Notes under the pieces: generated by a model
Database searches by the model: none
What the model was told of the DNA's origin: nothing
The model's input: only the letters and a program-made list of their open reading frames with translations
Source of the DNA: Thermomicrobiales bacterium
GTDB lineage: Bacteria; Chloroflexota; Chloroflexia; Thermomicrobiales; UBA6265
DNA length: 64,000 nt
Direction of reading: 5' to 3'
Assembly (NCBI GenBank): GCA_050696075.1
Contig: JBOGUF010000045.1
Coordinates: forward strand, 13,129-77,128
Translations under genes and position numbers: made by a program
Shown here: positions 1 through 64,000 of the stretch, one piece after another
How the letters are laid out: the number at the start of each line of letters is the position of its first letter
Position numbering within the stretch: position 1 is the stretch's first letter

Positions 1-7
1 ATCTGAG

Positions 8-457
8 ATGACACCCCCCGACCTGCTGACAACCCTGCGAGCTCGCGGCGTCACGGTAACGCGCCGTGGTGATCGCGTCCGCTGCGAACCCGCTGGCAAC
101 CTGATCGATGACCTTCGCCCGGCGATCACCCGGCACAAAGCTGCCCTGCTCATGCTGCTCGACCGCGAGCGATTCACCGCCGATCCACGACCCGACCTGA
201 CCGACGACAGCGGACTGTGGAGACGCCTCCTTGCGGCAGCCTACGACCGTGACGGCCACGCTCCGGCCGGTGTCTTTGGCGCGCTCCACGGGCTACGCTG
301 CGAGGGCGCTCGGCTCGTCGTCGCGGGCGGTCGCGTCAGGCTCGAATCTGGCGAACTTGGCGACGAGTACCAGGCATTGAAGCAGTCCTCCCTCACGCCG
401 CACACGGCGGCAATCATGCGCCTATTTGCCACCATCGCTCACCCGGAGGAAGCGTGA
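8..457 (+). CDS. hypothetical mobile-element protein with TubC_N-like docking motif at the N-terminus
   Basis: 149-aa ORF that starts 1 nt after a TGA at 4-6, so the upstream gene runs off the window. The N-terminus LLTTLRARGVTVTRRGDRVRCEPAGNLIDDLRPAITRHKAALLMLL fits the short LLxxLRxxGVxLxxxGDxLRxxxPxGxL...HKxxLLxLL motif common on phage/plasmid proteins. No function can be assigned. Confidence 0.4.
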   Translation: MTPPDLLTTLRARGVTVTRRGDRVRCEPAGNLIDDLRPAITRHKAALLMLLDRERFTADPRPDLTDDSGLWRRLLAAAYDRDGHAPAGVFGALHGLRCEGARLVVAGGRVRLESGELGDEYQALKQSSLTPHTAAIMRLFATIAHPEEA

Positions 458-789
458 CGATCATCAAGGCAATCCCGGTCAATATGACCGACATCGTCGC
501 AAGCAGCGCTACCCCGGCATCAATGAGCGGCACTCCGGCGGCACTCGACCCCACGCGGCTTGAGCGGTCATTGCCCATAGGTTCGGACTCAAGATGCCAG
601 TGCGTTGGCTGCGGCCGCTATTTCAGCGGCGCTCGCGCCTTCGAAGCCCACCAGCGCCTCACCAGGGACGGTGACGTGCTCTGCCTCGACCCGGCGAGCG
701 TCGGCCTGCGCATCATCCACAGCGGCGGATTCGCCTGGTGGAGCCGCGCGGCACCACGGCTTGTGGGGAACAACGAGGAAACGACATGA
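454..789 (+). CDS. hypothetical small Cys/His zinc-finger-like protein
   Basis: 111-aa ORF. GTG 454 overlaps the previous stop (GTGA) and follows GGAGGA at 445-450. CQCVGCGRYFSGARAFEAHQRL is a CxxC-x12-H element. Confidence 0.35.
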   Translation: MTIIKAIPVNMTDIVASSATPASMSGTPAALDPTRLERSLPIGSDSRCQCVGCGRYFSGARAFEAHQRLTRDGDVLCLDPASVGLRIIHSGGFAWWSRAAPRLVGNNEETT

Positions 790-1005
790 CCTTCAATGCG
801 GTCGAGGTGAATACGAGGGCGCGGCAGCGCCGTCGCCGGCCCGCGATCAAGATGCTGCGTCCGGCTTCGTGGTCGTAATTCGATGCATCGACCCGGAACA
901 GCGCATCAAGAAGTTTCCATTCAACCGCTGACTCCAGTAGAATGGCGAGGCATCAGGTCCATACCAGTGAGTAACGGCCGCGAAACCGCGAGAGGGAGGA
1001 TCGCG

Positions 1006-3873
1006 TTGTCCAGCATTGCCATTCCGGTGAGTGCGCCGCGGATCGGGTCGCTTGTCAGCGCCCGCGAGCGAGACTGGGTTGTCTTGCCGGCCGCCGAAGA
1101 GAACGTCGTACGCCTCCGTCCGCTGACCGGCAGCGAGGAGGATGCGACCGGCATTTTTCTGCCGCTGGAGCGCTGGAAGAAGAGCGAGTTCTTGCCGCCA
1201 GACCCGGACCACTCCGGCGATACCCAAGGCGGTCTGCTTTTGCTCGATGCCGCGCGCCTCGCTCTTCGCGACGGTGCCGCGCCCTTCCGCTCGATGGGCC
1301 GCATCTCGGTCACTCCGCGCCCTTATCAATTCGTGCCGCTCATCATGGCGCTACGTCAAGATCCTGTGCGACTGCTCGTCGCGGACGATGTAGGAGTGGG
1401 GAAAACGATCGAAGCGGCCATGATCGCTCGCGAGATGCTCGACCGCGGCCTGGCGCAACGCCTGGCGGTCATCTGCCCCGCTCACCTCTGCGAGCAATGG
1501 GAGAAAGAGCTGCGGGAGAAGTTCGGAATCGAGGCGGCCGTTATTCAGCCTTCCCGGTTCGCCCGCCTGGAGCGCGAGCTGCCGCGCGGCGATTTGAGCG
1601 TCTTCCGCTACCACCGCCACCTCATCGCCAGCATCGACTTCGTCAAGGCCGGCGTCCACCGCCACCACTTCCTGGAGAACGCGCCCGACCTCATCATCGT
1701 CGACGAAGCGCACGTCGCCGCCCGCCCTCGCGGCGACCGCGGCCAGGTTCAGCACCAGCGCTACGAGTTCGTCCGTGGCCTTGCGTCAGACCCAACCCGC
1801 CACGTCATTCTGGTCACGGCAACGCCGCACAGCGGTATCGAGGAGAGTTTCCGCTCGCTCCTTGGCTTGCTCGACCAGCGCTTCGACGCCCATGGCCTCA
1901 ACCCGCCGCCCGAGCTCGATCGGTCTGCCCTCGTCCCGCACGTCGTTCAGCGGCGTCGCGATGACCTGGCCCACTGGCCCGGCGGTGACACGCCGTTCCC
2001 CCAGCGCGAGTCGAAGGAGCACCGCTACGCCCTCAGCGCCGACTACTACCGCCTCTTCGAGGACGTCCTCGCCTATTGTCGCGGCACGGTGGACGCCGGG
2101 CGCGGCCTGCGTGCCCAGCAGCAGCGCGTTCGCCACTGGGCCGCCATCGCCCTCCTGCGCTGCGTCCTCTCCAGCCCTGCCGCCGCTTCCTCGGTCTTGA
2201 GCGCGCGTGCCAAGCGGCTCCACGACGGAGAGGCGCCGGTCGATCTCTTCGAGTCGCCCGACGACGCCGATGCTGCTTACCGCCCGCAGGTGCTCGACGC
2301 AATCGGCGAGGAACAGGCCGGCGACTACGTCCCGGCCGCTCCTCTCGAAGACGCCGAACCCTTCCTCGACGACGCCGAGCGCCGGCGGCTTGCCGGGTTC
2401 CTGAAGGGCGCCCGTAACCTCGAAGGCCCAGTGAAGGACGCCAAGCTGGCCGAGGCTGGGAAAGCGGTCGGCGACGCCCTTCGCGACGGCTTCCGGCCGA
2501 TCGTCTTCTGCCGCTTCATCGCCACCGCCAACTATGTAGCCGCTTCGCTCGGGAAAACCCTCGGCAAGGAGTTTCCCGGCCTTCGCGCCGTCGCCGTCAC
2601 CGGCGAGATCGGCCACGAGGAGCGCCGCGCCATCATCGACGAGCTGGTTGCGGAACCCGGTCCGCGCGTCCTCGTCGCGACCGACTGCCTGAGCGAGGGG
2701 ATTAACCTCCAGGAGCACGTCGACGCCGTCCTCCATTACGATCTGCCCTGGAACCCGAACCGGCTAGAGCAGCGTGAGGGCCGCGTCGACCGCTTCGGCC
2801 AAGCCAAGCCGGTCGTCCGCGTTGGCCTCCTCTACGGCGCCGACAATCCTATCGACGGCGTCGTCCTCGACGTCCTGATCCGCAAGGCGCGGACGATCCG
2901 CAACCGGCTCGGCATCGCCATACCCGTTCCGGAAGACACCGAGCAGGTCGTCCAGGCCGTCGTCGAGAGCGTCCTCCTGCGTGGGCGCGGGCCGCAGGCC
3001 CAATTGCAGTTGGATTTCGGCGCCTCCGATGTGAGCCGCCTTCACGCGACGATGGACGCCGCCGCCGAAAAGGAGGCGAGCCAGCGCCGCTACTTCGCCC
3101 AGCGCGGTATCAAGCCGGAGGAAGTGGCCCGCGAAGTCGCCGCGACCGTTCCCGTCCTGGGCGACGAAGAAGCCGTCCAGCGCTTCCTCGCCAATGCCGC
3201 CCAGCGCCTCGCCGGTTCGCTCCGGGCGACGGGTCGCAACGGTGTCTTCGACCTCTACCCCGGCGACCTCGCCGACGACCTGGAGCGGCGCGGTTACGAG
3301 GGAAATCCGCTCCGCGTCACCTTCGACGCCCTCACCGACCCCGACGCGCATTGCCTTGGCCGCACGCATCCGGTCGTTTCCGCCTACTGCGATGCGGTCC
3401 TTGGCAAGGCGCTCGGTCCCGAGCCGGACGCACGGTTCGCGCGCTGTGGCGCGGTCTTCACCAACGCCGTCACCAGGCGCACTGCCGTTGTGCTTCTCCG
3501 GCTGCGCTATCTCCTCCGCGAGAAGGTCGAGGAGTTCGCGGAGGAGGTCGTCCTCGTCGCCATCGAGAGCCAGGGCGGTCAACCGCGTTGGATCGAGCCG
3601 CTCGATACCGCCGCCCGCGAGCTCCTGACGGCAGCAGACCGACCCGTCGCCAACATGAGTCAGTCCGAGCGCGCAGAGCACGTCCAGTGGGCGCTCGGCC
3701 TCCTTGACCGCACCCCCAGTTGCTACCAGCCGATCGTCCAGTGGCGGGTCGAGCAGCTCCAGGCGTCGCACAACCGGCTGCGCAAGCTCGTCAAGGCGTC
3801 GCCGCTCAAGGTGGATGCGCACGATCCTGACCTCCTCGGCTGCTACGTCCTCGTGCCCGGAGGGAGCCGCTGA
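1006..3873 (+). CDS. SNF2-family helicase (DISARM DrmD-like)
   Basis: The ORF in the track is 883-3873. I prefer TTG 1006, which lies 5 nt after GGGAGGA at 994-1000; GTG 1027 is an alternative. Motifs seen: Walker A LLVADDVGVGKTIEAAMIAREML, DEAH box LIIVDEAHVAARP, ILVTATPHSG, and the C-terminal helicase lobe LVATDCLSEGINLQEHVDAVLHYDLPWNPNRLEQREGRVDRFGQ. Confidence 0.85.
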   Translation: MSSIAIPVSAPRIGSLVSARERDWVVLPAAEENVVRLRPLTGSEEDATGIFLPLERWKKSEFLPPDPDHSGDTQGGLLLLDAARLALRDGAAPFRSMGRISVTPRPYQFVPLIMALRQDPVRLLVADDVGVGKTIEAAMIAREMLDRGLAQRLAVICPAHLCEQWEKELREKFGIEAAVIQPSRFARLERELPRGDLSVFRYHRHLIASIDFVKAGVHRHHFLENAPDLIIVDEAHVAARPRGDRGQVQHQRYEFVRGLASDPTRHVILVTATPHSGIEESFRSLLGLLDQRFDAHGLNPPPELDRSALVPHVVQRRRDDLAHWPGGDTPFPQRESKEHRYALSADYYRLFEDVLAYCRGTVDAGRGLRAQQQRVRHWAAIALLRCVLSSPAAASSVLSARAKRLHDGEAPVDLFESPDDADAAYRPQVLDAIGEEQAGDYVPAAPLEDAEPFLDDAERRRLAGFLKGARNLEGPVKDAKLAEAGKAVGDALRDGFRPIVFCRFIATANYVAASLGKTLGKEFPGLRAVAVTGEIGHEERRAIIDELVAEPGPRVLVATDCLSEGINLQEHVDAVLHYDLPWNPNRLEQREGRVDRFGQAKPVVRVGLLYGADNPIDGVVLDVLIRKARTIRNRLGIAIPVPEDTEQVVQAVVESVLLRGRGPQAQLQLDFGASDVSRLHATMDAAAEKEASQRRYFAQRGIKPEEVAREVAATVPVLGDEEAVQRFLANAAQRLAGSLRATGRNGVFDLYPGDLADDLERRGYEGNPLRVTFDALTDPDAHCLGRTHPVVSAYCDAVLGKALGPEPDARFARCGAVFTNAVTRRTAVVLLRLRYLLREKVEEFAEEVVLVAIESQGGQPRWIEPLDTAARELLTAADRPVANMSQSERAEHVQWALGLLDRTPSCYQPIVQWRVEQLQASHNRLRKLVKASPLKVDAHDPDLLGCYVLVPGGSR

Positions 3874-6800
3874 TGGCCTACGCCGCGATCGAGATCGAGG
3901 GTGGGCTCTTCCCGGCGGATCTGCTCGACCGGATCGCCGCCGGCGAGGGCGCCGGCCAGGCCGCGAAGGAGTTCGGCCTCGACGGCCGCCGCCTCTCCGA
4001 CGAGACGCAGGCCGCCTTCTCCGACGTCCGCTCCTACTGGGACGCCTTCCAGCGCCGCCGCGAGCACTCCCGCGAGAGTCTGACCAGTCTCACGCGGGAG
4101 AGCTGGATGATCCCCGCCCTCGAACGGCTCGGCTTCGATCTCGTCTACCAGCGTGCCGGCCTCGCGGTCGGCGCCGAGAGCTATCAGATCTCGCACCTGG
4201 CCGGCGATGATCCGTCGGCTCCGCCGCTGCATGTCGTCGCCATCGACCAGGACCTCGGCAAGAAGGAGGGCGCCCGTCGCAGTCCCCACGCCCTCGTCCA
4301 GGAGTACCTCAATCGCTCCGACGCGCTCTGGGGCATCGTCACCAACGGGGAACGACTGCGCCTCCTGCGCGACTCGAACCGCCTCTCTCGCCCCACCTAC
4401 CTTGAGTTCGATCTGCGGGGAATGATCGAGGCGAATCTCTACAGCGAGTTTGTTCTCCTCTACCGCCTCCTCCATCGGACGCGTTTTCCGCGGAGTGCTG
4501 GCGCCGCCGCCTCGTGCATTCTGGAAAGGCTCTACCAGGAAGGGCTCGACGAAGGCGGGCGCGTCCGGAAGCACCTGCGCGACGGGGTCGAGCAGGCGCT
4601 GGAGATCCTCGGCAATGCCTTCCTCTCGCACCCGGAGAGCGGAGACTTGAGAGCGGCCTTCGAGCGCGGCCATCTCGACGCCGCCCGGTACTATCGGCAG
4701 CTCCTGCGTCTCGTCTACCGCCTCCTCTTCCTCTTCGTCGCCGAGGAGCGGCGCCTCATCTTCCCGCCCGACTCGACCACGACCGATCTGCACGAGATCT
4801 ATTCGCGTTACTACAGCGCGAACCGTCTCCGCGACCGGTGCGAGCGCCCCTACGGTGGCGACCGGTTCGGTGACCTCTGGCGGGGTCTTGTGCGGACCTT
4901 CGAACTCCTCCGCGACGACGAGACCGCGAGGATGCTGGGCCTCACGGCACTCGACGGCGAGCTCTTCGGGCCGTCCGCCTGCCGGGACCTGGAGACCGCC
5001 CACTGCCACAACCGCGACCTGCTCCGGGCGATCTTCCACCTCTCGACCTTCAAGGACGAAAAGGTCCGCCGCCGCGTCAACTACGCCGGGCTCGACGTCG
5101 AGGAGCTTGGCTCCGTCTATGAGAGCCTCCTCGAATACCGCCCTGCCGTCCGTCTCGATGATCCTAGGCCGTTCCAGCTCGTCGCCGGCAGCGACCGCAA
5201 GACGACCGGCTCCTACTACACCCCGCCCGAGCTGGTCCGCGAGCTGATCGAGTCCGCGCTCGTCCCGGTCCTGAACGAGCAGCTTGCCGCCGCGAAGACG
5301 CGGGAGGAGCAGGAGCGAGCGATCCTCAGCCTGAAGGTCTGCGATCCGGCGTCCGGCTCGGGTCACTTCCTCCTCGCCGCCGCCCGCCGACTGGGAAGGG
5401 AGTTGGCGCGCGTTCGTACCGGCGAAGCCGAGCCCGCGCCCGATGCCTACCGTCTCGCCGTCCGCGACGTCATCCGCTCCTGCATCTACGCCGTCGACAA
5501 GAACCCGCTCGCCGTCGATCTCTGCAAAGTCGCCCTCTGGATCGAGGGCCACCACGCCGGCCTACCCCTTTCCTTCCTCGACTATCACATCAAACACGGC
5601 GATAGCCTGGTTGGGGTCTTTGACCTCGCGGTGCTGAGGCAGGGCATCCCGGACGATGCGTACAAGTCGGTGACCGGTGACGACAAGAAGTTTGCTATCC
5701 ACGTCCGAAAGCTCAACACGACACGGTCGCTCGACTATGCCGATGGCTTTCCAGATCTGGACGGCGAGTTCGCTCGGGAGTTCGGCGCGCTTGCGCTCCT
5801 TGATGAGCGGAATGCCAATGACGTCCGGGCGAAGGAACAGATCTACGCGCAGCTCCGCGACCCGGAGACCGTCTGGTGGACCTGGAGGCGGGCGTGCAAC
5901 CTCTGGACCGCCGCCTTCTTCGCGCCGCTTGTCGAGGACGCGCCGCGACGCTTTTCGGGATCACTCGCGCCGCTGACGGAGGACGTCCATCGAGCGCTCA
6001 CGCAGCCGAAGTCGCTCGATGCTGAAGTCGGCGGACGGGCCGACGCGCTGGCTGATCGGCTCGCCTTCTTCCATTGGCCGCTTGAGTTTCCCGAGGTATT
6101 CGAGGCCGGCGGCTTCGACGTGGTTCTCGGCAACCCGCCGTGGGAGCGGATCAAGCTGCAAGAGCAGGAGTTCTTCGCCGCGCGCGATCCGGCGATTGCC
6201 ACCGCGTCGAACAAAGCCGCGCGCCAACGCCTGATCGATCGACTACCCGAGAGCGATCCGGCGCTTGCCCGAGCGTTCGCGGACGCGAAGCACGACGCCG
6301 AGGCGGCGAGCACGTTCCTTCGCGCATCCGGCCGCTTCCCACGCACCGGCCGCGGCGACATCAACACGTACTCCGTCTTTGCCGAGCAAACGGCCCGGAT
6401 GGCGGGTCATCGCGGTCGTGGCGGCGTGCTCGTGCCGACCGGCATCGCCACCGACGACACCAACAAGCACTTCTTCCGCTGGCTGGTCGAGCACGGCCGC
6501 TTGGTCAGCCTCTTCGACTTCGAGAACCGCGAGGGGCTCTTCCCCGCGGTCGACAGCCGCATGAAGTTCTCGCTGCTGACGGTGAGCGGGGCGGAGCGGC
6601 CGGCGGCGCCATTCGAGGCCGCCTTCTTCCTCCTCCAGCCAGCCGAACTGCGCGACCCGGAAAGCCGCTTCACCCTGTCGGCGGACGACATCGCCCTCCT
6701 CAACCCGAACACCCGCACCTGCCCCATCTTCCGCTCGGCGCGGGACGCCGAGATCACCAGGGCGCTCTACCGCGCCGCGCCGGTGCTGATCAACGAGGCG

Positions 6801-8429
6801 ACCGGCGAGAACCCGTGGGGCGTCACGTTCAAGCGCATGTTGGACATGTCGAACGACTCCCACCTCTTCCGGACGCGGGCGGAGCTGGAGGGAGATGGCG
6901 CGATCCTCGGGCCGGATGGCCGGTTCCGGCGGGGCGACGAGGTGTGGGAGCGACTTTATCAAGGAATGATGTTCCAAAACTATGACCACCGAGCGGCCGA
7001 CATTGTGCATAGCGCAACGGCGGCTCAACGCCAGAATCAACCGATTGATATCTCAACCGAGGAACATAACGATTCCAGTCGCCTCGCGATACCGATGTAT
7101 TGGGTACATGAGCAGGACATCGCCGCTCGCCTGGTCGATTATTGCCGAGAGTGGTTTGTCGCATTTGCAAATGTGACCAGTCCGACGAACATGACGACGG
7201 TTAAATTGACTATCCTGCCGCGAACCGCTGCCGGTCATAGCCTTCAGCTCATACTCCCGAAAGACACAGTCAGTGCTTCACGAGTTGCTGCCCTCGCCGC
7301 CAATCTCAACTGCCTCGCCTTTGACTGGGTTACTAGGCAAAAGATTGGAGGCGTGAACCTCAGCTACTTCATCGTCAAGCAGCTTCCCGTCCTTCCGCCC
7401 GAGACCTACACCCTGGACCTGCTCGATGAGATCGTCACCCGCGTCCTGGAGCTGGTCTACACGGCGCACGACCTGGTGCCCTTCGCGCGGGACTGCGGCT
7501 GCGACGGCCCGCCGTTCGACTGGGACGAGGAGCGGCGGGCGCAACTGCGGGCGGAGCTGGACGGCATCTACGCTCATCTCTACGGGCTGAACCGTGACGA
7601 CTTCGCCTACATCCTTGGCACCTTCCCTGTGCTGGAGAAGAACGAGCGAAAGGCGTTCGGGGAGTACCGCACCAAGCGCCTCTGCCTCGACGCCTATGAC
7701 CGCTTCACCGATCTGAGCGGTGAGGCTGCCGCCGCGGTGCGCCACGTCTTCGTGTTGCCCGAGGCTCCAGCCCGACCGGAGCCTGTCGCCGGCCTGATGG
7801 CCGCCGAGCCTCCGCCCTCTCCATACGATGCGCGGGCGGACGAATCGCCCAGTGTGACCGGCCACGACCGCTACCGGCAGGCGGCTGTCGTGGCGTGGCT
7901 CGCGAACCAAAGCGCGGGCGATCCGACTTTCGGCCGCACCAAGCTCGCCAAGGAGCTCTACTTCCTTCAAGAGCACCTTGGGGTCGATCTCAACCTCGAA
8001 TTCGTCCGCGAGGCCGCCGGTCCGCTCGATCCGAAGCTCTATCCCGTCGAGGGCCTGGCGCAAAAGCAGAGCTGGTTGACCGTCACCAAGCAGCGCCGAA
8101 TCGTCCGCTACCGGCCGGGCCGCAAGGCGGCCGAAGCGGACGGCGTCGCGCTCCGCTTCCTCTCCGACCGCCTCGCCGACGTCGAGGCACTGGTGACCTT
8201 CTTCCGTCCCTTCGACTGGCTCACCATCGAGCAGTGGGCAACCGTCCATCAGGTCTGGCGCCAGCGCCGCGAGCAAGGGCAGCCGCTGACGAAGTCGGCC
8301 ATCCTCGACGAGGTCCTCGCCTGGAAGCCGTCCCGCAGCGGCTTTGACCGGCGCTCGATCGCGCAGGTCATCGACGCGATGATCGAGCATGGATTTGTCG
8401 CGCTGCCCGATCATCAACCGCGCACATGA
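3873..8429 (+). CDS. large Eco57I-type (gamma-class) N6-adenine DNA methyltransferase with extra C-terminal domain (DISARM DrmMI-like)
   Basis: 1518-aa ORF whose ATG overlaps the SNF2 stop (TGATG at 3871-3875). Motif order is GSYYTPPELV, then motif I VCDPASGSGHFLLAAARRLG, then motif IV VLGNPPWERIK (NPPW). The tail LDGIYAHLYGLNRDDFAYILGTFPVLEKNERKAFGEYRTKRLCLDAYD is, from memory, typical of this long MTase family. A Pro-rich linker (~7740-7865) precedes a separate ~190-aa C-terminal domain. Confidence 0.85.
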   Translation: MAYAAIEIEGGLFPADLLDRIAAGEGAGQAAKEFGLDGRRLSDETQAAFSDVRSYWDAFQRRREHSRESLTSLTRESWMIPALERLGFDLVYQRAGLAVGAESYQISHLAGDDPSAPPLHVVAIDQDLGKKEGARRSPHALVQEYLNRSDALWGIVTNGERLRLLRDSNRLSRPTYLEFDLRGMIEANLYSEFVLLYRLLHRTRFPRSAGAAASCILERLYQEGLDEGGRVRKHLRDGVEQALEILGNAFLSHPESGDLRAAFERGHLDAARYYRQLLRLVYRLLFLFVAEERRLIFPPDSTTTDLHEIYSRYYSANRLRDRCERPYGGDRFGDLWRGLVRTFELLRDDETARMLGLTALDGELFGPSACRDLETAHCHNRDLLRAIFHLSTFKDEKVRRRVNYAGLDVEELGSVYESLLEYRPAVRLDDPRPFQLVAGSDRKTTGSYYTPPELVRELIESALVPVLNEQLAAAKTREEQERAILSLKVCDPASGSGHFLLAAARRLGRELARVRTGEAEPAPDAYRLAVRDVIRSCIYAVDKNPLAVDLCKVALWIEGHHAGLPLSFLDYHIKHGDSLVGVFDLAVLRQGIPDDAYKSVTGDDKKFAIHVRKLNTTRSLDYADGFPDLDGEFAREFGALALLDERNANDVRAKEQIYAQLRDPETVWWTWRRACNLWTAAFFAPLVEDAPRRFSGSLAPLTEDVHRALTQPKSLDAEVGGRADALADRLAFFHWPLEFPEVFEAGGFDVVLGNPPWERIKLQEQEFFAARDPAIATASNKAARQRLIDRLPESDPALARAFADAKHDAEAASTFLRASGRFPRTGRGDINTYSVFAEQTARMAGHRGRGGVLVPTGIATDDTNKHFFRWLVEHGRLVSLFDFENREGLFPAVDSRMKFSLLTVSGAERPAAPFEAAFFLLQPAELRDPESRFTLSADDIALLNPNTRTCPIFRSARDAEITRALYRAAPVLINEATGENPWGVTFKRMLDMSNDSHLFRTRAELEGDGAILGPDGRFRRGDEVWERLYQGMMFQNYDHRAADIVHSATAAQRQNQPIDISTEEHNDSSRLAIPMYWVHEQDIAARLVDYCREWFVAFANVTSPTNMTTVKLTILPRTAAGHSLQLILPKDTVSASRVAALAANLNCLAFDWVTRQKIGGVNLSYFIVKQLPVLPPETYTLDLLDEIVTRVLELVYTAHDLVPFARDCGCDGPPFDWDEERRAQLRAELDGIYAHLYGLNRDDFAYILGTFPVLEKNERKAFGEYRTKRLCLDAYDRFTDLSGEAAAAVRHVFVLPEAPARPEPVAGLMAAEPPPSPYDARADESPSVTGHDRYRQAAVVAWLANQSAGDPTFGRTKLAKELYFLQEHLGVDLNLEFVREAAGPLDPKLYPVEGLAQKQSWLTVTKQRRIVRYRPGRKAAEADGVALRFLSDRLADVEALVTFFRPFDWLTIEQWATVHQVWRQRREQGQPLTKSAILDEVLAWKPSRSGFDRRSIAQVIDAMIEHGFVALPDHQPRT

Positions 8430-8438
8430 TGGGAAGGA

Positions 8439-9335
8439 TCATTGGGACGGTCGCCACGAGCCGCGCACTGCGTGCCAGCGCGCATCGTCCTCCGGTTCGC
8501 CGCTTAGGACGGGATCAAGAAAGTCAGCGGCCAGCCGGTGTCCGGTCGCAAGGTCCGGTTCGAGTCCGACCTCCGTGGCGAGCCGTCGATACACAGTTGC
8601 CCAGCTCGACGGCGGGGATGGAAGTGCCGCGGGAATGGCGTGCGTTCCCCTGGCGGTGAAGGTGACGTCGAGTGCGTGCCGCAAGCGGCCTGCCTCGAAG
8701 TCGGCGGCAGAGCGGATCAGGACCAGGTCGATGAGGTCTTTGACCCGCGAGCTGGGGTGTTGCCCGCCAAAGGTGCGCGTGTAGGCGTGAACCTTCTCGG
8801 CGAGATGTTGTTCAAGGGGCAGCGCCGGGACCTCGATCGGTTCGAACCCCGCAAAGCCGAAGAAATCCGGTCCGTGCAGGCGATCAGGCGTGCCAACCAG
8901 TGGATCGCCGAATCCGACGTCGATGATCGCGTCCTCAAAGCGGCGGCCGTCGAGTCCGGCCGTGACGTGGTAGCGCACGGCGGCGCCTTCGAGATCGGGG
9001 TCCATCTTTCCTTGCCGCTCGATCTCGAACGTGAAGAAATCGCCGAGGTCGAGCGATTGGGCGGCGATGAGGTCCGTGGTCGCCGCCTCCTCGCTGTCCT
9101 GACGGGCAAGGTCCAGATCCCTGGTGGTGCGGGCACGGTCGCCGAGCCGCAGGTCCAGGGCCAGGCCGCCCTTGACGATCCATCGATCCGGGGCGACGAC
9201 GAGCAGGCGAGCCAGCAGGCGGTCGAAGACGACCATCTTACGCAGGCGCCCGAGCGCACGCTGGTCCTGCCGAGCCGCCGTATTGAGCCGCTGTTCCAGC
9301 GCGGCGCGGAACGCGGTCGCGGTGGCGTACCTCAT
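8439..9335 (-). CDS. abiEii: AbiEii/AbiGii-family nucleotidyltransferase toxin (type IV TA)
   Basis: 298 aa. The N-terminus MRYATATAFRAALEQRLNTAARQ...LRKMVVFDRLLARLL...WIVKGGLALDLRLGDRARTTRDLDLA is the characteristic AbiEii/DUF1814 nucleotidyltransferase fold signature. It overlaps the upstream antitoxin gene by 4 nt. Confidence 0.8.
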   Translation of the reverse strand: MRYATATAFRAALEQRLNTAARQDQRALGRLRKMVVFDRLLARLLVVAPDRWIVKGGLALDLRLGDRARTTRDLDLARQDSEEAATTDLIAAQSLDLGDFFTFEIERQGKMDPDLEGAAVRYHVTAGLDGRRFEDAIIDVGFGDPLVGTPDRLHGPDFFGFAGFEPIEVPALPLEQHLAEKVHAYTRTFGGQHPSSRVKDLIDLVLIRSAADFEAGRLRHALDVTFTARGTHAIPAALPSPPSSWATVYRRLATEVGLEPDLATGHRLAADFLDPVLSGEPEDDARWHAVRGSWRPSQ

Positions 9336-9934
9336 CTCGTCACCTGGTCGATGGCGCCGGCAATGAGACGGGCAACGCGTTGGCTCCGCTCCAGGGCGGC
9401 CTGCCGGAGCAGCGTGCGGGTCGTCAGTCCCCGTTCGATGGCCTGCCTGACCGCGAGCTCGATTTGCTCCGGGCCGATGCCCACCTCGGCCGCGTCGAGA
9501 ATCGTCCGTGTGGCCGACGTGAGCCGAATGCCGTCGCGGACAGCGATGTCGCCCGGCTGGAGGGACTTGGACGTGGTGTGGATAGTCAGACCCGGCAGCG
9601 TCGCCAGATAACGCTTCGAGCGCGGCACCGTGAGGTGGATGCTATCAGGGATCACGTCGCTCAGGCCGTACAGGTCGAGCGCGCTCTCGTGCGACACCAC
9701 GGCCACGTCCTTGCCGACGGCGAGCCAGGCGGCGGCGACCTCGTCCCGCGGCGAGGACGGGTAGTCGCGAAAGCGATAGAGCCCTCGGTGGGTTCGAGTA
9801 AACTTACCGCTTCGCGTATGATATGTGAGCAGATTCCAGTTGAAACCGCAGGCACGGGCTTGTGCGGTTGTAAAGTAACCGTGCTGCCCGGACGCGGTCG
9901 CGAAGAGGCAGGAAAGATCTGGGTCGCTGGCCAT
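9332..9934 (-). CDS. abiEi: AbiEi-family antitoxin / transcriptional regulator
   Basis: The track ORF is 9332-9973. The N-terminal wHTH-type segment SGQHGYFTTAQARACGFNWNLLTYHTRSGKFTRTHRGLYRF is typical of AbiEi_4. I prefer the ATG at 9934 (MASDPDL...) because the 9946 and 9973 starts would place an inverted repeat inside the coding region. Confidence 0.75.
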   Translation of the reverse strand: MASDPDLSCLFATASGQHGYFTTAQARACGFNWNLLTYHTRSGKFTRTHRGLYRFRDYPSSPRDEVAAAWLAVGKDVAVVSHESALDLYGLSDVIPDSIHLTVPRSKRYLATLPGLTIHTTSKSLQPGDIAVRDGIRLTSATRTILDAAEVGIGPEQIELAVRQAIERGLTTRTLLRQAALERSQRVARLIAGAIDQVTR

Positions 9935-9944
9935 CGTGTCATCC

Positions 9945-9969
9945 ATTCCTTCAGTATATTTGAAGGAAT
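9945..9969. promoter_or_regulatory. perfect 9-bp inverted repeat (ATTCCTTCA-N7-TGAAGGAAT), candidate AbiEi operator in the abiE / helicase divergent region
   Basis: Read directly from the sequence: ATTCCTTCA at 9945-9953, spacer GTATATT, TGAAGGAAT at 9961-9969. It sits in the only AT-rich patch between the abiEi start and the helicase start (10026). AbiEi proteins are known autorepressors that bind inverted repeats. Confidence 0.35.
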
Positions 9970-10025
9970 CCATGACAGACCAGGACCAGCGAAACCTACT
10001 GCAATGTGGGACCGGGAGGGTAAGG

Positions 10026-13000
10026 ATGTCGCTTGACGTTTTCGCGCTCCGCGATCGCGTCGTCGGCGAGTATCGCGACTACTTCGAGAGCTTCGTCCGC
10101 ATCCTCGACGAGCGGATCGACGGCTTCGTCCGCGATTCGCTCCGCGACGGCGAGCTCTGGCCCGACGCCGTCCTCCAGCTCAACCCCGCCTACGAGCGCG
10201 GACAGACGCTCGGCGAGTTAGCCAATCAGGGTCTTATCGCCCGCGAGACTGCCCGGTTCTTCGGCCCCAACTTGCGGCTCCACAGGCACCAGGAGGAGGC
10301 GCTCGGCATCGCCCAGTGCAGCGAGCCCTACATCGTCAGCACCGGGACCGGCTCCGGCAAGAGCCTCACCTATCTCCTGCCCATCGTCGACCATGTCTTT
10401 CGTCACAACCCTGATCGCCCGACGGTTCGCGCGGTCATCGTCTACCCGATGAACGCTTTGGTAAACAGCCAGATCGACGCGCTCGAACACTTCAAGCGGG
10501 AGAACTGGCCGGACAGTCCGCTCCACTTTGCCCGCTACACCGGCCAGGAGCGTGACGCGGAGCGCGAGGCGATCATCAACAACCCGCCGCACATCCTCCT
10601 CACCAATTACGTCATGCTGGAGTACATGCTCCTCCGCCCCCACGAGCGGACGCTGCTCCGGACCGCGACCAAGGAGCTGAGCTTCCTCGTCATCGACGAG
10701 CTGCATGTCTACCGTGGCCGCCAGGGCGCCGACGTTGCGATGCTCACGCGTCGCGTTCGTCAGAAGGCGGGTCAGGACATCCAGCTCGTCGGCACCAGCG
10801 CCACGATCGCGACCGGCGGCTCCCGCGACGATCGCCAGGCGCGCATCGCCGACGTCGGTTCAACCCTCTTCGGCGTCCGCGTTCCTGCCGCGAACGTCGT
10901 GGACGAGACGCTCCAGCGGATCGCCGCCGTTGCCGTCCCGAGGACCCAAGCGGAGTTGCGCACGGCAGTGCAGTTGCCGCCGCCCGCGCCGTCGGATGCC
11001 GGCGTGCGGAACCACCCGCTCGCCGCCTGGCTCGAAGAGACGTTCGGCCTCCAAGAGGAAGACGGGCGCCTGATCCGGCGAGAGCCGGTCACCTTCACCG
11101 ATGGTCTCAAGCGGCTGGTTGAGGCAAGCGGTTTGCCGACGGATCTTTGTCGCGAGCGCCTCATGGCTGCCCTGGAGGCAGGGAATGCCGTCCGCACCAA
11201 TACCGGCGATCCGCTCTTTGCCTTCCGCCTCCACCAATTCCTCGCCTCAGGCAGCAGCGTCTACGCGACGATCGAGCAGCCCGACAGCCGCCAGCTCACA
11301 CTTGCAGGGCAGTTCGTCGCGCCGGACGAAGACGATATCGAGGAAGGGAGCGCCGGTGAGCAGCCAAAGCTCCTCTATCCGCTGGCCTTCTGCCGCGACT
11401 GCGGCCAGGAGTATTACCTGGTCTCTCGCGCCGATCTCGACGGTGGCGAGCGCCTGCTCCCCCGCCTCCCGCTCCTGAACGCTCCGGACGACGAATTACC
11501 CGGCATGTACGGTTTCTTCGCTGTGGAGACCGGCGACCTCTGGCCCGAGGAAACGCCCGGCGATACTCGCCGCCTGACCCAACTTCCCGAGTTCTGGTTC
11601 GAGCAGCGCAAATCCGGACCGAAGGTTCGGCAGCGGTACGAGGAGCACATTCCGCTTGAGCTATGGGCGCATCCCAGCGGCGCCGTCAGCTGGGAGCCGG
11701 TGCAGGGCGCGGTTCATGGTTGGTTCCAGGCACGTCCCTTGATGCTGTGCCTTCGCTGCCGTGCCAGCTACACCCTTAGAGACAAGAGCGACTTCCGCAA
11801 GCTCGCCACCCTCAGTCAGACCGGGCGCTCGACCGCAACGACCATCCTGAGCAATGCCGCGGTCGGCGGGCTCCGGGCGGCCCATCCCGAGGACCGCGGT
11901 GGCAACAAGGTCCTCAGCTTCACCGACAACCGCCAGGATGCCTCCCTCCAGGCGGGCCATCTCAATGACTTCGCGCAAATTACGCTCCTGCGTGGCGCCC
12001 TCTCCCGTGCGCTGACCGAGCAAGACGAGTTGACCTTTTCGCGGCTCGGTCCCGCGATCCTTGCCGCGCTCGGTCCCAAGCCCGAGGAGTTCATGCGGGA
12101 ACCGGTTGACTCCGGTCCAGGACACGACAGCGCGCGGGCCGTGATGGTCAATCTCCTCACGTACCGGGCATTTGAGGATCTTCGGCGCGCCTGGCGGATT
12201 GCCCAGCCGAATCTCGAACAGGTTGGGTTGCTCTCGCTCCGCTACGCGGGAATGGAGGAGCTTGCCCTTGATGATGCGCGCTGGTCCGACGTGCCGGTAT
12301 TGGCAGCCGCGAGCGGTCATAAGCGGTGGGAGGTTCTTCAGGCGATCCTCGATCACCTTCGTGGACTGCTCGTCATCGACGCCGAGTGCCTCCAAGCCGA
12401 GAGCACCCGCGAGTTGGTCAATCGAGCCAACCAATGGCTACGCACGCCCTGGTCGATCGATCGCCGCGAGCGGCTGCGGGAAAGCGTCATCGCGCGACTG
12501 CCCGGCATAGGCATGCCCGAGCACGACCGGGACTCAACGATCGGCCTCAGTTACCGTTCTACATTAGGACGCTACCTTCGCTCCCGCCACACCTGGGATC
12601 TGCCGAGCGATCTCTCGGCAACCGATGTGGATGCGATGGTGCTCGGCATCGTCGCCGTGTTGCGCGGCCACGTTCTTACCGTTGTTACGAAGGATGGGGA
12701 GGACTACGGCGTCCAGATCAAGGCGGACGTGGTCCGCTGGCAGCGCGGCGATGGCCGAGCCGCGGGCCTCGATCCGGTCCGCGCCAGGGCTCTCCATAAG
12801 CGGCGCCTGGAGATGCTCTCGACCGAACCGAACGCGTTTTTCTCGCGCCTCTATCAAGAGCCATCTCGCCTTCTCGCGGGTATCACCGGCGCCGAGCACA
12901 CCGGCCAGGTTGACAGGGAGACCCGGTTGGTGCGCGAGCGTGAGTTCAAAGCCGGGCAACTGGCCGCGATGTTCTGCTCGCCGACGATGGAGCTGGGCGT

Positions 13001-15194
13001 CGACATTTCGGACCTCGGCGTCGTCCACATGCGCAACGTCCCGCGCACGCCCGCCAACTACGCGCAACGCAGCGGGCGTGCCGGCCGTGGCGGAAAGCCG
13101 GCGCTCGTCCTCACCTTCGCCAGCCAGGGCAACGCGCACGACCAGTACTTCTTCCGTCGGCGGCAGGCGATGATCGCCGGATCCGTCGCACCTAATCGCA
13201 TGGATCTCGGCAACCGGGAGCTGGTCGAGGCGCACCTCCACTCCGTCTGGCTCGCCGCAATTGGTCTCTCCCTGGGCAATTCGGTCGCCGATGTCCTCGA
13301 CCTCGGCCAGCTGAACTTCCCGATCGAGGCTGAGAAGTGGGCGAATCTGCTTCGGACGACGGAGAGCCATCGGTCCGATGTCGTTGCCGCTTTCCGCGAG
13401 ATCACCGCCGCCGACCCGACCATTACCTCCGCCGACTGGTTTACCGACGAATGGCTGGTCCAGACCGTCAGGGACGCGCCCGACGCGTTGAATGTTGCCT
13501 TTGAGCGTTGGCGCGATCTGTACCGGGCCGCTGTCGCCCTCCGCGACGAGGCCCGCCGCAAGATCGATCTGCCGCGATTGCCGCGAAAAGATCGCCAGGA
13601 CGCCGAACGCCAGGAGCAGGAAGCGAAACGCGAAGTCGATCTCCTCTTGAATCAGGGCGATTACACCGAATCGGACTTCTACCCCTATCGCTACCTCGCA
13701 ACCGAAGGCTTCCTCCCCGGCTACAACTTCCCGCGATTGCCACTCCGCGTCTTGGTCTCAGTGCGGGACAGCGCCCAATCGATCGATAGGCCGCGCTTTC
13801 TCGGCCTCTCTGAGTTCGGTCCCTGGAATGTCATCTACCATGAGGGGCGCAAGCACCGCGTATCGTCCTGTATCGTGCCTCCGGGCGGTTTCGACGCCCG
13901 CATCACCAGCGCCCGGCTCTGCAACGAGTGCGGCTACGTCCATCCCGCCAGCGAGGGACCGGTCGATCTCTGCGTCTGTTGCGGCACGATCCTCGATGCG
14001 AAGACATCTGAGTATCCACAGGCACTGCTGGAGCAGCCGACGGCGAAAGCACGCCAGCAGGAGCGGATCTCCTCAGATGAGGAGGAACGTGCCCGCGAGG
14101 GGTATCACATTACGACCCACTACCGCTTCTCGCCGGGGGCGAGTGCCCGTCGTGCCGAGGCGCGAGACGCCTCCGGCGAATGGTCGCTCCTGGAGATCGA
14201 ATACGCGCCTCGTGCGGAGCTTTGGCGCATCAACCACGGCTGGCGTCGATCCGCGGCGCGGGCCGGGTTTACGATCGATGCCGAACGTGGCCGGTGGGGT
14301 AAGCGCGAGGACGACGATCTTGAAGGTGAAAACGGAGACGAGCCAGGACTCCAGACCGTGAGAACCGGGGTCAAGACCTACGTCACCGACAGCCGCAACA
14401 TCCTCCTGTTGCGCCCCATTGCTCCCTCCGCACAGAACGAGGCATTCCTGAAGAGCCTTGCCTTCGCCTTGCAGCGAGGCATCCAGGTGGCATACCAGGT
14501 CGAGGAGAGCGAAGTCGCCATTGAGCTGATCGGCGAAGGCAGCCACCTTCGATTGCTACTCTGGGAAGCCGCGGAGGGCGGCACTGGTGTTTGGGAGCGA
14601 ATGTTGGAGGAGCCGGACTCGTTCGCCGAAGTCGCGAAGGAGGCGCTCCAGGTCTGTCACTTCGATCCAGAGACCGGAGAGCCGGATGCGGAATGGGGCC
14701 GCCGCTGCAAGTACGCTTGCTATGACTGCCTGCTCAGCTACAGCAATCAGTTGGAACACCGATTCCTCAACCGGCATCTTGTCAAGGACTATCTCCGTGA
14801 ACTAGCCACGTCGAGAGTCCAGAGTGCGACGGCGGGCCGCCCCTATGACGAGCAGTACCGATGGCTGCTCGACCGCATCGACCCGGCTTCCAGCCTGGAA
14901 CGCGAGTTCGTCGCATTCCTCCATGCGGAGAAGCTTCGCTTGCCGGACTTCGCCCAGCACCGGCCGCGCTCCGACGTGCCTGTCCAACCAGACTTCTACT
15001 ACGAACGCGATGGTCTGAACGGAGTCTGTGTCTTTGTCGACGGCCCTCACCACGACACCCCAACTCAAACAGCCAAGGACCAGGAGCTACGAGATGCCCT
15101 CGCTGACGAAGGCTTTCGCGTCGTCGTCATCCGGCACGGCCGACCCTTCGACGAGCAGGTCGCACGATACCCCGACGTGTTCGGCCCCGGTTGA
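10026..15194 (+). CDS. giant DExH helicase fused to a DUF1998/MZB-type zinc domain and a C-terminal DUF559/Vsr-like PD-(D/E)xK domain (DrmA+DrmB-like or DruE-like)
   Basis: The track ORF is 9936-15194. I prefer ATG 10026, which follows GGGAGGG at 10013-10019.
- Helicase core: Walker A IVSTGTGSGKSLTYLLP, DExH FLVIDELHVYRG, LVGTSATIA.
- A distant RecA2 lobe: FCSPTMELGVDISDLGVVHMRNVPRTPANYAQRSGRAGRGGK.
- DUF1998-type segment: YRYLATEGFLPGYNFPRLP followed by CNECGYV...CVCCG.
- C-terminus: VQPDFYYERDGLNGVCVFVDGPHHDTPTQTAKDQELRDALADEGFRVVVIRH. Confidence 0.85.
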   Translation: MSLDVFALRDRVVGEYRDYFESFVRILDERIDGFVRDSLRDGELWPDAVLQLNPAYERGQTLGELANQGLIARETARFFGPNLRLHRHQEEALGIAQCSEPYIVSTGTGSGKSLTYLLPIVDHVFRHNPDRPTVRAVIVYPMNALVNSQIDALEHFKRENWPDSPLHFARYTGQERDAEREAIINNPPHILLTNYVMLEYMLLRPHERTLLRTATKELSFLVIDELHVYRGRQGADVAMLTRRVRQKAGQDIQLVGTSATIATGGSRDDRQARIADVGSTLFGVRVPAANVVDETLQRIAAVAVPRTQAELRTAVQLPPPAPSDAGVRNHPLAAWLEETFGLQEEDGRLIRREPVTFTDGLKRLVEASGLPTDLCRERLMAALEAGNAVRTNTGDPLFAFRLHQFLASGSSVYATIEQPDSRQLTLAGQFVAPDEDDIEEGSAGEQPKLLYPLAFCRDCGQEYYLVSRADLDGGERLLPRLPLLNAPDDELPGMYGFFAVETGDLWPEETPGDTRRLTQLPEFWFEQRKSGPKVRQRYEEHIPLELWAHPSGAVSWEPVQGAVHGWFQARPLMLCLRCRASYTLRDKSDFRKLATLSQTGRSTATTILSNAAVGGLRAAHPEDRGGNKVLSFTDNRQDASLQAGHLNDFAQITLLRGALSRALTEQDELTFSRLGPAILAALGPKPEEFMREPVDSGPGHDSARAVMVNLLTYRAFEDLRRAWRIAQPNLEQVGLLSLRYAGMEELALDDARWSDVPVLAAASGHKRWEVLQAILDHLRGLLVIDAECLQAESTRELVNRANQWLRTPWSIDRRERLRESVIARLPGIGMPEHDRDSTIGLSYRSTLGRYLRSRHTWDLPSDLSATDVDAMVLGIVAVLRGHVLTVVTKDGEDYGVQIKADVVRWQRGDGRAAGLDPVRARALHKRRLEMLSTEPNAFFSRLYQEPSRLLAGITGAEHTGQVDRETRLVREREFKAGQLAAMFCSPTMELGVDISDLGVVHMRNVPRTPANYAQRSGRAGRGGKPALVLTFASQGNAHDQYFFRRRQAMIAGSVAPNRMDLGNRELVEAHLHSVWLAAIGLSLGNSVADVLDLGQLNFPIEAEKWANLLRTTESHRSDVVAAFREITAADPTITSADWFTDEWLVQTVRDAPDALNVAFERWRDLYRAAVALRDEARRKIDLPRLPRKDRQDAERQEQEAKREVDLLLNQGDYTESDFYPYRYLATEGFLPGYNFPRLPLRVLVSVRDSAQSIDRPRFLGLSEFGPWNVIYHEGRKHRVSSCIVPPGGFDARITSARLCNECGYVHPASEGPVDLCVCCGTILDAKTSEYPQALLEQPTAKARQQERISSDEEERAREGYHITTHYRFSPGASARRAEARDASGEWSLLEIEYAPRAELWRINHGWRRSAARAGFTIDAERGRWGKREDDDLEGENGDEPGLQTVRTGVKTYVTDSRNILLLRPIAPSAQNEAFLKSLAFALQRGIQVAYQVEESEVAIELIGEGSHLRLLLWEAAEGGTGVWERMLEEPDSFAEVAKEALQVCHFDPETGEPDAEWGRRCKYACYDCLLSYSNQLEHRFLNRHLVKDYLRELATSRVQSATAGRPYDEQYRWLLDRIDPASSLEREFVAFLHAEKLRLPDFAQHRPRSDVPVQPDFYYERDGLNGVCVFVDGPHHDTPTQTAKDQELRDALADEGFRVVVIRHGRPFDEQVARYPDVFGPG

Positions 15195-15429
15195 AGCCTC
15201 ACCTCGTATCTGCGTCAACTCATGCGAAGCCCCGTTTGCTCACAGCATGGTGACAAAGTGAGGTGAGCTGCCCCAGTGGTCGCACGACACGCCAGGGCAG
15301 CGGCTTCCCGTGCGCGCGTATGAGGGACAGGGGCAGGGCTGATTAGCGCGTCGCCGGCGGCGTATTCTTCGAAATCATTAGCAGTTTGCGCAACTCTGCA
15401 TGCTGGCGCATGCGAGAGAAGGCAGCGAG

Positions 15430-16035
15430 ATGGGTGGCTACGGATCAGGCACCAGGCTCTTCAAGAAACCATCGACCGACCGGGCGTTCGCGCTCGACGT
15501 GCGCCAGCTTGCGCGACGCGGCGGACTGGCGCCCGGCGACCACACCTACACGTGGCCCGGTCTCCTCGGCGATGCGGTGGTTGCATACTCCGTCGAAGGC
15601 GACACGCTGACCCTCGCGTACCAGATCAGTTCGCCATTCGACGGCGATCGGCACGTGCGGCAGCCGGTCGCGCTGGTCCGCACGCCCTGTCACTACGGGG
15701 GCGAGCGCCCGTGGTTTGCGTGTCCAGGTTGCGGCGGTCGCGTCGCCGTCCTACACCTGCTTGGACTGCACTTCCGTTGCCGACGTTGCCACGGCTTGGT
15801 CTACGCCTCGACACGCGAGGACCAGGGACGGCGCCAGTTCCGCAAGGCCAACCGCCTGCGCGCCCAGCTCGGCGCTCCGCCGGTCCTGGGCCTCATTCCT
15901 CGACGGCCGGCGTGGCTGAGTTGGCGCCGGTACTGGCGCACCGTTGACCGCATTCGAGAACTGGACGCCCAATACCTCGACGGGATGGACGCCCACGTTG
16001 CGACCTTGCGCCAGGCCGCAGGACTCGACACGTGA
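15430..16035 (+). CDS. hypothetical zinc-ribbon protein
   Basis: The track ORF is 15400-16035. I prefer ATG 15430 (MGGYGSG...). CHYGGERPWFACPGCGGRVAVLHLLGLHFRCRRCHGLVYAS is a CxxC...CxxC ribbon. From memory it resembles a widespread uncharacterised family. Confidence 0.5.
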   Translation: MGGYGSGTRLFKKPSTDRAFALDVRQLARRGGLAPGDHTYTWPGLLGDAVVAYSVEGDTLTLAYQISSPFDGDRHVRQPVALVRTPCHYGGERPWFACPGCGGRVAVLHLLGLHFRCRRCHGLVYASTREDQGRRQFRKANRLRAQLGAPPVLGLIPRRPAWLSWRRYWRTVDRIRELDAQYLDGMDAHVATLRQAAGLDT

Positions 16036-16701
16036 GTTCCGCATGGGCTTCAGAATCGTCGCGTACCTGCGAGAGAGGCGCGAGGGAACCCCTCCCCACC
16101 CCGCACATTCGGACAATCCACGAAAAGTCCTCCCGTACACGGGAGGGCTAGGGGGGAGCGGCACGATCCCTCGATGCGACGGGAGCTTGTGAGCCCAAGC
16201 GATTGGATGTGCAGGTCGGGTCTGGTAGATCGCTCGTCGATATGCACGGACGGGCCATCCCCGGCCACTCTCGCGCCGCATCTGCAACACGACGCCTCGT
16301 TCTCCACCGGGGACGGAAGGAGAGGAATCAACCGCCTGCTAGATCGAAACGGCTGCTGTCGCCATTCGATGGGAGCTTATCGGCGCTCTGACGCCACGTC
16401 CCGGCGATTCCGCTTTCATCTGAGCAGAGCACAGGTGGCTGCACATCACCATATTCAATGTGCGACCGATAATGCGTCTGTTGCTGGGGTGCTCGGGGCA
16501 ACAAGATGCTGTGTCAGGCGGACGTGTTTGCACGGTTCAGCAGGAAGGGCTGTCCTCCTGTCCATGATCCGCTCGCTGCGTAATATCCTCCGGCCTCCCC
16601 GCCTCCCGGCGACTCGGATGAAAAAAGAAGGATGGGTATGGGGAGCAGGGCAGAGGCAAGTCAGATGCCGGGTCGATGCGTGGCGGCGACGGGTGCCGAG
16701 T

Positions 16702-16730
16702 GAGGGAAGCGGTGAACCTCCGCTTCCCTC
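16702..16730 (-). terminator. GC-rich hairpin just downstream of the leftward operon
   Basis: GAGGGAAGCGG-tgaacct-CCGCTTCCCTC forms a perfect 11-bp stem. It lies 10 nt beyond the stop of the 16740-17327 gene. There is no U-tract on either strand. Confidence 0.35.
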
Positions 16731-16739
16731 GGGTGGTGG

Positions 16740-17327
16740 TTAGTGGTCCGGCTGCACGCCGAAGAGCGCCAGGCAGCGGGCAAGCTGCGGCTCGTTCGCC
16801 GTGCCGTAGAAGAAGTGATAGCGCAGCGCGCCATCGTGGGCCGGCTTGACCACCCAGCAGGCGGGACCGGTCACGAAGACGTGCGGGTGATCGAACAGGT
16901 CATCCGGGCCGGCCTCGGGCCGATAGACAACCTCCCAGCCGTTCGCCCTGACCTGGAAGTGCGGACAGTCGCGGGTGTAGGTGACGCTGGCCGCGCCGAT
17001 GGCCTTCGCCTGGGCGAGGGCGAGTTGCATCAGCTTGGGTTTGCCGATGAGGTCGCAGCCATGCAGGGTGGCCAGGTCGACGGTCACGGGCACGTGGCGG
17101 ATGAGCTCATCGCTGTAGGCGTCGGCGCGGCCGGCGCGGTGGGCGTAGTCGCTGCCGTGGGTGTGTCGATCGAGCGGGGCGTTCAGGCTGGCATGGATGG
17201 CATCGCGCATGGTGCGCAGCGCGGCGAGGCCGCCGGCGACCTGGGGCGCTTCGCGGGCACCGTCCCGAAACCCGCGGCGGTAGGCGTCCGCGTACTCGTC
17301 GGCAAGGGCCAGATCGTAACCGATCAT
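16740..17327 (-). CDS. hypothetical protein
   Basis: The track ORF is 16740-17597. I prefer ATG 17327 (MIGYDLALADEY...) because the upstream 90 codons are Arg/Pro/Ser-rich and non-protein-like. No recognisable motif. Confidence 0.4.
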   Translation of the reverse strand: MIGYDLALADEYADAYRRGFRDGAREAPQVAGGLAALRTMRDAIHASLNAPLDRHTHGSDYAHRAGRADAYSDELIRHVPVTVDLATLHGCDLIGKPKLMQLALAQAKAIGAASVTYTRDCPHFQVRANGWEVVYRPEAGPDDLFDHPHVFVTGPACWVVKPAHDGALRYHFFYGTANEPQLARCLALFGVQPDH

Positions 17328-17556
17328 CGTCAGGCATCCTTTCACGCATAGGGGACGTTGCGATCGGGAGAGCGCCGCCGGCTGGGCGGGGACACGGCGC
17401 CATGTCCCCGCCGTGCGGCGCGTCGTCGCGTCAACCTCGCTGGGGCAGGTGGTCAGGCGGCTGGCCGTCGGACCTGGCATGCGATCACACCGGACGAATC
17501 GCGCCGAGCCGGGGGCGAGGAGGGAGCGACCGGCGTTGGTCGCTCCCCGGTGAGGG

Positions 17557-18003
17557 CTAGGCCGCGATCCGGAGATCGCACGGTTCGTCGGCGGCACGGG
17601 CCGCCATCCGCTCGATCAGAGCGATGGCGCGGTCGGCCGTTGCCTGCTCGCCGTCCCGCTGCGTGTCATCAGCCCGTGCGGGCCGTCGAAACGGGATGAC
17701 GTTGGCCGGGGCGGGTGGCTCCGGCTCGGGATCGAGGTCGAGCATGCCCTGCCGGTGCCAGTAGAGCGCGCGGTGCTTACACACCGGATCGCCGCCCAGC
17801 ATGGCCGCCTCGCACGTGCAGTCGCGGCCGTCCGTCTCGTAGGCGACGCCGTCGCGGGTGCCGCTCGTGGCGATCCACTGGCCGGAGCCGGAGAGCTGCC
17901 GCACTTGGAGTCCGTCGGCCAGCGCCCGCTTCAGCGCCGCCTGCCAGCGCTCCGGCGTGGCGATCCGGCGGCGTGGGGTGGGAACAACTGCCTGTGTTTG
18001 CAT
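17557..18003 (-). CDS. SWIM zinc-finger protein
   Basis: 148 aa. CTCEAAMLGGDPVCKH matches the SWIM pattern CxCx(n)CxH. GGGAAGGA lies 9 nt upstream of the ATG. Confidence 0.55.
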   Translation of the reverse strand: MQTQAVVPTPRRRIATPERWQAALKRALADGLQVRQLSGSGQWIATSGTRDGVAYETDGRDCTCEAAMLGGDPVCKHRALYWHRQGMLDLDPEPEPPAPANVIPFRRPARADDTQRDGEQATADRAIALIERMAARAADEPCDLRIAA

Positions 18004-18276
18004 AGTGGTATCCTTCCCGTGCTCAATCCTGCGAGGGCGTGAGCGTGAGCCCCTGACGTGTGCCTAGCGCGTCGGGGGCTTTGTCGTCTGTGCCGGTGGC
18101 CGCTTTGGTTTTGGCTCTTCTGCCTTAGCCCGGTCGGCCGCTCCTTCTAATCCCCGCGACAGGCGACGCGCCGCCTGCCCGATGCCGGGTGCTTGTCCGG
18201 TGGTGCTGCTCGATGGGCGGCTCCTTTGCTTTGGGGCGGGTACCGGGTGTGGGGATCCTCCCCACTTGCCAAAGAC

Positions 18277-18305
18277 ATGATACATCTTTGATCTATCTCT
18301 GTCAA
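18277..18305 (-). promoter_or_regulatory. sigma70-type promoter (TTGACA-17-TATCAT) reading leftward
   Basis: On the minus strand, TTGACA is at 18305-18300, followed by a 17-nt spacer and TATCAT at 18282-18277. It sits in the AT-rich patch of the 18004-18424 intergenic region. Confidence 0.45.
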
Positions 18306-18334
18306 TAGGAATACTGCACAATTGCGGCAATGAA

Positions 18335-18363
18335 TTGACATAGTACGATCTTTCCCTTATCAT
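18335..18363 (+). promoter_or_regulatory. sigma70-type promoter (TTGACA-17-TATCAT) reading rightward into the XRE-recombinase operon
   Basis: TTGACA is at 18335-18340, followed by a 17-nt spacer and TATCAT at 18358-18363. It is arranged back-to-back with the leftward promoter. Confidence 0.45.
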
Positions 18364-18424
18364 GTTACCGGCAACGTTCGGGCAGATGACGCAACGATGC
18401 GACATCGCGGGAGGTGTGACGGGG

Positions 18425-18667
18425 ATGCACGTGGACGGGGGGCTGTTGCGCCGGGCGCGGATTCGGCGCGCGCTCTCCCAGGCCGAGCTCGCCGAGGCGG
18501 CCGGCATCAACCGGATGACGGTCAGTCGGCTGGAGATGGGACGGGGGGAAGCGGTCCAGGCGGCGACGCTGCGCAAGCTTGCCGGCACGCTCGATGTCGA
18601 GCCAGGGGACTTGATTGACTGGCCAGCCGAGGAAAGCCGCGGGCAGGTGGCCGACCGCAGCAATTGA
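18425..18667 (+). CDS. XRE-family helix-turn-helix transcriptional regulator
   Basis: LLRRARIRRALSQAELAEAAGINRMTVSRLEMGRGEAVQAATLRKLAGTLDV is a classic HTH_3/XRE motif. The track start at 18362 overlaps the -10 box. I prefer ATG 18425, downstream of GGGAGG at 18409-18414; 18386 is also possible. Confidence 0.75.
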   Translation: MHVDGGLLRRARIRRALSQAELAEAAGINRMTVSRLEMGRGEAVQAATLRKLAGTLDVEPGDLIDWPAEESRGQVADRSN

Positions 18668-18687
18668 CCGCAGTAAGGACGGCAGCT

Positions 18688-20532
18688 ATGCGCTTACAAC
18701 GAAACAGCCACAACACTGTGCCACTGAGGGCAGGACTCTATGAGCGGGTGAGTAGCGAGGAGCAGGTCCAGGGCTATTCGCTCGACGCCCAGGATCGCGC
18801 CGGACGCGGCTACTGCGACGCGCACGGCTGGACCGTCGTCCGCGTCTACCGCGACGAGGGCAAGAGCGCCCGCACCGACGACTTCGCGAAGCGTCCCGAT
18901 TTCGCGCAGATGATCGCCGACGCCGAAGCCGGTCTGCTCGACGTCATCGTCGTCCACAAACTCGACCGTTTCGCCCGAAATCTCCGGGTGACGCTGGAGA
19001 CGCTGGAACGCCTCGACCGCGCCGGCGCCGGGTTCGTCTCGATCAGCGAGAACATGGATTTCACCACGCCGATCGGCAAGGTGATCCTCGCCACGCTCGC
19101 AGCCTTCGCCCAGTACTACAGCGACAACCTCAGTTGGGAGACAAAGAAGGGCAAGGCCGAGCGCAAGGCGCAGGGCCTTTGGAACGGCGTCCTTCCGTTC
19201 GGACTCAAGCGCAGTGCCGCCCTCAACGGCGAAGGCGTGCTCGTTCCTGATCCTCAAGCGCCGCCGGTGCCAGACCCCGAGACGTATTCCGGTCTGCTCA
19301 CGGCCTTCCAGGCGGCCGCTGAAGGCAAGAGCGACCGCGACGTCGCCGAGGCACTGAACGCGGCCGGCTGCCGCACGACGGGTAATCGCGGCCGCAACCT
19401 CTTCACGAAGGACACCGTGCGGCGGATGCTGACCAACCGGTTCTACCTCGGCGAGCTGCCGGACGGCGCCGGGGGCTGGATGCCCGGCGCTCACGCCCCG
19501 TTGTTCGACGCGGACCTCTTTGAGCGCGCCCAGCAAACGCGCGTGTCGAACCGATCCGGGGCGCTCCACGTGGCACGTGCCCGCCGAACGCATTCGCTCT
19601 CGGGCATCGGCGTCTGCGCCCATTGCGGCGGCCGGCTCCACATCATCACCAACCGCCACCAGCGAACCCGCATCCACTGCTACCAGCGACGGCAGACCGA
19701 CCGCTGCGTCCAGCGCTCCGTCCTGCTCGACGGAATCGAGGCGCAGATCGAGCGGTACCTGGCGACCTTCACCCTGCCGGACGAGACGGTGCGGCAGATC
19801 GTCGCCCTTCACGAGCAGGCGCACGCCCAGCAAGACGACGCCGAGCGGCGACGCCGAGAGATCACCAACCGGCTGGAGCGGATCCGCGAGCTCTACAAGT
19901 GGGGAGACCTTACGAGCGAGGCATACCAGTCAGAGCGAGACCAGTTAGAAGCCGAGCGCGCGACGCTACGCGGCTCCCGTGACATGGCCGCCATCCTCGT
20001 CCAGACCGCGACCCTTCTCCGCGACCTCGCTGCGATGTGGCGGCAGGCGACGCAGGAGGAGCGCAATACACTGGCCCGCCTTGCCTTCCAGTCCGTGGAG
20101 ATCAAAGACGACCGCGTCGCCGCCATCGTCCCGACGCCCGACTTCGCGCCGTTCTTCGTAGACGAGGCGGCCAAGAACGGACGACTCGGGACAAATGGAA
20201 ACGGCACCGATGACGGTGCCGTCAACCTTAGGGTAGATGAGGCGGAAGCGACGGGATTCGAACCCGCGATCTCAGCCTTGACAGGGCTGCATGTTAGGCC
20301 ACTACACCACGCCTCCGTACCGAACTGGATGCTACCACGCGGCCAAAATGCATGTCAAGCACGATATCTGGGCGGACGACCGCTCATGCTGCCGACTCCG
20401 GGACGTCCGCTAGCAGCCGCGTCAAGACATCGTCACCCGAAACTCCCTCTGCCTCCGCTTCGAAGTTCAAGATCACGCGATGGCGCAGCGCGGGCAGCGC
20501 GACGCTCCGCACGTCATCGTAGGCCACATTGA
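18688..20532 (+). CDS. large serine recombinase (integrase); 3' end uncertain
   Basis: - Resolvase-type catalytic domain: AGLYERVSSEEQVQGYSLDAQ ... VVHKLDRFARNLRVTLETLERL.
- Recombinase domain and zinc ribbon: CAHCGGRLHIITNRHQRTRIHCYQRRQTDRC.
- A coiled-coil-like region follows.
- ATG 18688 lies after TAAGGA.
- The frame stays open about 110 codons past the recognisable domains. It runs antisense through the tRNA-Asp terminator, the tRNA and the moxR 3' end. Confidence 0.8.
   Translation: MRLQRNSHNTVPLRAGLYERVSSEEQVQGYSLDAQDRAGRGYCDAHGWTVVRVYRDEGKSARTDDFAKRPDFAQMIADAEAGLLDVIVVHKLDRFARNLRVTLETLERLDRAGAGFVSISENMDFTTPIGKVILATLAAFAQYYSDNLSWETKKGKAERKAQGLWNGVLPFGLKRSAALNGEGVLVPDPQAPPVPDPETYSGLLTAFQAAAEGKSDRDVAEALNAAGCRTTGNRGRNLFTKDTVRRMLTNRFYLGELPDGAGGWMPGAHAPLFDADLFERAQQTRVSNRSGALHVARARRTHSLSGIGVCAHCGGRLHIITNRHQRTRIHCYQRRQTDRCVQRSVLLDGIEAQIERYLATFTLPDETVRQIVALHEQAHAQQDDAERRRREITNRLERIRELYKWGDLTSEAYQSERDQLEAERATLRGSRDMAAILVQTATLLRDLAAMWRQATQEERNTLARLAFQSVEIKDDRVAAIVPTPDFAPFFVDEAAKNGRLGTNGNGTDDGAVNLRVDEAEATGFEPAISALTGLHVRPLHHASVPNWMLPRGQNACQARYLGGRPLMLPTPGRPLAAASRHRHPKLPLPPLRSSRSRDGAARAARRSARHRRPH
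20201..20222 (-). terminator. intrinsic terminator of tRNA-Asp
   Basis: On the minus strand, ACGGCACCG-tcat-CGGTGCCGT forms a 9-bp stem and is followed by TTCCATTTGT. It lies 21 nt downstream of the tRNA 3' end. Confidence 0.45.
20243..20316 (-). tRNA. tRNA-Asp (anticodon GTC)
   Basis: I folded this 74-nt sequence by hand.
- Acceptor stem GGAGGCG/CGCTTCC, with one G-U pair.
- D stem GTGT/ACAT.
- Anticodon stem CAGCC/GGCTG with loop CTGTCAA.
- 5-nt variable loop.
- T arm GCGGG-TTCGAAT-CCCGT.
- Discriminator G; CCA is not encoded. Confidence 0.9.
20329..20358 (-). promoter_or_regulatory. tRNA-Asp promoter (TTGACA-18-TAGCAT)
   Basis: On the minus strand, TTGACA is at 20358-20353, followed by an 18-nt spacer and TAGCAT at 20334-20329. 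The -10 box ends 12 nt upstream of the mature tRNA 5' end. Confidence 0.45.
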
Positions 20533-21382
20533 GCCGTCCGTCGATCAACGCCCTGATCTTTCCGCCCAACACAATCGCTTGCGCTCCGCGCGGACTGGCG
20601 CCGTATCGAACATACTTCTTAATTGCCATCGGCACTCGCTCACCTTCGGGATGTGTCGAGAGCACGAGCCTCACAACGTAGTCGGTCACATGAGTGGCAA
20701 TCGGCACCTGTCGCGCAAGTCGCCCCATTGCCAAAATCGTTTCGCCGTCGGCGGCTGTCTCGACGAGGGTGCCGTATTCCGACGTCGTCCGTCGCAGGAT
20801 TTCGGTGAGTTCGTTTGCCGAAGGAAACGGGATTAAGAGCTTGAAGAAGAAGCGATCAAGTTGAGCCTCTGGCAACGGATACGTGCCCTCCATTTCCAAT
20901 GGGTTCTGCGTGGCGAGCACGAAGAACGGTTGCGCCAGCTCATGGATGACGTTGGCCACCGTGCAGGTCTTGTCCTGCATCGCCTCGAGCAGCGCCGCCT
21001 GGGTTTTCGGCGTCGCCCGATTTATCTCGTCCGCCAGCACCAAATTGGAGAAGATCGGACCGTGCTGAAATGAAAAGCGTCGGCGTCCTTCTTGATCTTC
21101 CAACAAAATGTTGGTGCCGGTGATGTCGGCTGGCATCAAGTCCGGCGTGAACTGAATCCGGCTGAAGGTGAGATCAAGCGCTTCCGAGAGCGTCCGCACT
21201 AACAGGGTCTTGCCAAGACCCGGCACGCCTTCCAGCAGCGCGTGGCCTCCAGCGACGACACATATTAGAACGTCCCGCACCGTTTCGCCCTGCCCAACCA
21301 TCACCTTGCCGACTTCCTGCTCAATGCGCCGGGCAACGTCGCGAAACTGGGTGATGTTCATTTCAGCGCTGGTCGCGATCAT
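20384..21382 (-). CDS. MoxR-family AAA+ ATPase
   Basis: Walker A region GHALLEGVPGLGKTLLVRTLSEAL, then FSRIQFTPDLMPADITGT and LADEINRATPKTQAALLEAMQ. The track ORF extends to 21448. I prefer ATG 21382 (MIATSAEM...), which follows AGGAGGA. Confidence 0.85.
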   Translation of the reverse strand: MIATSAEMNITQFRDVARRIEQEVGKVMVGQGETVRDVLICVVAGGHALLEGVPGLGKTLLVRTLSEALDLTFSRIQFTPDLMPADITGTNILLEDQEGRRRFSFQHGPIFSNLVLADEINRATPKTQAALLEAMQDKTCTVANVIHELAQPFFVLATQNPLEMEGTYPLPEAQLDRFFFKLLIPFPSANELTEILRRTTSEYGTLVETAADGETILAMGRLARQVPIATHVTDYVVRLVLSTHPEGERVPMAIKKYVRYGASPRGAQAIVLGGKIRALIDGRLNVAYDDVRSVALPALRHRVILNFEAEAEGVSGDDVLTRLLADVPESAA

Positions 21383-21586
21383 GGATCCTCCTGACCGCCA
21401 CGTACCGGGCGGTCTGATGTCAATATCCTGCCAGTCACCCGCGAGCAATTGCTACAAGCGCGACGATGACGCACATTAGAACGATCAGTCCAAGCGCCGC
21501 GCCGCCGATAAGCAAGATGCTGAGCTTTGGCCAGATCCGGCCGTCAGCCGTCGGGTTCATTTCGTCACGGTCTGCCGTCTCGTGAT

Positions 21587-22738
21587 TCACTCGTCGTTCT
21601 CGAGCATCTTGCGAAAAACGTCCGCAAGTCGGTGGCCGGCAGCTTGCCAGGTCCAACGACGCGCCCATGTTCGGCGTGCCGACCTGGCCGCTTCTGATTG
21701 CTGCCCTGACGAGAGGGCCTCCACGATTCGCCATCCAATCTCGTCGGGCCTCCCCGCGTCCGCGTAAAGCGCGTGCTCGCCCCCGGTCTCTCGCAGCGCC
21801 GGGGTTGCGCCGGCAACAACGGGAACGCCGGACGCCAACCCTTCCGCGACCGGTAGCCCAAAGCCTTCGTACCATGAGGGGTACAGCAGCGCTGCCGCCC
21901 CCGCATAGAGGTTCGGCAGCAATCCCTCAGGCGCATAATCGAGAAGCATAACGCGTCCCGCCTCGACCAGCGGCCGAGCGGCCTCGTAGATCGGAGCATC
22001 GTCCCAGCCCGCGCGGCCCGCGACGACGAGTGGGAGATCGACCTGCCCGGTAAGCGTCTTCATTGCATCGAATGCGCCACGGTGATTCTTGCGCGGTTCG
22101 AGGGTGCCGACCATCAACAGATAGTCCCGCGGGATGCCCAGGGATGCCAGTTCATCCGATGACAACGGCCCAGCGCGGAAAAAACGCTCGTCGACGCCGT
22201 TGGGTATCACGTCGATTCGGTCAGCCGCGGTTCCGTACCGCTCGACAATATCGGTCTTGGTTGCCTCTGACACCGCCATCACACGCGTGGAGGATCGCAC
22301 AAGTCGCGGGACGACGGTCGATAAGAAACGCCGGAGCGCGTCGGACGCGACCCACGGGCAAACCTCGAACGCGAGATCGTGGACCGTTATGGCTCGCGGG
22401 ATTTTCCCGACCGGCGGCAACGTGAAGTCTGGTGAATAGGCGATATCGACCAGCCCGCTGAAGAAACGCGCGGGCAACGGCAACCGCGCGCGGAACCACA
22501 ACTGATCGGCCCTCCGGCGCGAGAATGGAAGTCGACGCACAGAGACTTTAGTGCCTTCAGGAAATCGAGTCACTATGTCGTCGAAGAAAGGCGGTACGCC
22601 CGCCTGTGAAGGTGCGTAAAGCAGCCGAAAATCCGCACCAGGAAGATGGGCCGCGGCGGCCGGTATTATATTGCGTGCATACCGCCCGATACCGGCTCCC
22701 TGATTGAAAGCCGCGCTGTCGTCGACCAGGATCCTCAT
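21587..22738 (-). CDS. GT4-family (GT-B fold) glycosyltransferase
   Basis: N-terminus MRILVDDSAAFNQGAGIGRYARN. C-terminal motif YPSWYEGFGLPVAEGLASGVPVVAG, the E-x7-E type. Confidence 0.8.
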   Translation of the reverse strand: MRILVDDSAAFNQGAGIGRYARNIIPAAAAHLPGADFRLLYAPSQAGVPPFFDDIVTRFPEGTKVSVRRLPFSRRRADQLWFRARLPLPARFFSGLVDIAYSPDFTLPPVGKIPRAITVHDLAFEVCPWVASDALRRFLSTVVPRLVRSSTRVMAVSEATKTDIVERYGTAADRIDVIPNGVDERFFRAGPLSSDELASLGIPRDYLLMVGTLEPRKNHRGAFDAMKTLTGQVDLPLVVAGRAGWDDAPIYEAARPLVEAGRVMLLDYAPEGLLPNLYAGAAALLYPSWYEGFGLPVAEGLASGVPVVAGATPALRETGGEHALYADAGRPDEIGWRIVEALSSGQQSEAARSARRTWARRWTWQAAGHRLADVFRKMLENDE

Positions 22739-22739
22739 C

Positions 22740-23894
22740 TCAAGGCGCCACATTCTGCCGCTCGACCGTATCCGCCATCGTCACATCCGCGCGCAAGCGC
22801 CGGATATACAAGACAGATCCAACGACGAGGATCGACCAATAGGTGACGACGCGATCGACCAGCGCGATCGAACCGGCCATCGACGACTCGACGTCCACCA
22901 GCTTGAGCACGACGATCATCGCCGCCTCGACAACACCCAACCCGGCAGGCGTAACTGGCAACGTCGTCAGCAAGGAGCTCATCAGCGCGACGAAAATCGC
23001 CGTCGTCAACGACAACTGCTGACCGAGTGCCGCGGCCACCAAAAGCAGTCGCACTCCATCACTCGTCCAGATGATGATGCTGATGCCAAGCGTGCGCCAC
23101 GGCCGGCGCAAGCACGAGAAGATCGCATCGTGCAATCGACCGAACTGGTCCTGGACACGGCGCGGCAACCGGTGGTGGATCCGCGCACGCATCTGCCAGA
23201 GGCTGACCAGCCCGATCGCCCCGATCGCCAGGAGTGCGAGTCCACCAATCATCGTGCGCCGCGCTTCCCCGGGCAGGTGTCCTTGGAACGCGATGATGCC
23301 CGCGACGCTCATCAAAGAAAAGAGCACAGCCAAGTCGGCGAGTCGTTCGGCAAGGATTGTGCCTAATCCCGTACTGAACGGAGAGCGAGCCCGTTGCTTG
23401 AGTAAGTACGCGCGATACGCGTCGCCCAGCTTCGCCGGAACCAGGCAGTTCGCGAACCATGAGAGCAAGAAGATCTCGATCAAACCGCGCACCCGCGGCA
23501 CGTCGTATCCATGTGCCCTGTCGATGCCCGCCTGCGACAACATCCCTCGCCAACGCATCGCCCGCGCAATAAATCCACCGTAATAGACCGCGACCGCTAG
23601 AGCAAAGATGGCGGGGTTCGCGTTCGTCACGTTCGACCACACGGCGCCGAGGTCGATCTCGAGCCGCTGAAAGAAAAAGACAAGAAGCGCAATCGCTAGG
23701 CCGAAGGAGAGGAGCGTTCGAGGGCGGAAGATGCGCTGTCTCAATGACGGAACGGTACCGTTTTCAACCAGCGTCGAACCGTTGACCGAGACTACTCCAT
23801 CCATTGCGAGTTGCGGGTCTATTTTATCGGGTGCGCTGTCAACCACAGGCGACGCCGACTCATCGTCAGCAACCTGTGCCGGCTCAGAACGCAT
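22740..23894 (-). CDS. polytopic membrane protein, LPG-synthase-TM / flippase-like family
   Basis: 384 aa with multiple hydrophobic spans. LLSFGLAIALLVFFFQRLEIDLGAVWSNV is an opening typical of UPF0104 / lysylphosphatidylglycerol-synthase TM-domain proteins. Confidence 0.6.
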   Translation of the reverse strand: MRSEPAQVADDESASPVVDSAPDKIDPQLAMDGVVSVNGSTLVENGTVPSLRQRIFRPRTLLSFGLAIALLVFFFQRLEIDLGAVWSNVTNANPAIFALAVAVYYGGFIARAMRWRGMLSQAGIDRAHGYDVPRVRGLIEIFLLSWFANCLVPAKLGDAYRAYLLKQRARSPFSTGLGTILAERLADLAVLFSLMSVAGIIAFQGHLPGEARRTMIGGLALLAIGAIGLVSLWQMRARIHHRLPRRVQDQFGRLHDAIFSCLRRPWRTLGISIIIWTSDGVRLLLVAAALGQQLSLTTAIFVALMSSLLTTLPVTPAGLGVVEAAMIVVLKLVDVESSMAGSIALVDRVVTYWSILVVGSVLYIRRLRADVTMADTVERQNVAP

Positions 23895-25345
23895 CAGCTC
23901 TCCGGTTCACGCCAGTCTCTTTCGCTCAAGTCTCCCAACGCCCAAATGGCGCTGAGTTGCAGTCCGAGGCTGAGCACATGCAAATAGTCAAACATGCCAT
24001 GCACCATGACGGCTGCCGTCACGCCGACTGCCCCGACGACGAGCGCTCGGTGCATCGGATGTCGGCAAAACCGCAAAGACCGCAACAGCCGCCAGACCGC
24101 CGTACCCAACAACCCGACGTAGCCCAGCAAGCCAAGCCAGCCGGACTGCGCCGCTGTGTGAATATACGTGTTGTGTGCGTGTCCGCGCGAAATCCGAAAC
24201 CGCCAAACCCGCGCGAACTCCCGATATCTGACCGAGTAGTTGCCCGCCCCCACCCCAAGCGCCGGATACATGTTCGTCATCGCGACGCCGGTTTTCCAAT
24301 GCGCCAATCGCTCGTGCTCCGCATAATTCGCTGGCGTGACCTGCTGAAAGCCGCGAGTGCCGAATGCCCCGGATGCCAGGTTCGATCCGAATGGAGTTAC
24401 CAGCAGCAAAGCCGCGGCGAAAACGACGAATCCAGTTGCCACCCAACTCCATAGATGTCCGGTCAGCATCAGCATCACGAACATGCTTGCCAGCAGCCCG
24501 AGCAATCCGCCGCGGCTCTGAGTCAACACCAGCGCGATGCCTCCCAGAAACGCTGCTAGTGTCGCAAGCCACCACAGCCAGCGTCCAAGGAAGCTCTGGT
24601 CATCCACGTTCCGATATCGCAGTCCGGAAACCGCGACCGCGCCCAGCAACGGCACCGTCATTTCCAAGTAGCCGGCGAACGGATTCGGCTCTCCAAAGGC
24701 GCCGTAGGCTCGCGTAAGGCCGCGGGCCTCGAATGACGGCGGCCCCGCTCCGGTCAACACCTGGCTGAAGCCAACCACGCTGGTGCCGATGACGGCGACC
24801 GCGCTCGCACCGACCAGCACCGTGGGAAAGCGACCGTCGCGCAGCGCGGAGATTGCCATCAAGTACACGATGAGCGCGACTCCCCACCGATATACATCGC
24901 CAACCCACGCGCCGAATTCCCGCGCGTTGACGACAGATGCCATCAGAATCACGACAAATGCGAGAAACACGGCCGACGTTACGTCGAATTGGAGCTGGGT
25001 CGGATCCGCGAGCACACGGAACAACCATGCCAACGCCGCGGCGGCAACCACAACCTTCGTCCAGGTGATCGGGAGGCTGCCGAACGTTAGCGCTCCGGCG
25101 TCCTGAATCGGAATCGAGAGCAAAATGCAGCCGACCGAGATCGAGGTCGATCTCAGCCCGACGACGAAGACGGCGGAGGCTACGACTATTGCCAACCCTA
25201 CAATCGGCCTGCTTACCAGGAGCACGCTCAATGCGACGGCCGCATATGTCGCACTGATCAAGGTCTCCTTGGGAAGGCCCGTCAATGCGTATCCCTTTAC
25301 CGGCGAAGCGAACTTGTTCATGTCAGAGCCGATCTCGAAAGCCAA
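23894..25345 (-). CDS. O-antigen ligase / polymerase-like (Wzy_C) membrane protein, copy 1
   Basis: Polytopic protein. HAHNTYIHTAAQSGWLGLLGYVGLL is the Wzy_C-type H-x-H-N loop followed by a TM span. Confidence 0.7.
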   Translation of the reverse strand: MAFEIGSDMNKFASPVKGYALTGLPKETLISATYAAVALSVLLVSRPIVGLAIVVASAVFVVGLRSTSISVGCILLSIPIQDAGALTFGSLPITWTKVVVAAAALAWLFRVLADPTQLQFDVTSAVFLAFVVILMASVVNAREFGAWVGDVYRWGVALIVYLMAISALRDGRFPTVLVGASAVAVIGTSVVGFSQVLTGAGPPSFEARGLTRAYGAFGEPNPFAGYLEMTVPLLGAVAVSGLRYRNVDDQSFLGRWLWWLATLAAFLGGIALVLTQSRGGLLGLLASMFVMLMLTGHLWSWVATGFVVFAAALLLVTPFGSNLASGAFGTRGFQQVTPANYAEHERLAHWKTGVAMTNMYPALGVGAGNYSVRYREFARVWRFRISRGHAHNTYIHTAAQSGWLGLLGYVGLLGTAVWRLLRSLRFCRHPMHRALVVGAVGVTAAVMVHGMFDYLHVLSLGLQLSAIWALGDLSERDWREPES

Positions 25346-26745
25346 AGCGGCCTCCAGGCTCGTCGCTCGCGCAATTTAGGCGCATCGTGCTCGACAAACG
25401 CGAGGAAGCACCAAGTCAGGACCGCCAGGTCGGGCAAAAAGAAGCTGTTATCGACCAAGCCATGGGCAATGCCGGCCACCAGTGCGGCGATAGCGCCGGC
25501 CGCCGCGGCGCCCGAAAGGTCCTCGCGTAATCTTGCATGCTGCACAAGTTGTACCGAAACCAGGATGATCACGGCGAATGCGACAATTCCGGCCACTCCG
25601 AGCCGTAACCAAACGTCGAGCAAGAGATTGTGTGGGTGCGACGTATAGCGTTCTGGCCATCCGGCAGGATCGACGTATCGTCGGCCGTACTGATAGAGGA
25701 ACTGGTCCAAACCAACGCCGGTGATCGGGTGATCAGCGGCCATGCGCAGGCTGGATCGCCAAAGCAGTTCGCGCGACGACGTCGCACCTTCCGCGCCCGT
25801 TGCGAATAGGCGACCGCCGGCAATCGCGGCAAACGCGGCGATCGCGCCACCAAGCCCCAGGGCGTAGTAGACCCAACCGCGAGGCGGACGCTTGAACATC
25901 AACAACGTCGCGCCTCCTGCCGCGATGCCCAGGAGTGCGCCTCGGGAGAAGGTGAGCGCGAGTCCAACGATTAGCACAGCTGCAATCGGCAACGCCTTCC
26001 GCCGGGCTGTGGCCGACATCAAGGCGATGCCACCGAGGAGCATCACGATGCGCTCAAGGTAGAGTGCCAGGTTATTCGGATGCGGGTACGGTCCGCGTGC
26101 ACGATACGTCTCGTCACCGAGGACGCCGCCCGATTGCGAAACGACTTGTCCACCGCCCATGAGGGCGGCCACCGCCCCACCTGTTGCAAGCGCGGTTATC
26201 AAGAGCGGAAGACCGTTATTGCGAACGGCCCATCGTATCAACACAAGCGCCGCGATCGGTTCGAGAATAGTCTTGCGCAGTTCCAGCAAGCTCTCGTCGA
26301 GGTGACGGGGGTCGGCAACGTACAACAGCGACAGCACCGCGACCAACGCGAGCCCGGCCGCTGCTAGCGTAAGTGGCAGCGGCCGGAGCGTATCGGAAAT
26401 GAATCCGCGGAGGTCTCGGTGCAACAGGGCGCCGCTCGCACGGAGCGCAAGTCCGGCCGACCCAACCACGATAGCTAGTTCCAGCGGGCTGACATCGAAT
26501 GAACCGATTGGGATCGCATCGTAGACAAAGGGAATGGCGGAGAGGATCGCTGCCGTTGCCCCCACCGGAGAAATGGCCGCGAAAACGACGCCCCCCGCGA
26601 CTAGGGCGACCGCAAGGCTCGTAGGTAATCTGGTCGAGAGAAGCATGCCGCACACGACGAACCCGATCCATGCGGCGAGAGCCATCCGTTGCCCGGGCTC
26701 CAACCTGTTTCGATGCATCCTGATCAACTGAACTAGCAGATGCAT
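25318..26745 (-). CDS. O-antigen ligase / polymerase-like (Wzy_C) membrane protein, copy 2
   Basis: Polytopic protein with SHPHNLLLDVWLRLGVAGIVAFAVI. It overlaps copy 1 by 28 nt. Confidence 0.7.
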   Translation of the reverse strand: MHLLVQLIRMHRNRLEPGQRMALAAWIGFVVCGMLLSTRLPTSLAVALVAGGVVFAAISPVGATAAILSAIPFVYDAIPIGSFDVSPLELAIVVGSAGLALRASGALLHRDLRGFISDTLRPLPLTLAAAGLALVAVLSLLYVADPRHLDESLLELRKTILEPIAALVLIRWAVRNNGLPLLITALATGGAVAALMGGGQVVSQSGGVLGDETYRARGPYPHPNNLALYLERIVMLLGGIALMSATARRKALPIAAVLIVGLALTFSRGALLGIAAGGATLLMFKRPPRGWVYYALGLGGAIAAFAAIAGGRLFATGAEGATSSRELLWRSSLRMAADHPITGVGLDQFLYQYGRRYVDPAGWPERYTSHPHNLLLDVWLRLGVAGIVAFAVIILVSVQLVQHARLREDLSGAAAAGAIAALVAGIAHGLVDNSFFLPDLAVLTWCFLAFVEHDAPKLRERRAWRPLWLSRSALT

Positions 26746-26753
26746 AAGCGCCC

Positions 26754-28472
26754 TTATGCCCGACGCATTGGTCGCCAGTCAGGAAGGGTCGGCAGCGGCG
26801 GGCGCAGCTCGATTCCCTCGCGGCGCTGTAAATAGCCGGCGCGTATGGCGGTGACGTACGCCAGCTCGCGAAGCGCAAAGACAACGAGTAACGCGCCCGC
26901 GCATACCAGAACGACGACTGGCCACATAAAGGGCACTTTCCTGGTGACGATCAGTCCGCCAATGGTCAACTGACCGGGTTCGGCGAGTGTAATTGAAAGC
27001 TGATGGACGCCATCGTCGAGGCCTGTCGCAAGCACCACGGGGACGTCGGTCGCCTGCGTCCAAAAGAGATCGATCTCGGAGGCTGTCTTCGTTCCAGGCC
27101 AGCCTTCGAGCGGTTTCCCATCAATAGTGACGTGGACGAGACCGGCCTGTGGACTCTCGCGCAGGATGGCGATGACCCCGGTTCCGCGAAAGGAGAGTGT
27201 CGCCGTGGCCCCGACCTCCGCGGTAAACTGAAACGTGCGGCGATCCAAGTGTTGATCGGACCAGGTGCCTTCGTACGCCACCGGCCGGGAATCCATTGGC
27301 ACGTAACCGGTTCCCGCGACGCCGACCGCGCCGCTCGCTGCATACTCCTCGAGCGCAATCAGCGCCTCAGTAGCCCCTCCTTCTCGGGTCACGAGCGCGT
27401 ACCCTGGTTCACCTTCCGTCGGCAGGTAATCCCATGCAAAGAGTGGACCCATCCATGGCCATTCCGCCCGCGCCCGCCTGTGCCCCGCGACCATAAAGTC
27501 GGCCTGATCACCGGTGCTCAACTCCGTCGTTTCCCCGCCAGCGTTCCAGCCATAGCTCGTGGCCCAGACACTCTTGCCGTCATCGCCTGCTTCGAGCATG
27601 AGTTGTCTGAACAGTATCGCCCGCGAGAAGTTGTCATGGGTGCGATCGACGGTCCGATCGTAGGGGGTAGCCGTTCCGCCGTCCAAACGGATTGCCACAA
27701 CGTCAAAAAAGGCGCTAGCTCCTTCAAGGTTGTACAACGCGCGAAGAAATTGCAGGTCGGCGCCAAACGACTGATTGTCCGGCGCGGGATCGAGCTCTGC
27801 CAGCAGAACCTTCGCTTCAGGATTCGCGGTCCGGGCCGCGTTGGATCCCTCGGCGAGAAGTCCAATGTAGTCGCCTGCAAGTGCCGAAATTCCGCCCCAC
27901 CGTTCCGCCCTGTTGGGAAGGTCCCACAACTGGACGAACTCGACATTGGAACTGTATCGCGTGACTACTTCGCTCACGAATGTGGCATAGGTTGACGGGT
28001 CACGCGGCGGTGCATCGGGCTGACCGACAGCGTCAGGAGCCCGAGCCCAGTCGGGTGAAGTATGTAGGACGAGGACCGGTTTCAAGCCGTGATTTGTGAG
28101 AGCATCGACGATTGGGTCATACCGGTCCCAGATGAAGCGACCGCGCTCCAGCTCAACCGAGCGCCATTCTACGGCTTGACGGACGTAGAGAAAGCCCTGG
28201 CTCTGGAGTGTGGCAGCCACCGCCTCGAGTTGCTCACGCGGGAATACGGTCAGATCGACGTTGACTGCTAATTCGCGTCCGGTCGCTTGGACAACCGTCG
28301 GCACCTCGTCGCCGGTTTCAATTCCGCGATGAAAGTAGACGTCGGCCATCACGGCGCCAATGGCGATCGATAGACCAAGGAGCAATGCCACTGAACCGCG
28401 CCAGAGTCGTCGCGTGTCGTCCCGAGATGAGGTTGGATGCACGAAACGGGCCGCGAACGACGGACCTGACAT
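26754..28472 (-). CDS. membrane-anchored TIM-barrel glycoside-hydrolase-like protein
   Basis: The track ORF runs to 28712. I prefer ATG 28472 (MSGPSFAAR...), followed by the TM span LLLGLSIAIGAVMADVYF. FLYVRQAVEWRSVELERGRFIWDRYDPIVDALTNHGLKPVLVLHTSPDWAR resembles GH5/GH39/GH42-type barrels. The WNEPN-like position reads LWDLPN. A second TM span lies near the C-terminus. Confidence 0.45.
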   Translation of the reverse strand: MSGPSFAARFVHPTSSRDDTRRLWRGSVALLLGLSIAIGAVMADVYFHRGIETGDEVPTVVQATGRELAVNVDLTVFPREQLEAVAATLQSQGFLYVRQAVEWRSVELERGRFIWDRYDPIVDALTNHGLKPVLVLHTSPDWARAPDAVGQPDAPPRDPSTYATFVSEVVTRYSSNVEFVQLWDLPNRAERWGGISALAGDYIGLLAEGSNAARTANPEAKVLLAELDPAPDNQSFGADLQFLRALYNLEGASAFFDVVAIRLDGGTATPYDRTVDRTHDNFSRAILFRQLMLEAGDDGKSVWATSYGWNAGGETTELSTGDQADFMVAGHRRARAEWPWMGPLFAWDYLPTEGEPGYALVTREGGATEALIALEEYAASGAVGVAGTGYVPMDSRPVAYEGTWSDQHLDRRTFQFTAEVGATATLSFRGTGVIAILRESPQAGLVHVTIDGKPLEGWPGTKTASEIDLFWTQATDVPVVLATGLDDGVHQLSITLAEPGQLTIGGLIVTRKVPFMWPVVVLVCAGALLVVFALRELAYVTAIRAGYLQRREGIELRPPLPTLPDWRPMRRA

Positions 28473-28750
28473 CGACTTGGTGGATCGCCGATGCGTTGGC
28501 CGCGATCCGGTCCGGCGGCGCGCGTTAGGCGCGCGGTAGGGTGAGAGCCCTCGTTTCGGCGGCGGATCGAACTGCAATCGATCGGTGGCTCCCCGCGATG
28601 CGTCGACGCGTGAATCGAAGTCGTGGAGGCGTCCAGCGTTGGACGCCACAGCGAAGTATAGGTTGACCCGAGCGACGGCGTCATCAGGCTGTCGAGCGCG
28701 TTGGCGTATCATCTACGACGATCGGGCGAAACCGTGCGAGGTTTGCGTTC

Positions 28751-30766
28751 ATGTCTTCGAGTGCTTCAATCCAAACATTGGCGAGCCAACTAGCCTCTAG
28801 CCTGCATGATGCGTATCGGACGCAAGAGGGCCTTGGCCTCGGCACCCAACCACTGCGGCGCGCGTACGACGAATTCGGGCGCAACGCGGCGGCCGCGGGC
28901 GTGCCGTTGGAAGAAGCCATGGCCGGCGGCGTGGTGGCGCTCCAGGAACTGTTCGAACGGGTTGGCGGGCATACCGCCGACCCCACCACCATGATCGCGG
29001 CGGGCATCGCGCTGGCGGCGCTGGCACGCACCTATGGCGAGGCGCCGAGGTCCGATCAGGCTGTAGCAATCGGTGACGACCAAATGGCGACACAGCTTGC
29101 CCGCCTCAGCGCGCTTCATCGTATCAATCGCGCGGCAACCGCGAACCTCAAACTCTCCGAAATGCTGGAAACGGTCGTCCGCGTCGTCGCCGAAACCACG
29201 AACAGTGATGCCTGTGCCGTCCTGCTTTATGACTCCGCGACCGATTCCCTGGCCCTGCGCGCGGCAGTCGGGCTCAATGCCGCCTCAATTGGCGCGCTCA
29301 CGTTACGACCAGGCATGGGCATCACGGGGCAAGCCGCCGCCGAAGGGCGGCCGATCATCGCGCCGGATGCCCGCGGCCATGAGGCATGGAAGAGCGCGCC
29401 CTCATTCGGGGACGATGCCTACACAACTCAGGTCTCAGTGCCGATTCTGATCCGCGGCGCAAACCGCCTGGTCGGCGTGCTCAACATCCTCACTGTCGAG
29501 CGTCGCGCGTTCGATCGCGACGAGATCGCGTTTCTGGAGACAGTCGCCGGCGAGTTGGCGATCAGCATCGAGAACGCCCGGCTGTACAGTCGAACCGACG
29601 CGAGGCTGCGACGCAAGATCGCTGAGCTTGGCACCCTGCAACGCGTTTCTCGCACCGTTGCCTCGTCGCTCGATCTGCCGGACGTGTTGCGTTGGATCAC
29701 CGAAGCGGCTGTCGAGCTGATCAACGCCGAGGCTGCCGCCGTCTTTCGCCTATCGACCATGGATAGCAGTACTTCGTCGCCCGGAGAACCTGTCATCGTG
29801 TACCGAATCGGGGAAAGCCGGCAGATGACCGATGAGGTCCGTCGCAATCGCCTCGTCCGTGAAGTAATCGAAACTGGTTCGGCGCTGGCATCCGATATGG
29901 AATACGTCGACGGCACCTGGCGTATCTTCTGCATGCCCCTTCGTTCGGCGCGGACCTCGCTTGGTGCCCTGTGCATGCGCCTCAGGCCCGGCGCTGAGTT
30001 GACCGAGGACGAACTGGGGCTCCTGCAAGCGTTTACCGACTCCGCGTCGATTGCCATCGAAAACGCGCAACTCTATCAGGAAGCACGCCGCGGCCTCGAA
30101 ACGACCTCGGCGCTGCTCCAGGAAATGCACCACCGGGTGCGCAACAACCTCCAAACGGTCGCTGCACTCTTGTCGATCCAGATTCGCCAGGACGAATCGT
30201 CGCCCTCGGCGACCCTCCTGCGGGAGGCAGTCAGCCGCATTCAGGCGATCGCGGCCGTGCATGATCTGCTTAGCGACGAGGACCGGTTTGGTGGCACGAC
30301 CGTCGACACCATCGCCCGTCTCGTCGCCGAAGAGGCATACTCCACGTTGATCCCGCCAGGACTGAGCGTTTCGTTCGATATTCCACCTAGCGACATCTCC
30401 GTCCCGTCGAAACAGGCGACGATCGTCGCGCTCTTGACCAACGAGCTCGTATCGAATGCTGTCAGTCATGGGTTTCGTAACCGCTCGCACGGTCGCATCA
30501 CCATCCGCACGACCCGGCTTGCTGGGCATGCCACGCTCGAGGTCGAGAACGATGGCTGTCAGGTTCCCAAAGGGTTCGACCCCAGTAGAAGCAGCGGCCT
30601 TGGCATGCGGATCGTGGAGCGACTTGTGACGTCCGACTTACACGGACGCTTCGCCATCAGGTCCTCGGACGAAGGGACCGTGGCCACGATTACCTTTCCG
30701 CTAGCCGGGATCGACCTTCAGTCCGATTTCCAGGCGACGTCCAATGACGCTGATTCGCCGCCGTAG
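28751..30766 (+). CDS. sensor histidine kinase with tandem GAF domains (HisKA_2 type)
   Basis: Two GAF-like blocks (...DSLALRAAVGLN...GITGQAAAEGRPIIAPD... and a second block). H-box LQEMHHRVRNNLQTVAALLSIQ. N-box LVSNAVSHGF. G-box SSGLGMRIVERLV. Confidence 0.8.
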   Translation: MSSSASIQTLASQLASSLHDAYRTQEGLGLGTQPLRRAYDEFGRNAAAAGVPLEEAMAGGVVALQELFERVGGHTADPTTMIAAGIALAALARTYGEAPRSDQAVAIGDDQMATQLARLSALHRINRAATANLKLSEMLETVVRVVAETTNSDACAVLLYDSATDSLALRAAVGLNAASIGALTLRPGMGITGQAAAEGRPIIAPDARGHEAWKSAPSFGDDAYTTQVSVPILIRGANRLVGVLNILTVERRAFDRDEIAFLETVAGELAISIENARLYSRTDARLRRKIAELGTLQRVSRTVASSLDLPDVLRWITEAAVELINAEAAAVFRLSTMDSSTSSPGEPVIVYRIGESRQMTDEVRRNRLVREVIETGSALASDMEYVDGTWRIFCMPLRSARTSLGALCMRLRPGAELTEDELGLLQAFTDSASIAIENAQLYQEARRGLETTSALLQEMHHRVRNNLQTVAALLSIQIRQDESSPSATLLREAVSRIQAIAAVHDLLSDEDRFGGTTVDTIARLVAEEAYSTLIPPGLSVSFDIPPSDISVPSKQATIVALLTNELVSNAVSHGFRNRSHGRITIRTTRLAGHATLEVENDGCQVPKGFDPSRSSGLGMRIVERLVTSDLHGRFAIRSSDEGTVATITFPLAGIDLQSDFQATSNDADSPP

Positions 30767-32064
30767 GCTTCGTCGAGCAATTCGACGATGTGGCGAACAC
30801 GCATTTCCGAGCCGTTGCGCGACAAAGAGGTCCGCAACTGCATCGCACAGCCGGGATTGGCGGTGACGACTTCCGCCGCGCCGGTCGAAATGGCATGTCG
30901 GGCCTTACGGTCACCGAGTTCGTTCGCCATTTCTCGTCGGATCAGGTTGTAGATTCCCGCGCTGCCGCAACACAGCGACGATTCGGACATCTCGATCATC
31001 TCTAGACCTGGAATCGCCTTGAGCAACGAGCGCGGCTGCGCCGTGATGAGTTGCGCGTGCGCGAGATGACACGGTTCCTGGTACGTAACTGTCCGTCGCA
31101 CCGCGCGTGTCGGCGGGTTCAACGTGACCGCACCCAGGTACTCGGTGACGTCGCGCACGCGCTGGCTAAACCGCGTCGCTCGCTCCGCGTACTTCGGGTC
31201 GTCCTTCAGCAGGTATCCATACTCTTTGAGCGCCGCGCCGCAGCCGGCAGCGGTGACGATAATTGCGTCGTCGCCACTTCGTTCGAACGCCTCAATGTTC
31301 TGCCGGGCGAGGATTCGGGCACCATCGAACATCCCGCTGTGGACGTGAAGCGCGCCGCAGCACTGCTGGCCGCGTGGCACGTCGACGTCGGCTCCGTTAT
31401 GTGCCAGGACCCTTCCCGCCGCGCGATTCGTTTCGGCAAAGACTGTGCCCATCATGCACCCGTTGAAAAGGCGCACCGAATCAGACGGCTTTCTGGGCCG
31501 CCAGCGCTCGGTTCCGGGAACGATGAATCGCTTCGAGACGGGCGGCATCATCGATTCCAGGTCGGCCATGGCCATCACCTTGAGCGCGCCGGATCGGCGG
31601 ACGAGGCCCGCGAGTCCTGATCGCTGGTAAATCCTGAGGGACCCGACCAGCGCCCGCATCCGCATCGTGTCGCCAAAGAGCCAACCGAGCGCAACGCTGC
31701 GCACCACACGCTGCCACATCGGTCGTGGACGGTGCTGTTCCAACTGCGCTCGCGCGGCCTCGACAAGTGGTCCGTAGTGGACACCCGAGGGGCAAACGGC
31801 CTCGCAGGCGCGGCAGTTCAAGCACTGGTACATCTGCTCGTCGAAGGCCGGATCGAGCAATTCGAGTCGATCTTCGGCAACCGCATTCATCATCCACAGG
31901 CGACCACGTGGCGACGACATCTCTTGACCAGTGATGCGATAGGTCGGGCAGGACGACAGGCACATGCCGCAATGCACGCAGGCGCGTAGAAGCTCAAGTT
32001 CGGGTATGTCCTGGCCTGCGTATCCGCCCAAACGGGCGATGTTCGCATCCGCTGCAACCGCCAT
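30718..32064 (-). CDS. glcF: glycolate oxidase iron-sulfur subunit
   Basis: Two 4Fe-4S motifs, CVHCGMCLSSCPTY and CLNCRACEAVCPSGV, plus CCG-domain-type C-terminal repeats (QCCGA..., LCCGSAGIYN). It sits downstream of glcD and glcE. Confidence 0.8.
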   Translation of the reverse strand: MAVAADANIARLGGYAGQDIPELELLRACVHCGMCLSSCPTYRITGQEMSSPRGRLWMMNAVAEDRLELLDPAFDEQMYQCLNCRACEAVCPSGVHYGPLVEAARAQLEQHRPRPMWQRVVRSVALGWLFGDTMRMRALVGSLRIYQRSGLAGLVRRSGALKVMAMADLESMMPPVSKRFIVPGTERWRPRKPSDSVRLFNGCMMGTVFAETNRAAGRVLAHNGADVDVPRGQQCCGALHVHSGMFDGARILARQNIEAFERSGDDAIIVTAAGCGAALKEYGYLLKDDPKYAERATRFSQRVRDVTEYLGAVTLNPPTRAVRRTVTYQEPCHLAHAQLITAQPRSLLKAIPGLEMIEMSESSLCCGSAGIYNLIRREMANELGDRKARHAISTGAAEVVTANPGCAMQLRTSLSRNGSEMRVRHIVELLDEAYGGESASLDVAWKSD

Positions 32065-32083
32065 CGTGCCCTGCCAACCTCAC

Positions 32084-33349
32084 CTAGATGCGACCGGCGA
32101 ACCGGCCGGGATTCAAGACGGACTCAGGATCGAACTCATTCTTGAGGGCACGCATGACGTCAATGGTCTCCGGCGTGCTCCCCCAGATGTCGATCGGACG
32201 CTTCCATTGGAATGGTGCTGCCAAGACGACGACATGTTCGACCGCTGACGCCAGCGAAGAATGCAAGCGCGCGAAGGTTTCGACCGCGTCGTCTTCCGCT
32301 CCCGGTCTGACCCGTAGCGTAATGTGACCGATCGCCGGAGAGACCGCAAAGACTGGGACGTCGACGTCAACTGCCTTGAGTAGAGAATGCAACCCCTGAG
32401 CGGCTTCGGCGGCAAGACGCGGCCTGACACTGGCCCGAATCAGCGCGTCGGTGCCGTCCGTTTCTATCGCTTGCCTGTCCGTATACCGATGCCACCACTC
32501 GGCGCTCTCGACGTCGGTCAAGGTCTCGGCGTCACCTTGCAACAGCTCGGCGGATTCGGTTCCAAGCAGCCGCACCGTCGATTCGCGGCCTTCAATCCGC
32601 ACCGCGGTACGCCAAGCGCCAGCTTCCTCGAACACTTCCAATGACGTAGGACGAACTCTGCTGAGGTGAACGTGGCTCGCACCTGCAAGCGCTTCGTCAA
32701 GTCGCGGAAAGAGCGAGATTACCGTCGCTTCCGCGCGTGCCAGCGGCAAGACCTTGAAGTTTGCAGAAACCAACGTGCCCAGCGTACCCAGCGACCCAAG
32801 GTAAAGGCGCATCAGGTCGAATCCCGAGACATTCTTGACGACCATGCCGCCGGCCTTGGTCACGTCGCCGGTCGGGTGGGCCGTCGAGATGCCGATCAGC
32901 AAGTCGCGGAATGTTGGCGATCCGGTGCGACGCGGCCCAAACATTCCCGTTGCGATCATGCCGCCAATCGTCGCCGCGTCGGACCGGGGCACGTTGACTG
33001 GCAATGTCTGTCCCTTCTCCGCTAAGAGTGCCTGTACGTCGGCGAACGGCGTACCGGCCATGACGGATAGGGTCAGATCGGTCGGTTCGTAGGCAAGAAC
33101 GCCAGAGAGCCGCCGCGTTGAGAGCGCGACGTCGATGCGCTCCGGCACGTTGCCGAGCGCAAGAGACGTCGCTCCACCAACAGGAGCAACCTTGAGTCCG
33201 CCCTCACGAGCTTCGGCGAGGAACCGCGCGGCCTCCTCGGGCGTGGCCGGTTCGATGACCGAGGTGGGGACCACACCGTCGATTGAGAATTCCTCTCGTG
33301 CGCCGTCCGCCGTACGCCGGCGAACGTCGCTACAGGGGATAGATGCCAT
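32084..33349 (-). CDS. glcE: glycolate oxidase FAD-binding subunit
   Basis: FAD_binding_4-type region VIEPATPEEAARFLAEAREGGLKVAPVGGATSLALGN. Its position between glcD and glcF supports the call. The start is uncertain: the track ORF runs to 33448, and I chose ATG 33349. Confidence 0.7.
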   Translation of the reverse strand: MASIPCSDVRRRTADGAREEFSIDGVVPTSVIEPATPEEAARFLAEAREGGLKVAPVGGATSLALGNVPERIDVALSTRRLSGVLAYEPTDLTLSVMAGTPFADVQALLAEKGQTLPVNVPRSDAATIGGMIATGMFGPRRTGSPTFRDLLIGISTAHPTGDVTKAGGMVVKNVSGFDLMRLYLGSLGTLGTLVSANFKVLPLARAEATVISLFPRLDEALAGASHVHLSRVRPTSLEVFEEAGAWRTAVRIEGRESTVRLLGTESAELLQGDAETLTDVESAEWWHRYTDRQAIETDGTDALIRASVRPRLAAEAAQGLHSLLKAVDVDVPVFAVSPAIGHITLRVRPGAEDDAVETFARLHSSLASAVEHVVVLAAPFQWKRPIDIWGSTPETIDVMRALKNEFDPESVLNPGRFAGRI

Positions 33350-34790
33350 GCTTCTGTGCCATCGCCTGATTGCGCAGAGCGCGAACTTCGCCGCAGACGT
33401 AGCCCTTGGGGAAGACCTTATCAGGATTGAACAGACCCGTCGGATCAAAGGCGTTGCGGACGCCAGCCATCGCCGCCAAGTCTTCGCCGGTGAAGACTAG
33501 CGTCATATAGCCGCGCTTTTCGGTTCCTATGCCGTGTTCGCCGGTGAGCGCACCACCAACCTCAACGCAAGTGGTGATGATCTCCTTACTTGCTTCGAGC
33601 ACCTTCTCGACGTCGCCCGGTCGGTGGCGGTCGAACAACATCAATGGGTGCAGGTTACCGTCGCCCGCGTGAAAGACGTTGGCAATCGGCAAATTGTAGT
33701 CAGCCGAGATCGCTTCGACCCTCCTCAGTGTCCACGGTAGCTTCGTCCGTGGCACGACCGTGTCGTGCAGGTAGTAGTTCGGCGCTAGCCGGCCCATGGC
33801 CGCAATTGCCATCTTGCGCCCCTTCCAGAGCAGTTCGCGCTCCGGCTTGGATGATGCGGTCCGGACCTCGGTTGCGCCGGACGACTGGCAGATTCCCACG
33901 ATCTCGTCCGCGGTTGCCTCCACGTCCTCCGCGATGCCGTCGATCTCGATCAAGAGCACCGCGCCGGCCTCCATCGGGTATCCGGCATGAAACGCGGGCT
34001 CCACCGCCTGAATCGTGAGGTTGTCCATCATCTCCATGGCGGCCGGAATGATGCCCGCGCCGATCGTCTCGGAAACAGCCGTCGAGGCGGTTTCGACGTC
34101 CGGGAATGCCGCCAACATGACCGCGGTCGCCTCGGGCGCCGGCGTTAGTTTGACCAATGCCTTGGTAACGATACCGAACATCCCCTCGGAGCCAACCAGC
34201 GCCGCCGTCAGGTCGTATCCGGGGGAACCCGCGGCGCGGCCTCCCACCCACACGATCCGACCGTCGCTCAGCACCACTTCGAGGCCGAGAACGTGGTTGG
34301 TTGTTACCCCGTATTTGAGGCAGTGCGGACCGCCAGAGTTTTCCGCGACATTGCCCCCAATCGTGCAGGCCCGCTGGCTGGACGGATCCGGTGCAAAAAA
34401 GAACCCGCCAGGAATTGTCGCTTCGGAGAGCTCGAGATTGATGACACCCGGCTCGACCAATGCCGTCCTATCGATAGGATCGATCTCGAGAATACGATCC
34501 ATCCTGGTCAGTGCGACGATGATGCCGCCGCTTTGGGCGACCGCGCCGCCTGATAACCCAGTGCCGGCTCCTCGCGGCACCACGGGCAACCCCGCGGCTC
34601 TCGCCACTCGCACGATCGCCGCGACTTGTTCCGCGGTCCGCGGTAGCGCCACCGCGACCGGCGCCGCGGTTTCGACCGCCGCGTCGACGGAGCCGTCGTA
34701 CTCATAGACCAAAAGGTCTGGCGCACGGTGGAACACCCCGTCGGCGCCGACAATCTGTTGCAATCGCTCGATCAGATTCGTTCGGTTCAT
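33330..34790 (-). CDS. glcD: glycolate oxidase subunit GlcD (FAD-linked oxidase)
   Basis: 486 aa. VALPRTAEQVAAIVRVARAAGLPVVPRGAGTGLSGGAV, and the C-terminal GGALTGEHGIGTEKRGYM typical of FAD-linked oxidases. Confidence 0.85.
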   Translation of the reverse strand: MNRTNLIERLQQIVGADGVFHRAPDLLVYEYDGSVDAAVETAAPVAVALPRTAEQVAAIVRVARAAGLPVVPRGAGTGLSGGAVAQSGGIIVALTRMDRILEIDPIDRTALVEPGVINLELSEATIPGGFFFAPDPSSQRACTIGGNVAENSGGPHCLKYGVTTNHVLGLEVVLSDGRIVWVGGRAAGSPGYDLTAALVGSEGMFGIVTKALVKLTPAPEATAVMLAAFPDVETASTAVSETIGAGIIPAAMEMMDNLTIQAVEPAFHAGYPMEAGAVLLIEIDGIAEDVEATADEIVGICQSSGATEVRTASSKPERELLWKGRKMAIAAMGRLAPNYYLHDTVVPRTKLPWTLRRVEAISADYNLPIANVFHAGDGNLHPLMLFDRHRPGDVEKVLEASKEIITTCVEVGGALTGEHGIGTEKRGYMTLVFTGEDLAAMAGVRNAFDPTGLFNPDKVFPKGYVCGEVRALRNQAMAQKHGIYPL

Positions 34791-34964
34791 TGCTCGCTCG
34801 ATTCAACGACCACGAAAAAACGTCTTGCCAGCCTCAGTATCCCGTCCCTGAGCGGGCTCCGCAACCGATCGCCTTGTCGCGCCGTGCGATACTTGTTCAC
34901 GCCTCGCCCCGCGACGGCCGTCCACCCACCAAGGGATCGGATGCATCGAGGAGCACTTCATTCG

Positions 34965-35465
34965 ATGGCAGAGACATCAAGCACGCCAACCTACTGGATC
35001 ATCGTCGGGTCGATCGACAACTTTCGGCAGTCACAATCGCTCGACTTCACCGTGCAGGGCATGAAATCTCGTCATCGCAAGAAGGCGGAGCGCATGTCGC
35101 CGGGTGACAAGATCGTCTATTACGTCACCGGCATCAAGGCATTCGGCGCAATTGCCACGATCACGTCGCCGTACTACGAAAGCCACGAGCGCATCTGGCA
35201 AAGCGGCAACCCGAAGAAGGAAGCGGAAGACTACCCGTTCCGCGTAGAAGTCGAGCCGGACCTCCTCCTCGACGAAGCGGACTTCTTGCCGGCCGAAAGC
35301 GTCGCCCGCCGCATGCATTATGTCAGCAAATGGCCGGCTGCAAATTGGACGCTCGCCTTCCAGGGCAACGTCCATGAGATCGGAGCGGACGACTTTCAAC
35401 TGATCCGCGACGAGATGGAGACGCGGATACCCGCGGCCGCCGGTGGAACCCGATCAGCCCACTGA
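34965..35465 (+). CDS. EVE (PUA-like) domain protein
   Basis: I prefer ATG 34965 (MAETSSTPTYWIIVGS...). YWIIVGSIDNF...MSPGDKIVYYVTGIKAFGAIATITSPYYES...YPFRVEVEP matches the EVE/DUF55 pattern. Confidence 0.6.
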   Translation: MAETSSTPTYWIIVGSIDNFRQSQSLDFTVQGMKSRHRKKAERMSPGDKIVYYVTGIKAFGAIATITSPYYESHERIWQSGNPKKEAEDYPFRVEVEPDLLLDEADFLPAESVARRMHYVSKWPAANWTLAFQGNVHEIGADDFQLIRDEMETRIPAAAGGTRSAH

Positions 35466-35805
35466 CAATCGCCCGCCGCACTACTTTCGGGTGCATCTCT
35501 GCTTTGGTCCAAACTGCACCCCTCGCGGCAGCCGTGGGTTGCTCCCGGTCTTGCAAGCGGCGCTCGCGAACGCGGGGGTAGCGGACCGCGTCGAAGTCAT
35601 CGCCACGACGTGTCGCAATCGATGCGACTACGGTCCCTCGATGAATGTGTATCCAGGGCCGGTATTCTACAATCACTTGACGGCGGAAGCGATCGAGGAG
35701 ATCGTACGCGAGCATCTGGTGCGCGGGACTCCGGTCGAACGGTGGGTCTACCAGCCACCGGCCGTATCCGCAATCCAGGCCGCGCTCGACCGCATTACGT
35801 TCTGA
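35443..35805 (+). CDS. thioredoxin-like [2Fe-2S] ferredoxin
   Basis: VHLCFGPNCTPRGS...VIATTCRNRCDYGPSMNVYPGPVFYNHLTAEAIEEIV shows the Cys spacing and GP...Y motif of the NuoE/2Fe-2S thioredoxin-like family. Confidence 0.6.
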   Translation: MEPDQPTDNRPPHYFRVHLCFGPNCTPRGSRGLLPVLQAALANAGVADRVEVIATTCRNRCDYGPSMNVYPGPVFYNHLTAEAIEEIVREHLVRGTPVERWVYQPPAVSAIQAALDRITF

Positions 35806-35837
35806 TTCCGCGTACTCAGTGAAAGGCAAAGCCGACC

Positions 35838-36293
35838 GTGGCGGTCGTAACCATTAAAGGCCAGCCCGGAAAAGCATTCGCAACGGATGTTCGCACGGCG
35901 ACGCATGTACTCGTCGCCGACGAACCAGTCGGCGACGGCGGCGATGGCCTGGGGCTATCGCCGTATGAGTTGCTCCTTGCGGCTCTTGGTTCGTGTACCG
36001 CGATGACGTTGCAGCTCTACGCCAAGCGGAAGGGTTGGCCGCTGGAACGCGTGGAGGTCACGCTGGAGTTCGATCGTATTCACGAGCATGACTCAGAGCA
36101 GGTCGAGGATGCAACTCGGCGGATCGACCGTATCCAGCGTGCATTTGTTCTCGACGGTCCGCTGACCGACGAGCAACGCAATCGCCTTCTCGAGATCGCG
36201 GCGCGCTGCCCGGTTCACCGCACGATCACGGGTAAACCACGCATCTTCGACACGCTCAGTGATCATTCGTCTCTTTCGTCGGCCATGATGTGA
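35838..36293 (+). CDS. OsmC-family peroxiredoxin-like protein
   Basis: GTG start. GLSPYELLLAALGSCTAMTLQLYAKRKGW and a C-terminal ARCPVHRT provide the two conserved Cys of OsmC/Ohr. Confidence 0.75.
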   Translation: MAVVTIKGQPGKAFATDVRTATHVLVADEPVGDGGDGLGLSPYELLLAALGSCTAMTLQLYAKRKGWPLERVEVTLEFDRIHEHDSEQVEDATRRIDRIQRAFVLDGPLTDEQRNRLLEIAARCPVHRTITGKPRIFDTLSDHSSLSSAMM

Positions 36294-36303
36294 AAAGCAA
36301 CGG

Positions 36304-36323
36304 CTCGGCGGTGTTCCGCCGGG
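36304..36323 (-). terminator. terminator hairpin downstream of ssrA (possibly bidirectional with the OsmC gene)
   Basis: CTCGGCGG-tgtt-CCGCCGGG forms an 8-bp stem with one G-U pair. On the minus strand it is followed by CCGTTGCTTTTC. Confidence 0.5.
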
Positions 36324-36336
36324 CCGTCCTGGTCCC

Positions 36337-36700
36337 TGGTGGAGATGGGGGGAGTCGAACCCCCGTCCAGAATCGTTAGCCGAGCATATCCTACACGCGT
36401 AGTCGGTGTTTTGTGTGCCGACGCGAACCCCCACCGACAGGGTTTCGTGACGGTGAGTCGGACTGCCTTTGATGGACGCGCTCCGACGGACTAGCCCATC
36501 GCATCCGGCCTTGGTGACGCCCGCTGCCGGTCCCGGCCGAAGGAGGTCCGGGCGGACGCGCTACCTAGAGGTCAGTGACTTAGGCAGCGTAAGCAAGTTC
36601 TTGAGTCTTGCCATTTCTGGTGGTGCCCATTTTTACGAGGGCCTGGGCGCCTCGGCGTGCAACACTCTGACCTAGGACCCTGTCGAAACCAAACATCCCC
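36337..36700 (-). ncRNA. ssrA: tmRNA (SsrA), one-piece
   Basis: The 5' end GGGGATGTTTGGTTTCGACAGGG pairs with the 3' end GGACGGGGGTTCGACTCCCCCCATCTCCACCA. This gives an acceptor stem with a G3-U pair, a T-arm and an encoded CCA. An internal tag frame reads ...GGC ACC ACC AGA AAT GGC AAG ACT CAA GAA CTT GCT TAC GCT GCC TAA (...GTTRNGKTQELAYAA-stop). It lies immediately downstream of smpB. Confidence 0.9.
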
Positions 36701-36712
36701 AGATCACGGGTA

Positions 36713-36721
36713 ATTATACCA
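36713..36721 (-). promoter_or_regulatory. extended -10 promoter (TGGTATAAT) for ssrA
   Basis: The minus strand reads TGGTATAAT, ending 12 nt upstream of the tmRNA 5' end. It lies in the 25-nt gap after the smpB stop. Confidence 0.4.
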
Positions 36722-36725
36722 TAGT

Positions 36726-37217
36726 TCAAGCGCGCTCTCGCAGCGCCCGCTCGACGTCACGCGAAGCCTCCCGCTCAGCCGCCGACGCCCGCTTGTCATA
36801 CTGCTTCTTGCCGCGGGCAACCCCGATCTCGATCTTCGCGCGCCCTCGCTTCAGTTTGACGCGCAGCGGCACTAGTGTCATTCCCTTCTGTTCCGTCATC
36901 GCCCGCAGCTCGCGAATCTGATCGCGATGTACAAGCAGCTTTCGCGGACGGTCAGGTTCAGGATTAGTGTAGCTGCCGAACGCATAGGGCGAAATATGCG
37001 ATCCGATCAACCACAACTCCCCGTCGTCGATCCGCGCGTACGCCTCGGCAATGGTGATTTTGCCGTCGCGGATCGACTTGATCTCGGTTCCGGTGAGCAC
37101 GATGCCGGCCTCGATCGTCTCGACAATAAAGTATTCGTGGAACGCCCGCCGGTTGGACGTCACCACCCGGTCTGACCTCCGTTCATAGGTCGGTTGTTTT
37201 GTCGCCGTCTTCGCCAT
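36726..37217 (-). CDS. smpB: SsrA-binding protein
   Basis: NRRAFHEYFIVETIEAGIVLTGTEIKSIRDGK and a basic C-terminal tail. Adjacent to ssrA. Confidence 0.9.
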   Translation of the reverse strand: MAKTATKQPTYERRSDRVVTSNRRAFHEYFIVETIEAGIVLTGTEIKSIRDGKITIAEAYARIDDGELWLIGSHISPYAFGSYTNPEPDRPRKLLVHRDQIRELRAMTEQKGMTLVPLRVKLKRGRAKIEIGVARGKKQYDKRASAAEREASRDVERALRERA

Positions 37218-37276
37218 ACGGGGGACTATAGGAATCCACCGCGCTTCCCGTCAATCGACACGCTACTATTCCCGGC

Positions 37277-38071
37277 ATGAATTGGACGGATTCTCCCCTC
37301 GATCCATACGAACAGATTCCCGCACTCTACGACCTGGAGCATGCGGGGTTCGAAGACGACCTCGATTTTTACGCGAGTCTTGTCGAAGCGATCGGCGATC
37401 CCGTCCTGGACCTCGGCTGTGGCACGGGTCGACTGCTGTTGCCAATCGCGCGGGCCGGGTATCGGGTCACGGGCCTCGACCTGTCGAGGCCCATGCTCGA
37501 TCGGGCGCGCGAGTTCGCGCATGCGGAGGGACTCGACGAGCGTGTCACCTTGTTCCATGGCTCGATGCTCGATGCCCATCGCGCCCCAGGCGGCCCCTTC
37601 GGCATCGCCATCATCGCGCTCAACGGATTGTTGCACCTGACGACGCTGCAGGAACAATTGGCGGCTCTGCGCTCGATCAGAAAAGCACTCGATCCGCGCG
37701 GGCAGCTTGTTCTCGATCTGCTCAATCCGAGTCCGGACGCCTTGCGCGGATTCGATCACGTGATTTCGCACGACGGCATGTGGACTGAACCGAATGGTGA
37801 CCGGGTCGACAAGTTCGCGGCCCGGCGCGTCTCCCACGCCACGCAAACGATCCGCACCGAGCTGTGGTACGACCGGGTCTCGCCCGACGGCTCGCTGCGG
37901 CGCACGACAACGAGTTTTGACATGCGCTACATACACCGAGCGGAGCTTGAATTGATGCTCGAACTCGCCGGTTATGTCGAATGGCAGGTGTACGGCAGCT
38001 ACGACCTCGATCCCTATGACGAGGCGTCGGACCGCCTCATCGTGGCGGCGGAGGTTACGTCGTCACGGTAG
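37277..38071 (+). CDS. class I SAM-dependent methyltransferase
   Basis: Motif I is VLDLGCGTGRLLLPIARAGYRVTGLDLSRPML. The substrate is unknown. Confidence 0.75.
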   Translation: MNWTDSPLDPYEQIPALYDLEHAGFEDDLDFYASLVEAIGDPVLDLGCGTGRLLLPIARAGYRVTGLDLSRPMLDRAREFAHAEGLDERVTLFHGSMLDAHRAPGGPFGIAIIALNGLLHLTTLQEQLAALRSIRKALDPRGQLVLDLLNPSPDALRGFDHVISHDGMWTEPNGDRVDKFAARRVSHATQTIRTELWYDRVSPDGSLRRTTTSFDMRYIHRAELELMLELAGYVEWQVYGSYDLDPYDEASDRLIVAAEVTSSR

Positions 38072-39152
38072 CTGCTTCCGCCTTCGGCGAAATGCGCGCC
38101 GCCCGATTCAGGAGCAGAAGATCGGCCAGCAAGATCGCCAGCATTGCCTCGGCGACCGGCACCGCCCGCGGGCAGACCGACGGGTCGTGCCGCCCTTCGA
38201 CGACGATCTCGCGCGATGCCAGCGAAGTATCGACCGTCTGTTGTGCCTTTGAAACCGACGACGTCGGCTTTACCGCGATACGAACGATGATCTCTTCGCC
38301 GGACGATATTCCCCCAAGGGTTCCTCCGTGGGCGTTAGTTCGTGTCCGCACGCGACCATTTTCAGCAAAGAACGAATCATTTGCTTGTGAACCACGCGAG
38401 CGCACGACGGCGAAACCATCACCGATTTCGACCCCTTTGACCGCTGGAATGCTCAACATCGCCTGGCCGATCAGCGCGTCGAGTTTGTCGAACGTCGGTT
38501 CGCCCAGTCCGACCGGCACGCCAGAGGCACGCACCTCAACGATGCCACCGAGACTATCACCCTCGTCCTTTGCCGCCATGATCGCCTCGACTATTCGCTC
38601 CGCCGCGATCGGGTCCGGGCAGCGAACGATGTTGCGCTCAATCTCGTCCCGGTCAAACGATTCCATGGCGATGCCGCCCAACTCGCGGACAAAGCCATAG
38701 ACTTCGCAGCCCGCGGCGGCCAAGATCTTTCGCGCAATCGCGCCCGCCGCCACACGTCCCCAAGTCTCGCGCGCCGACGAGCGGCCTCCTCCCCGGTGGT
38801 CGCGATGGCCGTATTTCGCCCAGTACGTGAAATCGGCATGACCTGGCCGAAAGACGTTGCGCAACGGTTCATATTTTGACGAGTCGACGTCGCGGTTATA
38901 GGTGATCAGGGAAATCGGAGCGCCCGTCGTCACGCCTTCAAACACGCCTGAGAGGAGTTCAGCCCGATCAGCCTCATTACGAGGCGTAGTGACCTTGCTT
39001 TGACCGACCCGCCGGCGATTAAGCTGCTCTTGGATTTCTTCGACGTCGAGCGAAATTCCAGCGGGACAGCCCTCGATCACCACCCCGAGTGCCGGACCGT
39101 GGGATTCGCCCCAGGTGGTCAACTTGAAAATACGTCCGAATGTGCTTGCCAT
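38055..39152 (-). CDS. aroC: chorismate synthase
   Basis: FGRIFKLTTWGESHGPALGVVIEGCPAG and RPGHADFTYWAKYG are canonical AroC signatures. Confidence 0.9.
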   Translation of the reverse strand: MASTFGRIFKLTTWGESHGPALGVVIEGCPAGISLDVEEIQEQLNRRRVGQSKVTTPRNEADRAELLSGVFEGVTTGAPISLITYNRDVDSSKYEPLRNVFRPGHADFTYWAKYGHRDHRGGGRSSARETWGRVAAGAIARKILAAAGCEVYGFVRELGGIAMESFDRDEIERNIVRCPDPIAAERIVEAIMAAKDEGDSLGGIVEVRASGVPVGLGEPTFDKLDALIGQAMLSIPAVKGVEIGDGFAVVRSRGSQANDSFFAENGRVRTRTNAHGGTLGGISSGEEIIVRIAVKPTSSVSKAQQTVDTSLASREIVVEGRHDPSVCPRAVPVAEAMLAILLADLLLLNRAARISPKAEAATVTT

Positions 39153-39256
39153 CGGCTGCTCGTTCCTCTGTGGCTGTGGGCGCCAGCATCGGCTCGCCTT
39201 CGTGGTCTGGTTGATTCGGTTGGACCGAGTCCGAGCGGAACACGGCCACTAGCTCA

Positions 39257-40135
39257 TTATCGTCCATCAAGATCACGTAGCAACCGCCCATAGATGCGGT
39301 AATCATTCGCCGGGACGCGACGAAACCCAAACCGCTCATACAGGCGCTTCGATCGAATGTTTCTGTCTTGGGTACTGAGGCCGACGCGCCGCGCGCCCCG
39401 GCGCAGCAGGCGCTCCACCGCAAAACCCAGCGCCGCCTGCCCAATTCCTCCGCCCTGGTATCCCGGATGAATCGCGATGCGGTCGAGGTGTCCCCAACCC
39501 GGAAAGCAGGTGAGCCCAACGTATCCGACCGGCCGCCCTTGGAGCCGGCAGAGGAATACCTCTACCCCCGGCGTCACACCGTAGGCCCGGAACTCCAGGT
39601 CACTGTTTCGCCAGAGCCACGGGAAGGCGGCATGATCGAGGTCGAGCAGCAGAGCACGATCGGCGTCGTTGGTAGGGTCCACTGGGTCGAAGCGAATCGC
39701 GGTCGGAGGGAGCGCGGCCGTCGCCCGCCCCGACCATTCGTACGTTGCCACCTCTTCGAGCAAGTCGAATCCGATGCGGTCGAAGAAGACGGGCCGGCGC
39801 ACCTCGTCAAGTTCGATCGCCAGCACCATCGCGTCACCAGCATCGTGGCACCGCACGATGACGTGATCGATGACCGCTTCTGGATTCCGCACGGCAGAAA
39901 CGTCGACCAGGTGCCCAATCTCCGGGCGATGACGCCATGGCCCGACAATGGCATACTCGAGTGTTTCCGGCGACCAGACCGATCGGCCCCGATGCATCGA
40001 CAGCAGGCGTCGGATCTCGTCGGGCTGAAGGCGTGCATGCCACCCCAGTCGCAAATCGGCGACGTTCTCATCCCGAAGGGTGCGAACGCGAAGGTTCGGA
40101 CTGACGGCGGGAGCGGATTGGATGCGCAGGGCCAC
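39257..40135 (-). CDS. GNAT-family N-acetyltransferase
   Basis: The C-terminal half LDRIAIHPGYQGGGIGQAALGFAVERLLRRGARRVGLSTQDRNIRSKRLYERFGF is the acetyl-CoA-binding motif A. Confidence 0.7.
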   Translation of the reverse strand: MALRIQSAPAVSPNLRVRTLRDENVADLRLGWHARLQPDEIRRLLSMHRGRSVWSPETLEYAIVGPWRHRPEIGHLVDVSAVRNPEAVIDHVIVRCHDAGDAMVLAIELDEVRRPVFFDRIGFDLLEEVATYEWSGRATAALPPTAIRFDPVDPTNDADRALLLDLDHAAFPWLWRNSDLEFRAYGVTPGVEVFLCRLQGRPVGYVGLTCFPGWGHLDRIAIHPGYQGGGIGQAALGFAVERLLRRGARRVGLSTQDRNIRSKRLYERFGFRRVPANDYRIYGRLLRDLDGR

Positions 40136-40138
40136 TGG

Positions 40139-41854
40139 TCAGCTCTCCAGCCAGACCGTTTCAAGGCGAAGAATGCCTAACGGTGTCACATTCAGATTCC
40201 TGACGTACGGCTTGGTAATGGTGTACGCGACGTCGTAGTAGAGCGGGATCAGCATCAGATCGTCCATCAAGACCTGCTGCGCCTGTGCGTACACTGACGA
40301 ACGTCGTCCAACGTCCTGTTCCGCCGCCGCTTGCTCGAGTAGCTCGTCGAACGCGGTATTGGAGTAGTCGATATAGTTGTCCGCGCGTCCGGTGCCAAAG
40401 AGCGTCCACAGGAAGGTCTCCGGATCGGGAAAGTCGGCGCCCCAATAGAGTTCATACGCTGAGTATTGGCGCTGAGACAAACCGTCCATGAACTCAGCCC
40501 AATCGATAGCGATCACTTCGACGGTCAAACCAAGATCGCTGCTCAAGACATCTCGTAACGACTCGGCGCCGGATCCGCTGGCAAGGTAGATTCGGATCGG
40601 CGGCACGTTTTCGGCAGAGCCGTATCGCGACTGAGCGACTGCCTCCCGCGCGGCATTGAGATCATAGGGCAACCCGTCGACTGGCCAGTCTTCTCCAAGC
40701 ATACCGTGTGGCACCAAGCCAGCCGCCGGCTCAACGTAACCGTCATACGTGACGAGCGCGACCTTCTCTCGCGGAAAGCCCAACTGAACAGCTCGCCGAA
40801 TCATTGGATCGTCCATCGGTTCAACGTCGGTCCGAAACGCGATGTAGTTGGCCGCAAACAGTGGAGTCACCGATACCTCGTCCCGGAGTCCGCTTTCGGG
40901 CGCCATCACGCGGTCCAAGACATTGATGCCGACTGAATCTATATCGATCTCACCGGCTTGGTAGAGATTGAACGATTGTTGGGCGTTAGCGCCAAGCAGG
41001 ATATCGACCCGATTCAGTGGCGGCTCACCAGTGTGATAGCGTTCGAACGGTTCAAGGGTGAGCTGCTCTGCCTCCGCCCAGTCCGCCACGAAGAACGGTC
41101 CGGAGCCGTTTGGCGTCCGCCACCATTCGCTGTCATTCGCAATTTGTTCCGGGTCGACAATCGACGCTGGCGCCGAGGCAAGCTTCATCAGAAAGGTCGA
41201 CCGAGGAGCTGACAACCGAATGCGTACGGTTCGCTCGTCGAACGCTTCGAGGCCGCGAAGAATGATTGCGTCACCGGCAACGACCTCAGCCGCGCCTTCG
41301 ATGTCGGACAAGAAGGTGGGTCCACCTAATGCGTTGGCATTGCCGCCAACCGTATCCGGCCTGAGCGCCCGCGTCAGCGACTCGACGACGTCGCCGGCGT
41401 CGATCGGCGAGCCGTCGTGAAAAGCGACTGCCGATCGCAGCGTGAAGGTATAGTCAAGACCGTCGGCGCTGACTTCGATGCGTTCGGCAAGTTCCGGAAT
41501 CGGCTCCAGATCGGCATCGAAGCCGACGAGCCCGCGAAAGATCTGGCGCACGAGGAAGGCGCTCGCCAAATCGCGCGACCTCGCGGGATCGAGCGTCTCA
41601 GGTCCATCGACCGGTCCGGCAAGGCGCAGAACCTGATCGCCGCTGGGGTTCGCGTCTAGTGGCGTCGGTTCCGCGGTAATGACAATCGGCTCACCTGCCG
41701 CCGGGATACCATCCTGGTTCAGACCTGGAATCGACGAAGCGGAGTGTCGACCAGTCGCCGTGGTTGGCGCCGAGTAGCCGAACAACACCGGCCCCATGAG
41801 CAGCGTGGCGACCAGGAGACCTCCGACTATCGACGTCCCACGAACAGCTATCAT
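40139..41854 (-). CDS. ABC transporter substrate-binding protein, family 5 (peptide/nickel type)
   Basis: 571 aa with an N-terminal signal/TM segment. LDPARSRDLASAFLVRQIFRGLVGFD...YTFTLRSAVAFHDGSPIDAGDV is the SBP_bac_5 pattern. Confidence 0.8.
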   Translation of the reverse strand: MIAVRGTSIVGGLLVATLLMGPVLFGYSAPTTATGRHSASSIPGLNQDGIPAAGEPIVITAEPTPLDANPSGDQVLRLAGPVDGPETLDPARSRDLASAFLVRQIFRGLVGFDADLEPIPELAERIEVSADGLDYTFTLRSAVAFHDGSPIDAGDVVESLTRALRPDTVGGNANALGGPTFLSDIEGAAEVVAGDAIILRGLEAFDERTVRIRLSAPRSTFLMKLASAPASIVDPEQIANDSEWWRTPNGSGPFFVADWAEAEQLTLEPFERYHTGEPPLNRVDILLGANAQQSFNLYQAGEIDIDSVGINVLDRVMAPESGLRDEVSVTPLFAANYIAFRTDVEPMDDPMIRRAVQLGFPREKVALVTYDGYVEPAAGLVPHGMLGEDWPVDGLPYDLNAAREAVAQSRYGSAENVPPIRIYLASGSGAESLRDVLSSDLGLTVEVIAIDWAEFMDGLSQRQYSAYELYWGADFPDPETFLWTLFGTGRADNYIDYSNTAFDELLEQAAAEQDVGRRSSVYAQAQQVLMDDLMLIPLYYDVAYTITKPYVRNLNVTPLGILRLETVWLES

Positions 41855-41970
41855 GTCGTGATTCTAGTAGGCTCGGCCCACGCCGACAAACAGTTGGGAT
41901 GTGCGGTCGAGTATTGAGCGACGGGATGAGCCAAACTGCCGACGCTTATTTCGTGCCTGGGAGCCGTCCA

Positions 41971-42657
41971 ATGGAAAACGTTTCGTTCGATTTACCACTC
42001 TTCCCGCTCAGCACCGTTCTGTTTCCCGGGACGGACATCCCCCTACACATCTTCGAAGAACGCTATCAGCAGCTCATCACAGATCGCCAAGACGAGGATC
42101 CTGCCTTTGGCATCGTGCTGATCACTGGAGGCAGCGAGGTCGGCGACCAGCCGATAACCGCGAATGTTGGCACAGCGGCATCCATCGAAGCACTCCGTGA
42201 GTACGACGATGGGCGGTTCGATCTCGTTGTGCGAGGAAGCCGTCGGTTTCGCATCCTCGAACGTGACTGGAGTCGACCGTATCTCGTTGGCACGGTCGAA
42301 TGGTTACCCGTAACCGAGGAAGACCCCGTAGATTCCGCCATGGTCGAGAGCGCATGGCAATCGTTTGTCGCCCTCGCCAATGCCTATCTCCATCAGACGG
42401 CGCGTTCCAGTGAGCGATCGCTGGAACTCGAAGCACGGGCGCGACCTAGCGGGATGTCCGCGTCGGAACTCGCCTACGTCCTTGCCAGCCGCCTACCGGT
42501 GGCAGCGAGCGATCGTCAGGACCTGCTCGAAACGTCGACGACCGAAGACTTCTTGGCGTTGCTGGTGCGGATCATGTCGCGTGAGCGTCGCTTGGTCAAT
42601 CGCATCGGAGCCACCATCGTCGTCGCGGGCGGATCGGTCAGCGAGGCCAGTTCGTAG
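41971..42657 (+). CDS. LON N-terminal (substrate-binding) domain protein
   Basis: LPLFPLSTVLFPGTDIPLHIFEERYQQLI is the LON_substr_bdg signature. I prefer ATG 41971. Confidence 0.7.
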   Translation: MENVSFDLPLFPLSTVLFPGTDIPLHIFEERYQQLITDRQDEDPAFGIVLITGGSEVGDQPITANVGTAASIEALREYDDGRFDLVVRGSRRFRILERDWSRPYLVGTVEWLPVTEEDPVDSAMVESAWQSFVALANAYLHQTARSSERSLELEARARPSGMSASELAYVLASRLPVAASDRQDLLETSTTEDFLALLVRIMSRERRLVNRIGATIVVAGGSVSEASS

Positions 42658-43066
42658 GCAGGGATTCGCTGGCGCCTAGCGCTTCGGCAGCGCGCGAGAG
42701 CACCTCCATGGGCGGTAGCATCCGCGCGTCGATGATGAGAAGTGCCACCTCCCGCGCGTTCTCAAGACGACGAAGCTGGGCGGCGAAGAGGTCCGCGGGC
42801 CAATCGGAGCCGCGTCGCCTTCGGATCGTGCCAAGATCAACTTCGAGAAAGACGACAGCCGTCGGGTTGCCGTGGCGCCAGAGCGTCGAAATCTCGGAAT
42901 GTTCTTGGCCGCAAACGTACGCATCGAAACCGAGCTGGCGAAGTCCCTCGACCAGCGTTGACTTTCCTGATGCACAGGGACCCACGACGGCAATCCGAGG
43001 TGGCATTCGCGCGTCATCGTCAGGCGTCACGGCGTCGACTCCTAGCGCCTCAGGCAAGTGGGGCAT
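42638..43066 (-). CDS. small P-loop NTPase / kinase-like protein
   Basis: Walker A is RIAVVGPCASGKSTLVEGL. It overlaps the upstream phosphatase gene by 17 nt. The start could instead be 43006. Confidence 0.5.
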   Translation of the reverse strand: MPHLPEALGVDAVTPDDDARMPPRIAVVGPCASGKSTLVEGLRQLGFDAYVCGQEHSEISTLWRHGNPTAVVFLEVDLGTIRRRRGSDWPADLFAAQLRRLENAREVALLIIDARMLPPMEVLSRAAEALGASESLPTNWPR

Positions 43067-43763
43067 ACAGCTGGACGGTTCGGACGTGCGGGTGATGATC
43101 GTGCTCTCGCAAACCCATTACCACCACGGTCATATCGTCGCGCGGTCTGTCTTCGTCTCGTCGGATCGCCTCCTGCAAGATCGCCGCGGCCATCCGCGTG
43201 GCATCGCAGCTATCGCCGAGCGTTTCTTGCGCGAATGACCGAACGTCGAAAGTATCTGGGCCGAACCTGGTGCCGGCGGTCGCCACCCCATCCGTGATCG
43301 TGCAGACGACGAGTCCGGCCTCGGTTGCCAGTTGCGTGACGGCGGGACGCGTGAAGTGATAGCGCCCGATCGGGCCGGCAAATGGTTCGATTGACCGCCA
43401 ATCGCTTGCCTCTCGAACGATCAAGGGAGTGGCGCCATTGCGCGTCGCGATCACCGATTTCGTCTTGAGGTCGATCGACACGATATCGAGCGAGGCCGAA
43501 ACCCGACCCTGGCGATAAGCAAAGAGAACGTCGTGAACAGCACGGGCGACTGCTCCGTCGCGCACTCCTTCCTTAATCAGGGCCACCGCCTTGCTGGTAA
43601 GCAGAAGGCTCAACGCTTTGGCGCCACTGCCACTGCCCTGCCCGTCGACCGCGACAACCGAGAATCCACCACCTGGCCGTTCGATCAATTCGGCGGGGTC
43701 TCCGCTCTCCCGGCTCGCGTATTTGTTTGTCTTCGCGACCGCGAATTCGACGGCCAACTCCAT
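43050..43763 (-). CDS. stand-alone SpoIIE/PP2C-type serine phosphatase domain protein
   Basis: SVVAVDGQGSGSGAKA, ITDGVATAG and DDMTVVVMG match the metal-binding Asp motifs of the PP2C/SpoIIE fold. I prefer ATG 43763, which follows AAGGA. Confidence 0.6.
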   Translation of the reverse strand: MELAVEFAVAKTNKYASRESGDPAELIERPGGGFSVVAVDGQGSGSGAKALSLLLTSKAVALIKEGVRDGAVARAVHDVLFAYRQGRVSASLDIVSIDLKTKSVIATRNGATPLIVREASDWRSIEPFAGPIGRYHFTRPAVTQLATEAGLVVCTITDGVATAGTRFGPDTFDVRSFAQETLGDSCDATRMAAAILQEAIRRDEDRPRDDMTVVVMGLREHDHHPHVRTVQLYAPLA

Positions 43764-43923
43764 AATAAATTCCTTTGCACTCATTGCACGTCGATAATGG
43801 CAAGTGACTAGCAAGCGGACGAATGCAACACGGTCGGCGGTATTCCCAGTACTTTGATACCATACACGTATGTTGGGCGGGCATTATCCCCCAACATTCC
43901 TAGTAATATCAGTCAGAAAACCC

Positions 43924-43952
43924 TTGACAGTTAAGCACCCAGGTCCTAAGCT
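43924..43952 (+). promoter_or_regulatory. candidate promoter (TTGACA-17-TAAGCT) upstream of the mini-ORFs
   Basis: TTGACA is at 43924-43929, followed by a 17-nt spacer and TAAGCT at 43947-43952. It sits in an AT-richer intergenic region. Confidence 0.3.
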
Positions 43953-44080
43953 GGTTTATAGGGCGAACTTCAGAAAAGTAAACCGCATGAGAACTCAACT
44001 TGACTTGGTGTCTGGATGTGACCCGCTTAGGAGGAACACCCTTCTTTGCGGAGTTGGTGCGAGAAGAAAGGAGGAGCGCT

Positions 44081-44110
44081 TTGAAGTGGAAGAACGTCAA
44101 GTGGTCGTAG
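44081..44110 (+). CDS. candidate 9-codon mini-ORF (M)KWKNVKWS
   Basis: TTG 44081 lies 5 nt after AAGGAGGA (44068-44075). The ORF ends TAG 44108-44110. Its last five codons use the same nucleotides as the downstream repeat unit. Confidence 0.3.
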   Translation: MKWKNVKWS

Positions 44111-44180
44111 TCCGGTGTCTGCATCACTCGTCGCCGTGATACCCCTTTGGTCCGAACGTCCATTCAGTTGAGGGAGTGCA

Positions 44181-44258
44181 ATGATGATCCACGCCAACGT
44201 CAAGTGGTCCAACGTCAAGTGGTCCAACGTCAAATGGTCCAACGTCAAATGGTCCTAG
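44181..44258 (+). CDS. candidate 25-aa peptide MMIHA(NVKWS)x4
   Basis: ATG 44181 (or 44184) lies 4 nt after GAGGGAG (44170-44176). The body of the ORF is the 4x15-bp tandem repeat. The stop is TAG at 44256-44258. Confidence 0.4.
   Translation: MMIHANVKWSNVKWSNVKWSNVKWS
44196..44255. repeat. 4 x 15-bp perfect head-to-tail tandem repeat
   Basis: AACGTCAAGTGGTCC occurs twice, then AACGTCAAATGGTCC twice, read directly. A partial fifth copy (AACGTCAAGTGGTC) lies at 44093-44106. Confidence 0.95.
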
Positions 44259-44536
44259 GCAGGCGGCGCCGCGTCTCTTCGCACGATTGTGCGACTCCTT
44301 GCATGGGTTAGCAGGTGGTGACGGCGACGGAATCTATACCTGGAAAGGGGCAGTCGTTGGCCCAGTCATACGGCTGACGATCGTCGCGTCGAATCCCTAG
44401 CCCCCACTAGTCTATTCCACAGATCCTCTTGGACGGATTACAATCTCCAGCAACGCGCTCGCGTCAAGCTGGTTTCGGATGCTGAGGTCTCGCCAGCGAG
44501 ATTTGCAGCATCTGCCCGGTCCGCCAAGAGACAGGC

Positions 44537-45919
44537 ATGAGCGACATTCCACTTATCACAAAAGTCTATTCCGGTATCTTGCTCCTGGTCACGGTCGTCG
44601 TCGTTGGTGGCACGGCCTGGCGTGGGAGCGAATGGTTCTCCCGCGACGATCTTCTGACTGCCGTGCTGCTGGCAGTCTTGATCGTCCTCGTCGAAACATT
44701 CGAGATCGAGTTCCCCCAGCCGAAGTTTCAAGTCTTCATTACGGTTGGCGCCATTCTCGCTTTTGCCTCAGGGCTCACGCTGGGACCAGTCCTCGGTGCC
44801 CTGGTCGTGATCGTCGCCGAACTGATCAGCGATACTTGGCAGCGGCTCGGCCTCATTCAGATCCTCGTCAACGCCTCCAACCTCGGATTGGCAACCTTTC
44901 TCGGCGCTCAGGTGTACGAATGGCTTGCCGCTGGTGCGTCGACGCCGCTGGATTCGGCACGCGCGTTGGGCGCAAGTGCGGTCGGCGCCATTGTCTACAC
45001 CATGGTCAATACTGGGGTACTGTCCGTCATCCTTTCCCCAGTCATCGGGGATTCCCCGCTCAGCGTTTGGAGGGCGAACTTTAGCGCGACCTATATCTTC
45101 CTGGTCCTGCCAACGCTGGGCAGCCTCGTGCCGGTTATCGACGACGTCAATCCATTCGGCATCCCCATTCTGCTTGTTCCCGTCATCGGTTCCCGGCTTG
45201 CTCAACGTGCGCTGCGCCAAGTTGCAGAAGAGTCTCAAGCCGCCATCGAGGGCCTTGCGGACGCCCTTGAGAAACGGGATCAATACACGCACCGTCACTC
45301 GATCCGGGTCGCCGAATACACGACGTCGATCCTCGCGGAGATGCCCCACATTCCGACCCTGACGCGCGAGACAATTATCAGCGCCGCGCGCATTCATGAC
45401 CTCGGCAAGGTCGGCACCGGGGATATTGCCCTTCGCAAGAACGGACCGCTGACCGATCAAGAGCGGCGAGAGATGCAACAGCACGCCGCCATTGGCGCGG
45501 ACATCATTGCCCGTCTCTCCTTTTATCAGCACAGTGTGCCGACTGTTCGACATCATCATGAACGGTGGAACGGTAGCGGCTATCCCAGCGGCTTGAGTGG
45601 CGAGAACATCCCGCTCGGCGCCCGAATCGTCGGCGTCGCGGACGCGTTCGACGCTATGACGTCGGACCGCCCGTACCGGCGGGCGATGGCGATTCCGGAT
45701 GCGTTGGCCGAACTCAAACGCAATAGCGGAATTCAGTTCGACCCCCAAATCGTCGAAGCATTCGTGCGCGCGATGACACAACCGCACCCGAACTCCGACC
45801 ACCCCGTACCATCCGACGCCGAAACTGCGGACGACGATCGCCCCCCGATCGCGGCGGTGTTTCGACGGATTCCTCGGCCGTTCACAAAGCGGGCCCACCG
45901 TCCCGCTTCCGCCGACTGA
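44537..45919 (+). CDS. membrane-bound HD-GYP domain protein (probable c-di-GMP phosphodiesterase)
   Basis: The N-terminal ~220 aa form a polytopic hydrophobic domain. HD-GYP motifs: HRHSIRVAEY, RIHDLGKVG, HHERWNGSGYPSGL and ADAFDAMTSDRPYR. Confidence 0.8.
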   Translation: MSDIPLITKVYSGILLLVTVVVVGGTAWRGSEWFSRDDLLTAVLLAVLIVLVETFEIEFPQPKFQVFITVGAILAFASGLTLGPVLGALVVIVAELISDTWQRLGLIQILVNASNLGLATFLGAQVYEWLAAGASTPLDSARALGASAVGAIVYTMVNTGVLSVILSPVIGDSPLSVWRANFSATYIFLVLPTLGSLVPVIDDVNPFGIPILLVPVIGSRLAQRALRQVAEESQAAIEGLADALEKRDQYTHRHSIRVAEYTTSILAEMPHIPTLTRETIISAARIHDLGKVGTGDIALRKNGPLTDQERREMQQHAAIGADIIARLSFYQHSVPTVRHHHERWNGSGYPSGLSGENIPLGARIVGVADAFDAMTSDRPYRRAMAIPDALAELKRNSGIQFDPQIVEAFVRAMTQPHPNSDHPVPSDAETADDDRPPIAAVFRRIPRPFTKRAHRPASAD

Positions 45920-46653
45920 TGTCGCGCGGGGCAATCACCTTCGACTTTCATGACACCATCGCTTGTTGCGACGCGTGGTTTGACTTGGAAGTGCACCACC
46001 TCCTCAGCGCATTCTTCGCATGGCGTGAGCGCAAGACTGGAACCGCGGTGGAGTCCTCGATTGCAACCGCGGCCGACGCTGCCTACCGGCGTTTTCGCAC
46101 GGCCATCCATCGACACGGCCACGAGCTCCCGGCCACGCGATCGGTCATCGTCGTGATGGAATCACTGGGTATGAGCATCAATCCAGACGAAGTCGACCTC
46201 GGCGTCGAAGAGATCATGCGAGTCGCGTTTGAATGCGTTTCGCCCGATGAAGGTGCGATCGAGACATTTCATGAACTTGCCGCGGTGGGTATTCCTCTCG
46301 GCATTGTCTCGAGCGCCGCCTATCATCCGTTCTTACCGTGGACCCTAGAGCGCTTTGGTCTCAACCGCACGTTCCGAGCGGTGACAACGTCGGCGTCTGC
46401 TGGGTTCTACAGATCGAGACCGGAGATTTTCTGGCAAACGCTCAATCTCTTAGGCGCCGAACCACGCTTGAGCGCCCACATCGGTGACTCGCTGCGATTC
46501 GACGTCGGCGGAGCTCGCCGGGCCGGCCTTCGCACCGCCTGGTACAACAGCAGGGTAGCGCCCAGTGACGGGTCGCGGCCCGACCTAACGGTCACGTCGA
46601 TGCGGGGCGTCGCACCGCAACTCCTTGACCTGCTCAATGGCCACCGAAGATGA
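45919..46653 (+). CDS. HAD-superfamily hydrolase (subfamily IA-like)
   Basis: Motif I-like ITFDFHDTI, and motif IV-like [17 protein letters not shown]. It is translationally coupled on both sides. Confidence 0.6.
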
Positions 46654-47462
46654 TCGAACCGACATCCAACGAATCGCCAGGACAGCAATCGAATCGCGCC
46701 GCGCGTATCCGCTTCGACGTGTTCACACTCTTTCCGGGCATGTTTAGCGGCCCACTCGACGAGAGCATCATCAAGCGAGCACGCGAACGGAGTCTCCTCG
46801 AGGTTGAGCTCCACGACATTCGCCATTGGACCACTGACCGCCATCGCACGGTTGACGACACGCCATACGGTGGTGGCGCCGGCATGGTGCTTATGGCGCC
46901 CCCAATAGTCCACGCGGTCGAAGCGGTGCTCAGAAGCGAACTGCACACGCCAGAAACGAAGGTCGTGATCCTCTCACCGGCCGGACGGGTTTTTGATCAG
47001 CACGTGGCGGCTGAGTTGGCAGGCATGCCCAGAATCGCCCTGATCTGTGGTCGCTACGAGGGTATTGACGATCGCGTCCGCGAGGTGTTGGGAGCGGAAG
47101 AGCTTTCCATCGGCGACTACGTGCTGACCGGTGGCGAACTCGCGGCGATGGTCGTGCTCGACGCCGTGACGCGGCTCGTTCCCGGTGTCATCGCCGAGGC
47201 GTCAATCGGCGACGAGTCCCACGGCAACGTCCTCGTCGAATACCCGCACTACACCCGTCCCCTCAATTTCCGGGGCCTTCACGTGCCCGACGTCCTTCTC
47301 AGCGGTCATCACGCGCAGATCAAACAGTGGCGCCGCGAGCAAGCATTGCGTCGAACTCGTGAGCAACGGCCGGATCTCCTCAATTGGGCACGGCAGCCTG
47401 AACTCGACATACCCTCAAATGAAGCGACGTCAGCGCACGAAGATGAACCAGGGACTTCCTAG
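46650..47462 (+). CDS. trmD: tRNA (guanine37-N1)-methyltransferase
   Basis: [38 protein letters not shown] and [13 protein letters not shown]. Confidence 0.9.
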
Positions 47463-48280
47463 GTCAATCTCGCCGCGGCTTCATCCGGACGAGAGACCGC
47501 CTGGAGCTGATGCCAGATGCGCAAGCTCGTCAATTCGCGCTCGGTCACATGCCGCAGATAGCTGCCGAGCGCATCCTCAAGTTCTTGCCGCAACGAGCGA
47601 TCGAGTCGCAGGCGGACGGCAGCAGCAAGCCCTTGGCGATCGAGGGTTCGCAGGTATTTCTGGGCGTTGATCGACAAGAGACTAGCGGTGGTGTCACGAG
47701 TGCGGCAACGTTCGCAAAGCAACCCTCCTAATCGTGGACTGAGGGGATTCGCCGTCGCCTCGATGCCGCCCTCGCAGCCGACACACCGGTAGATCTCAGG
47801 CCGGAAGCCCAGAATTGCGAGTAACGCGAGCTCGAAGTGACGAGTCACCGCGAACGGATCGACTTCATCGCACAGCAATCGCAACGAGCGGGAAAGCAAG
47901 TCGTAGAGGGCCTGGGATTCTTGTCGCTCTTCCGTCAGGCGATTGACGAGTTCGGCCATGTGGGACGCATGCCCAAATGCGTCGAGATCAGTCCGCAACG
48001 GCAAATGCGGGTCAAGCGTCTCCGCTCCGGTGACAACGTCGAGGTCCCGGCCCTTCGCGAGCATTAGTGCGCATCGGCTGAAGTATTCGAGGTGCGGTCC
48101 CAGCCGGCTGGTTGGTCGTCGTACTCCCTTTCCGATCAGCCGCAGCTTTCCCCGTGTTGCCGTGAAGACCGAAAAGATACGATCCGCTTCGCCGAAATCG
48201 GTCCGGCTGAGGACGATTGCTTCTGTTCGATAGAGCCGGTCTTGCAATGAGGTTGAGGCCACCGTCAGTCCTTCCAGCAA
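47459..48280 (-). CDS. recO: DNA repair protein RecO
   Basis: The N-terminal OB fold [40 protein letters not shown], and the zinc motif CVGCEG...CERC. Confidence 0.85.
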
Positions 48281-48356
48281 CGTCGCACGTTATGCTGAAT
48301 ATACTACGGTAAGATGTGTGCGGCAGGAGTGCCGATTCCATCGTGACGCCGACAAA

Positions 48357-48386
48357 TTGACATACTTTTGCGGCCGGTGGTAGGTT
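48357..48386 (+). promoter_or_regulatory. candidate promoter (TTGACA-18-TAGGTT) giving a leaderless or near-leaderless ccdA mRNA
   Basis: TTGACA is at 48357-48362, followed by an 18-nt spacer and TAGGTT at 48381-48386. Only 6 nt separate the -10 box from the ccdA ATG (48393), and there is no SD. Confidence 0.35.
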
Positions 48387-48392
48387 TCGGCC

Positions 48393-49142
48393 ATGATGCC
48401 TGATGTCTCCATCATCGCTGCTTTCGTCGCTGGGATCCTCTCGATCTCTTCACCGTGCGTGTTGCCGCTTGTTCCCCTGTATCTTGCCCACCTAGCCGGG
48501 GTATCGATCGGCGATGCCGGGCCGCGAGCGCGTGGCCGCGTACTCGTCAACGCGGGTGCGTATGTGCTCGGCTTCTCGGTCGTCTTTATCGCGCTCGGAG
48601 TGGCGCTGGGCGCTGCGGGCTCGTTGGCGTCAACCGCGTCCGTGGTCTCCGAAAATCGCTTCTGGTTGGTACGGCTCGGCGGCGCGCTGTTGATTCTCCT
48701 CGGCCTGCATCAGGTCGGCCTCATCACGCTTCCATATCTCAACCGGGAGCGACGGCTTTCGGTGAACAGTCCACCGACTCGTCACCTCGGGTCCTCGTTC
48801 ATGATAGGCGTCACATTCGGCGCGGGCTGGTCGCCATGTGTCGGGCCGATCCTAGGCGCAATCTTGACGATGGCGGCGGGTCAGGGCGACATCAATCGGG
48901 CAGCCGTTCTGCTCTCCGTCTACTCGCTCGGGTTGAGTGTGCCATTCTTAGTGGCGGCGTTCGCCTTTGGCTCCTCGCCAAGCATCATTCGCCGGCTGAA
49001 CGGTCGGCTGCAGACGGTGACAAGTATGAGCGGCGCGGTCATGCTGGCCGTCGGCATGATCATGGTGCTCGGCATCTACCAGCAGTTCTTCGCGGAGCTG
49101 GTGCGCATCGCTCCCTGGACACCCTGGGAACCGGAACTGTGA
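48393..49142 (+). CDS. ccdA: cytochrome c biogenesis thiol-disulfide transporter CcdA (DsbD family)
   Basis: A polytopic protein. SPCVLPLVPLYLAHLAG and GWSPCVGPILGAILTMA are the two conserved Cys-containing motifs. Confidence 0.85.
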   Translation: MMPDVSIIAAFVAGILSISSPCVLPLVPLYLAHLAGVSIGDAGPRARGRVLVNAGAYVLGFSVVFIALGVALGAAGSLASTASVVSENRFWLVRLGGALLILLGLHQVGLITLPYLNRERRLSVNSPPTRHLGSSFMIGVTFGAGWSPCVGPILGAILTMAAGQGDINRAAVLLSVYSLGLSVPFLVAAFAFGSSPSIIRRLNGRLQTVTSMSGAVMLAVGMIMVLGIYQQFFAELVRIAPWTPWEPEL

Positions 49143-50677
49143 GAAGTGCCGCCATTTGGTCTCGTGCTCTGACGGGAAAGGGAAAGACTCCGTTGGCCCA
49201 GGCGACTATCCAACAACGGACAGCCCGCCGATCGCCCGTCGAGTTTGTCGTCGATCGCATCTGGCGGTTCTTCTGCTCGGTGCGGGCCGCGGCCTACGAG
49301 ATCGCTATCCTCGCGGTGATGGTGCTCATCGGTACGCTGCGCGGCAGCGATGCCCCACAATGGTTGGCCGATGCGCTTCCCGTCTCGCAACCGATCGTTG
49401 ACGAGTGGTACGCTTTCGACATCTTCCATTCGCTGCCGTTCATGCTCATTCTCGGTATGCTCGCGGTGGCGATCACCGTCTGCACGATCAACCGTGCCCC
49501 AGCAATCTGGCGCGCGATCACCGCTCCAAAGGTTGCCACCACCCGTGGCTTTTTGCGCAACGCGGACGTCTCCGCCTCGTTCCAAACTCCGTTACCGAAA
49601 GCGATGCTACTTGATCAGCTCACCTCAACCCTTGGACGGCAGCGTTACCGCGTCTTGATCGAAGCGCGGGGAAACGACGTTCACCTCTACGCCGACAAGA
49701 ACCGATACGCCAAGCTCGGCACCTTTCCCTTTCATCTGGCGCTGATTCTGATCCTGGTCGGCGGTATCGTCGGCGCGCGCTACGGGTTCCGCGAGACGGA
49801 GTTTATCATCCCGGAGGGATCGGTCCGCGAGGTCGGACACGGAAGCGATCTCAGCGTCGGGCTCGAACGATTTACTGACTCCTACGATGAAACCGGCGTG
49901 CCGACTGAATATCGTAGCGATCTCGTGATCTATGAGGACGACAAGCCAGTCAAGACCGGGTCGGCGAGGGTCAATCACCCCCTCACCTACGACAGCTTCA
50001 CCTTTTACCAGACCAGCTTCGGCCAGGCGGTGACCCTGCGCGTCTCCGATGGTGACGGGCGCGTCGTCTACGATGACTCGATCGCCCTCGGCATCTACCG
50101 TTCGCGCACGAATCCTGACGCGCCCGCGGGCATCCTCGATCTCCCCGAACTCGAAATGCGCCTGCACGTTATCGCGCCAGACGTCAATCGCGCCAATCAG
50201 CCAGAACTGGATGATCTCCAGTTGGCGAGCGGTCAGATGCTCATTCAAGCGCGTCCGCTCAACGCCGACGGATCGGCCGAGATGTCGAGCCAGGTCGTCT
50301 GGCAGGGTGAGTCGGCAACCTTCGGCGACGTGAGCGTCCAGTTTGTGCGGGAACGCCAGTTCACCCTACTTCAGGTGGCGAGCAATCCGGGCATTCCGAT
50401 CTTCATTGCGGCCGCCTTGCTACTGGTCGGCGGTCTGTCGATCACGTTTTACTTTCCGCACCGCCGAATTCGTGGCATCGTCTCTGGATCGGCTGGAGAC
50501 GCGAGCGCTCAGCTTGCTCCATTGGTCAAACGAGACTGGAGCGGGCGCCGCGACTTCGATCGATTAGTCGAGCACCTTGAACGACAACTGGACGTCAAGG
50601 CGCTTGTGCGGACGAACGATGAGGAGAAGCCCGTCGGAGCGCCCGCCGTCGCGGACCGTCCAGGGGCGACGACGTGA
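49139..50677 (+). CDS. resB: cytochrome c biogenesis protein ResB/Ccs1
   Basis: GTG 49139 overlaps the ccdA stop (GTGA). The N-terminus reads VVDRIWRFFCSVRAAAYEIAILAVMVLIGTL. A large extracytoplasmic middle region is followed by the C-terminal TM span GIPIFIAAALLLVGGLSITFYFPHRR. The upstream 228 codons of the track ORF (48455-) overlap ccdA in another frame and are not protein-like. Confidence 0.8.
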   Translation: MRSAAIWSRALTGKGKTPLAQATIQQRTARRSPVEFVVDRIWRFFCSVRAAAYEIAILAVMVLIGTLRGSDAPQWLADALPVSQPIVDEWYAFDIFHSLPFMLILGMLAVAITVCTINRAPAIWRAITAPKVATTRGFLRNADVSASFQTPLPKAMLLDQLTSTLGRQRYRVLIEARGNDVHLYADKNRYAKLGTFPFHLALILILVGGIVGARYGFRETEFIIPEGSVREVGHGSDLSVGLERFTDSYDETGVPTEYRSDLVIYEDDKPVKTGSARVNHPLTYDSFTFYQTSFGQAVTLRVSDGDGRVVYDDSIALGIYRSRTNPDAPAGILDLPELEMRLHVIAPDVNRANQPELDDLQLASGQMLIQARPLNADGSAEMSSQVVWQGESATFGDVSVQFVRERQFTLLQVASNPGIPIFIAAALLLVGGLSITFYFPHRRIRGIVSGSAGDASAQLAPLVKRDWSGRRDFDRLVEHLERQLDVKALVRTNDEEKPVGAPAVADRPGATT

Positions 50678-50745
50678 TGCGACATCGAATAGAGTTCGCT
50701 CGAGCCCGTCGGCAGAGCTGACTCGCTCCGGAGAGGAGGATACCC

Positions 50746-51648
50746 ATGGACGGGCTGGTCAAGCTTTCCTTCTATTGCTTCACCGCCGCCAGCATCTCAC
50801 TCGTCGCGGCCGCGGCCTGCTATGTGGTTTTTGCCGTCGGCCGAATTCGCGTGCGGCGAACGGTCTTGGCCACGACCGCCGGCACGACGATGAGTAGTTC
50901 GTCCGCTGAGTTCGGACCCGGTTCGCTTGCGGCGAGTCGGTTTGCGACGATGCTCGCCTGGTTCGGTGTCGTCTTTCAGGCACTGGCCGTGCTGCTCCGT
51001 GTCATCGCGGCGGACCGCGGTCCGTACAGCAATATGTACGAGTTCTCCCTTGCCTTCGTCCTCGCCGTGACCGTGATTTACCTCATCTTCGAGCGTATGT
51101 ACGACGCGAAACAGCTCGGGGCGATTGTGTTGCCGATCGCGGTTGGTATGATGCTGTACATCTGGAGCCTGCCGGCGAGCATGCGCGAGGTCGATTCCCT
51201 TAATCCCGCCCTCCAGAATCAGCCGATGATGACGGCACACGTGTCGATGGCGATTCTGGCGTATGCCACGTTCGCGGTCGCCTTTGCCGCCTCGATCCTC
51301 TACCTCGTCGCCGTTCGGCGGCGCATTGCGTGGCTGCCGAGCCCGGACATGCTGGATGACATCGGCTACCGCGCCGTTACCTTTGGCTTCCCGCTGCTCG
51401 CCCTGGCGGTAATTCTCGGATCAGTTTGGGCACACGATGCGTGGGGCGCCTATTGGTCCTGGGACCCGAAAGAGACGGCGGCGCTCTTTACCTGGCTGAT
51501 CTATGGCGTCTACCTGCACACGCGCTCGCTCCGAGGTTGGCGCGGCAGTCGCAGCGCGATCATCCTCATCTTGGGATTCGCGGCCGTGATCTTCACCTAC
51601 TACGGCAACTACTTCTTTGGCGGCATGCACGCCTACGGCGGCGTGTAA
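50746..51648 (+). CDS. ccsA: cytochrome c-type biogenesis protein CcsA/ResC
   Basis: The WWD haem-handling motif is WGAYWSWDPKETAAL. The protein is polytopic. Confidence 0.85.
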   Translation: MDGLVKLSFYCFTAASISLVAAAACYVVFAVGRIRVRRTVLATTAGTTMSSSSAEFGPGSLAASRFATMLAWFGVVFQALAVLLRVIAADRGPYSNMYEFSLAFVLAVTVIYLIFERMYDAKQLGAIVLPIAVGMMLYIWSLPASMREVDSLNPALQNQPMMTAHVSMAILAYATFAVAFAASILYLVAVRRRIAWLPSPDMLDDIGYRAVTFGFPLLALAVILGSVWAHDAWGAYWSWDPKETAALFTWLIYGVYLHTRSLRGWRGSRSAIILILGFAAVIFTYYGNYFFGGMHAYGGV

Positions 51649-51659
51649 TACGGCGGTCG

Positions 51660-52286
51660 ATGCCCATGCCGACTTCTGCTTCGTCCATCCATCCGGATCC
51701 GCAACCGACTGATCCCGCGGCTAATTCGGCATCTCGGCGAATGCATTTCGTGTTGAGTATCTCCGTCGCGGCAGCAATCGTTCTTGCCGCCTGGTTTATC
51801 GGTGGACGGCAAGGGTTCGATCAGATCGGCTCAGGGGGAGTCAACCAAGAGCTTCTGCCAAAGGTCGGAGAGGTCGCCCCTGATTTCACGGTCTACGATC
51901 TGAATGGTCGCCCAGTTTCCTTGTCCGAGTTTCGTGGCCAGCCGGTGTGGCTAAACTTCTGGGGATCGTGGTGCGCCCCCTGCCGCTCGGAAATGCCCGA
52001 GATCCAAAGGGCCTACGAACAGTTGGCTCCTCAAGGGCTGGTCCTGCTCGCCATTAGCATGCGTGAGTCGCCGGACGAGGCCGCGGCCTTCGCCGCGCGG
52101 AACGACGTAACCTTTACGATCTTAACCGATCAGTACGAACAGGCGACTGGCGTGGATTACGCCTTGGTCAACTTCCCCACCCACATCTTCATCGACCGCC
52201 AAGGCAGGGTCCACACGATCGTCCTCGCCGAGATGGACGCCGAGACGGCACTCGATCACGGGCGGGCGCTTATCGCGGCTAGCTAA
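51660..52286 (+). CDS. TlpA/ResA-family thiol-disulfide oxidoreductase
   Basis: WLNFWGSWCAPCRSEMPE carries the CxxC motif, and there is an N-terminal TM anchor. I prefer ATG 51660; the track ORF starts at 51426, inside ccsA. Confidence 0.8.
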   Translation: MPMPTSASSIHPDPQPTDPAANSASRRMHFVLSISVAAAIVLAAWFIGGRQGFDQIGSGGVNQELLPKVGEVAPDFTVYDLNGRPVSLSEFRGQPVWLNFWGSWCAPCRSEMPEIQRAYEQLAPQGLVLLAISMRESPDEAAAFAARNDVTFTILTDQYEQATGVDYALVNFPTHIFIDRQGRVHTIVLAEMDAETALDHGRALIAAS

Positions 52287-52443
52287 GCCAACGCGCCACC
52301 GATCGTCCTGCACCGCCGGTACGCGTCGTGCGAGCATAGGAAGGTCATTGCGACATCATTCGCGACTCACGTACACTCGAACCACCACATGCGTTTCCCG
52401 CTAGCCGAGGCAGCGGCGCCGCGACTATTCTTGGGACACGACT

Positions 52444-53133
52444 GTGAGCATGGACGCTCGGCCCAACACAACCACCATCGACGCCACCACATCGATGCAG
52501 CCTGCAATCGACGTGCGGACGGTGCTCTTCACCGTGGCGGACGGGACGCTGCTGATCGCCCTCGAGACGCGGCACGACGACCGCCGCCTGCCACAAGGCA
52601 TTCCGTGGCCCTCCGAGTCGATCGACGCCGCCGCCAAACGCATCGTCCGGGACACCACTGGCGTCCATGAGCAGTATCTCGAACAGCTCTACACGCTCAG
52701 CGTGCGCGACGAGCAGCGATGGAAGGTGATCATCAGCTACGTCGCGTTGATCGCCTCCCATCAAGCGCCAACGCTGACGGACGGCGCGGTCTGGTGCGAT
52801 GTCCTTTCGTTGCCGACCTTGTCGACCGCGGATCGCCTCGTTGTCGAATACGCGCTCGTCCGCCTTCGCGCCAAACTCGGCTACACCAACGTTGCGTTCC
52901 ATCTCTTACCAGAGACCTTTACTCTCACCGAGCTCCAAAGCGCATACGAGACGATCCTTGGGCGCCCGCTCGACAAACGCAACTTTCGCCGGCGAGTTAT
53001 TGCGTCCGGGATTCTCAAGAGTACGCCAGATAAGCGACGGGATGGCAGCCATCGGCCGGCCGCTCTGTACCGGTTCCACGCCGAACACGATCCAGCGACG
53101 TATCTGACACCAACGTGGGCCGGGGATGCCTAG
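52444..53133 (+). CDS. NrtR-like regulator (degenerate Nudix domain plus C-terminal wHTH)
   Basis: The Nudix box is degenerate: GIPWPSESIDAAAKRIVRDTTGV, where REx2EE reads RIVRDT. The C-terminal YALVRLRAKLGYTNVAFHLLPETFTLTELQSAYETILGRPLDKRNFRRRV is typical of NrtR wHTH domains. Confidence 0.6.
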   Translation: MSMDARPNTTTIDATTSMQPAIDVRTVLFTVADGTLLIALETRHDDRRLPQGIPWPSESIDAAAKRIVRDTTGVHEQYLEQLYTLSVRDEQRWKVIISYVALIASHQAPTLTDGAVWCDVLSLPTLSTADRLVVEYALVRLRAKLGYTNVAFHLLPETFTLTELQSAYETILGRPLDKRNFRRRVIASGILKSTPDKRRDGSHRPAALYRFHAEHDPATYLTPTWAGDA

Positions 53134-53193
53134 ACGCGTCGTGGCGCTCGGCCTTTGATCCTAAGTTGCTGCTGCTAGAACTCGGAGATCGCT

Positions 53194-54066
53194 GTGCCAT
53201 CACGATTCGGACTGGTTGCCGCGCTGAGCAAGGACGAAGCCGCTACCCTTGGCGCCGAGATTGAAGCCTGGTTGACGGAACGCGGCTGCACCGTCGTTCC
53301 AGAGGCGCGGCTCGTTGGCCAAGAGCTCGAAACCGTCGACGCCATCATCGTGCTCGGTGGCGATGGCTTGATGATGCGCGCGGCCAATGCTTATCCGGAC
53401 GTGCCGCTCCTCGGCATCAATTTTGGCAAGGTCGGCTTCTTGGCTCTGGTGGAACGACGAGCATGGCGGGAGGCAATGAGCTCGTTGCTCGCGGGCGAAT
53501 ATGCCATCCAAGAGGGCTCGACGTTGGCGGCCTCCATCATGCGTGCGGACGAGGAAACCTCGGCGGGCTGGTCAATCAATGACGTCGTGATCCGCGGCGG
53601 CGTGCGCATGATCGACGTCGAGGTCTACATTGATGGCCATTACGTGAACACCTATCCCGGCGACGGTATGATCGTCGCGACGCCCCGAGGGAGTACCGCC
53701 TATTGCATGGCCGCTGGCGGACCGATCCTCACCGCGGGCGTTCGAGGCTTCGCGATCGTTCCCATATCGTGTCACTCGCCGATCCGGACGCCGTTCGTCG
53801 TGTCGGAATCGGCACTGATCGAACTCTTGGTGGCGAATCGGCACGATGCGTCGCTCATTCTGGACGGCAGGCCGGTTGCTGATCTGGCGTTCAACGACGT
53901 CGTCAAGGTACGGCGGGGCCTACACAGCTTTCGTTTGATCTCCCTCGGCAACACCAACTTCTACGAGGCATTTCGTACGAAGTTCAATTTCCAGATTCGA
54001 CCGGATGCGGTGCCAACGCGACGGCTGCAACGCGATTCGCCCTCGCTGACGTCCAGCGAAGGATAA
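53194..54066 (+). CDS. nadK: NAD(+) kinase
   Basis: GTG start. VLGGDGLMMRAA (GGDG motif), GINFGKVGFL, and ATPRGSTAYCMAAGGPIL. Confidence 0.85.
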   Translation: MPSRFGLVAALSKDEAATLGAEIEAWLTERGCTVVPEARLVGQELETVDAIIVLGGDGLMMRAANAYPDVPLLGINFGKVGFLALVERRAWREAMSSLLAGEYAIQEGSTLAASIMRADEETSAGWSINDVVIRGGVRMIDVEVYIDGHYVNTYPGDGMIVATPRGSTAYCMAAGGPILTAGVRGFAIVPISCHSPIRTPFVVSESALIELLVANRHDASLILDGRPVADLAFNDVVKVRRGLHSFRLISLGNTNFYEAFRTKFNFQIRPDAVPTRRLQRDSPSLTSSEG

Positions 54067-54089
54067 AGGCGGGCCGTTAGCCCGCCTTT
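54065..54089. terminator. bidirectional intrinsic terminator between nadK and the convergent zinc-ribbon gene
   Basis: AAAGGCGGGC-cgtta-GCCCGCCTTT forms a perfect 10-bp stem, with A/T tracts on both sides. Confidence 0.7.
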
Positions 54090-54114
54090 CCATGCCAGGT
54101 GAGAACGTCGGGCA

Positions 54115-55038
54115 CTACCGGCGATTGGACTTTCCGGCGCCAATGGGAAGTTCGGCCGCGGCGGACTGAGGCTCATCCGACTCGGCGGTCAGATCCGCGT
54201 TCATCGTTTGCCCGTCCGTCCCGTTGGCGAGAACGCGGGCGCGTCCGTTGGATTTTCGACCATTCATCGACGCGAGCGCGCCGCCTTTGGCAGCCGATTG
54301 TTCGTCATCCGAGTGTCCTGCCGCTGGGAAAGAACCGGTGCGCTTCCAAGCCGCTGCCCTGGTGCGGCGGCGATCGAATGGGCGAATGGTCGCGGTCTCG
54401 CCGTCAGCAGTGACCACCGTCAGCGCCGCGACGGCGGGTTCAGGGGTCTCGGCTTCGGCGATCGAAGGCTCGTCCGTTACTGCAGGAGTCATTGCAACGA
54501 CGGGCGCGGCAACAGGTCGTGGCGCGCCCAAGGGCTTGCGCCGGCGGAGCGAAGGCGCCACCCAACGAGCGGCAGGCTCTTCAACCTTCTCCGGTTCGGC
54601 GGCTCGCTTACCACCCTGAACCTCGCCACAATATGGGCACATCGCCCATCGTAGATCGACGAGTCTGGCGCAGGCGACGCATGGTTCACGGAGTTGTGCT
54701 TGGCAATGGGGGCAAAGGAGGAAGTCGTCCTCAACGTACCGCTGGCAGGACGAACAAAGCGGCAACTCTTCCAAGTCCTGAAGCAGATATTCTTCCTCCA
54801 GTGAGCGTTGAAATGCCTCGTCGAGCGACTCCTTCGGTCGCAGGATCATGTATAGCAGGACACCGGGAACGTTAAAGAGCATGACCAACAGCGTCGAAAA
54901 GAGTTGAGTGACGACGCTTTTGCTGCGCGCCTCGATGTCGCGGTAGGCCCAAACGACCAACACGAACCAGAGCGCAACGAGATAGGCTCCCGAGAGCGCA
55001 ATCAGGACTTGAACTGATCGCGCAACAATTGCTTCCAT
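54115..55038 (-). CDS. membrane-anchored double zinc-ribbon protein with low-complexity tail
   Basis: Two N-terminal TM spans, with WAYRDIEARSK between them. The ribbon is CSSCQRYVEDDFLLCPHCQAQLREPCVACARLVDLRWAMCPYCGE. The C-terminal half is Ala/Pro-rich. Confidence 0.55.
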   Translation of the reverse strand: MEAIVARSVQVLIALSGAYLVALWFVLVVWAYRDIEARSKSVVTQLFSTLLVMLFNVPGVLLYMILRPKESLDEAFQRSLEEEYLLQDLEELPLCSSCQRYVEDDFLLCPHCQAQLREPCVACARLVDLRWAMCPYCGEVQGGKRAAEPEKVEEPAARWVAPSLRRRKPLGAPRPVAAPVVAMTPAVTDEPSIAEAETPEPAVAALTVVTADGETATIRPFDRRRTRAAAWKRTGSFPAAGHSDDEQSAAKGGALASMNGRKSNGRARVLANGTDGQTMNADLTAESDEPQSAAAELPIGAGKSNRR

Positions 55039-55080
55039 GCCAATGCTTCCCCGCGACCCCGCCTGAGTCGTACCCGCGTC

Positions 55081-55413
55081 TCAGGCGACCCGCTCGTAAC
55101 GCTCGACCTTCAGCACGAAGACCGTTGCGCCCCCCACCAAGACCTCGACGGGGTGAGACATGTAAAACTCGCCCGGCTCCATGATCGGCATCAAGGGATT
55201 GACGAACTGCGTGCGGGCGTGACAGCTCTCCTTGACGATCCGCAGGACATCCGCGACGTACGCTTCTTGAACGCCGATCAACAACGTCACGTTACTCTCT
55301 CGCAGAAAGCCACCCGCGCTGTTGATCTGCGTCGCCCGGTAGCCTCGCTTACTCAACGCCCGAAGAAGGGCCTCTGCGTCCTTCCCCTGGACCACCGCGA
55401 TCATCAGTCTCAT
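55081..55413 (-). CDS. darA: PII-like cyclic-di-AMP receptor (DarA/YaaQ family)
   Basis: 110 aa. MRLMIAVVQGKDAEALLRALSKRGYRATQINSAGGFLRESNVTLLIGV. Its position directly after tmk matches the Bacillus tmk-yaaQ arrangement. Confidence 0.7.
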   Translation of the reverse strand: MRLMIAVVQGKDAEALLRALSKRGYRATQINSAGGFLRESNVTLLIGVQEAYVADVLRIVKESCHARTQFVNPLMPIMEPGEFYMSHPVEVLVGGATVFVLKVERYERVA

Positions 55414-56096
55414 GCGTCCGAAGCGACCCTCTTCATCGTGGGTCGGTCAAGGACCGAGTGCCGTTTGCCAATGAGCCCAGATCGGCTCGCTACTGCTTCA
55501 ACGACCTGCCGGGCCACATCGCGCGGCTCTCCTGTTGCGTCGATCACCGCCCACCCTGCAGGATCCATGGCGGCCAATTCGAGGAACCGAGACCGCACCC
55601 GTTCGTGAAACTCCACTTCGGCGAGATCGATCCGATTGACGTCGGACCCTGACTGCATTCGACGCCGCAAGCCAACCTCCACCGGGAGATCAAGCAAGAG
55701 ACGCACGTCTGGCCGCAATCCACCGATCGCCAAGTCCTGTATGGCTTCGAGCTGCCTCGTCGGCAACCCGCGCCCTCCGCCCTGATACGCCAGCGTCGAA
55801 TCAACGAACCGATCGCAGATCACCACTTTGCCGTCCGTCAGCGCTGGGCGGATCAGTTCACCGACGTGTTGGGCGCGCGCGGCGGTGAGGAGCAACGCCT
55901 CGGTCTCAGCCAGCATAGCATAGTTACCCTCGTCCAACAGAATGCGGCGAATCTGCTCCCCGATCGACGTTCCTCCCGGTTCCCGCGTCTCGACGACGTC
56001 GTATCCCTCGCTACGCAGGACCTCTGCAAGCAATCGCGCCTGGGTCGATTTGCCCCCACCTTCGGGTCCCTCGAACGTCAGAAACGTCCCGCGCAC
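55410..56096 (-). CDS. tmk: dTMP kinase
   Basis: FLTFEGPEGGGKSTQARLL (P-loop), the DRF motif CDRFVDSTLAYQG, and a LID region. Confidence 0.9.
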   Translation of the reverse strand: MRGTFLTFEGPEGGGKSTQARLLAEVLRSEGYDVVETREPGGTSIGEQIRRILLDEGNYAMLAETEALLLTAARAQHVGELIRPALTDGKVVICDRFVDSTLAYQGGGRGLPTRQLEAIQDLAIGGLRPDVRLLLDLPVEVGLRRRMQSGSDVNRIDLAEVEFHERVRSRFLELAAMDPAGWAVIDATGEPRDVARQVVEAVASRSGLIGKRHSVLDRPTMKRVASDA

Positions 56097-56099
56097 GGC

Positions 56100-57959
56100 C
56101 TACTGCACGCCCTGGCGATAGATCTCGACGCGCCGATGCGGCTCCTTGCCTCGACTTCGTGACCCAAGGTTGTACCGATCGGCGAGTTGATGCTGAACTC
56201 GTCTCACGTACGAATCCCGGGGGGCCAACGCGATCGCTGGCGACCCATCGATCACGGCGCTGATCGCTTCTTCGGCCTCCAGAATCGCCGCGGTCATCCC
56301 ATCCGCGGGCTCGCCTTCGGGCACTTGCTCGTGCTTCGCCTCTGAATCACTGCCGCGACTTCCCGGCGGCAGGAGCGACGACAAGACGTTGGCCATCTGT
56401 TGGCCGGTATTCGATCGCAGGACGTACACCGCGGTGCCTCGGGTTTCCGCCTCGCGCAGCGGCTGTGGCTTCCGCCGGAAGTAGTTCTTGAGCGTCAGGA
56501 CGAGATCGGCGTCCCGTAGATCACGGACAATGACGGCCGGCACGCCAAGTTGACCGATTACCGATTCCAGTCGATTGCGGCTGACTCCAAACGGATAGAT
56601 CCGGAGCGGCTTCTCTTCTGTGCCTCGGCCACGGGGCAACGTTGGAGCCACGACCGGACTCGTTAGATCCTCCGCCTCTTGCTCACCTGGCGAGTCCTGA
56701 CCGCGCGGCGCACGCCCCTGCTGACGGGAACGGATATCGACGATGCCCCGCCTTGGTTCCGCCATCGCTTGGGGGTTGGCTCGCGCCGAGACGGCAGGAT
56801 CACGCCGCGCCTCTTCCGTCGTGGTGACGTCGACCTCGCCGTCCTCGTTACGCCGGCGGATCTCCGCCCGTACCGGCGCCCCGCGCAGCACGGCATCGAC
56901 CGTGGCGGCTACGTCGCGATGAACCGCGACCTCGTCCCGACTAATGATCTCGACCATGACGCCAAACGTCGGCGGAGCCTTCCGTTCCAAAATCGACTTC
57001 TGCGTGCCGCGCCGGCGCGCTTCCTCGTCGGACAGGGTGACCGACTGAATGCCGCCAATCAGGTCCGACAACGTCGGATTGAGCATGAGATTTTCCAGCG
57101 TGTTGCCATGGGCCGTGCCGATCAGTTGCACGCCCCGCTCGGCGATCGTGCGCGCCGCGACCGCCTCGAGTTCCGTCCCGATTTCATCGATGACGATGAC
57201 TTCGGGCATATGGTTCTCGACCGCTTCGATCATCACGGCATGCTGAGCAGTCGGCGTTGGCACTTGCATCCGCCGGGCGCGACCGATTGCCGGGTGAGGA
57301 ATATCCCCATCGCCGGCGATCTCGTTGCTGGTGTCCACCACGACCACGCGTTTGTGCAGGTCGTCCGCGAGCACGCGCGCCGTCTCGCGCAGCATCGTCG
57401 TCTTGCCGACGCCGGGGCGGCCGACCAAAAGCACGCTCTGGCCCGACTCGATCAAGTCGCTGATGATCGCGATGGTCCCGTAGACGGCCCGACCGATCCG
57501 GCAGGTCAAGCCGACGATGTCGCCCTGACGATTACGGATCGCGGAGATCCGATGGAGCGTACGTTCGATACCGGCGCGGTTGTCGTCTCCGAATTGTCCG
57601 ACGCGCTCCGCGACATGGCGCAGCTCATCGCGTGTGACGTCGTGATCGGAGAGGAGAAACTCTTCATCGCCTTGAAACCGCGCCTCAGGCGGCCGCCCGA
57701 GGTCCAACACAATCTCTATAAGGCCGCCACGATGCCGTTCGCGCTGCAAAGCGTCGATCGCCTCGGCCATCGACCGTGGCAATACACCCAGCAGGTCCTC
57801 CAGATTGTCGGTGATCTCGCGTTCGTAGAGCTTGCGATCGTAGAGGTCGTCGTGCATATGAGGCATGCTCGTCAATCGAAACTCCTCAAGGACGGAGGCG
57901 TCGCAAGGGATCGACGCCAGCACAGCGGGAACCGAAGGGGCTGGCGAACTCGTCGCCAC
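56100..57959 (-). CDS. Ycf45/SpoIIIAA-like AAA ATPase with C-terminal R3H domain
   Basis: Walker [17 protein letters not shown], Walker B VIVIDEIG, and the R3H-type end [37 protein letters not shown]. The start is uncertain (57866 is possible). Confidence 0.75.
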
Positions 57960-57979
57960 GCCCGACGCGCGGCGAGCCG

Positions 57980-59158
57980 TTAGGTCGCCGCCTCATCTGG
58001 CGGTCGGCTTTGCAGGAAGGATGGTACGCGCTTTGGCATTTTTTCATTCACCTCCGTGTGAAAGACCACTGATTCCGTCGCGGGTATGCGCACGTTTGCC
58101 GTTGTGTATTTCAGGTGCAGTTCCTGTTCCAGTATCGAAACGAATCCGCGCCGCTCCAAGAATGTGTCTGCCTCCATCTGGTAGCCGCGAACCGCGCAAT
58201 AGATCTGCCGCGTAGGTCGCCCGTCTACCAATCGCGAAAGCACGCCGTCAAGAAGCAATTCAAGGGTGTCTCGTCGTTCAGGGTGATAAAGCAACTCCAG
58301 AATATGCGCGCAGCCCAAGGTCAGCACGCGGGCATAACCGACGACGTGATGACCGTCCTCGATCAACCACCCGGCCGCCTCGGTCCCCGGTTGCACCTCG
58401 AACCGGGTCTTGACATCCCATCGATGGCTGGTGAAAGCTTCCGCATACTGCACTTGGCGCGGCACCGCGACGTTGTAGAGCTGGTGTATGGCCCAGGTAT
58501 CGGACTGTTCCTGGGATCGGAGTCCCGCCCCTTGCGCCAGTGCTTTCGGCGTTCGCGCCAGGAAGACCGTCTCTGTCGCGTACGGCGCGAAGCCAACCGC
58601 CTTCAACGATTGGACCACCGGCGTTTCGCGTACCGCCCGTGCATAGAGCCGCTTGACGCCACGCGAGCCGGCTGTAACGGTCGCCTGCGCCACCAGATCT
58701 TCCCAGACGAGCACAGCATCTTCGGCGGCGGTCGCCGCGCCCAGCGCGATCAACTGCCATCGTTGGTCGGGCGCGTTCGATTGAAAGTGCGCAAAGCCGA
58801 CCATTGCGTCGGAGGCATGCGCCACAAAGAACCGCGGCTTCGCGCGTCCGCTCGTCGCCAGCGCAGCCGCTGCCGATCGCAACGGGCTGTACGGAGTGAG
58901 ATGAACTTCAGGCTGATTCAGTCGGACCACCGTCCGCATACCGCGCACGGCCGGCAGATCCAGTAGCCGAACGCCACGCACGCGTACCCGCGGCCTGGAT
59001 CGATACGAGTCCTGGCGCTCTTCCTCAGGAGGCATTCCGTCTGATTCAGGCTCAAGGGCAGTCACGATGGTCGAGGAAGCGGTCGCTGTCGCATCCTCCC
59101 GCGGGGTCGAGGCGGGCTGCAATCGAGTCTCGCCAAGCGCCTTCGAGATCTCCATCAT
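57980..59158 (-). CDS. hypothetical protein, possibly a tandem GNAT-like fold
   Basis: 392-aa ORF with coding-like composition. There is weak GNAT-like resemblance (...[31 protein letters not shown]...). The function is not supported. Confidence 0.4.
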
Positions 59159-59195
59159 CTTCGATTCTACCGTTCAAACACGCCATCCGCAATGC

Positions 59196-59804
59196 TTAGA
59201 GCGCTCGCCGACCAACGAGTGCTCGACCCAGGGTCACCTCGTCCGCGTACTCAAGATCACCGCCGACTGGCAGTCCGCTGGCTGGGCGGGTGACATTCAC
59301 GCCCAATGGCACGAGAAGCCGGTGTAGATACGTGGCAGTGGCCTCGCCCGGGATGTCCAAATTGGTGGCCAGAATGACTTCGTCGGGACGTTCTCCCCGA
59401 ATACGCTTCAACAATTCCTGGATCTTCAGTCTTTCCGGGCCGATACCGTCGATAGGAGAAATTGCACCATGCAAGACGTGATAGCGCCCTTTGAACTGTC
59501 CAGTCCGTTCGAGGGCAGCGACATCGAGCGGTTCCTCAACCACACAGATCGCCCCGTCGCGCCCCGGATCCGCGCAGACGGCGCAGGGGTCGCCTTCGGT
59601 GATGTTGAAACAGTTCGAACAGAGGCGGACCCGTTCCTTCACCTCGAGAATGGCCTCAGCCAGTCCGTTGGCGTCCTCCGCGGTGGCACGCAAGAGAAAG
59701 TAGGCCAGGCGAGAGGCGGTCTTGGGACCAATCCCTGGGAGCTTTGCAAATTCGTCGATCAGTCGCGCGACGGGTCGCGCGGTCACGTGAGAACTCTGCA
59801 TCAA
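59196..59804 (-). CDS. recR: recombination protein RecR
   Basis: HhH motif [17 protein letters not shown], zinc finger [16 protein letters not shown], and a Toprim region. Confidence 0.9.
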
Positions 59805-60126
59805 GGCCCGGCCCTACGAGTCGGCACGTCGTTCGTCGGCGCCCCCCGCTGATCGTCGCCACGGCATGCGGACGAATGTTCCATTTTACCATGTTCCTCG
59901 CGAATTCACCGAGCTTTGTCGGCAGAATGTGCATTGATTGCTACGCAGATCGGCCCGACTTCATGTCCACTGATCGCTTGCCATTGCGTTGGGGGCAAAG
60001 CTCTGATAGTGTGTGGGCGTCGCGAAACGTGCACACGCCGATTTCGCCTGGCGGGCACCCCGGCGCAGTTTGGCCGCGCCTTGCTCGATGGGTGCATCCG
60101 GGCTCATCGTGCGAGGGAGGTTACCC

Positions 60127-60426
60127 GTGGAGTTCGAGGACCAGACGCTGACTTGCCGCGAGTGCAGTCAACCATTCACGTGGACAGCCGGCGAGCAGTC
60201 CTTCTACCAAGAAAAAGGGCTGACGAACATCCCCGCCCGCTGTCCGTCTTGCCGCTCAAATCGCAAAGCCCGGTTGGGTCTGCAAGAACGGGTCCAGTCC
60301 GAGGTAACGTGCGCCGAGTGTGGCCAAACGACAACCGTTCCGTTTGTTCCGCGCAACGGCAACCCGGTCTATTGTTCTCGATGCTTTGAGCGGGTGCGAG
60401 CGTCTCGTTCTGTCGCCACCATGTGA
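60127..60426 (+). CDS. CxxC-x17-CxxC zinc-ribbon protein
   Basis: GTG 60127 follows GAGGGAGG. Two ribbons are present: CRECSQPFTWTAGEQSFYQEKGLTNIPARCPSC and CAECGQTTTVPFVPRNGNPVYCSRC. Confidence 0.6.
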   Translation: MEFEDQTLTCRECSQPFTWTAGEQSFYQEKGLTNIPARCPSCRSNRKARLGLQERVQSEVTCAECGQTTTVPFVPRNGNPVYCSRCFERVRASRSVATM

Positions 60427-60438
60427 ACGCAATTGGGT

Positions 60439-60492
60439 GAGACGGCCGATCCTGGGGACCGTGCCGACCGTCCCCGGGGCGGTCTCTTTTTT
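60439..60492 (+). terminator. intrinsic terminator after the zinc-ribbon gene
   Basis: A compound hairpin. The outer stem is GAGACGGCC/GGCGGTCTC with one mismatch, and the inner stem is GGGGAC/GTCCCC. It is followed by TTTTTT at 60487-60492. Confidence 0.7.
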
Positions 60493-60515
60493 CATGCCTG
60501 TTCGGCGGAACCGGT

Positions 60516-62792
60516 TCATCCCTCATCGGCCAGCACAGTTCGCGCCTTAATCCCATCCGACGGTCCAATGACTCCGTCGTATTCCATCCGCTCTATCAAT
60601 CGTGCCGCCCGGTTATAGCCGATCCGCAGTCGCCGCTGCAGCATCGACGCGGAGGCGGTTCCTTCTCGCCGCACGATCTCCATCGCCTGCTCGAAGAGTG
60701 GGTCGTCCGCGCCGACTTCCTCCGACATGTTGCCACTCGGCAGTTCCAACCACTCCTTGGCGTATTGCGGCACCGGCGCCACCGTATGCCAGTGGTGCAC
60801 GATATAGTGAACGTCCTTGTCCTCGATAAAGGCACCCTGGATGCGCACCGGCTTCGCCGCGTCTGGCGGCAAGAAAAGCATGTCACCCTGTCCAAGCAGT
60901 CGCTCCGCTCCCGGCAAGTCCAGAATCACCCGGCTGTCGGTGAGCGACGTCACCGCGAAGGCGATGCGTGCTGGCACGTTCGCTTTGATCAGGCCAGTCA
61001 AGACGTCAACCGTCGGTCGTTGCGTGGCAATAATCAGGTGAATACCCGTCGCTCGCGCCATCTGCGCGAGCCGCACCAAAAGGGTCTCCACCTCGTCGGG
61101 CGCGGTCATCATCAAATCAGCCAACTCGTCGATGAGGACGACCAGATAGGGCAATTTCTCGGCACGCGGCTCGTCGGCCACTTTCATCCTGTAGCCATCG
61201 AGATTGCGCACGCCGATCTTCTGAAATAGGGTATAGCGTCGTTCCATCTCCTGGACAACGAGTCGCAGCGCACCGACGACTTTGTCCCGTTCGGTCACCA
61301 CCGGACACTGCAAGTGTGGCACGCCGTTGTACCCGGTCAGTTCGACCATCTTGGGATCGATCATCAGCAGTTTGAGTTCGTCGGGACCGCGCGTGAGGAA
61401 GAAAGTCGAGATGATGCTGTTGAGGCAGATGCTCTTGCCCGAACCGGTCGCGCCCGCGATCAGCAGGTGCGGCATCCGAGTCAGATCGCCGACGACGTAC
61501 CGGCCATTAACGTCCCGCCCCAGCGGTACGGGTAGCTTCGCTTTACCGCGTTGGAACGAGAGCGACTCCAGTGTCTCGCGCAAACCGACTTTCGAGATCT
61601 CCTCGTTCGGGATCTCGATCCCCACGCGGGCCATACCCGGAATCGGCGCCTCGATTCGAATACTCGGCGCGGCTAGAGCCAACGCCAGATCATGTTGAAG
61701 CTCCGTGATCCGTCGGACCTTGATGCCTGGCCCCGGCTCGAGCGTAAACTGGGTCACCGCTGGCCCAGGATTGATTTCGCGCACCCGTGCGTCGACCTTG
61801 AAACTCATCAGCGTGTCCTCGATGCGACGCGCTCTGGCCTCCAGATCGCCCGTGTCCAGGGTGACGCCTTCGTACAGTGCGAGCTTATCGATCTCGGGCA
61901 ATGGCAGCGGCTCTCCCGACGTCACGGGGGCAATCTTCACTGCATTGGACGCCGGAGGCGCGTTGACCCCCTTTGCCGGCAGGTTGATCACCGGTGGCCC
62001 CGGCGGCTCGATCTCGGCCAGCCCGGTTCGTCTCGCCCTGTGGGCCGACGAATCCGGCGCTACCTCCGCCTCCGGTTCGTGCGACGCACGTCTGAGCCAG
62101 AGGGCTGTCAGTTCATTCCAGAGCGTCAGCACGTCCGTTCCGGCGAGCAGAAACACGCCGAAACAGCCCACCACGAAGAGGACCGGACCAGCGCCGAACT
62201 CGCCCAGTCCGCCGGTCAGCAGGGTAGCCACGGCGACGCCGAGTCTACCGCCACCCGCTGCCTCACCTGCAGCCGCGAGTTCCAACAATCCGACAACGGC
62301 GACGACGAATCCGAACGCGCCCAAGTAGTGCCGTGGGAGGAGAATGGGCTCTTCGTGCCGGCGAAACGCGCGAACCGCACAAAGGAGCAGCATGAGCGGC
62401 ACGAGAAAACTGCCACGCTCGAGGGTATCCTCGAGCGTCCGCGCCCCCCAGGCGACGACCCGGCCATCCCGCTCCGCGCTACCAAGCGCCCAGGCGCTCA
62501 GCAAACCGAGTAAGAGCGCGACGACGCCGGTGATCTCCCGCCGAAGCCGGTCAGACACCGCGAATTCGGGCATGAAACCAGTCAGGCCGTGGCCGAGCTT
62601 GCGTACTTTGGTGAAGAGTGGCACGGTGTCGCCGGCCCGTTGCCTTGATGAACGGCGACCATCTTTCTTGGCGGTGGCGCCAGCGCGAGACCGGGTTTGC
62701 GTGGCCATTCTTGCGATCTCTACCGAGCGGCCGGCAACGCCAGCCTTGCTGTTGACGCACGCTGGACGCTGATGCGGGTGTACGTTCAGCAT
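60516..62792 (-). CDS. ftsK: DNA translocase FtsK/SpoIIIE
   Basis: N-terminal TM segments. Walker A LLIAGATGSGKSICLNS, Walker B LVVLIDELADLMM, and the C-terminal gamma wHTH ASASMLQRRLRIGYNRAARLIE. The start may be 62708. Confidence 0.85.
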   Translation of the reverse strand: MLNVHPHQRPACVNSKAGVAGRSVEIARMATQTRSRAGATAKKDGRRSSRQRAGDTVPLFTKVRKLGHGLTGFMPEFAVSDRLRREITGVVALLLGLLSAWALGSAERDGRVVAWGARTLEDTLERGSFLVPLMLLLCAVRAFRRHEEPILLPRHYLGAFGFVVAVVGLLELAAAGEAAGGGRLGVAVATLLTGGLGEFGAGPVLFVVGCFGVFLLAGTDVLTLWNELTALWLRRASHEPEAEVAPDSSAHRARRTGLAEIEPPGPPVINLPAKGVNAPPASNAVKIAPVTSGEPLPLPEIDKLALYEGVTLDTGDLEARARRIEDTLMSFKVDARVREINPGPAVTQFTLEPGPGIKVRRITELQHDLALALAAPSIRIEAPIPGMARVGIEIPNEEISKVGLRETLESLSFQRGKAKLPVPLGRDVNGRYVVGDLTRMPHLLIAGATGSGKSICLNSIISTFFLTRGPDELKLLMIDPKMVELTGYNGVPHLQCPVVTERDKVVGALRLVVQEMERRYTLFQKIGVRNLDGYRMKVADEPRAEKLPYLVVLIDELADLMMTAPDEVETLLVRLAQMARATGIHLIIATQRPTVDVLTGLIKANVPARIAFAVTSLTDSRVILDLPGAERLLGQGDMLFLPPDAAKPVRIQGAFIEDKDVHYIVHHWHTVAPVPQYAKEWLELPSGNMSEEVGADDPLFEQAMEIVRREGTASASMLQRRLRIGYNRAARLIERMEYDGVIGPSDGIKARTVLADEG

Positions 62793-62845
62793 GTACGGTT
62801 AGTATACACCACTGCTCGGCGCCGGTTGCGAACGGGGCGCGCAAG

Positions 62846-63598
62846 TTAACGCAGCCAGCCACCTAGCGCCAGCGGCGCCGTCGGTTCGGCGCTTCCCGCG
62901 TCCGGCTCGGCCGAAAGGCCGATGGCCCAGTACGCGGCGAAAGGCTCCGGCGCTCGGATCAAGCCCTGAACAATATCGTCAGGACCTCCTGCGATCGAAC
63001 CGGCGCTGATCCGTTCTCCCGATTCGGTGAACAACCAGATTTGGTAACGCTGATCGGCTGGGAGCATGGGCAGTCCGTGGGCGAAGAGAAAAGCGTCGTT
63101 CGACGTCGGATCGGTGTAGAGAACGCCGCCGGCGTTGAGGCCAAGCTCACTGTCCGTCAGCGGGTGGGCAGCCGAGGGATCGGCGATCAGCGCCGCGATG
63201 GTCGTCCGCTCGTCAAGCCGTTGGTCTAACGCGCGATTCCACACCGTCAGGCCAACCACTAGCGCGACAACCGCCGCCGCCAAACCGATCCAAGCTACAC
63301 CCTTCGGCCAAGGCGTCACACGACGACGCTGGTCTGACTCCATCAGAACGCTTGACGCCGAGTCTGCCGATTGGCGTGCGTGAGCCAGGACCGCGGCTTT
63401 GACGCCAGGACGTGGCGGCGCGACTTCGACGAGCACGCCCACTGTCTCCAGTATGATCGCAAGATCTCGTTGGCAGATGCCGCAGTGCTTGATGTGCGCC
63501 TCGACCCGCCGGAGATCGCCGTCGTCAAGCGCGCCCACCGCGTAATCGGGGAGCATCTCAGCGCTTTCCGTGTGGTCGAACGCCTGCCGATCGTTCAT
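62846..63598 (-). CDS. anti-sigma factor (zf-HC2 N-terminus, RskA-like C-terminus)
   Basis: zf-HC2 motif HIKHCGICQRDL. It has a central TM span (IGLAAAVVALVVGLTVW) and an extracytoplasmic C-terminal domain. It lies downstream of the ECF sigma gene. Confidence 0.7.
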   Translation of the reverse strand: MNDRQAFDHTESAEMLPDYAVGALDDGDLRRVEAHIKHCGICQRDLAIILETVGVLVEVAPPRPGVKAAVLAHARQSADSASSVLMESDQRRRVTPWPKGVAWIGLAAAVVALVVGLTVWNRALDQRLDERTTIAALIADPSAAHPLTDSELGLNAGGVLYTDPTSNDAFLFAHGLPMLPADQRYQIWLFTESGERISAGSIAGGPDDIVQGLIRAPEPFAAYWAIGLSAEPDAGSAEPTAPLALGGWLR

Positions 63599-63639
63599 CT
63601 GCTCGATCCTGATTCGATCATCATGCTCATTAGCGCATA

Positions 63640-64000
63640 TCAGTCGTATTCCAGATGCGTCTCTTCGGCGATTGCTCGCAGCTTGTGAATGCCTCGCCGC
63701 ATCCGGCTTTTCACCGTGCCCAGCGGTTCGCGCAGCTCCCGCGCGATGTCCGATTGGCTGTAGCCGGACGCGTAGAGTTCAAGCACGGTCCGCTCGTCGC
63801 GGGTCAATCGTTTGAGCGCGTCGGTCAAGTGCGATCGGCGCATTGTGAGCCATGCCGCCTCTTCTGGTCCCGGACCGGCACCGGGTAAGAGGTCGAGGTC
63901 GGGCGGCTCGTTGCTGTTGCTCACCATGGCATCGTGCTGGCGCCGCCGTCGGACTCGCCGAAGCTCGTTGAGGGCTTGGTGATGCGCGATCCCCATCAGC
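63640..64000 (-). CDS. ECF-type sigma-70 factor, C-terminal part (N-terminus beyond the window)
   Basis: Region 4 reads ERTVLELYASGYSQSDIARELREPLGTVKSRMRRG. The reading frame is open to the window edge. Confidence 0.75.
   Translation of the reverse strand, partial: LMGIAHHQALNELRRVRRRRQHDAMVSNSNEPPDLDLLPGAGPGPEEAAWLTMRRSHLTDALKRLTRDERTVLELYASGYSQSDIARELREPLGTVKSRMRRGIHKLRAIAEETHLEYD

Follow-up and report, generated by a model that had tools for sequence, protein, structure and literature searches.

A probable ARMADA Type I defence cluster with an AbiE pair between armB and armC on a serine-integrase element of a Thermomicrobiales bacterium

The gene cluster between positions 1006 and 15194 of the window (the whole 64-kb stretch of DNA that was analysed) was very probably an intact ARMADA Type I defence system, with the order armA-armB-armC, an independent AbiE cassette between armB and armC, and a location on a serine-integrase element by a tRNA-Asp gene. 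ARMADA was named by Bell et al. 2025 (bioRxiv), who explicitly described it as the "missing link" joining DISARM to Druantia (PMC12458937). In this system the BrxHII/SNF2 helicase is termed ArmA and the PglX-like methyltransferase ArmB; ArmC is a YprA helicase to which an OB-CON-DUF1998 module is fused and which ends in a Vsr-type nuclease (PMC12458937). The first-pass annotation had proposed an undescribed subtype intermediate between DISARM and Druantia. The intermediate character was right in substance, whereas the novelty was not, since the architecture has been published as ARMADA (PMC12458937) and close helicase relatives are listed there as Type I in Table S1. The cluster belongs to this described class, and its local peculiarities are the AbiE pair, the DarG-like tail of ArmB and the serine-integrase element beside tRNA-Asp. 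The core genes and their domains were as follows.

1006–3873, forward strand: armA, a BrxHII/RapA-like SNF2 helicase of 955 aa (Walker A GVGKT, DEAH)
3873–8429, forward strand: armB, a PglX/DrmMI-like N6-adenine methyltransferase of 1518 aa
6132–6143, forward strand: NPPW catalytic motif of ArmB, from a motif scan
7872–8426, forward strand: C-terminal add-on of ArmB (aa 1334–1518), a DarG-C-terminal-domain-like helical/winged-helix domain
10026–15194, forward strand: armC, a YprA-family DExH helicase of 1722 aa with a fused OB-CON-DUF1998 module and a predicted C-terminal nuclease
11391–11759, forward strand: two CxxC pairs (C456/C459 and C575/C578) in the RecA1-RecA2 insertion of ArmC, invariant in 24 homologues
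13686–13982, forward strand: OB/connector segment of ArmC with one inserted zinc ribbon (CNEC...CVCC; C1299, C1302, C1316 and C1319 invariant)
14460–14732, forward strand: DUF1998/MZB zinc-binding domain of ArmC (aa 1479–1569; Pfam MZB 2.6e-7; invariant cysteines)
14883–15191, forward strand: predicted Vsr/DUF559-type PD-(D/E)xK nuclease domain at the ArmC C-terminus (…PDFYYE…VFVDGPHHD…), from orthologue Pfam matches and conserved residues

The three giant, co-oriented genes had been given the same coordinates in the first-pass annotation, and both the ORF calls and exact NCBI matches agreed with them: the proteins MGH2531570.1, MGH2531571.1 and MGH2531574.1 of a Thermomicrobiales MAG were identical to the translations of ArmA, ArmB and ArmC, respectively. 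The armA gene started with TTG, 5 nt downstream of a ribosome-binding site (GGGAGGA), and its stop codon overlapped the armB start in the sequence TGATG at 3871–3875, as had been noticed before. The catalytic motifs of all three proteins were intact in the motif scan.

ArmA contained the SNF2-rel_dom and Helicase_C domains of Pfam. It matched the PADLOC models 'DpdE' (PDLC02853, 2e-184), DrmD (2.8e-94) and BrxHII, and the NCBIfam models DISARM_DrmD, with 350 bits against a cut-off of 610, and RapA (7e-41). On these profile scores, with the NCBIfam cut-off missed, ArmA is a homologue of DrmD and not an equivalog. ArmB matched Eco57I (4.9e-16) and N6_Mtase (6.5e-6) of Pfam and DrmMI of PADLOC (3.8e-80); the DrmD-like and DrmMI-like character first suggested for the two genes was thereby borne out. 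The SAM motif of ArmB, DPASGSGHF, was located at residues 491–499 and the NPPW motif at residues 754–757. E. coli ARMADA II depends on the equivalent motif for its defence, which the N971A substitution abolished (PMC12458937). Conservation of ArmB extended to 48 related loci for the N-terminal 430 residues and to 34 for the middle part, and the C-terminal add-on was not found in the 85 related loci surveyed.

The ArmB tail matched the NCBIfam DarG model over positions 168–337 of 338 (E 7.9e-6). Its AF2 model had a pLDDT of 83.8, and the top PDB match was with chains B/D of 7YK3 (probability 1.0, TM 0.57–0.65), the DarTG of M. tuberculosis. The domain has no Pfam family. Its family comprised 1127 cluster representatives, in which the domain mostly forms the C-terminus of a type I HsdS subunit, and in the loci L086/L087 the homologue was a separate 325-aa gene directly after armB and immediately upstream of HicAB.

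ArmC contained the DEAD (2.7e-24, residues 87–262), Helicase_C (residues 951–1023) and MZB/DUF1998 domains of Pfam in a single ORF, in line with the earlier view that helicase and DUF1998 were joined in one polypeptide, and had the helicase motifs GSGKS and DELH. Its best PADLOC matches were DruE3, DruE1 and DruE2 (5.7e-89 to 3.4e-69, with DruE3 at 5.7e-89), as the likening of the protein to DruE had anticipated, each broken into 3–6 stretches; DrmA scored 2e-15. Among the NCBIfam models TIGR03817 DECH_helic ranked first with 134 bits (cut-off 874), and the DrmA models gave 15–20 bits (cut-offs 950–999). The insertion between RecA1 and RecA2 was about 690 residues long and contained both invariant CxxC pairs. 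ARMADA Type I helicases carry BrxA-like, beta-barrel zinc-binding and MarR-like insertions at this place, and the beta-barrel zinc-binding module is shared by ARMADA and Druantia helicases (PMC12458937). In position and pattern, the CxxC pairs match this module. The strings YRYLATEGFLPGYNFPR, CNECGYV and CVCCG, which had been taken for a DUF1998/MZB segment, were indeed present at residues 1221–1320, but ahead of the MZB match of Pfam, in the OB/connector region and the zinc ribbon inserted there; the cysteine cluster of DUF1998 itself was CKYACYDC at residues 1561–1568 (C1561/C1565/C1568).

The C-terminus of ArmC was predicted to be a Vsr-type nuclease on the basis of orthologues and conserved residues; alone it fell below significance against every Pfam nuclease model. 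In orthologous C-termini DUF559 was matched in 13 of 16 (best 6e-6) and MTES_1575 in 8 of 16. Residues Asp1656, Asp1672 and His1676 were nearly invariant among homologues, and the conserved residues included PDF…VDGPxH. The AF2 model of this region had a pLDDT of 87.7, and its Foldseek matches were weak (best E 4.7e-3) and almost all with PD-(D/E)xK nucleases.

ArmC was 67% identical to GIW10805.1 (P0005) and 62% identical to MBI3979122.1 (P0010), which are both entered in Table S1 as 'ARMADA Type I helicase' (PMC12458937). Placement in the Type I clade was made by proxy through this classification of two relatives, and Type II was set aside by gene content and Table S1. In the Type I pattern a single zinc ribbon is inserted in the OB region and the Vsr domain is present once, and the ARMADA helicase is closer to DruE than to DrmA (PMC12458937). 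As in other Type I systems, the window contained an adjacent SNF2 ArmA, an adjacent NPPW ArmB and a YprA helicase fused to OB-CON-DUF1998, with one OB zinc ribbon, a single C-terminal Vsr-type domain, no PLD and no ArmD. It differed from them in the order armA-armB-armC, found here in Chloroflexota, in the opposite-strand AbiE between armB and armC, and in the DarG-CTD-like tail of ArmB. The analysis established which genes and motifs are present, to which families they belong, and that their linkage is conserved. Four features had been regarded as non-canonical. The lack of PLD, the fusion of helicase and DUF1998 and the extra C-terminal domain of the helicase define the ARMADA family, and what is specific to the locus or lineage is only the AbiE pair within the cluster and the extra domain at the ArmB C-terminus.

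E. coli armABCD, a Type II system, shares the gene order and the three protein types with the window. However, Type II has ArmD, a RelE-GajB-like helicase, whereas no ArmD-like (UvrD/GajB-type) gene followed armC: a tblastn search across the window with a UvrD-like query gave no match, and the ORFs 3' of armC had no Pfam match. The ArmC of the window had a single Vsr domain and lacked the additional EEP and Vsr domains of Type II; its OB region had one zinc ribbon, against two in Type II; through its relatives in Table S1 it also falls in the other helicase subclade.

Absence of linkage in other genomes had been named in advance as a point against the proposed cluster. SNF2 and/or methyltransferase genes were adjacent to and co-oriented with the helicase in all 26 of the informative related loci, informative meaning at least 3.5 kb of sequence on each side of the helicase, and an adjacent armA homologue was present in related loci. 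Among 48 loci with all three genes, the order was armC-armA-armB in 38, armA-armB-armC in nine and armB-armC-armA in one. The window therefore had a minority order, not the usual Type I order armC-armA-armB, and this order was shared by all relatives of at least 54% identity with the upstream flank present. It is a known minority order, noted in many archaea and cyanobacteria (PMC12458937).

The AbiE pair, which had been described as splitting the cluster, was confirmed on the reverse strand between armB and armC.

8439–9335, reverse strand: abiEii, nucleotidyltransferase toxin of a type IV toxin-antitoxin/abortive-infection pair, 298 aa (Pfam AbiEii 7e-28; PADLOC 3.8e-92, full length)
9332–9973, reverse strand: abiEi, antitoxin/transcriptional regulator, 213 aa (Pfam AbiEi_4 9.9e-10; PADLOC 4.6e-64)
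9937–9977, no strand: 17-nt inverted repeat, 88% complementary, with a 7-nt spacer, straddling the abiEi start and adjoining the 52-bp spacer

Both components were full-length matches with the 4-nt overlap of stop and start (ATGA) typical of AbiE type IV systems; unlike in those systems, the pair was embedded in reverse orientation within another defence operon. The abiEi and armC genes were divergent, with a spacer of 52 bp, and the inverted repeat is a candidate AbiEi operator. As abiE on the opposite strand breaks any co-transcription of armAB and armC, armC would need its own promoter, and none was detected in a search. AbiE-type genes lay within or right next to the ARMADA Type I clusters of the window and of L005, L025, L047, L054 and L067, and HicAB did so in L086/L087; other junction cargo was GmrSD, AAA_14/DUF4143, a deaminase, Fic, UvrD+DUF3800 and IS200. 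The position and orientation of AbiE differed from locus to locus, and a toxin-antitoxin pair was absent from most ARMADA loci. AbiE was taken as a separate insertion because of its opposite strand and its variable position and orientation.

Class 1 DISARM is said, after Ofir et al. 2018, to consist of DrmD, DrmMI, DrmA, DrmB and DrmC. A degenerate or non-canonical version of it, with DrmD and DrmMI kept, DrmA and DrmB fused and DrmC lost, would account for the DrmD and DrmMI matches given above and for a YprA-family helicase with a DUF1998 module, but is highly improbable. ArmA missed the DrmD cut-off, as the cluster missed every curated NCBIfam DISARM cut-off, and ArmC fell far below those for DrmA and was much nearer DruE. 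DrmA and DrmB were not separate, the nuclease was of a fused Vsr type instead of a separate PLD enzyme (DrmC), and the HKD motif was absent; the architecture was moreover kept across dozens of loci, hence it was not a decayed DISARM. Membership in class 1 was rejected on these grounds. The DruE matches would fit a Druantia variant with SNF2 and methyltransferase partners in place of DruH or DruA-D, and ArmC resembles the DruE of type III (DruH-DruE) as a giant YprA helicase with probable clade-characteristic insertions and, as proposed below, a helicase-nuclease effector role. This reading hardly carries weight, since the matches were fragmentary, no DruH-sized partner stood beside the SNF2 and methyltransferase genes, which were the only large neighbours, the ArmC C-terminus was Vsr/DUF559-like and not PLD as in Druantia III-A, and the close relatives of ArmC are classed as ARMADA. 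Druantia types I–III were likewise rejected, with no DruH, DruA-D or DruM/DruF/DruG partner and no family matches in the downstream ORFs. That ArmC is a DNA-repair helicase of MrfA/YprA type, with an SNF2 protein and an unrelated type IIG-like restriction-modification gene as chance neighbours, is extremely unlikely. JGI labels many homologues 'ATP-dependent helicase YprA (DUF1998 family)', and TIGR03817 ranked first in NCBIfam; however, its score lay far below the cut-off, ArmC scored with DruE in the profile comparison that had been suggested as decisive for a repair type, and it has over twice as many residues as MrfA (~750–800 aa type), with probable defence-clade insertions and a predicted nuclease. 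The conserved linkage, the integrase-bearing island and the CRISPR-Cas, CBASS and toxin-antitoxin genes adjoining related loci also speak against repair. A Dpd 7-deazaguanine system was rejected despite the PADLOC 'DpdE' match, as NCBIfam gave 187 bits for DpdE against 500 and 80 for DpdJ against 800; the neighbouring ORFs checked had no Pfam match of 7-deazaguanine type.

Compatible with the ARMADA Type I assignment, though itself rather unlikely, is an extended variant in which the AbiE pair inside the cluster and the DarG-CTD-like tail of ArmB are working parts. A toxin might, for instance, be coupled to ARMADA activity or to the expression of armC through AbiEi or the antitoxin-like tail. 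The recurrence of toxin-antitoxin modules at Type I junctions, the likeness of the tail to the toxin-binding C-terminal domain of DarG, its stand-alone homologue upstream of HicAB, and the divergent spacer with its inverted repeat point this way. The mixed cargo, the varying placement of AbiE and the many ARMADA loci without such a pair fit opportunistic insertion at a permissive site instead, and the tail domain occurs mostly on HsdS subunits, with no toxin context. There is a slight chance that the toxin-antitoxin content is not accidental, with junctions that repeatedly host AbiE/HicAB and, in this lineage, an ArmB that captured an antitoxin-type domain. If a toxin or nuclease, be it AbiEii, ArmC or another partner, is tethered or held in check by the tail, or if the tail senses anti-restriction proteins, it would link restriction-like specificity subunits to toxin control, an undescribed regulatory layer common to type I restriction-modification systems and ARMADA.

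For the ARMADA Type I system, we infer a mechanism, including all of its biochemical steps, from the genetics of E. coli ARMADA II and from related DISARM, Druantia and MrfA proteins. In E. coli, defence is lost when the Walker A/B motifs of ArmA and ArmC or the NPPW motif of ArmB are mutated, and the system protects without abortive infection (PMC12458937, PMC13463889). Experimental tests in the literature searched concerned Type II only, and Type I activity is a prediction. ArmB would mark host DNA and/or provide sequence recognition, and ArmA would work with it on double-stranded DNA as an SNF2 translocase. ArmC would be the effector: its YprA-type motor may load where unmodified invading DNA is single-stranded or forked, beneath the OB-CON-DUF1998 canopy, and its Vsr-type nuclease would then cleave this DNA, giving direct and not abortive defence. 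AbiE most likely acts separately, as a second-line abortive-infection module or an island addiction module. The PLD motif HxKxxxxD was absent from all six-frame ORFs of at least 120 aa across the 64-kb window, in agreement with the early statement that no PLD-type gene exists there, and no PLD family was matched among the gap ORFs scanned in related loci. We propose that the window has no PLD gene because the fused nuclease of ArmC does the work of DrmC, the separate PLD nuclease of DISARM.

The mobile element suggested from the start as the carrier was supported by a serine integrase beside tRNA-Asp.

18362–18667, forward strand: HTH transcriptional regulator directly upstream of the integrase (PHROGs transcriptional regulator/repressor families, best 1.3e-10)
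18664–20532, forward strand: large serine recombinase (integrase) (Pfam Resolvase 4.9e-37, Recombinase, Zn_ribbon_recom; phrog_95 integrase 6e-101, residues 12–488)
20241–20316, reverse strand: tRNA-Asp(GTC), from ARAGORN, with canonical sequence

The tRNA-Asp(GTC) gene likely marks the right end of the island, and the GC content dropped from about 0.66 to about 0.61 past 20 kb. The integrase ORF past residue ~488 was a low-complexity read-through.

The cluster of three large co-oriented genes in the window is, as judged from its sequence, an ARMADA Type I system, a class published in 2025 (Bell et al., PMC12458937). The ARMADA core is composed of a BrxHII/RapA-like SNF2 helicase (ArmA), a PglX-like methyltransferase (ArmB) and a YprA helicase (ArmC). 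ArmC of ARMADA is closest to DruE of Druantia, contains a fused OB-CON-DUF1998 module and has a C-terminal Vsr-type PD-(D/E)xK nuclease in place of a separate PLD protein; Type II contains an additional component, ArmD, which is a RelE-GajB-like helicase (PMC12458937). The window cluster fitted Type I because no ArmD-like gene was found in the window, the OB region of ArmC contained one zinc ribbon, the C-terminal nuclease domain was single, and relatives of ArmC have been filed in that class. GIW10805.1 (homologue P0005, 67% identical to the window ArmC) and MBI3979122.1 (homologue P0010, 62%) were both entered as 'ARMADA Type I helicase' in Table S1 of PMC12458937. The cluster differed from Type II in being without ArmD, although its gene order was Type II-like. 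The first-pass annotation had proposed an undescribed subtype intermediate between DISARM and Druantia; its inference was good, but the type had already been described. The main value of the assignment is correct filing: the cluster resembles a broken DISARM or an odd Druantia but is of the standard ARMADA Type I kind. The locus is a further example, from Chloroflexota (Thermomicrobiales), with the Type II-like gene order.

Genes of the cluster
1006–3873, plus strand: armA, SNF2 helicase, 955 aa; the longest ORF began at 883, and the TTG at 1006 followed a GGGAGGA ribosome-binding site
3873–8429, plus strand: armB, methyltransferase, 1518 aa
8439–9335, minus strand: abiEii
9332–9973, minus strand: abiEi
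10026–15194, plus strand: armC, DExH/DUF1998 helicase, 1722 aa

The ORF calls placed the three large plus-strand genes where the first-pass annotation had put them, and its description of the cluster proved accurate in the ORF, motif and domain checks. The translations of armA, armB and armC were exactly matched by MGH2531570.1, MGH2531571.1 and MGH2531574.1 of a Thermomicrobiales MAG at NCBI, respectively, and the TGATG overlap of armA and armB was confirmed. Walker A and DExH motifs were found in both helicases, and ArmB contained both the NPPW and DPASGSGHF motifs. The Pfam domains were SNF2-rel_dom and Helicase_C in ArmA, Eco57I and N6_Mtase in ArmB, and DEAD, Helicase_C and MZB (DUF1998, residues 1479–1569) in ArmC. 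All of the sequence strings quoted earlier were located in ArmC. The segment YRYLATEGFLPGYNFPR…CNECGYV…CVCCG was real (residues 1221–1320), but it lay upstream of the MZB match and did not belong to DUF1998 as had been claimed; it was located in the OB/connector region, including the zinc ribbon inserted there, outside the DUF1998 cysteine cluster. The reported absence of a PLD gene and the splitting of the cluster by an AbiE pair were both borne out, with no HxKxxxxD motif in ORFs of at least 120 aa across the 64-kb window and a full-length pair between armB and armC. This three-gene example is compact and intact with all motifs kept, and could serve as a Type I test construct, either complete or stripped of AbiE and the ArmB tail.

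Against PADLOC-DB 2.0.0, ArmA matched the 'DpdE' model PDLC02853 over its full length (2e-184), followed by DrmD (2.8e-94), and ArmB matched DrmMI (3.8e-80). ArmC matched DruE models at a significance of 5.7e-89 and downward, each in several stretches, and DrmA only at 2e-15. None of the curated NCBIfam cut-offs was reached by the cluster proteins, though homology was detected: the scores were 350 bits for DrmD (cut-off 610), 187 bits for DpdE (cut-off 500), 134 bits for DECH_helic (TIGR03817; cut-off 874) and 15–20 bits for DrmA (cut-offs 950–999). The cluster proteins thus have homologues among the components of DISARM, Druantia and Dpd, but by curated criteria the cluster belongs to none of the three. 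Older HMM sets mislabel parts of the cluster, PADLOC-DB 2.0.0 naming ArmA 'DpdE' and ArmC 'DruE'. PDLC02853, whose match to ArmA was much stronger than that of every DrmD model, seems to recognise ArmA proteins of ARMADA, and its label could mislead their annotation. DefenseFinder already recognises ARMADA II (PMC13463889).

Relatives of ArmC numbered in the thousands, many of them about 1700 aa long and 54–67% identical. In three long contigs, SNF2 and methyltransferase homologues were located upstream of the helicase, and a PLD gene was called in none. Each of the following was seen in one of the three: tightly packed arm-type genes, an AbiEi-AbiEii pair just upstream of the SNF2 gene, and a methyltransferase region fragmented around a transposase gene of the IS200 type. 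A scan of genome contigs with a single helicase query gave only 2 loci, as single-sequence patterns were too specific, and an alignment-based scan of metagenome contigs gave 80 further loci. Linkage was surveyed over 85 loci by tblastn with the window proteins. In each of the 26 loci whose helicase was flanked by 3.5 kb or more on each side, SNF2 and/or methyltransferase homologues adjoined it, always co-oriented, and each 'helicase-only' locus was truncated on one side or more. Among the 48 loci with all three genes, the order was helicase-SNF2-methyltransferase in 38, SNF2-methyltransferase-helicase, as in the window, in 9, and methyltransferase-helicase-SNF2 in 1. The order of the window was kept in every relative of at least 54% identity whose upstream flank was present. 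Searched against plasmids with megablast, the whole cluster matched short fragments only. In a few Type I-like loci (L070:15444-18306, L075, L016 and L055), a UvrD-family helicase adjoined the arm genes, which recalls ArmD of Type II; that of L070 was located between armC and armA with a DUF3800 gene. Gene content may overstate how sharply Type I and Type II are separated.

The C-terminal region of ArmC (residues ~1620–1722; …LEREF…LRLPD…QPDFYYE…VCVFVDGPHHD…LRDAL…GFRVVVIR) is predicted to be the family-typical nuclease, which accounts for the missing PLD gene. The acidic and histidine residues were nearly invariant among 24 homologues. Orthologous C-termini matched DUF559 in 13 of 16 cases (best 6e-6) and MTES_1575 in 8 of 16, and the window C-terminus alone gave no Pfam match, even at E = 10. 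The best PDB profile match was the Vsr-like protein 3R3P (E 0.21). The AF2 model had a pLDDT of 87.7, and its Foldseek matches, which were weak, were nearly all PD-(D/E)xK nucleases. Some orthologues contained C-terminal extras beyond the nuclease, namely TIR_2 (P0064) and SLFN/AlbA_2 (P0063, P0065, P0070 and P0075–P0077), and the C-terminus of GIW10805.1 was frameshifted and without the nuclease.

The C-terminal domain of ArmB (residues 1334–1518; window 7872–8426) was absent from the 85 related loci and is lineage-specific. A word-based search with this tail found four relatives only. In loci L086/L087, the domain was encoded by a separate 325-aa gene (protein P0131, L086:8001–8978) right after armB, with hicA-hicB between this gene and armC. 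A HMMER scan gave 1127 cluster representatives, in which the domain was always C-terminal. This domain of ~185 aa, also present in P0134–P0280, nearly always formed the C-terminus of specificity-bearing restriction-modification subunits; of the 90 top members, 65 were HsdS subunits of type I systems, while MmeI- or Eco57I-type methyltransferases made up a few. No Pfam model matched the domain in any of these 90 members, the isolated C-terminus and N-terminus of ArmB gave no Pfam match even at E = 10, and phmmer of the tail against PDB sequences gave no meaningful match. In NCBIfam, the tail aligned with the DarG model over that model's C-terminal half (7.9e-6), and the AF2 model of the tail (pLDDT 83.8) was best matched by chains B/D of 7YK3, the M. 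tuberculosis DarTG structure, with a probability of 1.0 and TM of 0.57–0.65. The C-terminal domain of DarG is described as capable of binding DarT and blocking this toxin, with DUF4065 as a related domain (PMC13621843). This was the sole link of the tail to DUF4065; its identity as a Panacea/DUF4065 domain was unconfirmed, with 0 of 90 family members matching that Pfam model. The DarG-CTD-like domain common to ArmB and HsdS subunits is a residual point of modest interest.

The abiEii and abiEi genes overlapped by ATGA, and abiEi and armC were divergent with a spacer of 52 bp. A 17-nt inverted repeat at 9937–9977 (TGTCATCCATTCCTTCA / TGAAGGAATCCATGACA) straddled the annotated abiEi start, with an alternative start inside its left arm, and may be an AbiEi operator. 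Because of the divergent arrangement, armC needs its own promoter; the consensus scan found none for armC, and its single site, ahead of armA, did not exceed the chance expectation. AbiE-type genes were also located at arm-gene junctions in L005, L025 (DUF6577 and AbiEii), L047 (with GmrSD), L054 and L067, HicAB in L086/L087, and AAA_14/DUF4143 ATPases in L038, L050 and L051. Other junction cargo comprised a deaminase fusion (L050), Fic (L069), UvrD with DUF3800 (L070), IS200 transposases, a SAM methyltransferase and a TPR protein. The position and orientation of the cargo differed between loci, and in the simplest reading the Type I junctions tolerate insertions and AbiE is an independent passenger. 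By counts of loci, arm-gene junctions act as permissive insertion sites for defence and toxin-antitoxin genes, as this locus illustrates, and the recurrence of toxin-antitoxin pairs there is worth noting.

In Type II ARMADA, every arm gene is required, and defence is lost when the Walker A/B motifs of ArmA or ArmC, or the NPPW motif of ArmB, are mutated; the protection does not depend on abortive infection, and phages with hypermodified DNA escape (PMC12458937, PMC13463889). For the window cluster, the analysis shows intact motifs, family placement and conserved linkage. By inference, ArmB would mark or recognise DNA and ArmA would translocate on double-stranded DNA. On unmodified foreign DNA, ArmC would load at single-stranded or forked stretches and its Vsr-type nuclease would cut, and AbiE would act separately.

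Features downstream of the cluster
18362–18667: HTH regulator, downstream of armC and before the integrase
18664–20532: large serine integrase (phrog_95, 6e-101 over residues 12–488)
20241–20316, minus strand: tRNA-Asp, lying in the low-complexity end of the integrase ORF

The small ORFs downstream of armC had no family match. Beyond residue ~488, where its homology ended, the integrase ORF continued through ~130 low-complexity codons and across the antisense tRNA-Asp. This suggests that the ORF crosses the element/host junction, so that its C-terminus may change on integration. The tRNA-Asp and the GC drop there place the right end of the island at ~20.2 kb, the GC content being ~0.66 up to 20 kb and ~0.61 beyond. 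The left end of the island probably lies outside the window; inside the window, no att duplicate or direct repeat of the tRNA-Asp region turned up except chance 13-mers. Two small genes at the cut left edge (8–789), one with a TubC_N-like docking domain (3.8e-8) and the other with a zinc-binding domain of the phage FDXHR type (3.1e-6) and matches to two PHROGs families of unassigned function, likely belong to the same mobile element. A tmRNA gene at 36337–36700 on the minus strand, with the tag peptide GKTQELAYAA, was unrelated to the arm cluster.

What the first reader, a model, noticed from the sequence alone, without database searches (positions are those of the whole stretch)
7740..8429. 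Panacea/DUF4065-like domain fused to the C-terminus of the defence methyltransferase, next to a TA module
**Seen:**
- After the conserved MTase-family tail (…GEYRTKRLCLDAYDRF) there is a Pro-rich linker (PEAPARPEPVAGLMAAEPPPSPYDARADESP).
- A ~190-aa domain follows, beginning DRYRQAAVVAWLANQSAGDPTFGRTKLAKELYFLQEHLGVDLNLEFVREAAGPLDPKLYPVEG.

**Known:** the core KLxKxLYFxQ...(F)x...GP(h)xPxLY is, from memory, the signature of the SocA/Panacea (DUF4065) domain. That domain is a promiscuous antitoxin/adaptor domain of TA systems.

**Inference:** the MTase may carry a regulatory or toxin-neutralising adaptor. The convergent neighbour only 9 nt away is the AbiEii toxin gene, so a functional connection is conceivable but unproven.
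Basis: partly seen in the sequence, partly recalled or inferred. Interest (0 to 1): 0.55.

Follow-up and report, generated by a model that had tools for sequence, protein, structure and literature searches.

The report
DarG-antitoxin-like domain on defence methyltransferase
The tail of this defence DNA methyltransferase is a real, folded ~180-residue domain, but it belongs to the family of the toxin-binding domain of the DarG antitoxin (possibly a distant cousin of Panacea), a large unnamed family mostly fused to restriction-modification subunits, and nothing ties it to the neighbouring AbiE toxin-antitoxin pair.

Summary
ORF 3873-8429 (+) encodes a 1518-aa DrmMI/Eco57I-like N6-methyltransferase. 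Its family-typical end (GEYRTKRLCLDAYDRF, aa 1263-1278) is followed by a Pro-rich linker and a folded domain (aa ~1334-1510; AF2 pLDDT 86).

- **Not Panacea.** The domain does not match Pfam PF13274 even at E<=10.
- **DarG C-terminal family.** It is homologous to the DarT-binding C-terminal domain of DarG. Family-to-family hhalign gives 98.5%, E 3e-15, and the best PDB fold match is 7yk3_B.
- **Distribution.** The family has no Pfam model and at least 1286 cluster representatives. It is almost always C-terminal. Of the 94 closest representatives, 64 are type I HsdS, and a few are MmeI-like or DrmMI-like enzymes.
- **Possible remote Panacea link.** A Panacea model's only notable PDB hit is DarG's C-terminal domain.
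- **No tie to AbiEii.** AbiEi/AbiEii is a complete cassette. It sits where two of four other domain-bearing loci have the methyltransferase and helicase genes adjacent, and none of the four has AbiE.
- **Charge.** Unlike acidic DarG and Panacea, this version is basic (pI 9.5), mainly in the wing.

I suggest it binds DNA or a partner inside its own complex. Function is untested.

The parts
1006..3873 (+). SNF2-family helicase (DrmD/DpdE-like), first gene of the three-gene system. The mechanical ORF starts at 883; the public annotation starts at 1006.
   Evidence: Pfam SNF2-rel_dom and Helicase_C. PADLOC DpdE 2e-184 and DrmD 3e-94. It is conserved next to the domain-bearing methyltransferase in L001, L006, L007 and L010.
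3873..8429 (+). 1518-aa N6-adenine DNA methyltransferase (DrmMI-like / Eco57I-type IIG-like) that carries the C-terminal domain.
   Evidence: Pfam Eco57I 4.9e-16 and N6_Mtase. PADLOC DrmMI 3.8e-80. Thousands of homologues, mostly 1290-1350 aa.
7659..7706 (+). Conserved family tail motif GEYRTKRLCLDAYDRF (aa 1263-1278), the normal end of the methyltransferase family.
   Evidence: Position. Homologues without an extension end shortly after the equivalent motif.
7707..7871 (+). Pro/Ala-rich, low-confidence linker (aa ~1279-1333).
   Evidence: Sequence. pLDDT is below 50 for the last linker residues included in the model. The only 3 differences from the public record lie here.
7872..8402 (+). DarG-C-terminal-domain-like module (aa ~1334-1510): an N-terminal winged helix with a strongly basic wing (LTVTKQRRIVRYRPGRK), followed by a helical bundle.
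   Evidence: NCBIfam DarG positions 168-337 of 338, E 2e-7. PADLOC DarG 5.6e-9, MTase_I C-terminus 2.6e-10, Specificity_I C-terminus 5e-9. AF2 model. Foldseek top hits 7yk3_B/D. Family HMM 186.9 bits and DarG-CTD HMM 32.5 bits. Charge profile.
8439..9335 (-). AbiEii nucleotidyltransferase toxin. It is part of an independent TA cassette, not part of the domain's system.
   Evidence: Pfam PF08843 7e-28. PADLOC AbiEii 3.8e-92, full length. No homologue in the four other domain-bearing loci.
9332..9934 (-). AbiEi antitoxin/transcriptional regulator, the cognate partner of AbiEii. The ORF extends to 9973; the public call is 200 aa.
   Evidence: Pfam AbiEi_4 1e-9. PADLOC AbiEi 4.6e-64. Public gene call.
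10026..15194 (+). DEAD/DEAH helicase with a C-terminal MZB (DUF1998-type) Zn-binding domain (DruE/DrmA+B-like), third gene of the system.
   Evidence: Pfam DEAD, Helicase_C and MZB. PADLOC DruE 6e-89. It follows the methyltransferase gene directly in L001 and, after ~290 nt, in L006. Homologues are present in L006, L010, L001 and L007.

Best explanation
**What it is (shown).** The last ~180 residues of the methyltransferase are a member of the DarG C-terminal domain family: a winged helix plus a helical bundle. A ~55-residue Pro-rich linker tethers it to the normal end of the enzyme. The family is large and has no Pfam model. It is almost always found at the C-terminus of DNA-recognition or DNA-methylation subunits: mostly type I HsdS, also HsdM, MmeI-like and DrmMI-like enzymes. 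The experimentally studied relative is the part of DarG that binds and sequesters the DarT toxin. The family may be a remote relative of Panacea (suggestive, not proven).

**Context (shown).** The domain is an optional, sporadically distributed add-on of the methyltransferase in a three-gene SNF2 helicase / methyltransferase / DEAD-DUF1998 helicase system. The AbiEi/AbiEii pair next to it is a complete, self-sufficient TA cassette. It appears inserted, in opposite orientation, between the methyltransferase and helicase genes. It is not the domain's partner.

**How it most likely works (inferred).** DarG's domain and Panacea are acidic. The restriction-modification-fused version is basic, with the charge concentrated in the wing of the winged helix. 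I therefore propose that it does not act as a DNA-mimicking antitoxin. Instead it would be a tethered docking module acting within its own complex. It would bind nucleic acid, or an acidic surface of a partner subunit such as one of the two helicases, and so help target or restrain the complex.
For: **Family membership**
- DarG profiles match the whole domain: NF048014 positions 168-337 of 338, E 2e-7, and PADLOC DarG, E 5.6e-9.
- A 63-sequence DarG-CTD alignment against the 142-sequence family alignment gives hhalign probability 98.5%, E 3.3e-15, over 171 columns.
- A DarG-CTD HMM scores the window domain at 32.5 bits, E 4e-12.
- The best PDB fold matches of the AF2 model (pLDDT 86) are 7yk3_B/D, the M. 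tuberculosis DarTG complex. Probability is 1.0 and TM 0.59-0.62 over ~193 columns. The next matches are winged-helix DNA binders (F-93, RTP, ArsR, MarR).
- DarG's C-terminal domain sequesters DarT (PMC7003065).

**Distribution**
- 1286 representatives at E<=1e-3. A median of 9 residues follows the domain.
- 64 of the 94 closest are Methylase_S proteins, plus MmeI- and Eco57I-type enzymes.
- 77 genomic loci across many phyla.

**Optional add-on**
- Only 4 of the 120 best methyltransferase homologues have it.

**No cis toxin partner**
- In 69 loci the only recurrent neighbours are HsdR (46) and HsdM (41). About eleven operons are just M-S(domain)-R. Other downstream genes are heterogeneous.
- L001 and L006 have SNF2, methyltransferase and helicase genes contiguous, with no TA.
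- No AbiE homologue occurs in L001, L006, L007 or L010.

**Charge**
- The window domain has pI 9.5. The fused family has median pI 9.2, against 5.9 for DarG-CTD and 4.9 for Panacea.
- In the wing region the net charge is +7 in the window and +3.4 in the family, against -3.6 in DarG.
Against: - No experiment and no complex prediction bears on what the domain binds. The DNA- or partner-docking role rests on charge, fold and context only.
- Homology to two toxin-neutralising domains favours a protein-neutralising role.
- Panacea-type domains are known for swapping partners, so the lack of a conserved neighbour does not exclude a different partner in each locus.
- In one locus (L028) an HsdS carrying the domain is followed directly by darT-darG. 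A toxin-tethering role is therefore possible at least there.
- The invariant residues lie largely in the helical bundle, not in the wing.
- Only five DrmMI-type loci with the domain were examined.
Confidence: 0.6

Rival explanations
1. Tethered antitoxin or adaptor for a separately encoded toxin or effector. Like DarG's C-terminal domain or a PanA antitoxin, the domain would bind and silence a toxic protein. That protein could be DarT-like or could differ from locus to locus. This would couple toxin release to the state of the restriction-modification-like complex, as EcoprrI masks the PrrC anticodon nuclease (my own knowledge).
For: - Strong homology to the DarT-sequestering domain (PMC7003065).
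- DarTG is often embedded in type I restriction-modification operons between hsdS and hsdR (PMC5179494; PMC12255303).
- In L028, hsdS(+domain) is directly followed by darT-darG.
- Many HsdS(+domain) genes are followed on the same strand by defence-type genes (TIR, McrBC, AAA_21, S8 peptidase, RhuM).
- In other homologues the methyltransferase C-terminus carries different accessory modules.
Against: - No recurrent partner gene in 69 loci.
- About eleven minimal M-S-R operons, and the minimal L006 system, have no extra gene.
- No DarT or DarG in the window or in any other of the loci held at that point by tblastn. None of the 80 DarTG loci fetched afterwards has a second copy of the domain within 1.5 kb.
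- The fused version is basic, whereas both toxin-neutralising relatives are acidic.
- No PADLOC hit for the small ORFs downstream of the helicase in the window.
Confidence: 0.2
2. Winged-helix DNA-binding domain acting as a transcriptional autoregulator of the operon, as some type II methyltransferases carry an HTH that represses their own promoter (M.SsoII-type; my own knowledge).
For: - The N-terminal half is a canonical winged helix by fold search (F-93, RTP, ArsR, MarR).
- The wing is basic.
- No partner gene is needed.
Against: - The conserved unit is ~190 aa with invariant residues in the C-terminal helical bundle, more than a simple operator-binding HTH.
- The same module occurs on four unrelated enzyme architectures with unrelated promoters.
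- No operator-like repeat was looked for or found upstream of the system.
Confidence: 0.12
3. One reading: a bona fide Panacea (PF13274) domain that neutralises, or adapts the methyltransferase to, the adjacent AbiEii toxin.
For: - The shared motif is aligned in register with Panacea.
- AbiEii lies 9 nt away, convergent.
Against: - No PF13274 match at E<=10, with a positive control at 84.6 bits. The local Panacea HMM gives -1.1 bits.
- AbiEii has its own full-length AbiEi with a promoter-proximal inverted repeat.
- The cassette is on the opposite strand.
- It is absent from all four other domain-bearing loci. In two of them the methyltransferase and helicase genes are adjacent at the site the cassette occupies here.
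Confidence: 0.03

Closest known systems
C-terminal (DarT-binding) domain of DarG, the antitoxin of the DarTG2 system (NCBIfam NF048014; PDB 7yk3 chains B/D)
   Same: - Same domain family over its full length: hhalign 98.5%, E 3e-15.
- It is the best fold match of the window model.
- The shared motifs are kept: KLxKxxYFxQ, (A/Y)GP, E..ATVxxW and W...K..F.
- In both proteins the domain lies at the C-terminus behind a linker.
- Both are linked to restriction-modification loci.
   Different: - Here the domain is fused to a 1300-aa methyltransferase, not to a macrodomain.
- No DarT is nearby.
- The charge is reversed: pI 9.5 against ~5.9, and wing +7 against -3.6.
- ssDNA mimicry is the mechanism named in the title of Deep et al. 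2023, which I could not read. The reversed charge makes it unlikely here.
Panacea / SocA domain (Pfam PF13274, formerly DUF4065) of PanA antitoxins
   Same: - It shares the N-terminal helix plus the KLQKLxYYxQ ... GPxxPxLY signature in the same order and register. hhalign P is 0.005-0.007 against the fused family and 1.3e-4 against DarG-CTD.
- An AF2 model of a Panacea protein (pLDDT 91) has DarG's C-terminal domain, 7yk3_B, as its only notable PDB hit (probability 0.75; next hit 0.05).
- Both are antitoxin-type protein-binding modules.
   Different: - It fails the PF13274 model.
- Similarity is limited to ~50 residues. Conservative block-shuffle controls give p of only ~0.01-0.035. TM is only 0.37-0.45.
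- Panacea proteins are small, acidic, free-standing and paired with a toxin gene. This domain is basic, fused, and has no conserved toxin neighbour.
DrmMI, the methyltransferase of class 1 DISARM
   Same: - Best PADLOC family for the methyltransferase core.
- It is encoded next to a DrmD-like SNF2 helicase and a large helicase carrying a DUF1998/MZB domain.
   Different: - The helicase is a single ~1720-aa DEAD+MZB protein that scores better as DruE than as DrmA.
- No separate DrmB and no DrmC/PLD gene was seen.
- The C-terminal domain is absent from most family members.
AbiE (AbiEi/AbiEii) type IV toxin-antitoxin system
   Same: The neighbouring genes 8439-9335 and 9332-9934 are a complete AbiE pair.
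   Different: It is a separate module on the other strand. It is not conserved with the domain and has no detectable relation to the domain.

Membership tests
Panacea / SocA (Pfam PF13274, DUF4065) | Matches the PF13274 profile at or near its gathering score (25.7 bits) | tested here: not met
   No Pfam hit for the domain at E<=1 or E<=10. The control Panacea protein P0272 scores 84.6 bits. A local Panacea HMM gives -1.1 bits. None of the 94 closest family representatives hits PF13274 at E<=0.01.
Panacea / SocA (Pfam PF13274, DUF4065) | Signature KLxKLxY[FY]xQ ... GPxxPxLY after an N-terminal helix | tested here: met
   TKLAKELYFLQ ... AAGPLDPKLY is present. hhalign aligns it in register with the Panacea motif.
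Panacea / SocA (Pfam PF13274, DUF4065) | Same fold as Panacea | tested here: inconclusive
   The Panacea AF2 model's top PDB hit is DarG-CTD 7yk3_B, but with E 0.14, probability 0.75 and TM 0.37-0.45. The window model found no Panacea-like protein in the viral structure library, only half-length winged-helix matches. No solved Panacea structure was among the PDB hits.
Panacea / SocA (Pfam PF13274, DUF4065) | Encoded as a pair with a cognate toxin that it neutralises | tested here: not met
   Genomic part only. There is no conserved toxin neighbour in 4 other DrmMI-type loci or in 69 HsdS-type loci. The adjacent AbiEii has its own AbiEi. Neutralisation itself cannot be tested here.
DarG C-terminal (DarT-binding) domain | Sequence-profile homology over the whole C-terminal domain | tested here: met
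   NF048014 positions 168-337 of 338, E 2e-7. PADLOC DarG positions 164-327 of 329, E 5.6e-9. hhalign 98.5%, E 3.3e-15, 171 columns. DarG-CTD HMM 32.5 bits. Caveat: the family profile does not find the M. tuberculosis DarG chain by sequence in the PDB.
DarG C-terminal (DarT-binding) domain | Same fold as the solved DarG C-terminal domain | tested here: met
   The Foldseek top two PDB hits are 7yk3_B and 7yk3_D, with probability 1.0 and TM 0.59-0.62 over 193-196 columns.
DarG antitoxin (whole protein, NF048014) | N-terminal macrodomain (ADP-ribosyl glycohydrolase) | tested here: not met
   The N-terminal partner is an Eco57I/N6_Mtase methyltransferase with no Macro hit. A bona fide DarG (L028) shows Macro, 7.7e-24. 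The score is far below the NF048014 cut-off (30.8 against 250 bits).
DarG antitoxin (whole protein, NF048014) | Adjacent darT (DUF4433) toxin gene | tested here: not met
   tblastn with a verified DarT finds nothing in the window. The ORFs downstream of the system have no PADLOC DarT hit.
DarG C-terminal (DarT-binding) domain | Acidic character consistent with DNA mimicry | tested here: not met
   The window domain has pI 9.5 and net charge +4. DarG-CTD has median pI 5.9. The wing region is +7 here against -3.6 in DarG.
DISARM class 1 (DrmMI methyltransferase) | N6-adenine methyltransferase matching DrmMI profiles, next to a DrmD SNF2 helicase | tested here: met
   PADLOC DrmMI 3.8e-80 and DrmD 2.8e-94 (though DpdE scores higher). 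Pfam Eco57I and N6_Mtase.
DISARM class 1 (DrmMI methyltransferase) | DrmA helicase plus a separate DrmB (DUF1998), with optional DrmC (PLD) | tested here: inconclusive
   One ~1720-aa protein combines DEAD, Helicase_C and MZB/DUF1998. Its best PADLOC hits are DruE (6e-89), and DrmA reaches only 2e-15. No PLD gene was found among the neighbours scanned.
AbiE toxin-antitoxin (neighbouring genes) | AbiEii (PF08843) with an adjacent, overlapping AbiEi regulator | tested here: met
   PF08843 7e-28 and PF13338 1e-9. Full-length PADLOC hits of 3.8e-92 and 4.6e-64. The genes overlap by 4 nt.

The most novel reading that the evidence does not exclude
The DarG-CTD/Panacea-type antitoxin fold has been recruited, with its charge reversed, as a built-in safety catch or sensor of restriction-modification-like systems. 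This would apply to over a thousand HsdS, HsdM, MmeI-like and DrmMI-like proteins. Tethered to the specificity or methylation subunit, it would bind and restrain the toxic restriction or helicase subunit of its own complex. Alternatively it would deliver that subunit to a protease, as SocA does for SocB. It would release the subunit on a phage cue. This would make restriction-modification systems and TA systems mechanistically continuous. It would also explain why DarTG so often sits inside type I restriction-modification operons.
Probability: 0.15. Interest if true: 0.8.

Novelty: new variant of a known kind. Interest (0 to 1): 0.55.

Why it matters
DarG's C-terminal domain is known only as the part of one antitoxin that sequesters one toxin. 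This analysis shows it is the tip of a large family with no Pfam model. That family is fused mainly to the DNA-specificity and methyltransferase subunits of restriction-modification-type defence systems in many phyla. It also shows a possible remote link to Panacea.

Jankevicius et al. [quoted passage not shown] These findings give a concrete, testable handle on that question.

They also flag an accessory domain that current annotation misses entirely. In practice, these tails should not be annotated as Panacea, and neighbouring TA cassettes should not be read as their partners.

The charge reversal relative to the antitoxin relatives suggests a change of function. That change can be tested with simple binding and truncation experiments.

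Tried and rejected
- **No hits in standard libraries.** Pfam, PHROGs and single-sequence PDB searches of the domain gave nothing. The word-indexed homologue search found only 3 relatives. The exhaustive profile search was needed.
- **PDB by profile.** The family profile did not retrieve the M. tuberculosis DarG chain by sequence. Only the fold search did.
- **Viral structure library.** It returned half-length winged-helix matches and no Panacea-like protein.
- **Locus scan.** A narrower 8-sequence alignment worked. This biases the 77 loci toward HsdS-type members.
- **Conserved partner gene.** BLAST clustering of neighbours found only HsdR and HsdM. My greedy ORF caller dropped genes overlapping a longer ORF, which is how DarT in L028 was first missed. 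I therefore re-scanned all loci by tblastn for DarT and DarG; only L028 has them.
- **HsdS(+domain) and DarTG travelling together.** Rejected: 0 of 80 DarTG loci have a second copy of the domain within 1.5 kb.
- **Insertion scars.** I found no convincing direct repeats flanking the AbiE cassette.
- **Alternative extension.** The other ~290-aa C-terminal extension of some methyltransferase homologues has no Pfam hit. I call it Toprim-like from memory of its motifs only.
- **Unreadable paper.** Deep et al. 2023 (the DarTG complex structure) is not in the held library. I could not map DarT-contacting residues onto the alignment.
- **Panacea statistics.** hhalign's analytic P values (1e-4 to 7e-3) are weakened by conservative block-shuffle controls (2 of 150 and 8 of 230 shuffles reach the real score). 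I treat the Panacea link as plausible, not established.
Full report
**1. The observation**

ORF 3873-8429 (+) encodes a 1518-aa protein. Its core is an Eco57I/N6_Mtase-type adenine methyltransferase (Pfam). Its best match among defence-system profiles is DrmMI, at 3.8e-80.

The motif GEYRTKRLCLDAYDRF lies at aa 1263-1278. Close homologues without an extension stop 10-40 residues after the equivalent motif; P0153, for example, is 68% identical and 1317 aa.

A Pro/Ala-rich linker follows (aa ~1279-1333). The convergent neighbour 8439-9335 (-) is AbiEii, and 9332-9934 (-) is AbiEi. The domain proper is ~7872-8402, and the finding's start coordinate of 7740 lies within the linker.

**2. Is it Panacea?**

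- The 229-aa and 199-aa C-terminal pieces have no Pfam hit at E<=1 or E<=10.
- A genuine Panacea protein used as a positive control scores 84.6 bits on PF13274.
- A Panacea HMM built locally from 120 PF13274 proteins gives the window domain -1.1 bits.
- None of the 94 closest family representatives hits PF13274 at E<=0.01.
- PHROGs and a single-sequence PDB search found nothing.

**3. What it is**

Two curated DarG profiles match the domain across the whole C-terminal half of DarG. NCBIfam NF048014 matches at positions 168-337 of 338, E 2e-7. PADLOC DarG matches at E 5.6e-9. PADLOC models for a type I methyltransferase and for type I specificity subunits match it with their own C-terminal ends.

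AlphaFold2 gives a confident model, with pLDDT 86.4 and pTM 0.82. It shows an N-terminal winged helix (helices at residues 11-27, 36-50, 57-63 and 70-79, and a beta-hairpin at 83-96) followed by a five-helix bundle.

The two best PDB matches are chains B and D of 7yk3, the M. tuberculosis DarT-DarG complex. Probability is 1.0 and TM is 0.59-0.62 over ~193 columns. After them come only winged-helix DNA-binding proteins that cover the N-terminal half.

I then collected 63 DarG C-terminal domains from DarTG loci. Their alignment matches the alignment of 142 homologues of the window domain with hhalign probability 98.5%, E 3.3e-15, over 171 columns. A DarG-CTD HMM scores the window domain at 32.5 bits.

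Experiments show that this part of DarG is sufficient to bind DarT and to counteract its toxicity (Lawaree et al., PMC7003065). The domain is therefore a member of the DarG C-terminal domain family. That family has no Pfam model: a bona fide DarG shows only its Macro domain.

**4. How big the family is and where it sits**

An exhaustive profile search found 1286 cluster representatives at E<=1e-3, and 544 at E<=1e-10. In the best 150 the domain is nearly always at the very C-terminus, with a median of 9 residues after it.

Of the 94 closest representatives, 64 are type I specificity subunits (Methylase_S). Two are MmeI-like and two are Eco57I-like methyltransferases.

A genome scan returned 77 loci. 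They span Planctomycetota, Acidobacteriota, Pseudomonadota, Bacteroidota, Bacillota, Verrucomicrobiota, Chloroflexota and Spirochaetia, plus one archaeal MAG.

An HMM built without the window's near relatives scores the window domain at 186.9 bits. Invariant or nearly invariant positions include the K of KLxK, the GP of AAGPLD, E..AT, and two tryptophans. The window sequence keeps most of them, including KLxK, the GP of AAGPLD, E..AT and the tryptophans.

**5. Is it generic to this methyltransferase family? Does it go with a toxin?**

It is not generic. Among the 120 best homologues of the methyltransferase core, only four carry the domain: the window protein itself, P0260, P0246 and the truncated P0228. 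Others carry a different ~290-aa extension or an inserted DUF559. The C-terminus of this family thus appears to be a slot for variable accessory modules.

I examined four further loci with a domain-bearing methyltransferase of this family.
- **L001 and L006:** SNF2, methyltransferase and DEAD/MZB helicase genes are contiguous.
- **L007 and L010:** the same three genes are present in a different order.
- None of the four has an AbiEi or AbiEii homologue within 10 kb.

In L001 and L006 the helicase gene follows the methyltransferase gene directly or after ~290 nt. In the window that position holds the 1.5-kb AbiE cassette on the opposite strand. The cassette is complete. Both proteins give full-length PADLOC matches, and a 17-nt inverted repeat lies just upstream of abiEi. 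[quoted passage not shown]

**6. Is there any conserved partner?**

In the 69 HsdS-type loci where I could place the domain gene, clustering of neighbours found only HsdR (46 loci) and HsdM (41 loci). About eleven operons are simply M-S(domain)-R.

The 58 other same-strand downstream genes are a typical defence-island mix: McrBC, RhuM, TIR, AAA_15/21, subtilase and Schlafen-like.

One locus, L028, has hsdR-hsdM-hsdS(+domain)-darT-darG. No other locus held at that point has DarT or DarG. None of the 80 DarTG loci fetched afterwards has a second copy of the domain within 1.5 kb. A cis-encoded toxin partner is therefore the exception, not the rule.

**7. Relation to Panacea**

I recovered genuine PF13274 proteins and compared profiles.
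- The fused family against Panacea aligns 53 columns, with P 0.0046-0.0069.
- DarG-CTD against Panacea aligns 46 columns, with P 1.3e-4 and probability 53%.
- In both cases the aligned region is the first helix, KLxKLxY..Q and GP....LY, in register.

The controls weaken this. Reversed alignments score far lower. But conservative block shuffles, which keep the motif blocks intact, reach the real score in 2 of 150 and 8 of 230 trials.

There is one independent line of evidence. An AF2 model of a Panacea protein (pLDDT 91) has 7yk3_B, DarG's C-terminal domain, as its top PDB hit out of 350,542 chains. Probability is 0.75, against 0.05 for the next hit, but TM is only 0.37-0.45.

I rate a true remote relationship as plausible, roughly 55-65%, and unproven. 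I found no paper in the held library that links DarG's C-terminal domain to Panacea or to HsdS. The structural paper on 7yk3 could not be read.

**8. Mechanism**

*Shown.* The family identity, the fold, the distribution, the optional nature of the domain, the independence from AbiE, and the absence of a conserved cis partner.

*Also shown, and bearing on function.* The fused version is basic. The window domain has pI 9.5 and the family median is 9.2. DarG-CTD has a median pI of 5.9 and Panacea 4.9.

The difference is concentrated in the wing hairpin and the segment after it. Net charge there is +7 in the window (LTVTKQRRIVRYRPGRK) and +3.4 on average in the family, against -3.6 in DarG.

*Inferred.* The title of Deep et al. 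2023 attributes DarT inhibition to ssDNA mimicry by the acidic DarG domain. A basic winged helix tethered by a long flexible linker to DNA-recognition subunits is more likely to bind nucleic acid, or an acidic surface of a partner in its own complex.

My best explanation is therefore an intra-complex docking or regulatory module. The main rival is a tethered antitoxin or adaptor with locus-specific partners (0.2). A plain transcriptional autoregulator (0.12) and the AbiEii-specific reading (0.03) follow. None of these can be separated without binding data or complex prediction.

**9. Comparison, novelty and score**

The domain is a member of the DarG C-terminal domain family by sequence and fold. 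It lacks the macrodomain, the DarT neighbour and the acidic character that define DarG as an antitoxin.

It is not a member of PF13274. The host protein is DrmMI-like. The system's large DEAD+DUF1998 helicase scores better as DruE, and no PLD gene was seen, so I leave the DISARM assignment open.

I class the finding as a new variant of a known kind: a known antitoxin domain family in a new, widespread and unannotated fusion context with changed surface properties.

Interest is 0.55. What is there would moderately surprise a specialist, and it makes the old question of crosstalk between restriction-modification and DarTG testable.

**Caveats**
- The locus sample is biased toward HsdS-type members.
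- Only five DrmMI-type loci were seen.
- Gene calling in the fetched loci was a simple ORF heuristic.
- Literature coverage is incomplete.

Noticed in passing
window 7819, 7823, 7845: Compared with the public record that holds this locus (GCA_975325355.1, contig CDICZW010000074.1), 18,429 aligned bases differ at only three positions. All three lie within 27 nt of the Pro-rich linker: S1316Y, one silent change, and S1325T. I cannot tell whether this is strain variation or an assembly difference.
   Followed up: partly
window 9937-9953 / 9961-9977: A 17-nt inverted repeat (TGTCATCCATTCCTTCA / TGAAGGAATCCATGACA, 88% complementary, 7-nt spacer) lies immediately upstream of abiEi on the minus strand. 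It is a likely AbiEi operator. It overlaps the start of the mechanical ORF of the helicase gene.
   Followed up: no
proteins P0231, P0234, P0238, P0250, P0255, P0258, P0261, P0265, P0266 (methyltransferase homologues, not in the window): A second, unrelated ~290-aa C-terminal extension occurs on other members of the same methyltransferase family. It has conserved LFVEG.TD ... LADND..GR motifs. I call it Toprim-like from memory; it has no Pfam hit. P0196 has a DUF559 endonuclease-fold domain inserted at aa 1182-1284, and P0203 carries a precomputed DUF559 hit. The methyltransferase tail looks like a hot spot for accessory modules.
   Followed up: partly
L028 8144-12307 (Moraxellaceae MAG): The type I operon hsdR-hsdM-hsdS(+domain) is followed directly by darT (PADLOC 1.6e-56) and darG (1.6e-133). 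Two paralogous copies of the domain therefore flank DarT. This arrangement is unique among the loci examined.
   Followed up: yes
L168 1396-1602 and L169 658-861: Two members of the 'ERWATV' subclade of the domain are each followed 12-16 nt downstream by a homologous 67-68-aa protein (…NTPTRVIG.KLGRTEDA…SLKPTNQ.PYNRRK). One member is a half-HsdS fusion and the other is a stand-alone 188-aa protein. The small protein has no homologue in the window or the other loci. It may be a subclade-specific small partner.
   Followed up: partly
window 1-800 and 15400-20532; tRNA-Asp 20241-20316 (-): The defence system appears to sit on an integrative element. Upstream in the public contig are an SNase-domain protein and an AAA_25 ATPase, followed within the window by TubC_N-like and phage zinc-binding-like small proteins. 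Downstream is a large serine recombinase (18664-20532) whose mechanical ORF runs over a tRNA-Asp gene. Four ORFs between the helicase and the recombinase (15400-18663) have no Pfam or PADLOC hit.
   Followed up: no
L001 15012-18282: In the freshwater metagenome locus with the most divergent domain-bearing methyltransferase (P0013), the three-gene system is followed by an AriA/OLD-like AAA_15/AAA_21 ATPase (PADLOC AriA 1e-21) and an unannotated 323-aa protein. This resembles a PARIS-type pair.
   Followed up: no
window 36337-36700 (-): A tmRNA gene with tag peptide GKTQELAYAA. It is unrelated to the finding.
   Followed up: no

What the first reader, a model, noticed from the sequence alone, without database searches (positions are those of the whole stretch)
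43815..44536. Tandem 15-bp repeats encoding an SD-preceded mini-ORF MMIHA(NVKWS)x4, plus a second NVKWS-terminated mini-ORF, upstream of a membrane HD-GYP protein
**Seen:**
- A 722-bp, visibly AT-richer region separates the SpoIIE-type phosphatase gene (-) from the HD-GYP gene (+).
- Within it, a 15-bp unit is repeated four times head-to-tail with no spacers (44196-44255).
- In the + frame the repeat is the body of a 25-codon ORF (44181-44258). Its ATG lies 4 nt after GAGGGAG.
- A hundred nt upstream, a 9-codon ORF (TTG 44081, 5 nt after AAGGAGGA) reads (M)KWKNVKWS. It ends in the same unit, encoded by the same nucleotides.
- A TTGACA-17-TAAGCT element lies at 43924-43952.
- The only repeat polymorphism (AAG/AAA) is synonymous in the + frame. 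It is also synonymous in the antisense frame (CAC/CAT), so only the SD evidence favours the + strand.

**Known:**
- Multi-core precursors occur in several RiPP classes.
- Lys/Trp cross-linked peptides are made by radical-SAM enzymes.
- Trp-rich leader peptides can act in attenuation.
- Tandem direct repeats can also be protein-binding iterons.

**Inference:** the function is open, because no maturase, exporter or trp gene is nearby. Options are:
- A secreted or signalling peptide sensed by the adjacent polytopic HD-GYP protein.
- A RiPP precursor with distal tailoring genes.
- A cis-acting regulatory leader peptide.
- DNA iterons.
Basis: partly seen in the sequence, partly recalled or inferred. 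Interest (0 to 1): 0.65.

Follow-up and report, generated by a model that had tools for sequence, protein, structure and literature searches.

The report
Conserved Trp-rich micro-genes beside c-di-GMP phosphodiesterase
The 15-bp repeats are a real, translated, unannotated family of tiny genes (9 to 30 codons) that sits just upstream of a membrane c-di-GMP phosphodiesterase gene in many Thermomicrobiales, and what the peptides do is still unknown.

Summary
Comparative data settle the coding question.

- **Translated peptide.** Among 40 NVKW[S/T] units from nine loci there are 16 nucleotide variants. They give 2 peptides in the + frame and 7-16 in every other frame. All variation is at codon position 3, apart from a Ser/Thr swap. 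Each ORF keeps a strong Shine-Dalgarno (SD) site. Copy number is 3, 4 or 5. The iteron idea is refuted.
- **Ancestral element.** It is the 9-codon ORF1, M-K-W-x-N-Φ-[K/R]-W-x-stop. ORF1 has a TTGACA-17-TAnnnT promoter, a long leader and, in single-ORF lineages, a strong hairpin after its stop. It is present 260-420 nt upstream of orthologous HD-GYP genes down to 50% identity.
- **Derived element.** The NVKWS-repeat ORFs are a subclade expansion. At least one extra copy lies elsewhere in the genome, beside a PAS-GGDEF-EAL gene.
- **Sister family.** A sister HD-GYP clade carries up to seven tandem 17-codon ORFs, MTWD-x7-DSATWK.
- **The neighbour.** The HD-GYP protein is an ECF-S-component-like membrane domain fused to a c-di-GMP phosphodiesterase.
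- **Negative searches.** There is no RiPP enzyme or exporter in 64 kb or in the related loci. There is no Pfam, NCBIfam, Rfam or literature match.

Best guess (0.4): trans-acting peptides that partner the phosphodiesterase. Rivals are a cis-acting arrest or attenuator peptide, and a RiPP or secreted peptide with distant genes.

The parts
43924..43952 (+). P1, promoter-like element TTGACA-17 nt-TAAGCT that drives the mini-ORF transcript
   Evidence: Read. The same TTGACA-17-TAnnnT element lies about 100-270 nt upstream of the first mini-ORF in L005, L130, L131, L132, L133, L003 and L137. It is nearly identical between window and L005. The simple scan misses it because TAAGCT matches only 3 of 6 positions of TATAAT.
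43953..44067 (+). 5' leader of the mini-ORF transcript (inferred)
   Evidence: About 85% identical to L005, whereas the inter-ORF spacer and the region after ORF2 are poorly conserved. It is not alignable with more distant lineages. No Rfam match.
44068..44075 (+). Shine-Dalgarno site of ORF1 (AAGGAGGA)
   Evidence: Lies 5 nt before the TTG. A GGAGG-type SD site precedes every ORF1 ortholog.
44081..44110 (+). ORF1, the 9-codon micro-gene: (TTG)M-K-W-K-N-V-K-W-S, stop TAG
   Evidence: Orthologs are MKWKNVKWT (L005, L126), MKWTNVKWT (L130), MKWKNLRWT (L131), (GTG)KWKNIRWV (L132) and MKWQNYRWG (L133). Mean pairwise identity is 0.76 at codon positions 1+2 and 0.62 at position 3, against 0.25 in the flanks.
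44170..44176 (+). Shine-Dalgarno site of ORF2 (GAGGGAG)
   Evidence: Lies 4 nt before the ATG. All repeat ORFs in relatives have their own SD site.
44181..44258 (+). ORF2, the 25-codon micro-gene MMIHA(NVKWS)x4, stop TAG
   Evidence: Paralogs and orthologs are MRIWA(NVKWS)5 (L001), MRISA(NVKWT)4 (L003), MTRA(NVKWT)3 and MIST(NVKWT)3 (L005), MLS(NVKWT)4 (L126), MTISA(NVKWT)3 (L127), VISA(NVKWT)4 and MLSA(NVKWT)4 (L130), and MISA(NVKWT)4 (P0001).
44196..44255 (+). Four head-to-tail 15-bp units AACGTCAA(G/A)TGGTCC, the body of ORF2
   Evidence: TRF score 110. Pattern count is 5 against 0.22 expected. Variation among 40 units is confined to codon position 3 plus the Ser/Thr first position.
44416..44444 (+). 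P2, promoter-like site TCCACA-17-TACAAT, the HD-GYP gene's own promoter (inferred)
   Evidence: Found by the consensus scan. This block is almost invariant between window and L005. A TACAAT, TATACT or TACACT box lies about 60-120 nt before the HD-GYP start in L126, L130, L131, L132, L133 and L137.
44537..45919 (+). Membrane HD-GYP c-di-GMP phosphodiesterase with an ECF-S-component-like N-terminal domain, the constant downstream neighbour of the mini-ORFs
   Evidence: HD_5 at 1.3e-31; ECF_trnsprt and MASE9 below threshold. HHERWNGSGYP motif. The AlphaFold2 model has pLDDT 86. Foldseek matches the C-terminal half to HD-GYP structures 4r8z, 4mcw and 9rbz, and the N-terminal half to the S components RibU, FolT, BioY and ThiT.

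Best explanation
**What it is.** The region holds a small, separately transcribed operon of micro-genes whose product is the peptide itself. P1 (TTGACA-17-TAAGCT) drives a transcript with a leader of about 120 nt. That transcript carries ORF1 (fMKWKNVKWS) and ORF2 (MMIHA(NVKWS)4), each with its own strong ribosome-binding site.

**How it arose.** ORF1 is the ancestral gene, with the pattern M-K-W-x-N-Φ-[K/R]-W-x. ORF2 arose by in-frame 15-bp amplification of ORF1's C-terminal pentapeptide. The arrays keep changing by recombination between units, giving 3-5 units, 1-2 repeat ORFs per locus and extra copies elsewhere.

**Proposed mechanism (inferred, not shown).** The Trp-bearing peptides act in trans as the cognate partner of the membrane protein encoded just downstream. 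That protein is an ECF-S-component-like intramembrane ligand-binding domain fused to an HD-GYP c-di-GMP phosphodiesterase. The peptides would bind it as ligands or modulators, so P1 activity would be converted into a change in c-di-GMP turnover. Repeat number and ORF number would set dose or valency.

**Status of each step.**
- Shown: translation-frame selection, conserved promoter and SD site, conserved linkage to the HD-GYP gene, and the fold of that protein.
- Inferred: independent transcription, stability of the peptide, and any peptide-protein contact.
For: 1. **Selection acts on the peptide.** Sixteen nucleotide variants of the unit encode only NVKWS or NVKWT in the + frame, and 7-16 different strings (some with stops) in the other five frames. 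Variable positions are 3, 6, 9 and 15, plus position 13 for Ser/Thr. In ORF1 orthologs Lys7 becomes Arg through 2-3 nucleotide changes, and Val6 becomes Leu, Ile or Tyr. K2, W3, N5 and W8 never change, while the flanking DNA is at random identity of 0.25.
2. **Translation signals are universal.** Every one of the 16 mini-ORFs with a complete 5' end has a GGAGG-type SD site. A signature scan (start-x-W...W-x-stop plus SD) finds these ORFs and only one chance hit in about 150 kb.
3. **Linkage to the HD-GYP gene is conserved.** It holds in the window, L005, L126/P0002, P0001, L127, L130, L131, L132 and L133 (HD-GYP identity 100% down to 50%). It also holds where a methyltransferase gene has been inserted upstream.
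4. **A sister HD-GYP clade has its own peptide family in the same position.** L137/L139 carry seven tandem ORFs, MTWD-x7-DSATWK, and L134 carries one.
5. **The unit looks independently transcribed.** It has a consensus -35 promoter. Strong hairpins follow ORF1 in L131-L133, and in L133 the hairpin is followed by TTTTGTTT. A separate conserved promoter-like site precedes the HD-GYP gene.
6. **An orphan copy argues for a diffusible product.** MRISA(NVKWT)4 in L003 has its own promoter-like site and SD site and keeps the peptide through synonymous changes. No co-directional gene follows it, and its neighbour is a convergent PAS-GGDEF-EAL gene.
7. **The partner protein has a suitable domain.** Its N-terminal domain has the fold of small-ligand-binding S components. 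The related MASE9 domain has been proposed to bind ligand within the membrane (bioRxiv 10.1101/2021.11.05.467447).
8. **There is precedent.** Small peptides are known to modulate a membrane c-di-GMP enzyme: phage peptides bind the cyclase YfiN (abstract of PMC8085984).
Against: - There is no experimental evidence of transcription, translation or peptide stability, and all sequences come from MAGs and metagenomes.
- A free 9-residue cytoplasmic peptide would normally be short-lived.
- There is no signal peptide, exporter or processing gene. S components bind their ligands from outside the cell, so it is unclear how the peptide would reach such a site.
- Synteny alone could reflect conserved gene order rather than function.
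- The association of the orphan copy with a GGDEF-EAL gene rests on one locus.
- The layout (short Trp-codon-rich ORF, hairpin, then a gene on the same strand) is also what a leader-peptide attenuator looks like.
- The two peptide families share only M-x-W...W-x-stop, which is little for a common receptor-binding mode.
Confidence: 0.4

Rival explanations
1. Cis-acting regulatory leader. ORF1, and by extension the repeat ORFs, would be ribosome-arrest or attenuation peptides. Ribosomes would pause on the nascent K-W-x-N-x-K/R-W-x chain or at its stop codon, in response to Trp-tRNA charging or a small molecule. The pause would control read-through of the downstream hairpin into the HD-GYP gene, in the manner of TnaC, TrpL or MgtL.
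For: - A short SD-preceded ORF lies 260-420 nt upstream of, and co-directional with, the HD-GYP gene in every lineage.
- Trp makes up 2 of 9 and 4 of 25 codons, against 1.35% in the window's proteins.
- Strong hairpins follow ORF1 in L131-L133.
- Peptide-level conservation is what arrest peptides show.
- W is always the penultimate codon. Stops are TAG (22) or TAA (3) and never TGA, although TGA ends 24 of 43 window genes. This could point to a termination-linked mechanism.
Against: - A separate, conserved promoter-like site lies between the mini-ORFs and the HD-GYP gene.
- No terminator-like site is found after ORF2 in the window, and no antiterminator alternative was identified.
- The orphan copy in L003 has no co-directional downstream gene.
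- Arrays of up to seven ORFs with a hypervariable middle, and internal amplification of units, are not features of known leader peptides.
- TAG reaches TGA only through TAA or a sense codon, so the stop-codon bias may be partly historical.
Confidence: 0.2
2. Precursors of a modified or secreted peptide product. This would be a multi-core RiPP, or leaderless secreted peptides of the phenol-soluble-modulin type, whose tailoring or export genes lie elsewhere in the genome. The NVKWS units would be cores (for example a W-S/T-N cyclophane or a Lys/Trp cross-link), or the units of a surface or biofilm peptide.
For: - Identical units are amplified in tandem, and whole ORFs are amplified in tandem.
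- The MTWD-x7-DSATWK family has conserved ends and a hypervariable middle, like recognition sequences flanking a core.
- Several loci occur per genome.
- From my own knowledge, not tested here: very small precursor genes exist (MccA, 7 codons; BytA, 5 codons), and the PSM-alpha operon is four tandem SD-preceded leaderless ORFs whose exporter is encoded elsewhere.
Against: - No radical-SAM, YcaO, ATP-grasp, P450, lanthipeptide, protease or peptidase-ABC domain occurs anywhere in the 64-kb window.
- None occurs next to the related loci either.
- The MFS genes near L130 and L134/L137 are not orthologous to each other.
- There is no leader, follower or spacer sequence. The units abut one another and the stop follows the last unit.
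- The genes sit in a housekeeping neighbourhood (HAD, TrmD, RecO, cytochrome c maturation).
Confidence: 0.15
3. The peptides bind a nucleotide or nucleic acid rather than the phosphodiesterase protein. For example they could act as natural c-di-GMP-sequestering micropeptides, using Trp stacking, Lys/Arg and Asn contacts. This would buffer the same messenger that the neighbouring enzymes degrade.
For: - The invariant residues are an aromatic (W), a cation (K/R) and an H-bonding amide (N), at a fixed 5-residue period.
- Both well-defined loci abut c-di-GMP turnover genes: HD-GYP in the window and PAS-GGDEF-EAL in L003.
- Short linear peptides can bind c-di-GMP dimers with nanomolar affinity through arginines and aromatic stacking (PMC7382256).
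Against: - The known motif DRR-x11-[R/K]RxxD is absent.
- The peptides use Lys more than Arg and lack Asp.
- The sister family MTWD..DSATWK is not basic.
- No binding data exist.
Confidence: 0.07
4. DNA iterons or protein-binding direct repeats. The 15-bp units would be binding sites for a regulator or replication protein, and the ORFs would be incidental.
For: Head-to-tail direct repeats sit in an intergenic, AT-richer region between divergent genes.
Against: - Variation among 40 units is confined to third codon positions of one frame, and 16 DNA variants encode 2 peptides.
- Each array begins with a start codon and SD site and ends with a stop directly after the last unit, in every lineage.
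- The single-unit ORF1 is conserved where no repeats exist.
Confidence: 0.02

Closest known systems
Peptide pheromone-receptor cassettes (Phr-Rap, PapR-PlcR, SHP-Rgg, AgrD-AgrC)
   Same: A very small peptide gene lies next to the gene for a sensory protein. The peptide family changes with the receptor clade (KWxNx[K/R]Wx versus MTWD..DSATWK). The peptide genes are multiplied.
   Different: There is no signal peptide, propeptide, processing gene or export gene. The partner is an S-component-like membrane domain fused to an HD-GYP phosphodiesterase, not an RRNPP regulator or a histidine kinase. The peptides are as short as 9 residues including fMet.
Leader and arrest peptides (TrpL, TnaC, MgtL, SpeFL)
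   Same: A short SD-preceded ORF rich in Trp codons lies upstream of, and co-directional with, a gene. In some lineages a hairpin follows it. The amino-acid sequence is conserved, as in arrest peptides.
   Different: A separate promoter-like site precedes the downstream gene. An orphan copy has no downstream target. There are arrays of 2-7 ORFs and internal unit amplification. No antiterminator has been identified.
Multi-core RiPP precursors and minimal RiPP genes (cyanobactin PatE, repeat graspetides, triceptide and streptide/darobactin-type Trp/Lys cross-linked peptides, MccA, BytA)
   Same: Tandem identical short units, Trp/Lys/Asn chemistry, and extremely small ORFs.
   Different: There is no leader or recognition sequence, no spacers between units, and no maturase or exporter at any of about 10 loci examined.
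Staphylococcal PSM-alpha operon (leaderless phenol-soluble modulins)
   Same: Several tandem, individually SD-preceded, unannotated ORFs of about 20 codons without signal peptides. The exporter is not adjacent.
   Different: PSMs are amphipathic alpha-helices of 20-45 residues. These peptides are 9-30 residues with a 5-residue period. No Agr-like control or Pmt-like exporter is known here.
Pentapeptide-repeat proteins (Pfam PF00805/PF13599; Qnr, MfpA)
   Same: The unit [S/T]-N-V-K-W fits the A(D/N)LXX register. An artificial 16-unit concatemer scores 29.4 bits on Pentapeptide_4.
   Different: This is below the 38-bit cut-off. The real peptides have 3-5 units (about one coil), and ORF1 has fewer than 2 units. 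They cannot be filed as members.
Small-protein modulators of membrane signalling enzymes (MgrB-PhoQ; phage peptides that bind the diguanylate cyclase YfiN, PMC8085984)
   Same: A small genetically encoded peptide would tune a membrane-bound signalling enzyme, here one of c-di-GMP turnover.
   Different: MgrB, by my own knowledge, is longer and membrane-spanning. No interaction has been shown here.

Membership tests
Multi-core RiPP precursor | Precursor gene clustered with a tailoring enzyme (radical SAM/SPASM, YcaO, ATP-grasp, P450, LanM and the like) and usually a protease or exporter | tested here: not met
   No such Pfam domain in any sizeable ORF of the 64-kb window. None in the flanks of L001, L003/L136, L130, L131, L132, L133, L134 or L137.
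Multi-core RiPP precursor | Leader, follower or recognition sequences flanking the cores | tested here: not met
   Only 3-5 residues precede the first unit, the units abut directly, and the stop codon follows the last unit.
Multi-core RiPP precursor | Post-translational modification of the core | not testable with these tools
   Needs mass spectrometry.
Attenuation or arrest leader peptide (TrpL/TnaC type) | Short translated ORF upstream of, and co-directional with, the regulated gene | tested here: met
   ORF1 lies 260-420 nt upstream of the HD-GYP gene in all seven ORF1-bearing lineages.
Attenuation or arrest leader peptide (TrpL/TnaC type) | Terminator after the ORF, with an alternative antiterminator controlled by ribosome position | tested here: inconclusive
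   Strong hairpins follow ORF1 in L131-L133. No terminator-like site is found in the window region. No antiterminator was identified.
Attenuation or arrest leader peptide (TrpL/TnaC type) | Leader and gene share one transcript with no promoter between them | tested here: not met
   Promoter-like site TCCACA-17-TACAAT at 44416-44444, almost invariant against L005. Similar -10 boxes occur in the other lineages. This is sequence evidence only.
Attenuation or arrest leader peptide (TrpL/TnaC type) | Always in cis to a target gene | tested here: not met
   The L003/L136 copy is followed only by a convergent PAS-GGDEF-EAL gene.
Peptide pheromone-receptor cassette | Peptide gene adjacent to its sensor gene, with the peptide type tracking the sensor clade | tested here: met
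   The KWxNx[K/R]Wx family lies in front of one HD-GYP clade and the MTWD..DSATWK family in front of the sister clade.
Peptide pheromone-receptor cassette | Secretion signal or dedicated export and processing | tested here: not met
   The peptides are 9-30 residues with no hydrophobic signal. No exporter is conserved nearby.
Pentapeptide-repeat protein (PF00805/PF13599) | Score above the Pfam gathering threshold, with enough tandem A(D/N)LXX units to build a beta-helix | tested here: not met
   The real peptides give no hit or 12 bits. An artificial 16-unit concatemer gives 29.4 bits against a cut-off of 38.
DNA iterons | Conservation of the DNA unit independent of reading frame | tested here: not met
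   Variation falls only at codon position 3 of the + frame, plus the Ser/Thr change.
HD-GYP c-di-GMP phosphodiesterase (the neighbouring gene) | HD_5/HD domain with the HHExxDGxxGYP-type motif, and the HD-GYP fold | tested here: met
   PF13487 at 1.3e-31. HDLGKVG and HHERWNGSGYP motifs. Foldseek hits to 4r8z, 4mcw and 9rbz at E 1e-8 to 1e-10. Enzyme activity was not tested.
ECF-transporter S component (N-terminal domain of the neighbour) | Six-helix S-component fold; Pfam ECF_trnsprt above threshold; works with ECF A/T components | tested here: inconclusive
   The fold matches RibU, FolT, BioY and ThiT (probability about 1, target-normalised TM-score 0.55-0.67). The Pfam score is 24.7 bits against a 30.7 cut-off, and MASE9 scores 16 against 24.3. 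The domain is fused to a phosphodiesterase, so it is a sensor-type relative and not a transporter subunit.

The most novel reading that the evidence does not exclude
Thermomicrobiales carry a previously unrecognised signalling cassette. Genetically encoded Trp-bearing micropeptides of 9-30 residues, expanded by in-frame 15-bp amplification or by ORF duplication, would be the cognate ligands of an ECF-S-component-like intramembrane sensor fused to an HD-GYP phosphodiesterase. That would make a direct peptide-to-c-di-GMP pathway with co-diversifying peptide and sensor clades. A variant of the same reading is that the peptides themselves bind c-di-GMP.
Probability: 0.25. Interest if true: 0.85.

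Novelty: new variant of a known kind. Interest (0 to 1): 0.7.

Why it matters
- **A hidden gene.** A 27-nt protein-coding gene under clear purifying selection, invisible to gene callers and absent from Pfam, NCBIfam, Rfam and the searchable literature, is conserved across an order of Chloroflexota. It is locked to a c-di-GMP phosphodiesterase whose membrane sensor domain has no known ligand.
- **If the peptides are ligands or modulators.** This would give the first input signal for an S-component-like or MASE9-like sensor, and a new way of wiring peptides to second-messenger turnover.
- **If they are arrest peptides.** They would be a new class of very short nascent-chain sensors with an unusual stop-codon preference.
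- **A case of micro-gene evolution.** The locus shows how micro-genes change: unit amplification in multiples of 15 bp, fusion of neighbouring arrays, and dispersal to new loci. It also explains why metagenome assemblers break or mis-join contigs there.

Tried and rejected
1. **Protein-database search with the natural peptides.** A synthetic concatemer worked but found only two real relatives, P0001 and P0002.
3. **Strict pattern in viral contigs.** No hits.
4. **Rfam.** Nothing credible in the window's intergenic region or in nine related loci, so there is no known riboswitch or sRNA.
5. **NCBIfam on the peptides.** No hit.
6. **Literature search for the peptide strings.** Only irrelevant hits.
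7. **tblastn of the HD-GYP protein against plasmids.** This aimed to reach a cultured Thermomicrobium megaplasmid. No close homologue was found.
8. **An MFS exporter as a conserved neighbour.** The MFS genes near L130 and L134/L137 are not orthologous, and none is in the window.
9. **L001, upstream gene.** The 545-aa beta-helix/NosD gene upstream of MRIWA(NVKWS)5 has no counterpart in the window, L003 or L005.
10. **L001, possible mis-join.** The contig may be an assembly join or a recombinant through the repeat, so I did not use it as evidence of linkage.
11. **L135.** The LCP gene from the same assembly ends before the expected mini-ORF position, so it is uninformative.
12. **Alignment of the HD-GYP upstream regions of nine lineages.** It was too diverged to align, so conservation of P2 rests on motif reading.
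13. **Pentapeptide-repeat membership.** Below threshold.
14. **A LexA-type operator in P1.** The motif match is exact in three lineages, but the LexA box of this order is not defined. It stays a lead.
Full report
**1.

- The 722-bp gap between a SpoIIE-domain gene (43050-43814, minus strand) and an HD-GYP gene (44537-45919, plus strand) is AT-richer. Its GC is 0.475-0.575, against about 0.6-0.68 around it.
- Tandem Repeats Finder reports a 15-bp unit in 4.1 copies with 97% matches and a score of 110 at 44194-44255. This is by far the strongest array in the window.
- The unit AACGTCAARTGGTCC occurs four times exactly, plus once with one mismatch at 44093-44107. Shuffles give 0.22 expected.
- ORF2 (44181-44258) reads MMIHA(NVKWS)4 and ends in TAG. 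GAGGGAG lies 4 nt upstream of its ATG.
- ORF1 (44081-44110) reads (TTG)KWKNVKWS and ends in TAG. AAGGAGGA lies 5 nt upstream of its TTG.
- TTGACA-17-TAAGCT lies at 43924-43952.

**2. The repeats are coding**

A look-up of the identical HD-GYP protein returned another assembly, L001 (GCA_975325355.1).
- Its 279-bp spacer and HD-GYP gene are the same as in the window.
- Its array is MRIWA(NVKWS)5. The gene caller had called it as a 30-aa gene.
- It has a different upstream region, and two units use GTG for Val.

It found a Thermomicrobiales MAG with two loci.
- L005 is the ortholog of the window locus. It carries MKWKNVKWT, MTRA(NVKWT)3 and MIST(NVKWT)3 ahead of the HD-GYP gene.
- L003 carries MRISA(NVKWT)4 at an unrelated place.

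Further relatives came from a protein search with a synthetic concatemer and from HD-GYP homologues.
- P0001: MISA(NVKWT)4.
- P0002/L126: MKWKNVKWT plus MLS(NVKWT)4.
- L127-129: a truncated array, then MTISA(NVKWT)3.
- L130: MKWTNVKWT, VISA(NVKWT)4 and MLSA(NVKWT)4.

The variation pattern is decisive.
- Across 40 NVKW[S/T] units there are 16 nucleotide variants.
- They encode two peptides in the + frame. In the other five frames they give 7-16 different strings, some with stops.
- All variation sits at codon position 3, except the TCC/ACC Ser/Thr change.
- Every ORF with a complete 5' end has its own GGAGG-type ribosome-binding site.
- Copy number is 3, 4 or 5, always in multiples of 15 bp.

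**3. ORF1 is the ancestral element**

HD-GYP orthologs at 58%, 54% and 50% identity (L131, L132, L133) have no repeat ORF. They keep a 9-codon ORF in the same place:
- MKWKNLRWT in L131.
- (GTG)KWKNIRWV in L132.
- MKWQNYRWG in L133.

The conservation is at the peptide level.
- K2, W3, N5 and W8 are invariant.
- Position 7 is Lys or Arg, a switch that needs 2-3 nucleotide changes.
- Position 6 stays hydrophobic.
- Mean pairwise identity is 0.76 at codon positions 1+2 and 0.62 at position 3. It is 0.25, the random level, in the 60 nt on either side.

In L132 and L133 a methyltransferase gene separates SpoIIE from the ORF. The ORF nevertheless stays 260-290 nt before the HD-GYP gene, so it travels with HD-GYP and not with SpoIIE.

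Each ORF1 has the same surroundings.
- A TTGACA-17-TAnnnT promoter-like element lies about 100-170 nt upstream.
- In L131-L133 a strong hairpin follows the stop. In L133 the hairpin is followed by TTTTGTTT.
- A second promoter-like site precedes the HD-GYP gene: TCCACA-17-TACAAT at window 44416-44444. That block is nearly invariant between the window and L005.
- Similar -10 boxes occur in the other lineages.

The mini-ORF unit therefore looks like a transcription unit of its own. This is inferred from sequence only.

**4. A second peptide family in the same position**

The HD-GYP genes of L134 and L137/L139 are 46-48% identical to the window protein. They are about as close to L131 as L133 is.

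Between a TTGACA-17-TAATGT element and the gene they carry a different set of mini-ORFs.
- L137 and L139 carry seven tandem 17-codon ORFs of the form MTWD-x6-[H/Y]DSATWK.
- L134 carries one such ORF.
- Each has an SD site and a TAG stop.
- The ORFs are spaced 81-85 nt apart. These spacings are not all multiples of three, so no long ORF on either strand can explain the repeat.
- Differences in the conserved ends are synonymous: GAC/GAT, GCG/GCC and AAG/AAA.

The two families share little beyond their layout.
- Both have Trp at codon 3, Trp at the penultimate codon and a TAG or TAA stop.
- A scan for that signature plus an SD site finds only these ORFs and one chance hit in about 150 kb.
- Stops are TAG 22, TAA 3 and TGA 0.
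- For comparison, 43 ordinary window genes end in TGA 24, TAG 10 and TAA 9.
- This bias is unexplained. It is partly discounted because TAG can reach TGA only through TAA or through a sense codon.

**5. The partner gene**

- The protein has the HDLGKVG and HHERWNGSGYP motifs.
- It scores 1.3e-31 on HD_5.
- An AlphaFold2 model built from 53 homologues has a mean pLDDT of 86.
- Its C-terminal half matches solved HD-GYP c-di-GMP phosphodiesterases (4r8z, 4mcw, 9rbz) at E 1e-8 to 1e-10.
- Its N-terminal membrane domain matches ECF-transporter S components (RibU, FolT, BioY, ThiT). The probability is about 1 and the target-normalised TM-score is 0.55-0.67.
- This agrees with sub-threshold Pfam hits to ECF_trnsprt and MASE9.
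- Galperin and Chou proposed that MASE9 binds its ligand within the membrane (bioRxiv 10.1101/2021.11.05.467447).

**6. What is not there**

- No radical-SAM, YcaO, ATP-grasp, P450, lanthipeptide, protease or peptide-exporter domain occurs in the 64-kb window.
- None occurs beside the related loci.
- The MFS genes near some loci are not orthologous to each other.
- There is no Rfam family in the window region or in nine loci.
- There is no NCBIfam or Pfam family for the peptides.
- There is no paper containing the peptide strings.

**7. Dynamics of the arrays**

- The alignment of window and L005 shows that window ORF2 corresponds to the 5' end of L005 ORF2 joined to the 3' end of L005 ORF3. 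This is a recombination between arrays.
- Contigs L002 and L127-129 start inside an array. L001 switches context inside an array.
- So the repeats exist at more than one locus per genome, and they confuse assemblers.
- I did not count L001 as independent linkage evidence.
- The orphan copy in L003/L136 lies between an LCP gene and a convergent PAS-GGDEF-EAL gene.
- It keeps its own promoter-like element and SD site, and it keeps the peptide sequence through synonymous changes.

**8. Interpretation**

Shown:
- This is a translated micro-gene family under purifying selection.
- It is conserved and unannotated.
- It is tied by position to an S-component-like HD-GYP phosphodiesterase gene across Thermomicrobiales.

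Most likely mechanism (0.4, inferred): the peptides act in trans as the partner (ligand or modulator) of that membrane phosphodiesterase. Unit and ORF amplification would set dose or valency. The arguments are:
- apparently independent transcription;
- the orphan copy;
- amplification of product-coding units;
- two peptide families tracking two sensor clades;
- a sensor domain of ligand-binding fold.

Rivals:
- A cis-acting arrest or attenuator peptide (0.2). The layout, the Trp codons, the hairpins, the penultimate Trp and the stop-codon bias speak for it. P2, the orphan copy and the arrays speak against it.
- A RiPP or leaderless secreted peptide with distant genes (0.15). The amplified cores and the variable middle speak for it. 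The lack of any enzyme or exporter at about ten loci speaks against it.
- Nucleotide-binding or c-di-GMP-binding micropeptides (0.07).
- Iterons (0.02, refuted).
- The remainder is an unknown function.

The unit [S/T]NVKW resembles the A(D/N)LXX pentapeptide repeat. An artificial 16-mer scores 29 bits, below the 38-bit cut-off. The real peptides are too short to be members of that family.

**9. Novelty and limits**

- The family fails the membership tests of every known class I considered.
- It works like either a peptide-sensor cassette or a leader peptide, so I rate it a new variant of a known kind.
- There is a real chance (about 0.25) that it is a new peptide-to-c-di-GMP signalling arrangement.
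- All evidence is comparative and comes from MAGs and metagenomes.
- Transcription, translation, peptide stability and any interaction remain untested.

Noticed in passing
L137 2040-2665 (also L139 1794-2340; L134 2613-2669): A second mini-ORF family sits upstream of a sister HD-GYP clade. There are seven tandem 17-codon ORFs, MTWD-x6-[H/Y]DSATWK, each with an SD site and a TAG stop, spaced 81-85 nt apart. A truncated MTWD-TAA ORF precedes them. The middle six residues are hypervariable and the ends are conserved.
   Followed up: partly
all mini-ORFs (window 44108-44110, 44256-44258; L003, L005, L126, L127, L130-L134, L137): The stop codons are TAG (22) or TAA (3) and never TGA, although TGA ends 24 of 43 ordinary genes in the window. 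Trp is almost always the penultimate codon. This is unexplained. It could reflect RF1-specific termination, or history.
   Followed up: partly
L131 3400-3413, L132 2514-2527, L133 2564-2577; window 43930-43946 (degenerate) and 43848-43861: The spacer of the mini-ORF promoter holds a palindrome, AGTAC-N3-[A/G]GTACT. It matches RGTACNNNDGTWCB, the Nostoc LexA box as quoted in PMC3091678, exactly on both strands. This is a probable operator for an unknown regulator. In the window the promoter copy is degenerate. A near-palindrome, AGTACTTTGATACC, lies 63 nt upstream of P1 in a block that is partly conserved with L005.
   Followed up: partly
window 44181-44258 versus L005 1040-1240 (minus strand): Window ORF2 aligns with the 5' end of L005 ORF2 and the 3' end of L005 ORF3. 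This suggests the two arrays fused, or one array split, by recombination between repeat units.
   Followed up: partly
L001 1-2112 (GCA_975325355.1 contig CDICZW010000164.1); L002 1-52; L127-L129 1-34: Contigs break inside the repeat arrays or switch context there. L001 joins a beta-helix/NosD-like gene and MRIWA(NVKWS)5 to the window's spacer and HD-GYP gene. This is either a second locus mis-joined by the assembler or a real recombinant.
   Followed up: partly
window 883-20532: A defence or mobile island. It holds an SNF2/ResIII helicase, a 1518-aa Eco57I-type N6-methylase, an AbiEii/AbiEi toxin-antitoxin pair, a 1752-aa DEAD/MrfA-Zn helicase, four ORFs with no Pfam hit, and a large serine recombinase.
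   Followed up: no
window 43953-44067: The 5' leader of the mini-ORF transcript is about 85% identical to L005, although the inter-ORF spacer and the region after ORF2 are not conserved. It contains a hairpin, AGGAGG-AACA-CCCTTCT (about 44023-44039), that pairs an SD-like sequence. There is no Rfam match, and it is not recognisable in more distant lineages.
   Followed up: partly
L003 7111-7187 / L136 1-2070: The orphan copy MRISA(NVKWT)4 lies about 290 nt from the 3' end of a convergent PAS-GGDEF-EAL gene. That gene is 43% identical to the PAS-GGDEF-EAL gene that sits divergently next to the MTWD..DSATWK array in L134. The link to c-di-GMP genes may therefore extend beyond HD-GYP.
   Followed up: partly
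window 42638-43066 (minus strand): A 142-aa ORF lies downstream of the SpoIIE-domain gene, with only weak P-loop (AAA_18/AAA_33) hits. A gene of similar size follows the SpoIIE gene in L131, L132, L133 and the P0002 contigs, and the L132 and L133 genes also carry weak AAA hits. It overlaps the 176-aa plus-strand ORF 42708-43238, which has no Pfam hit and is probably spurious.
   Followed up: no
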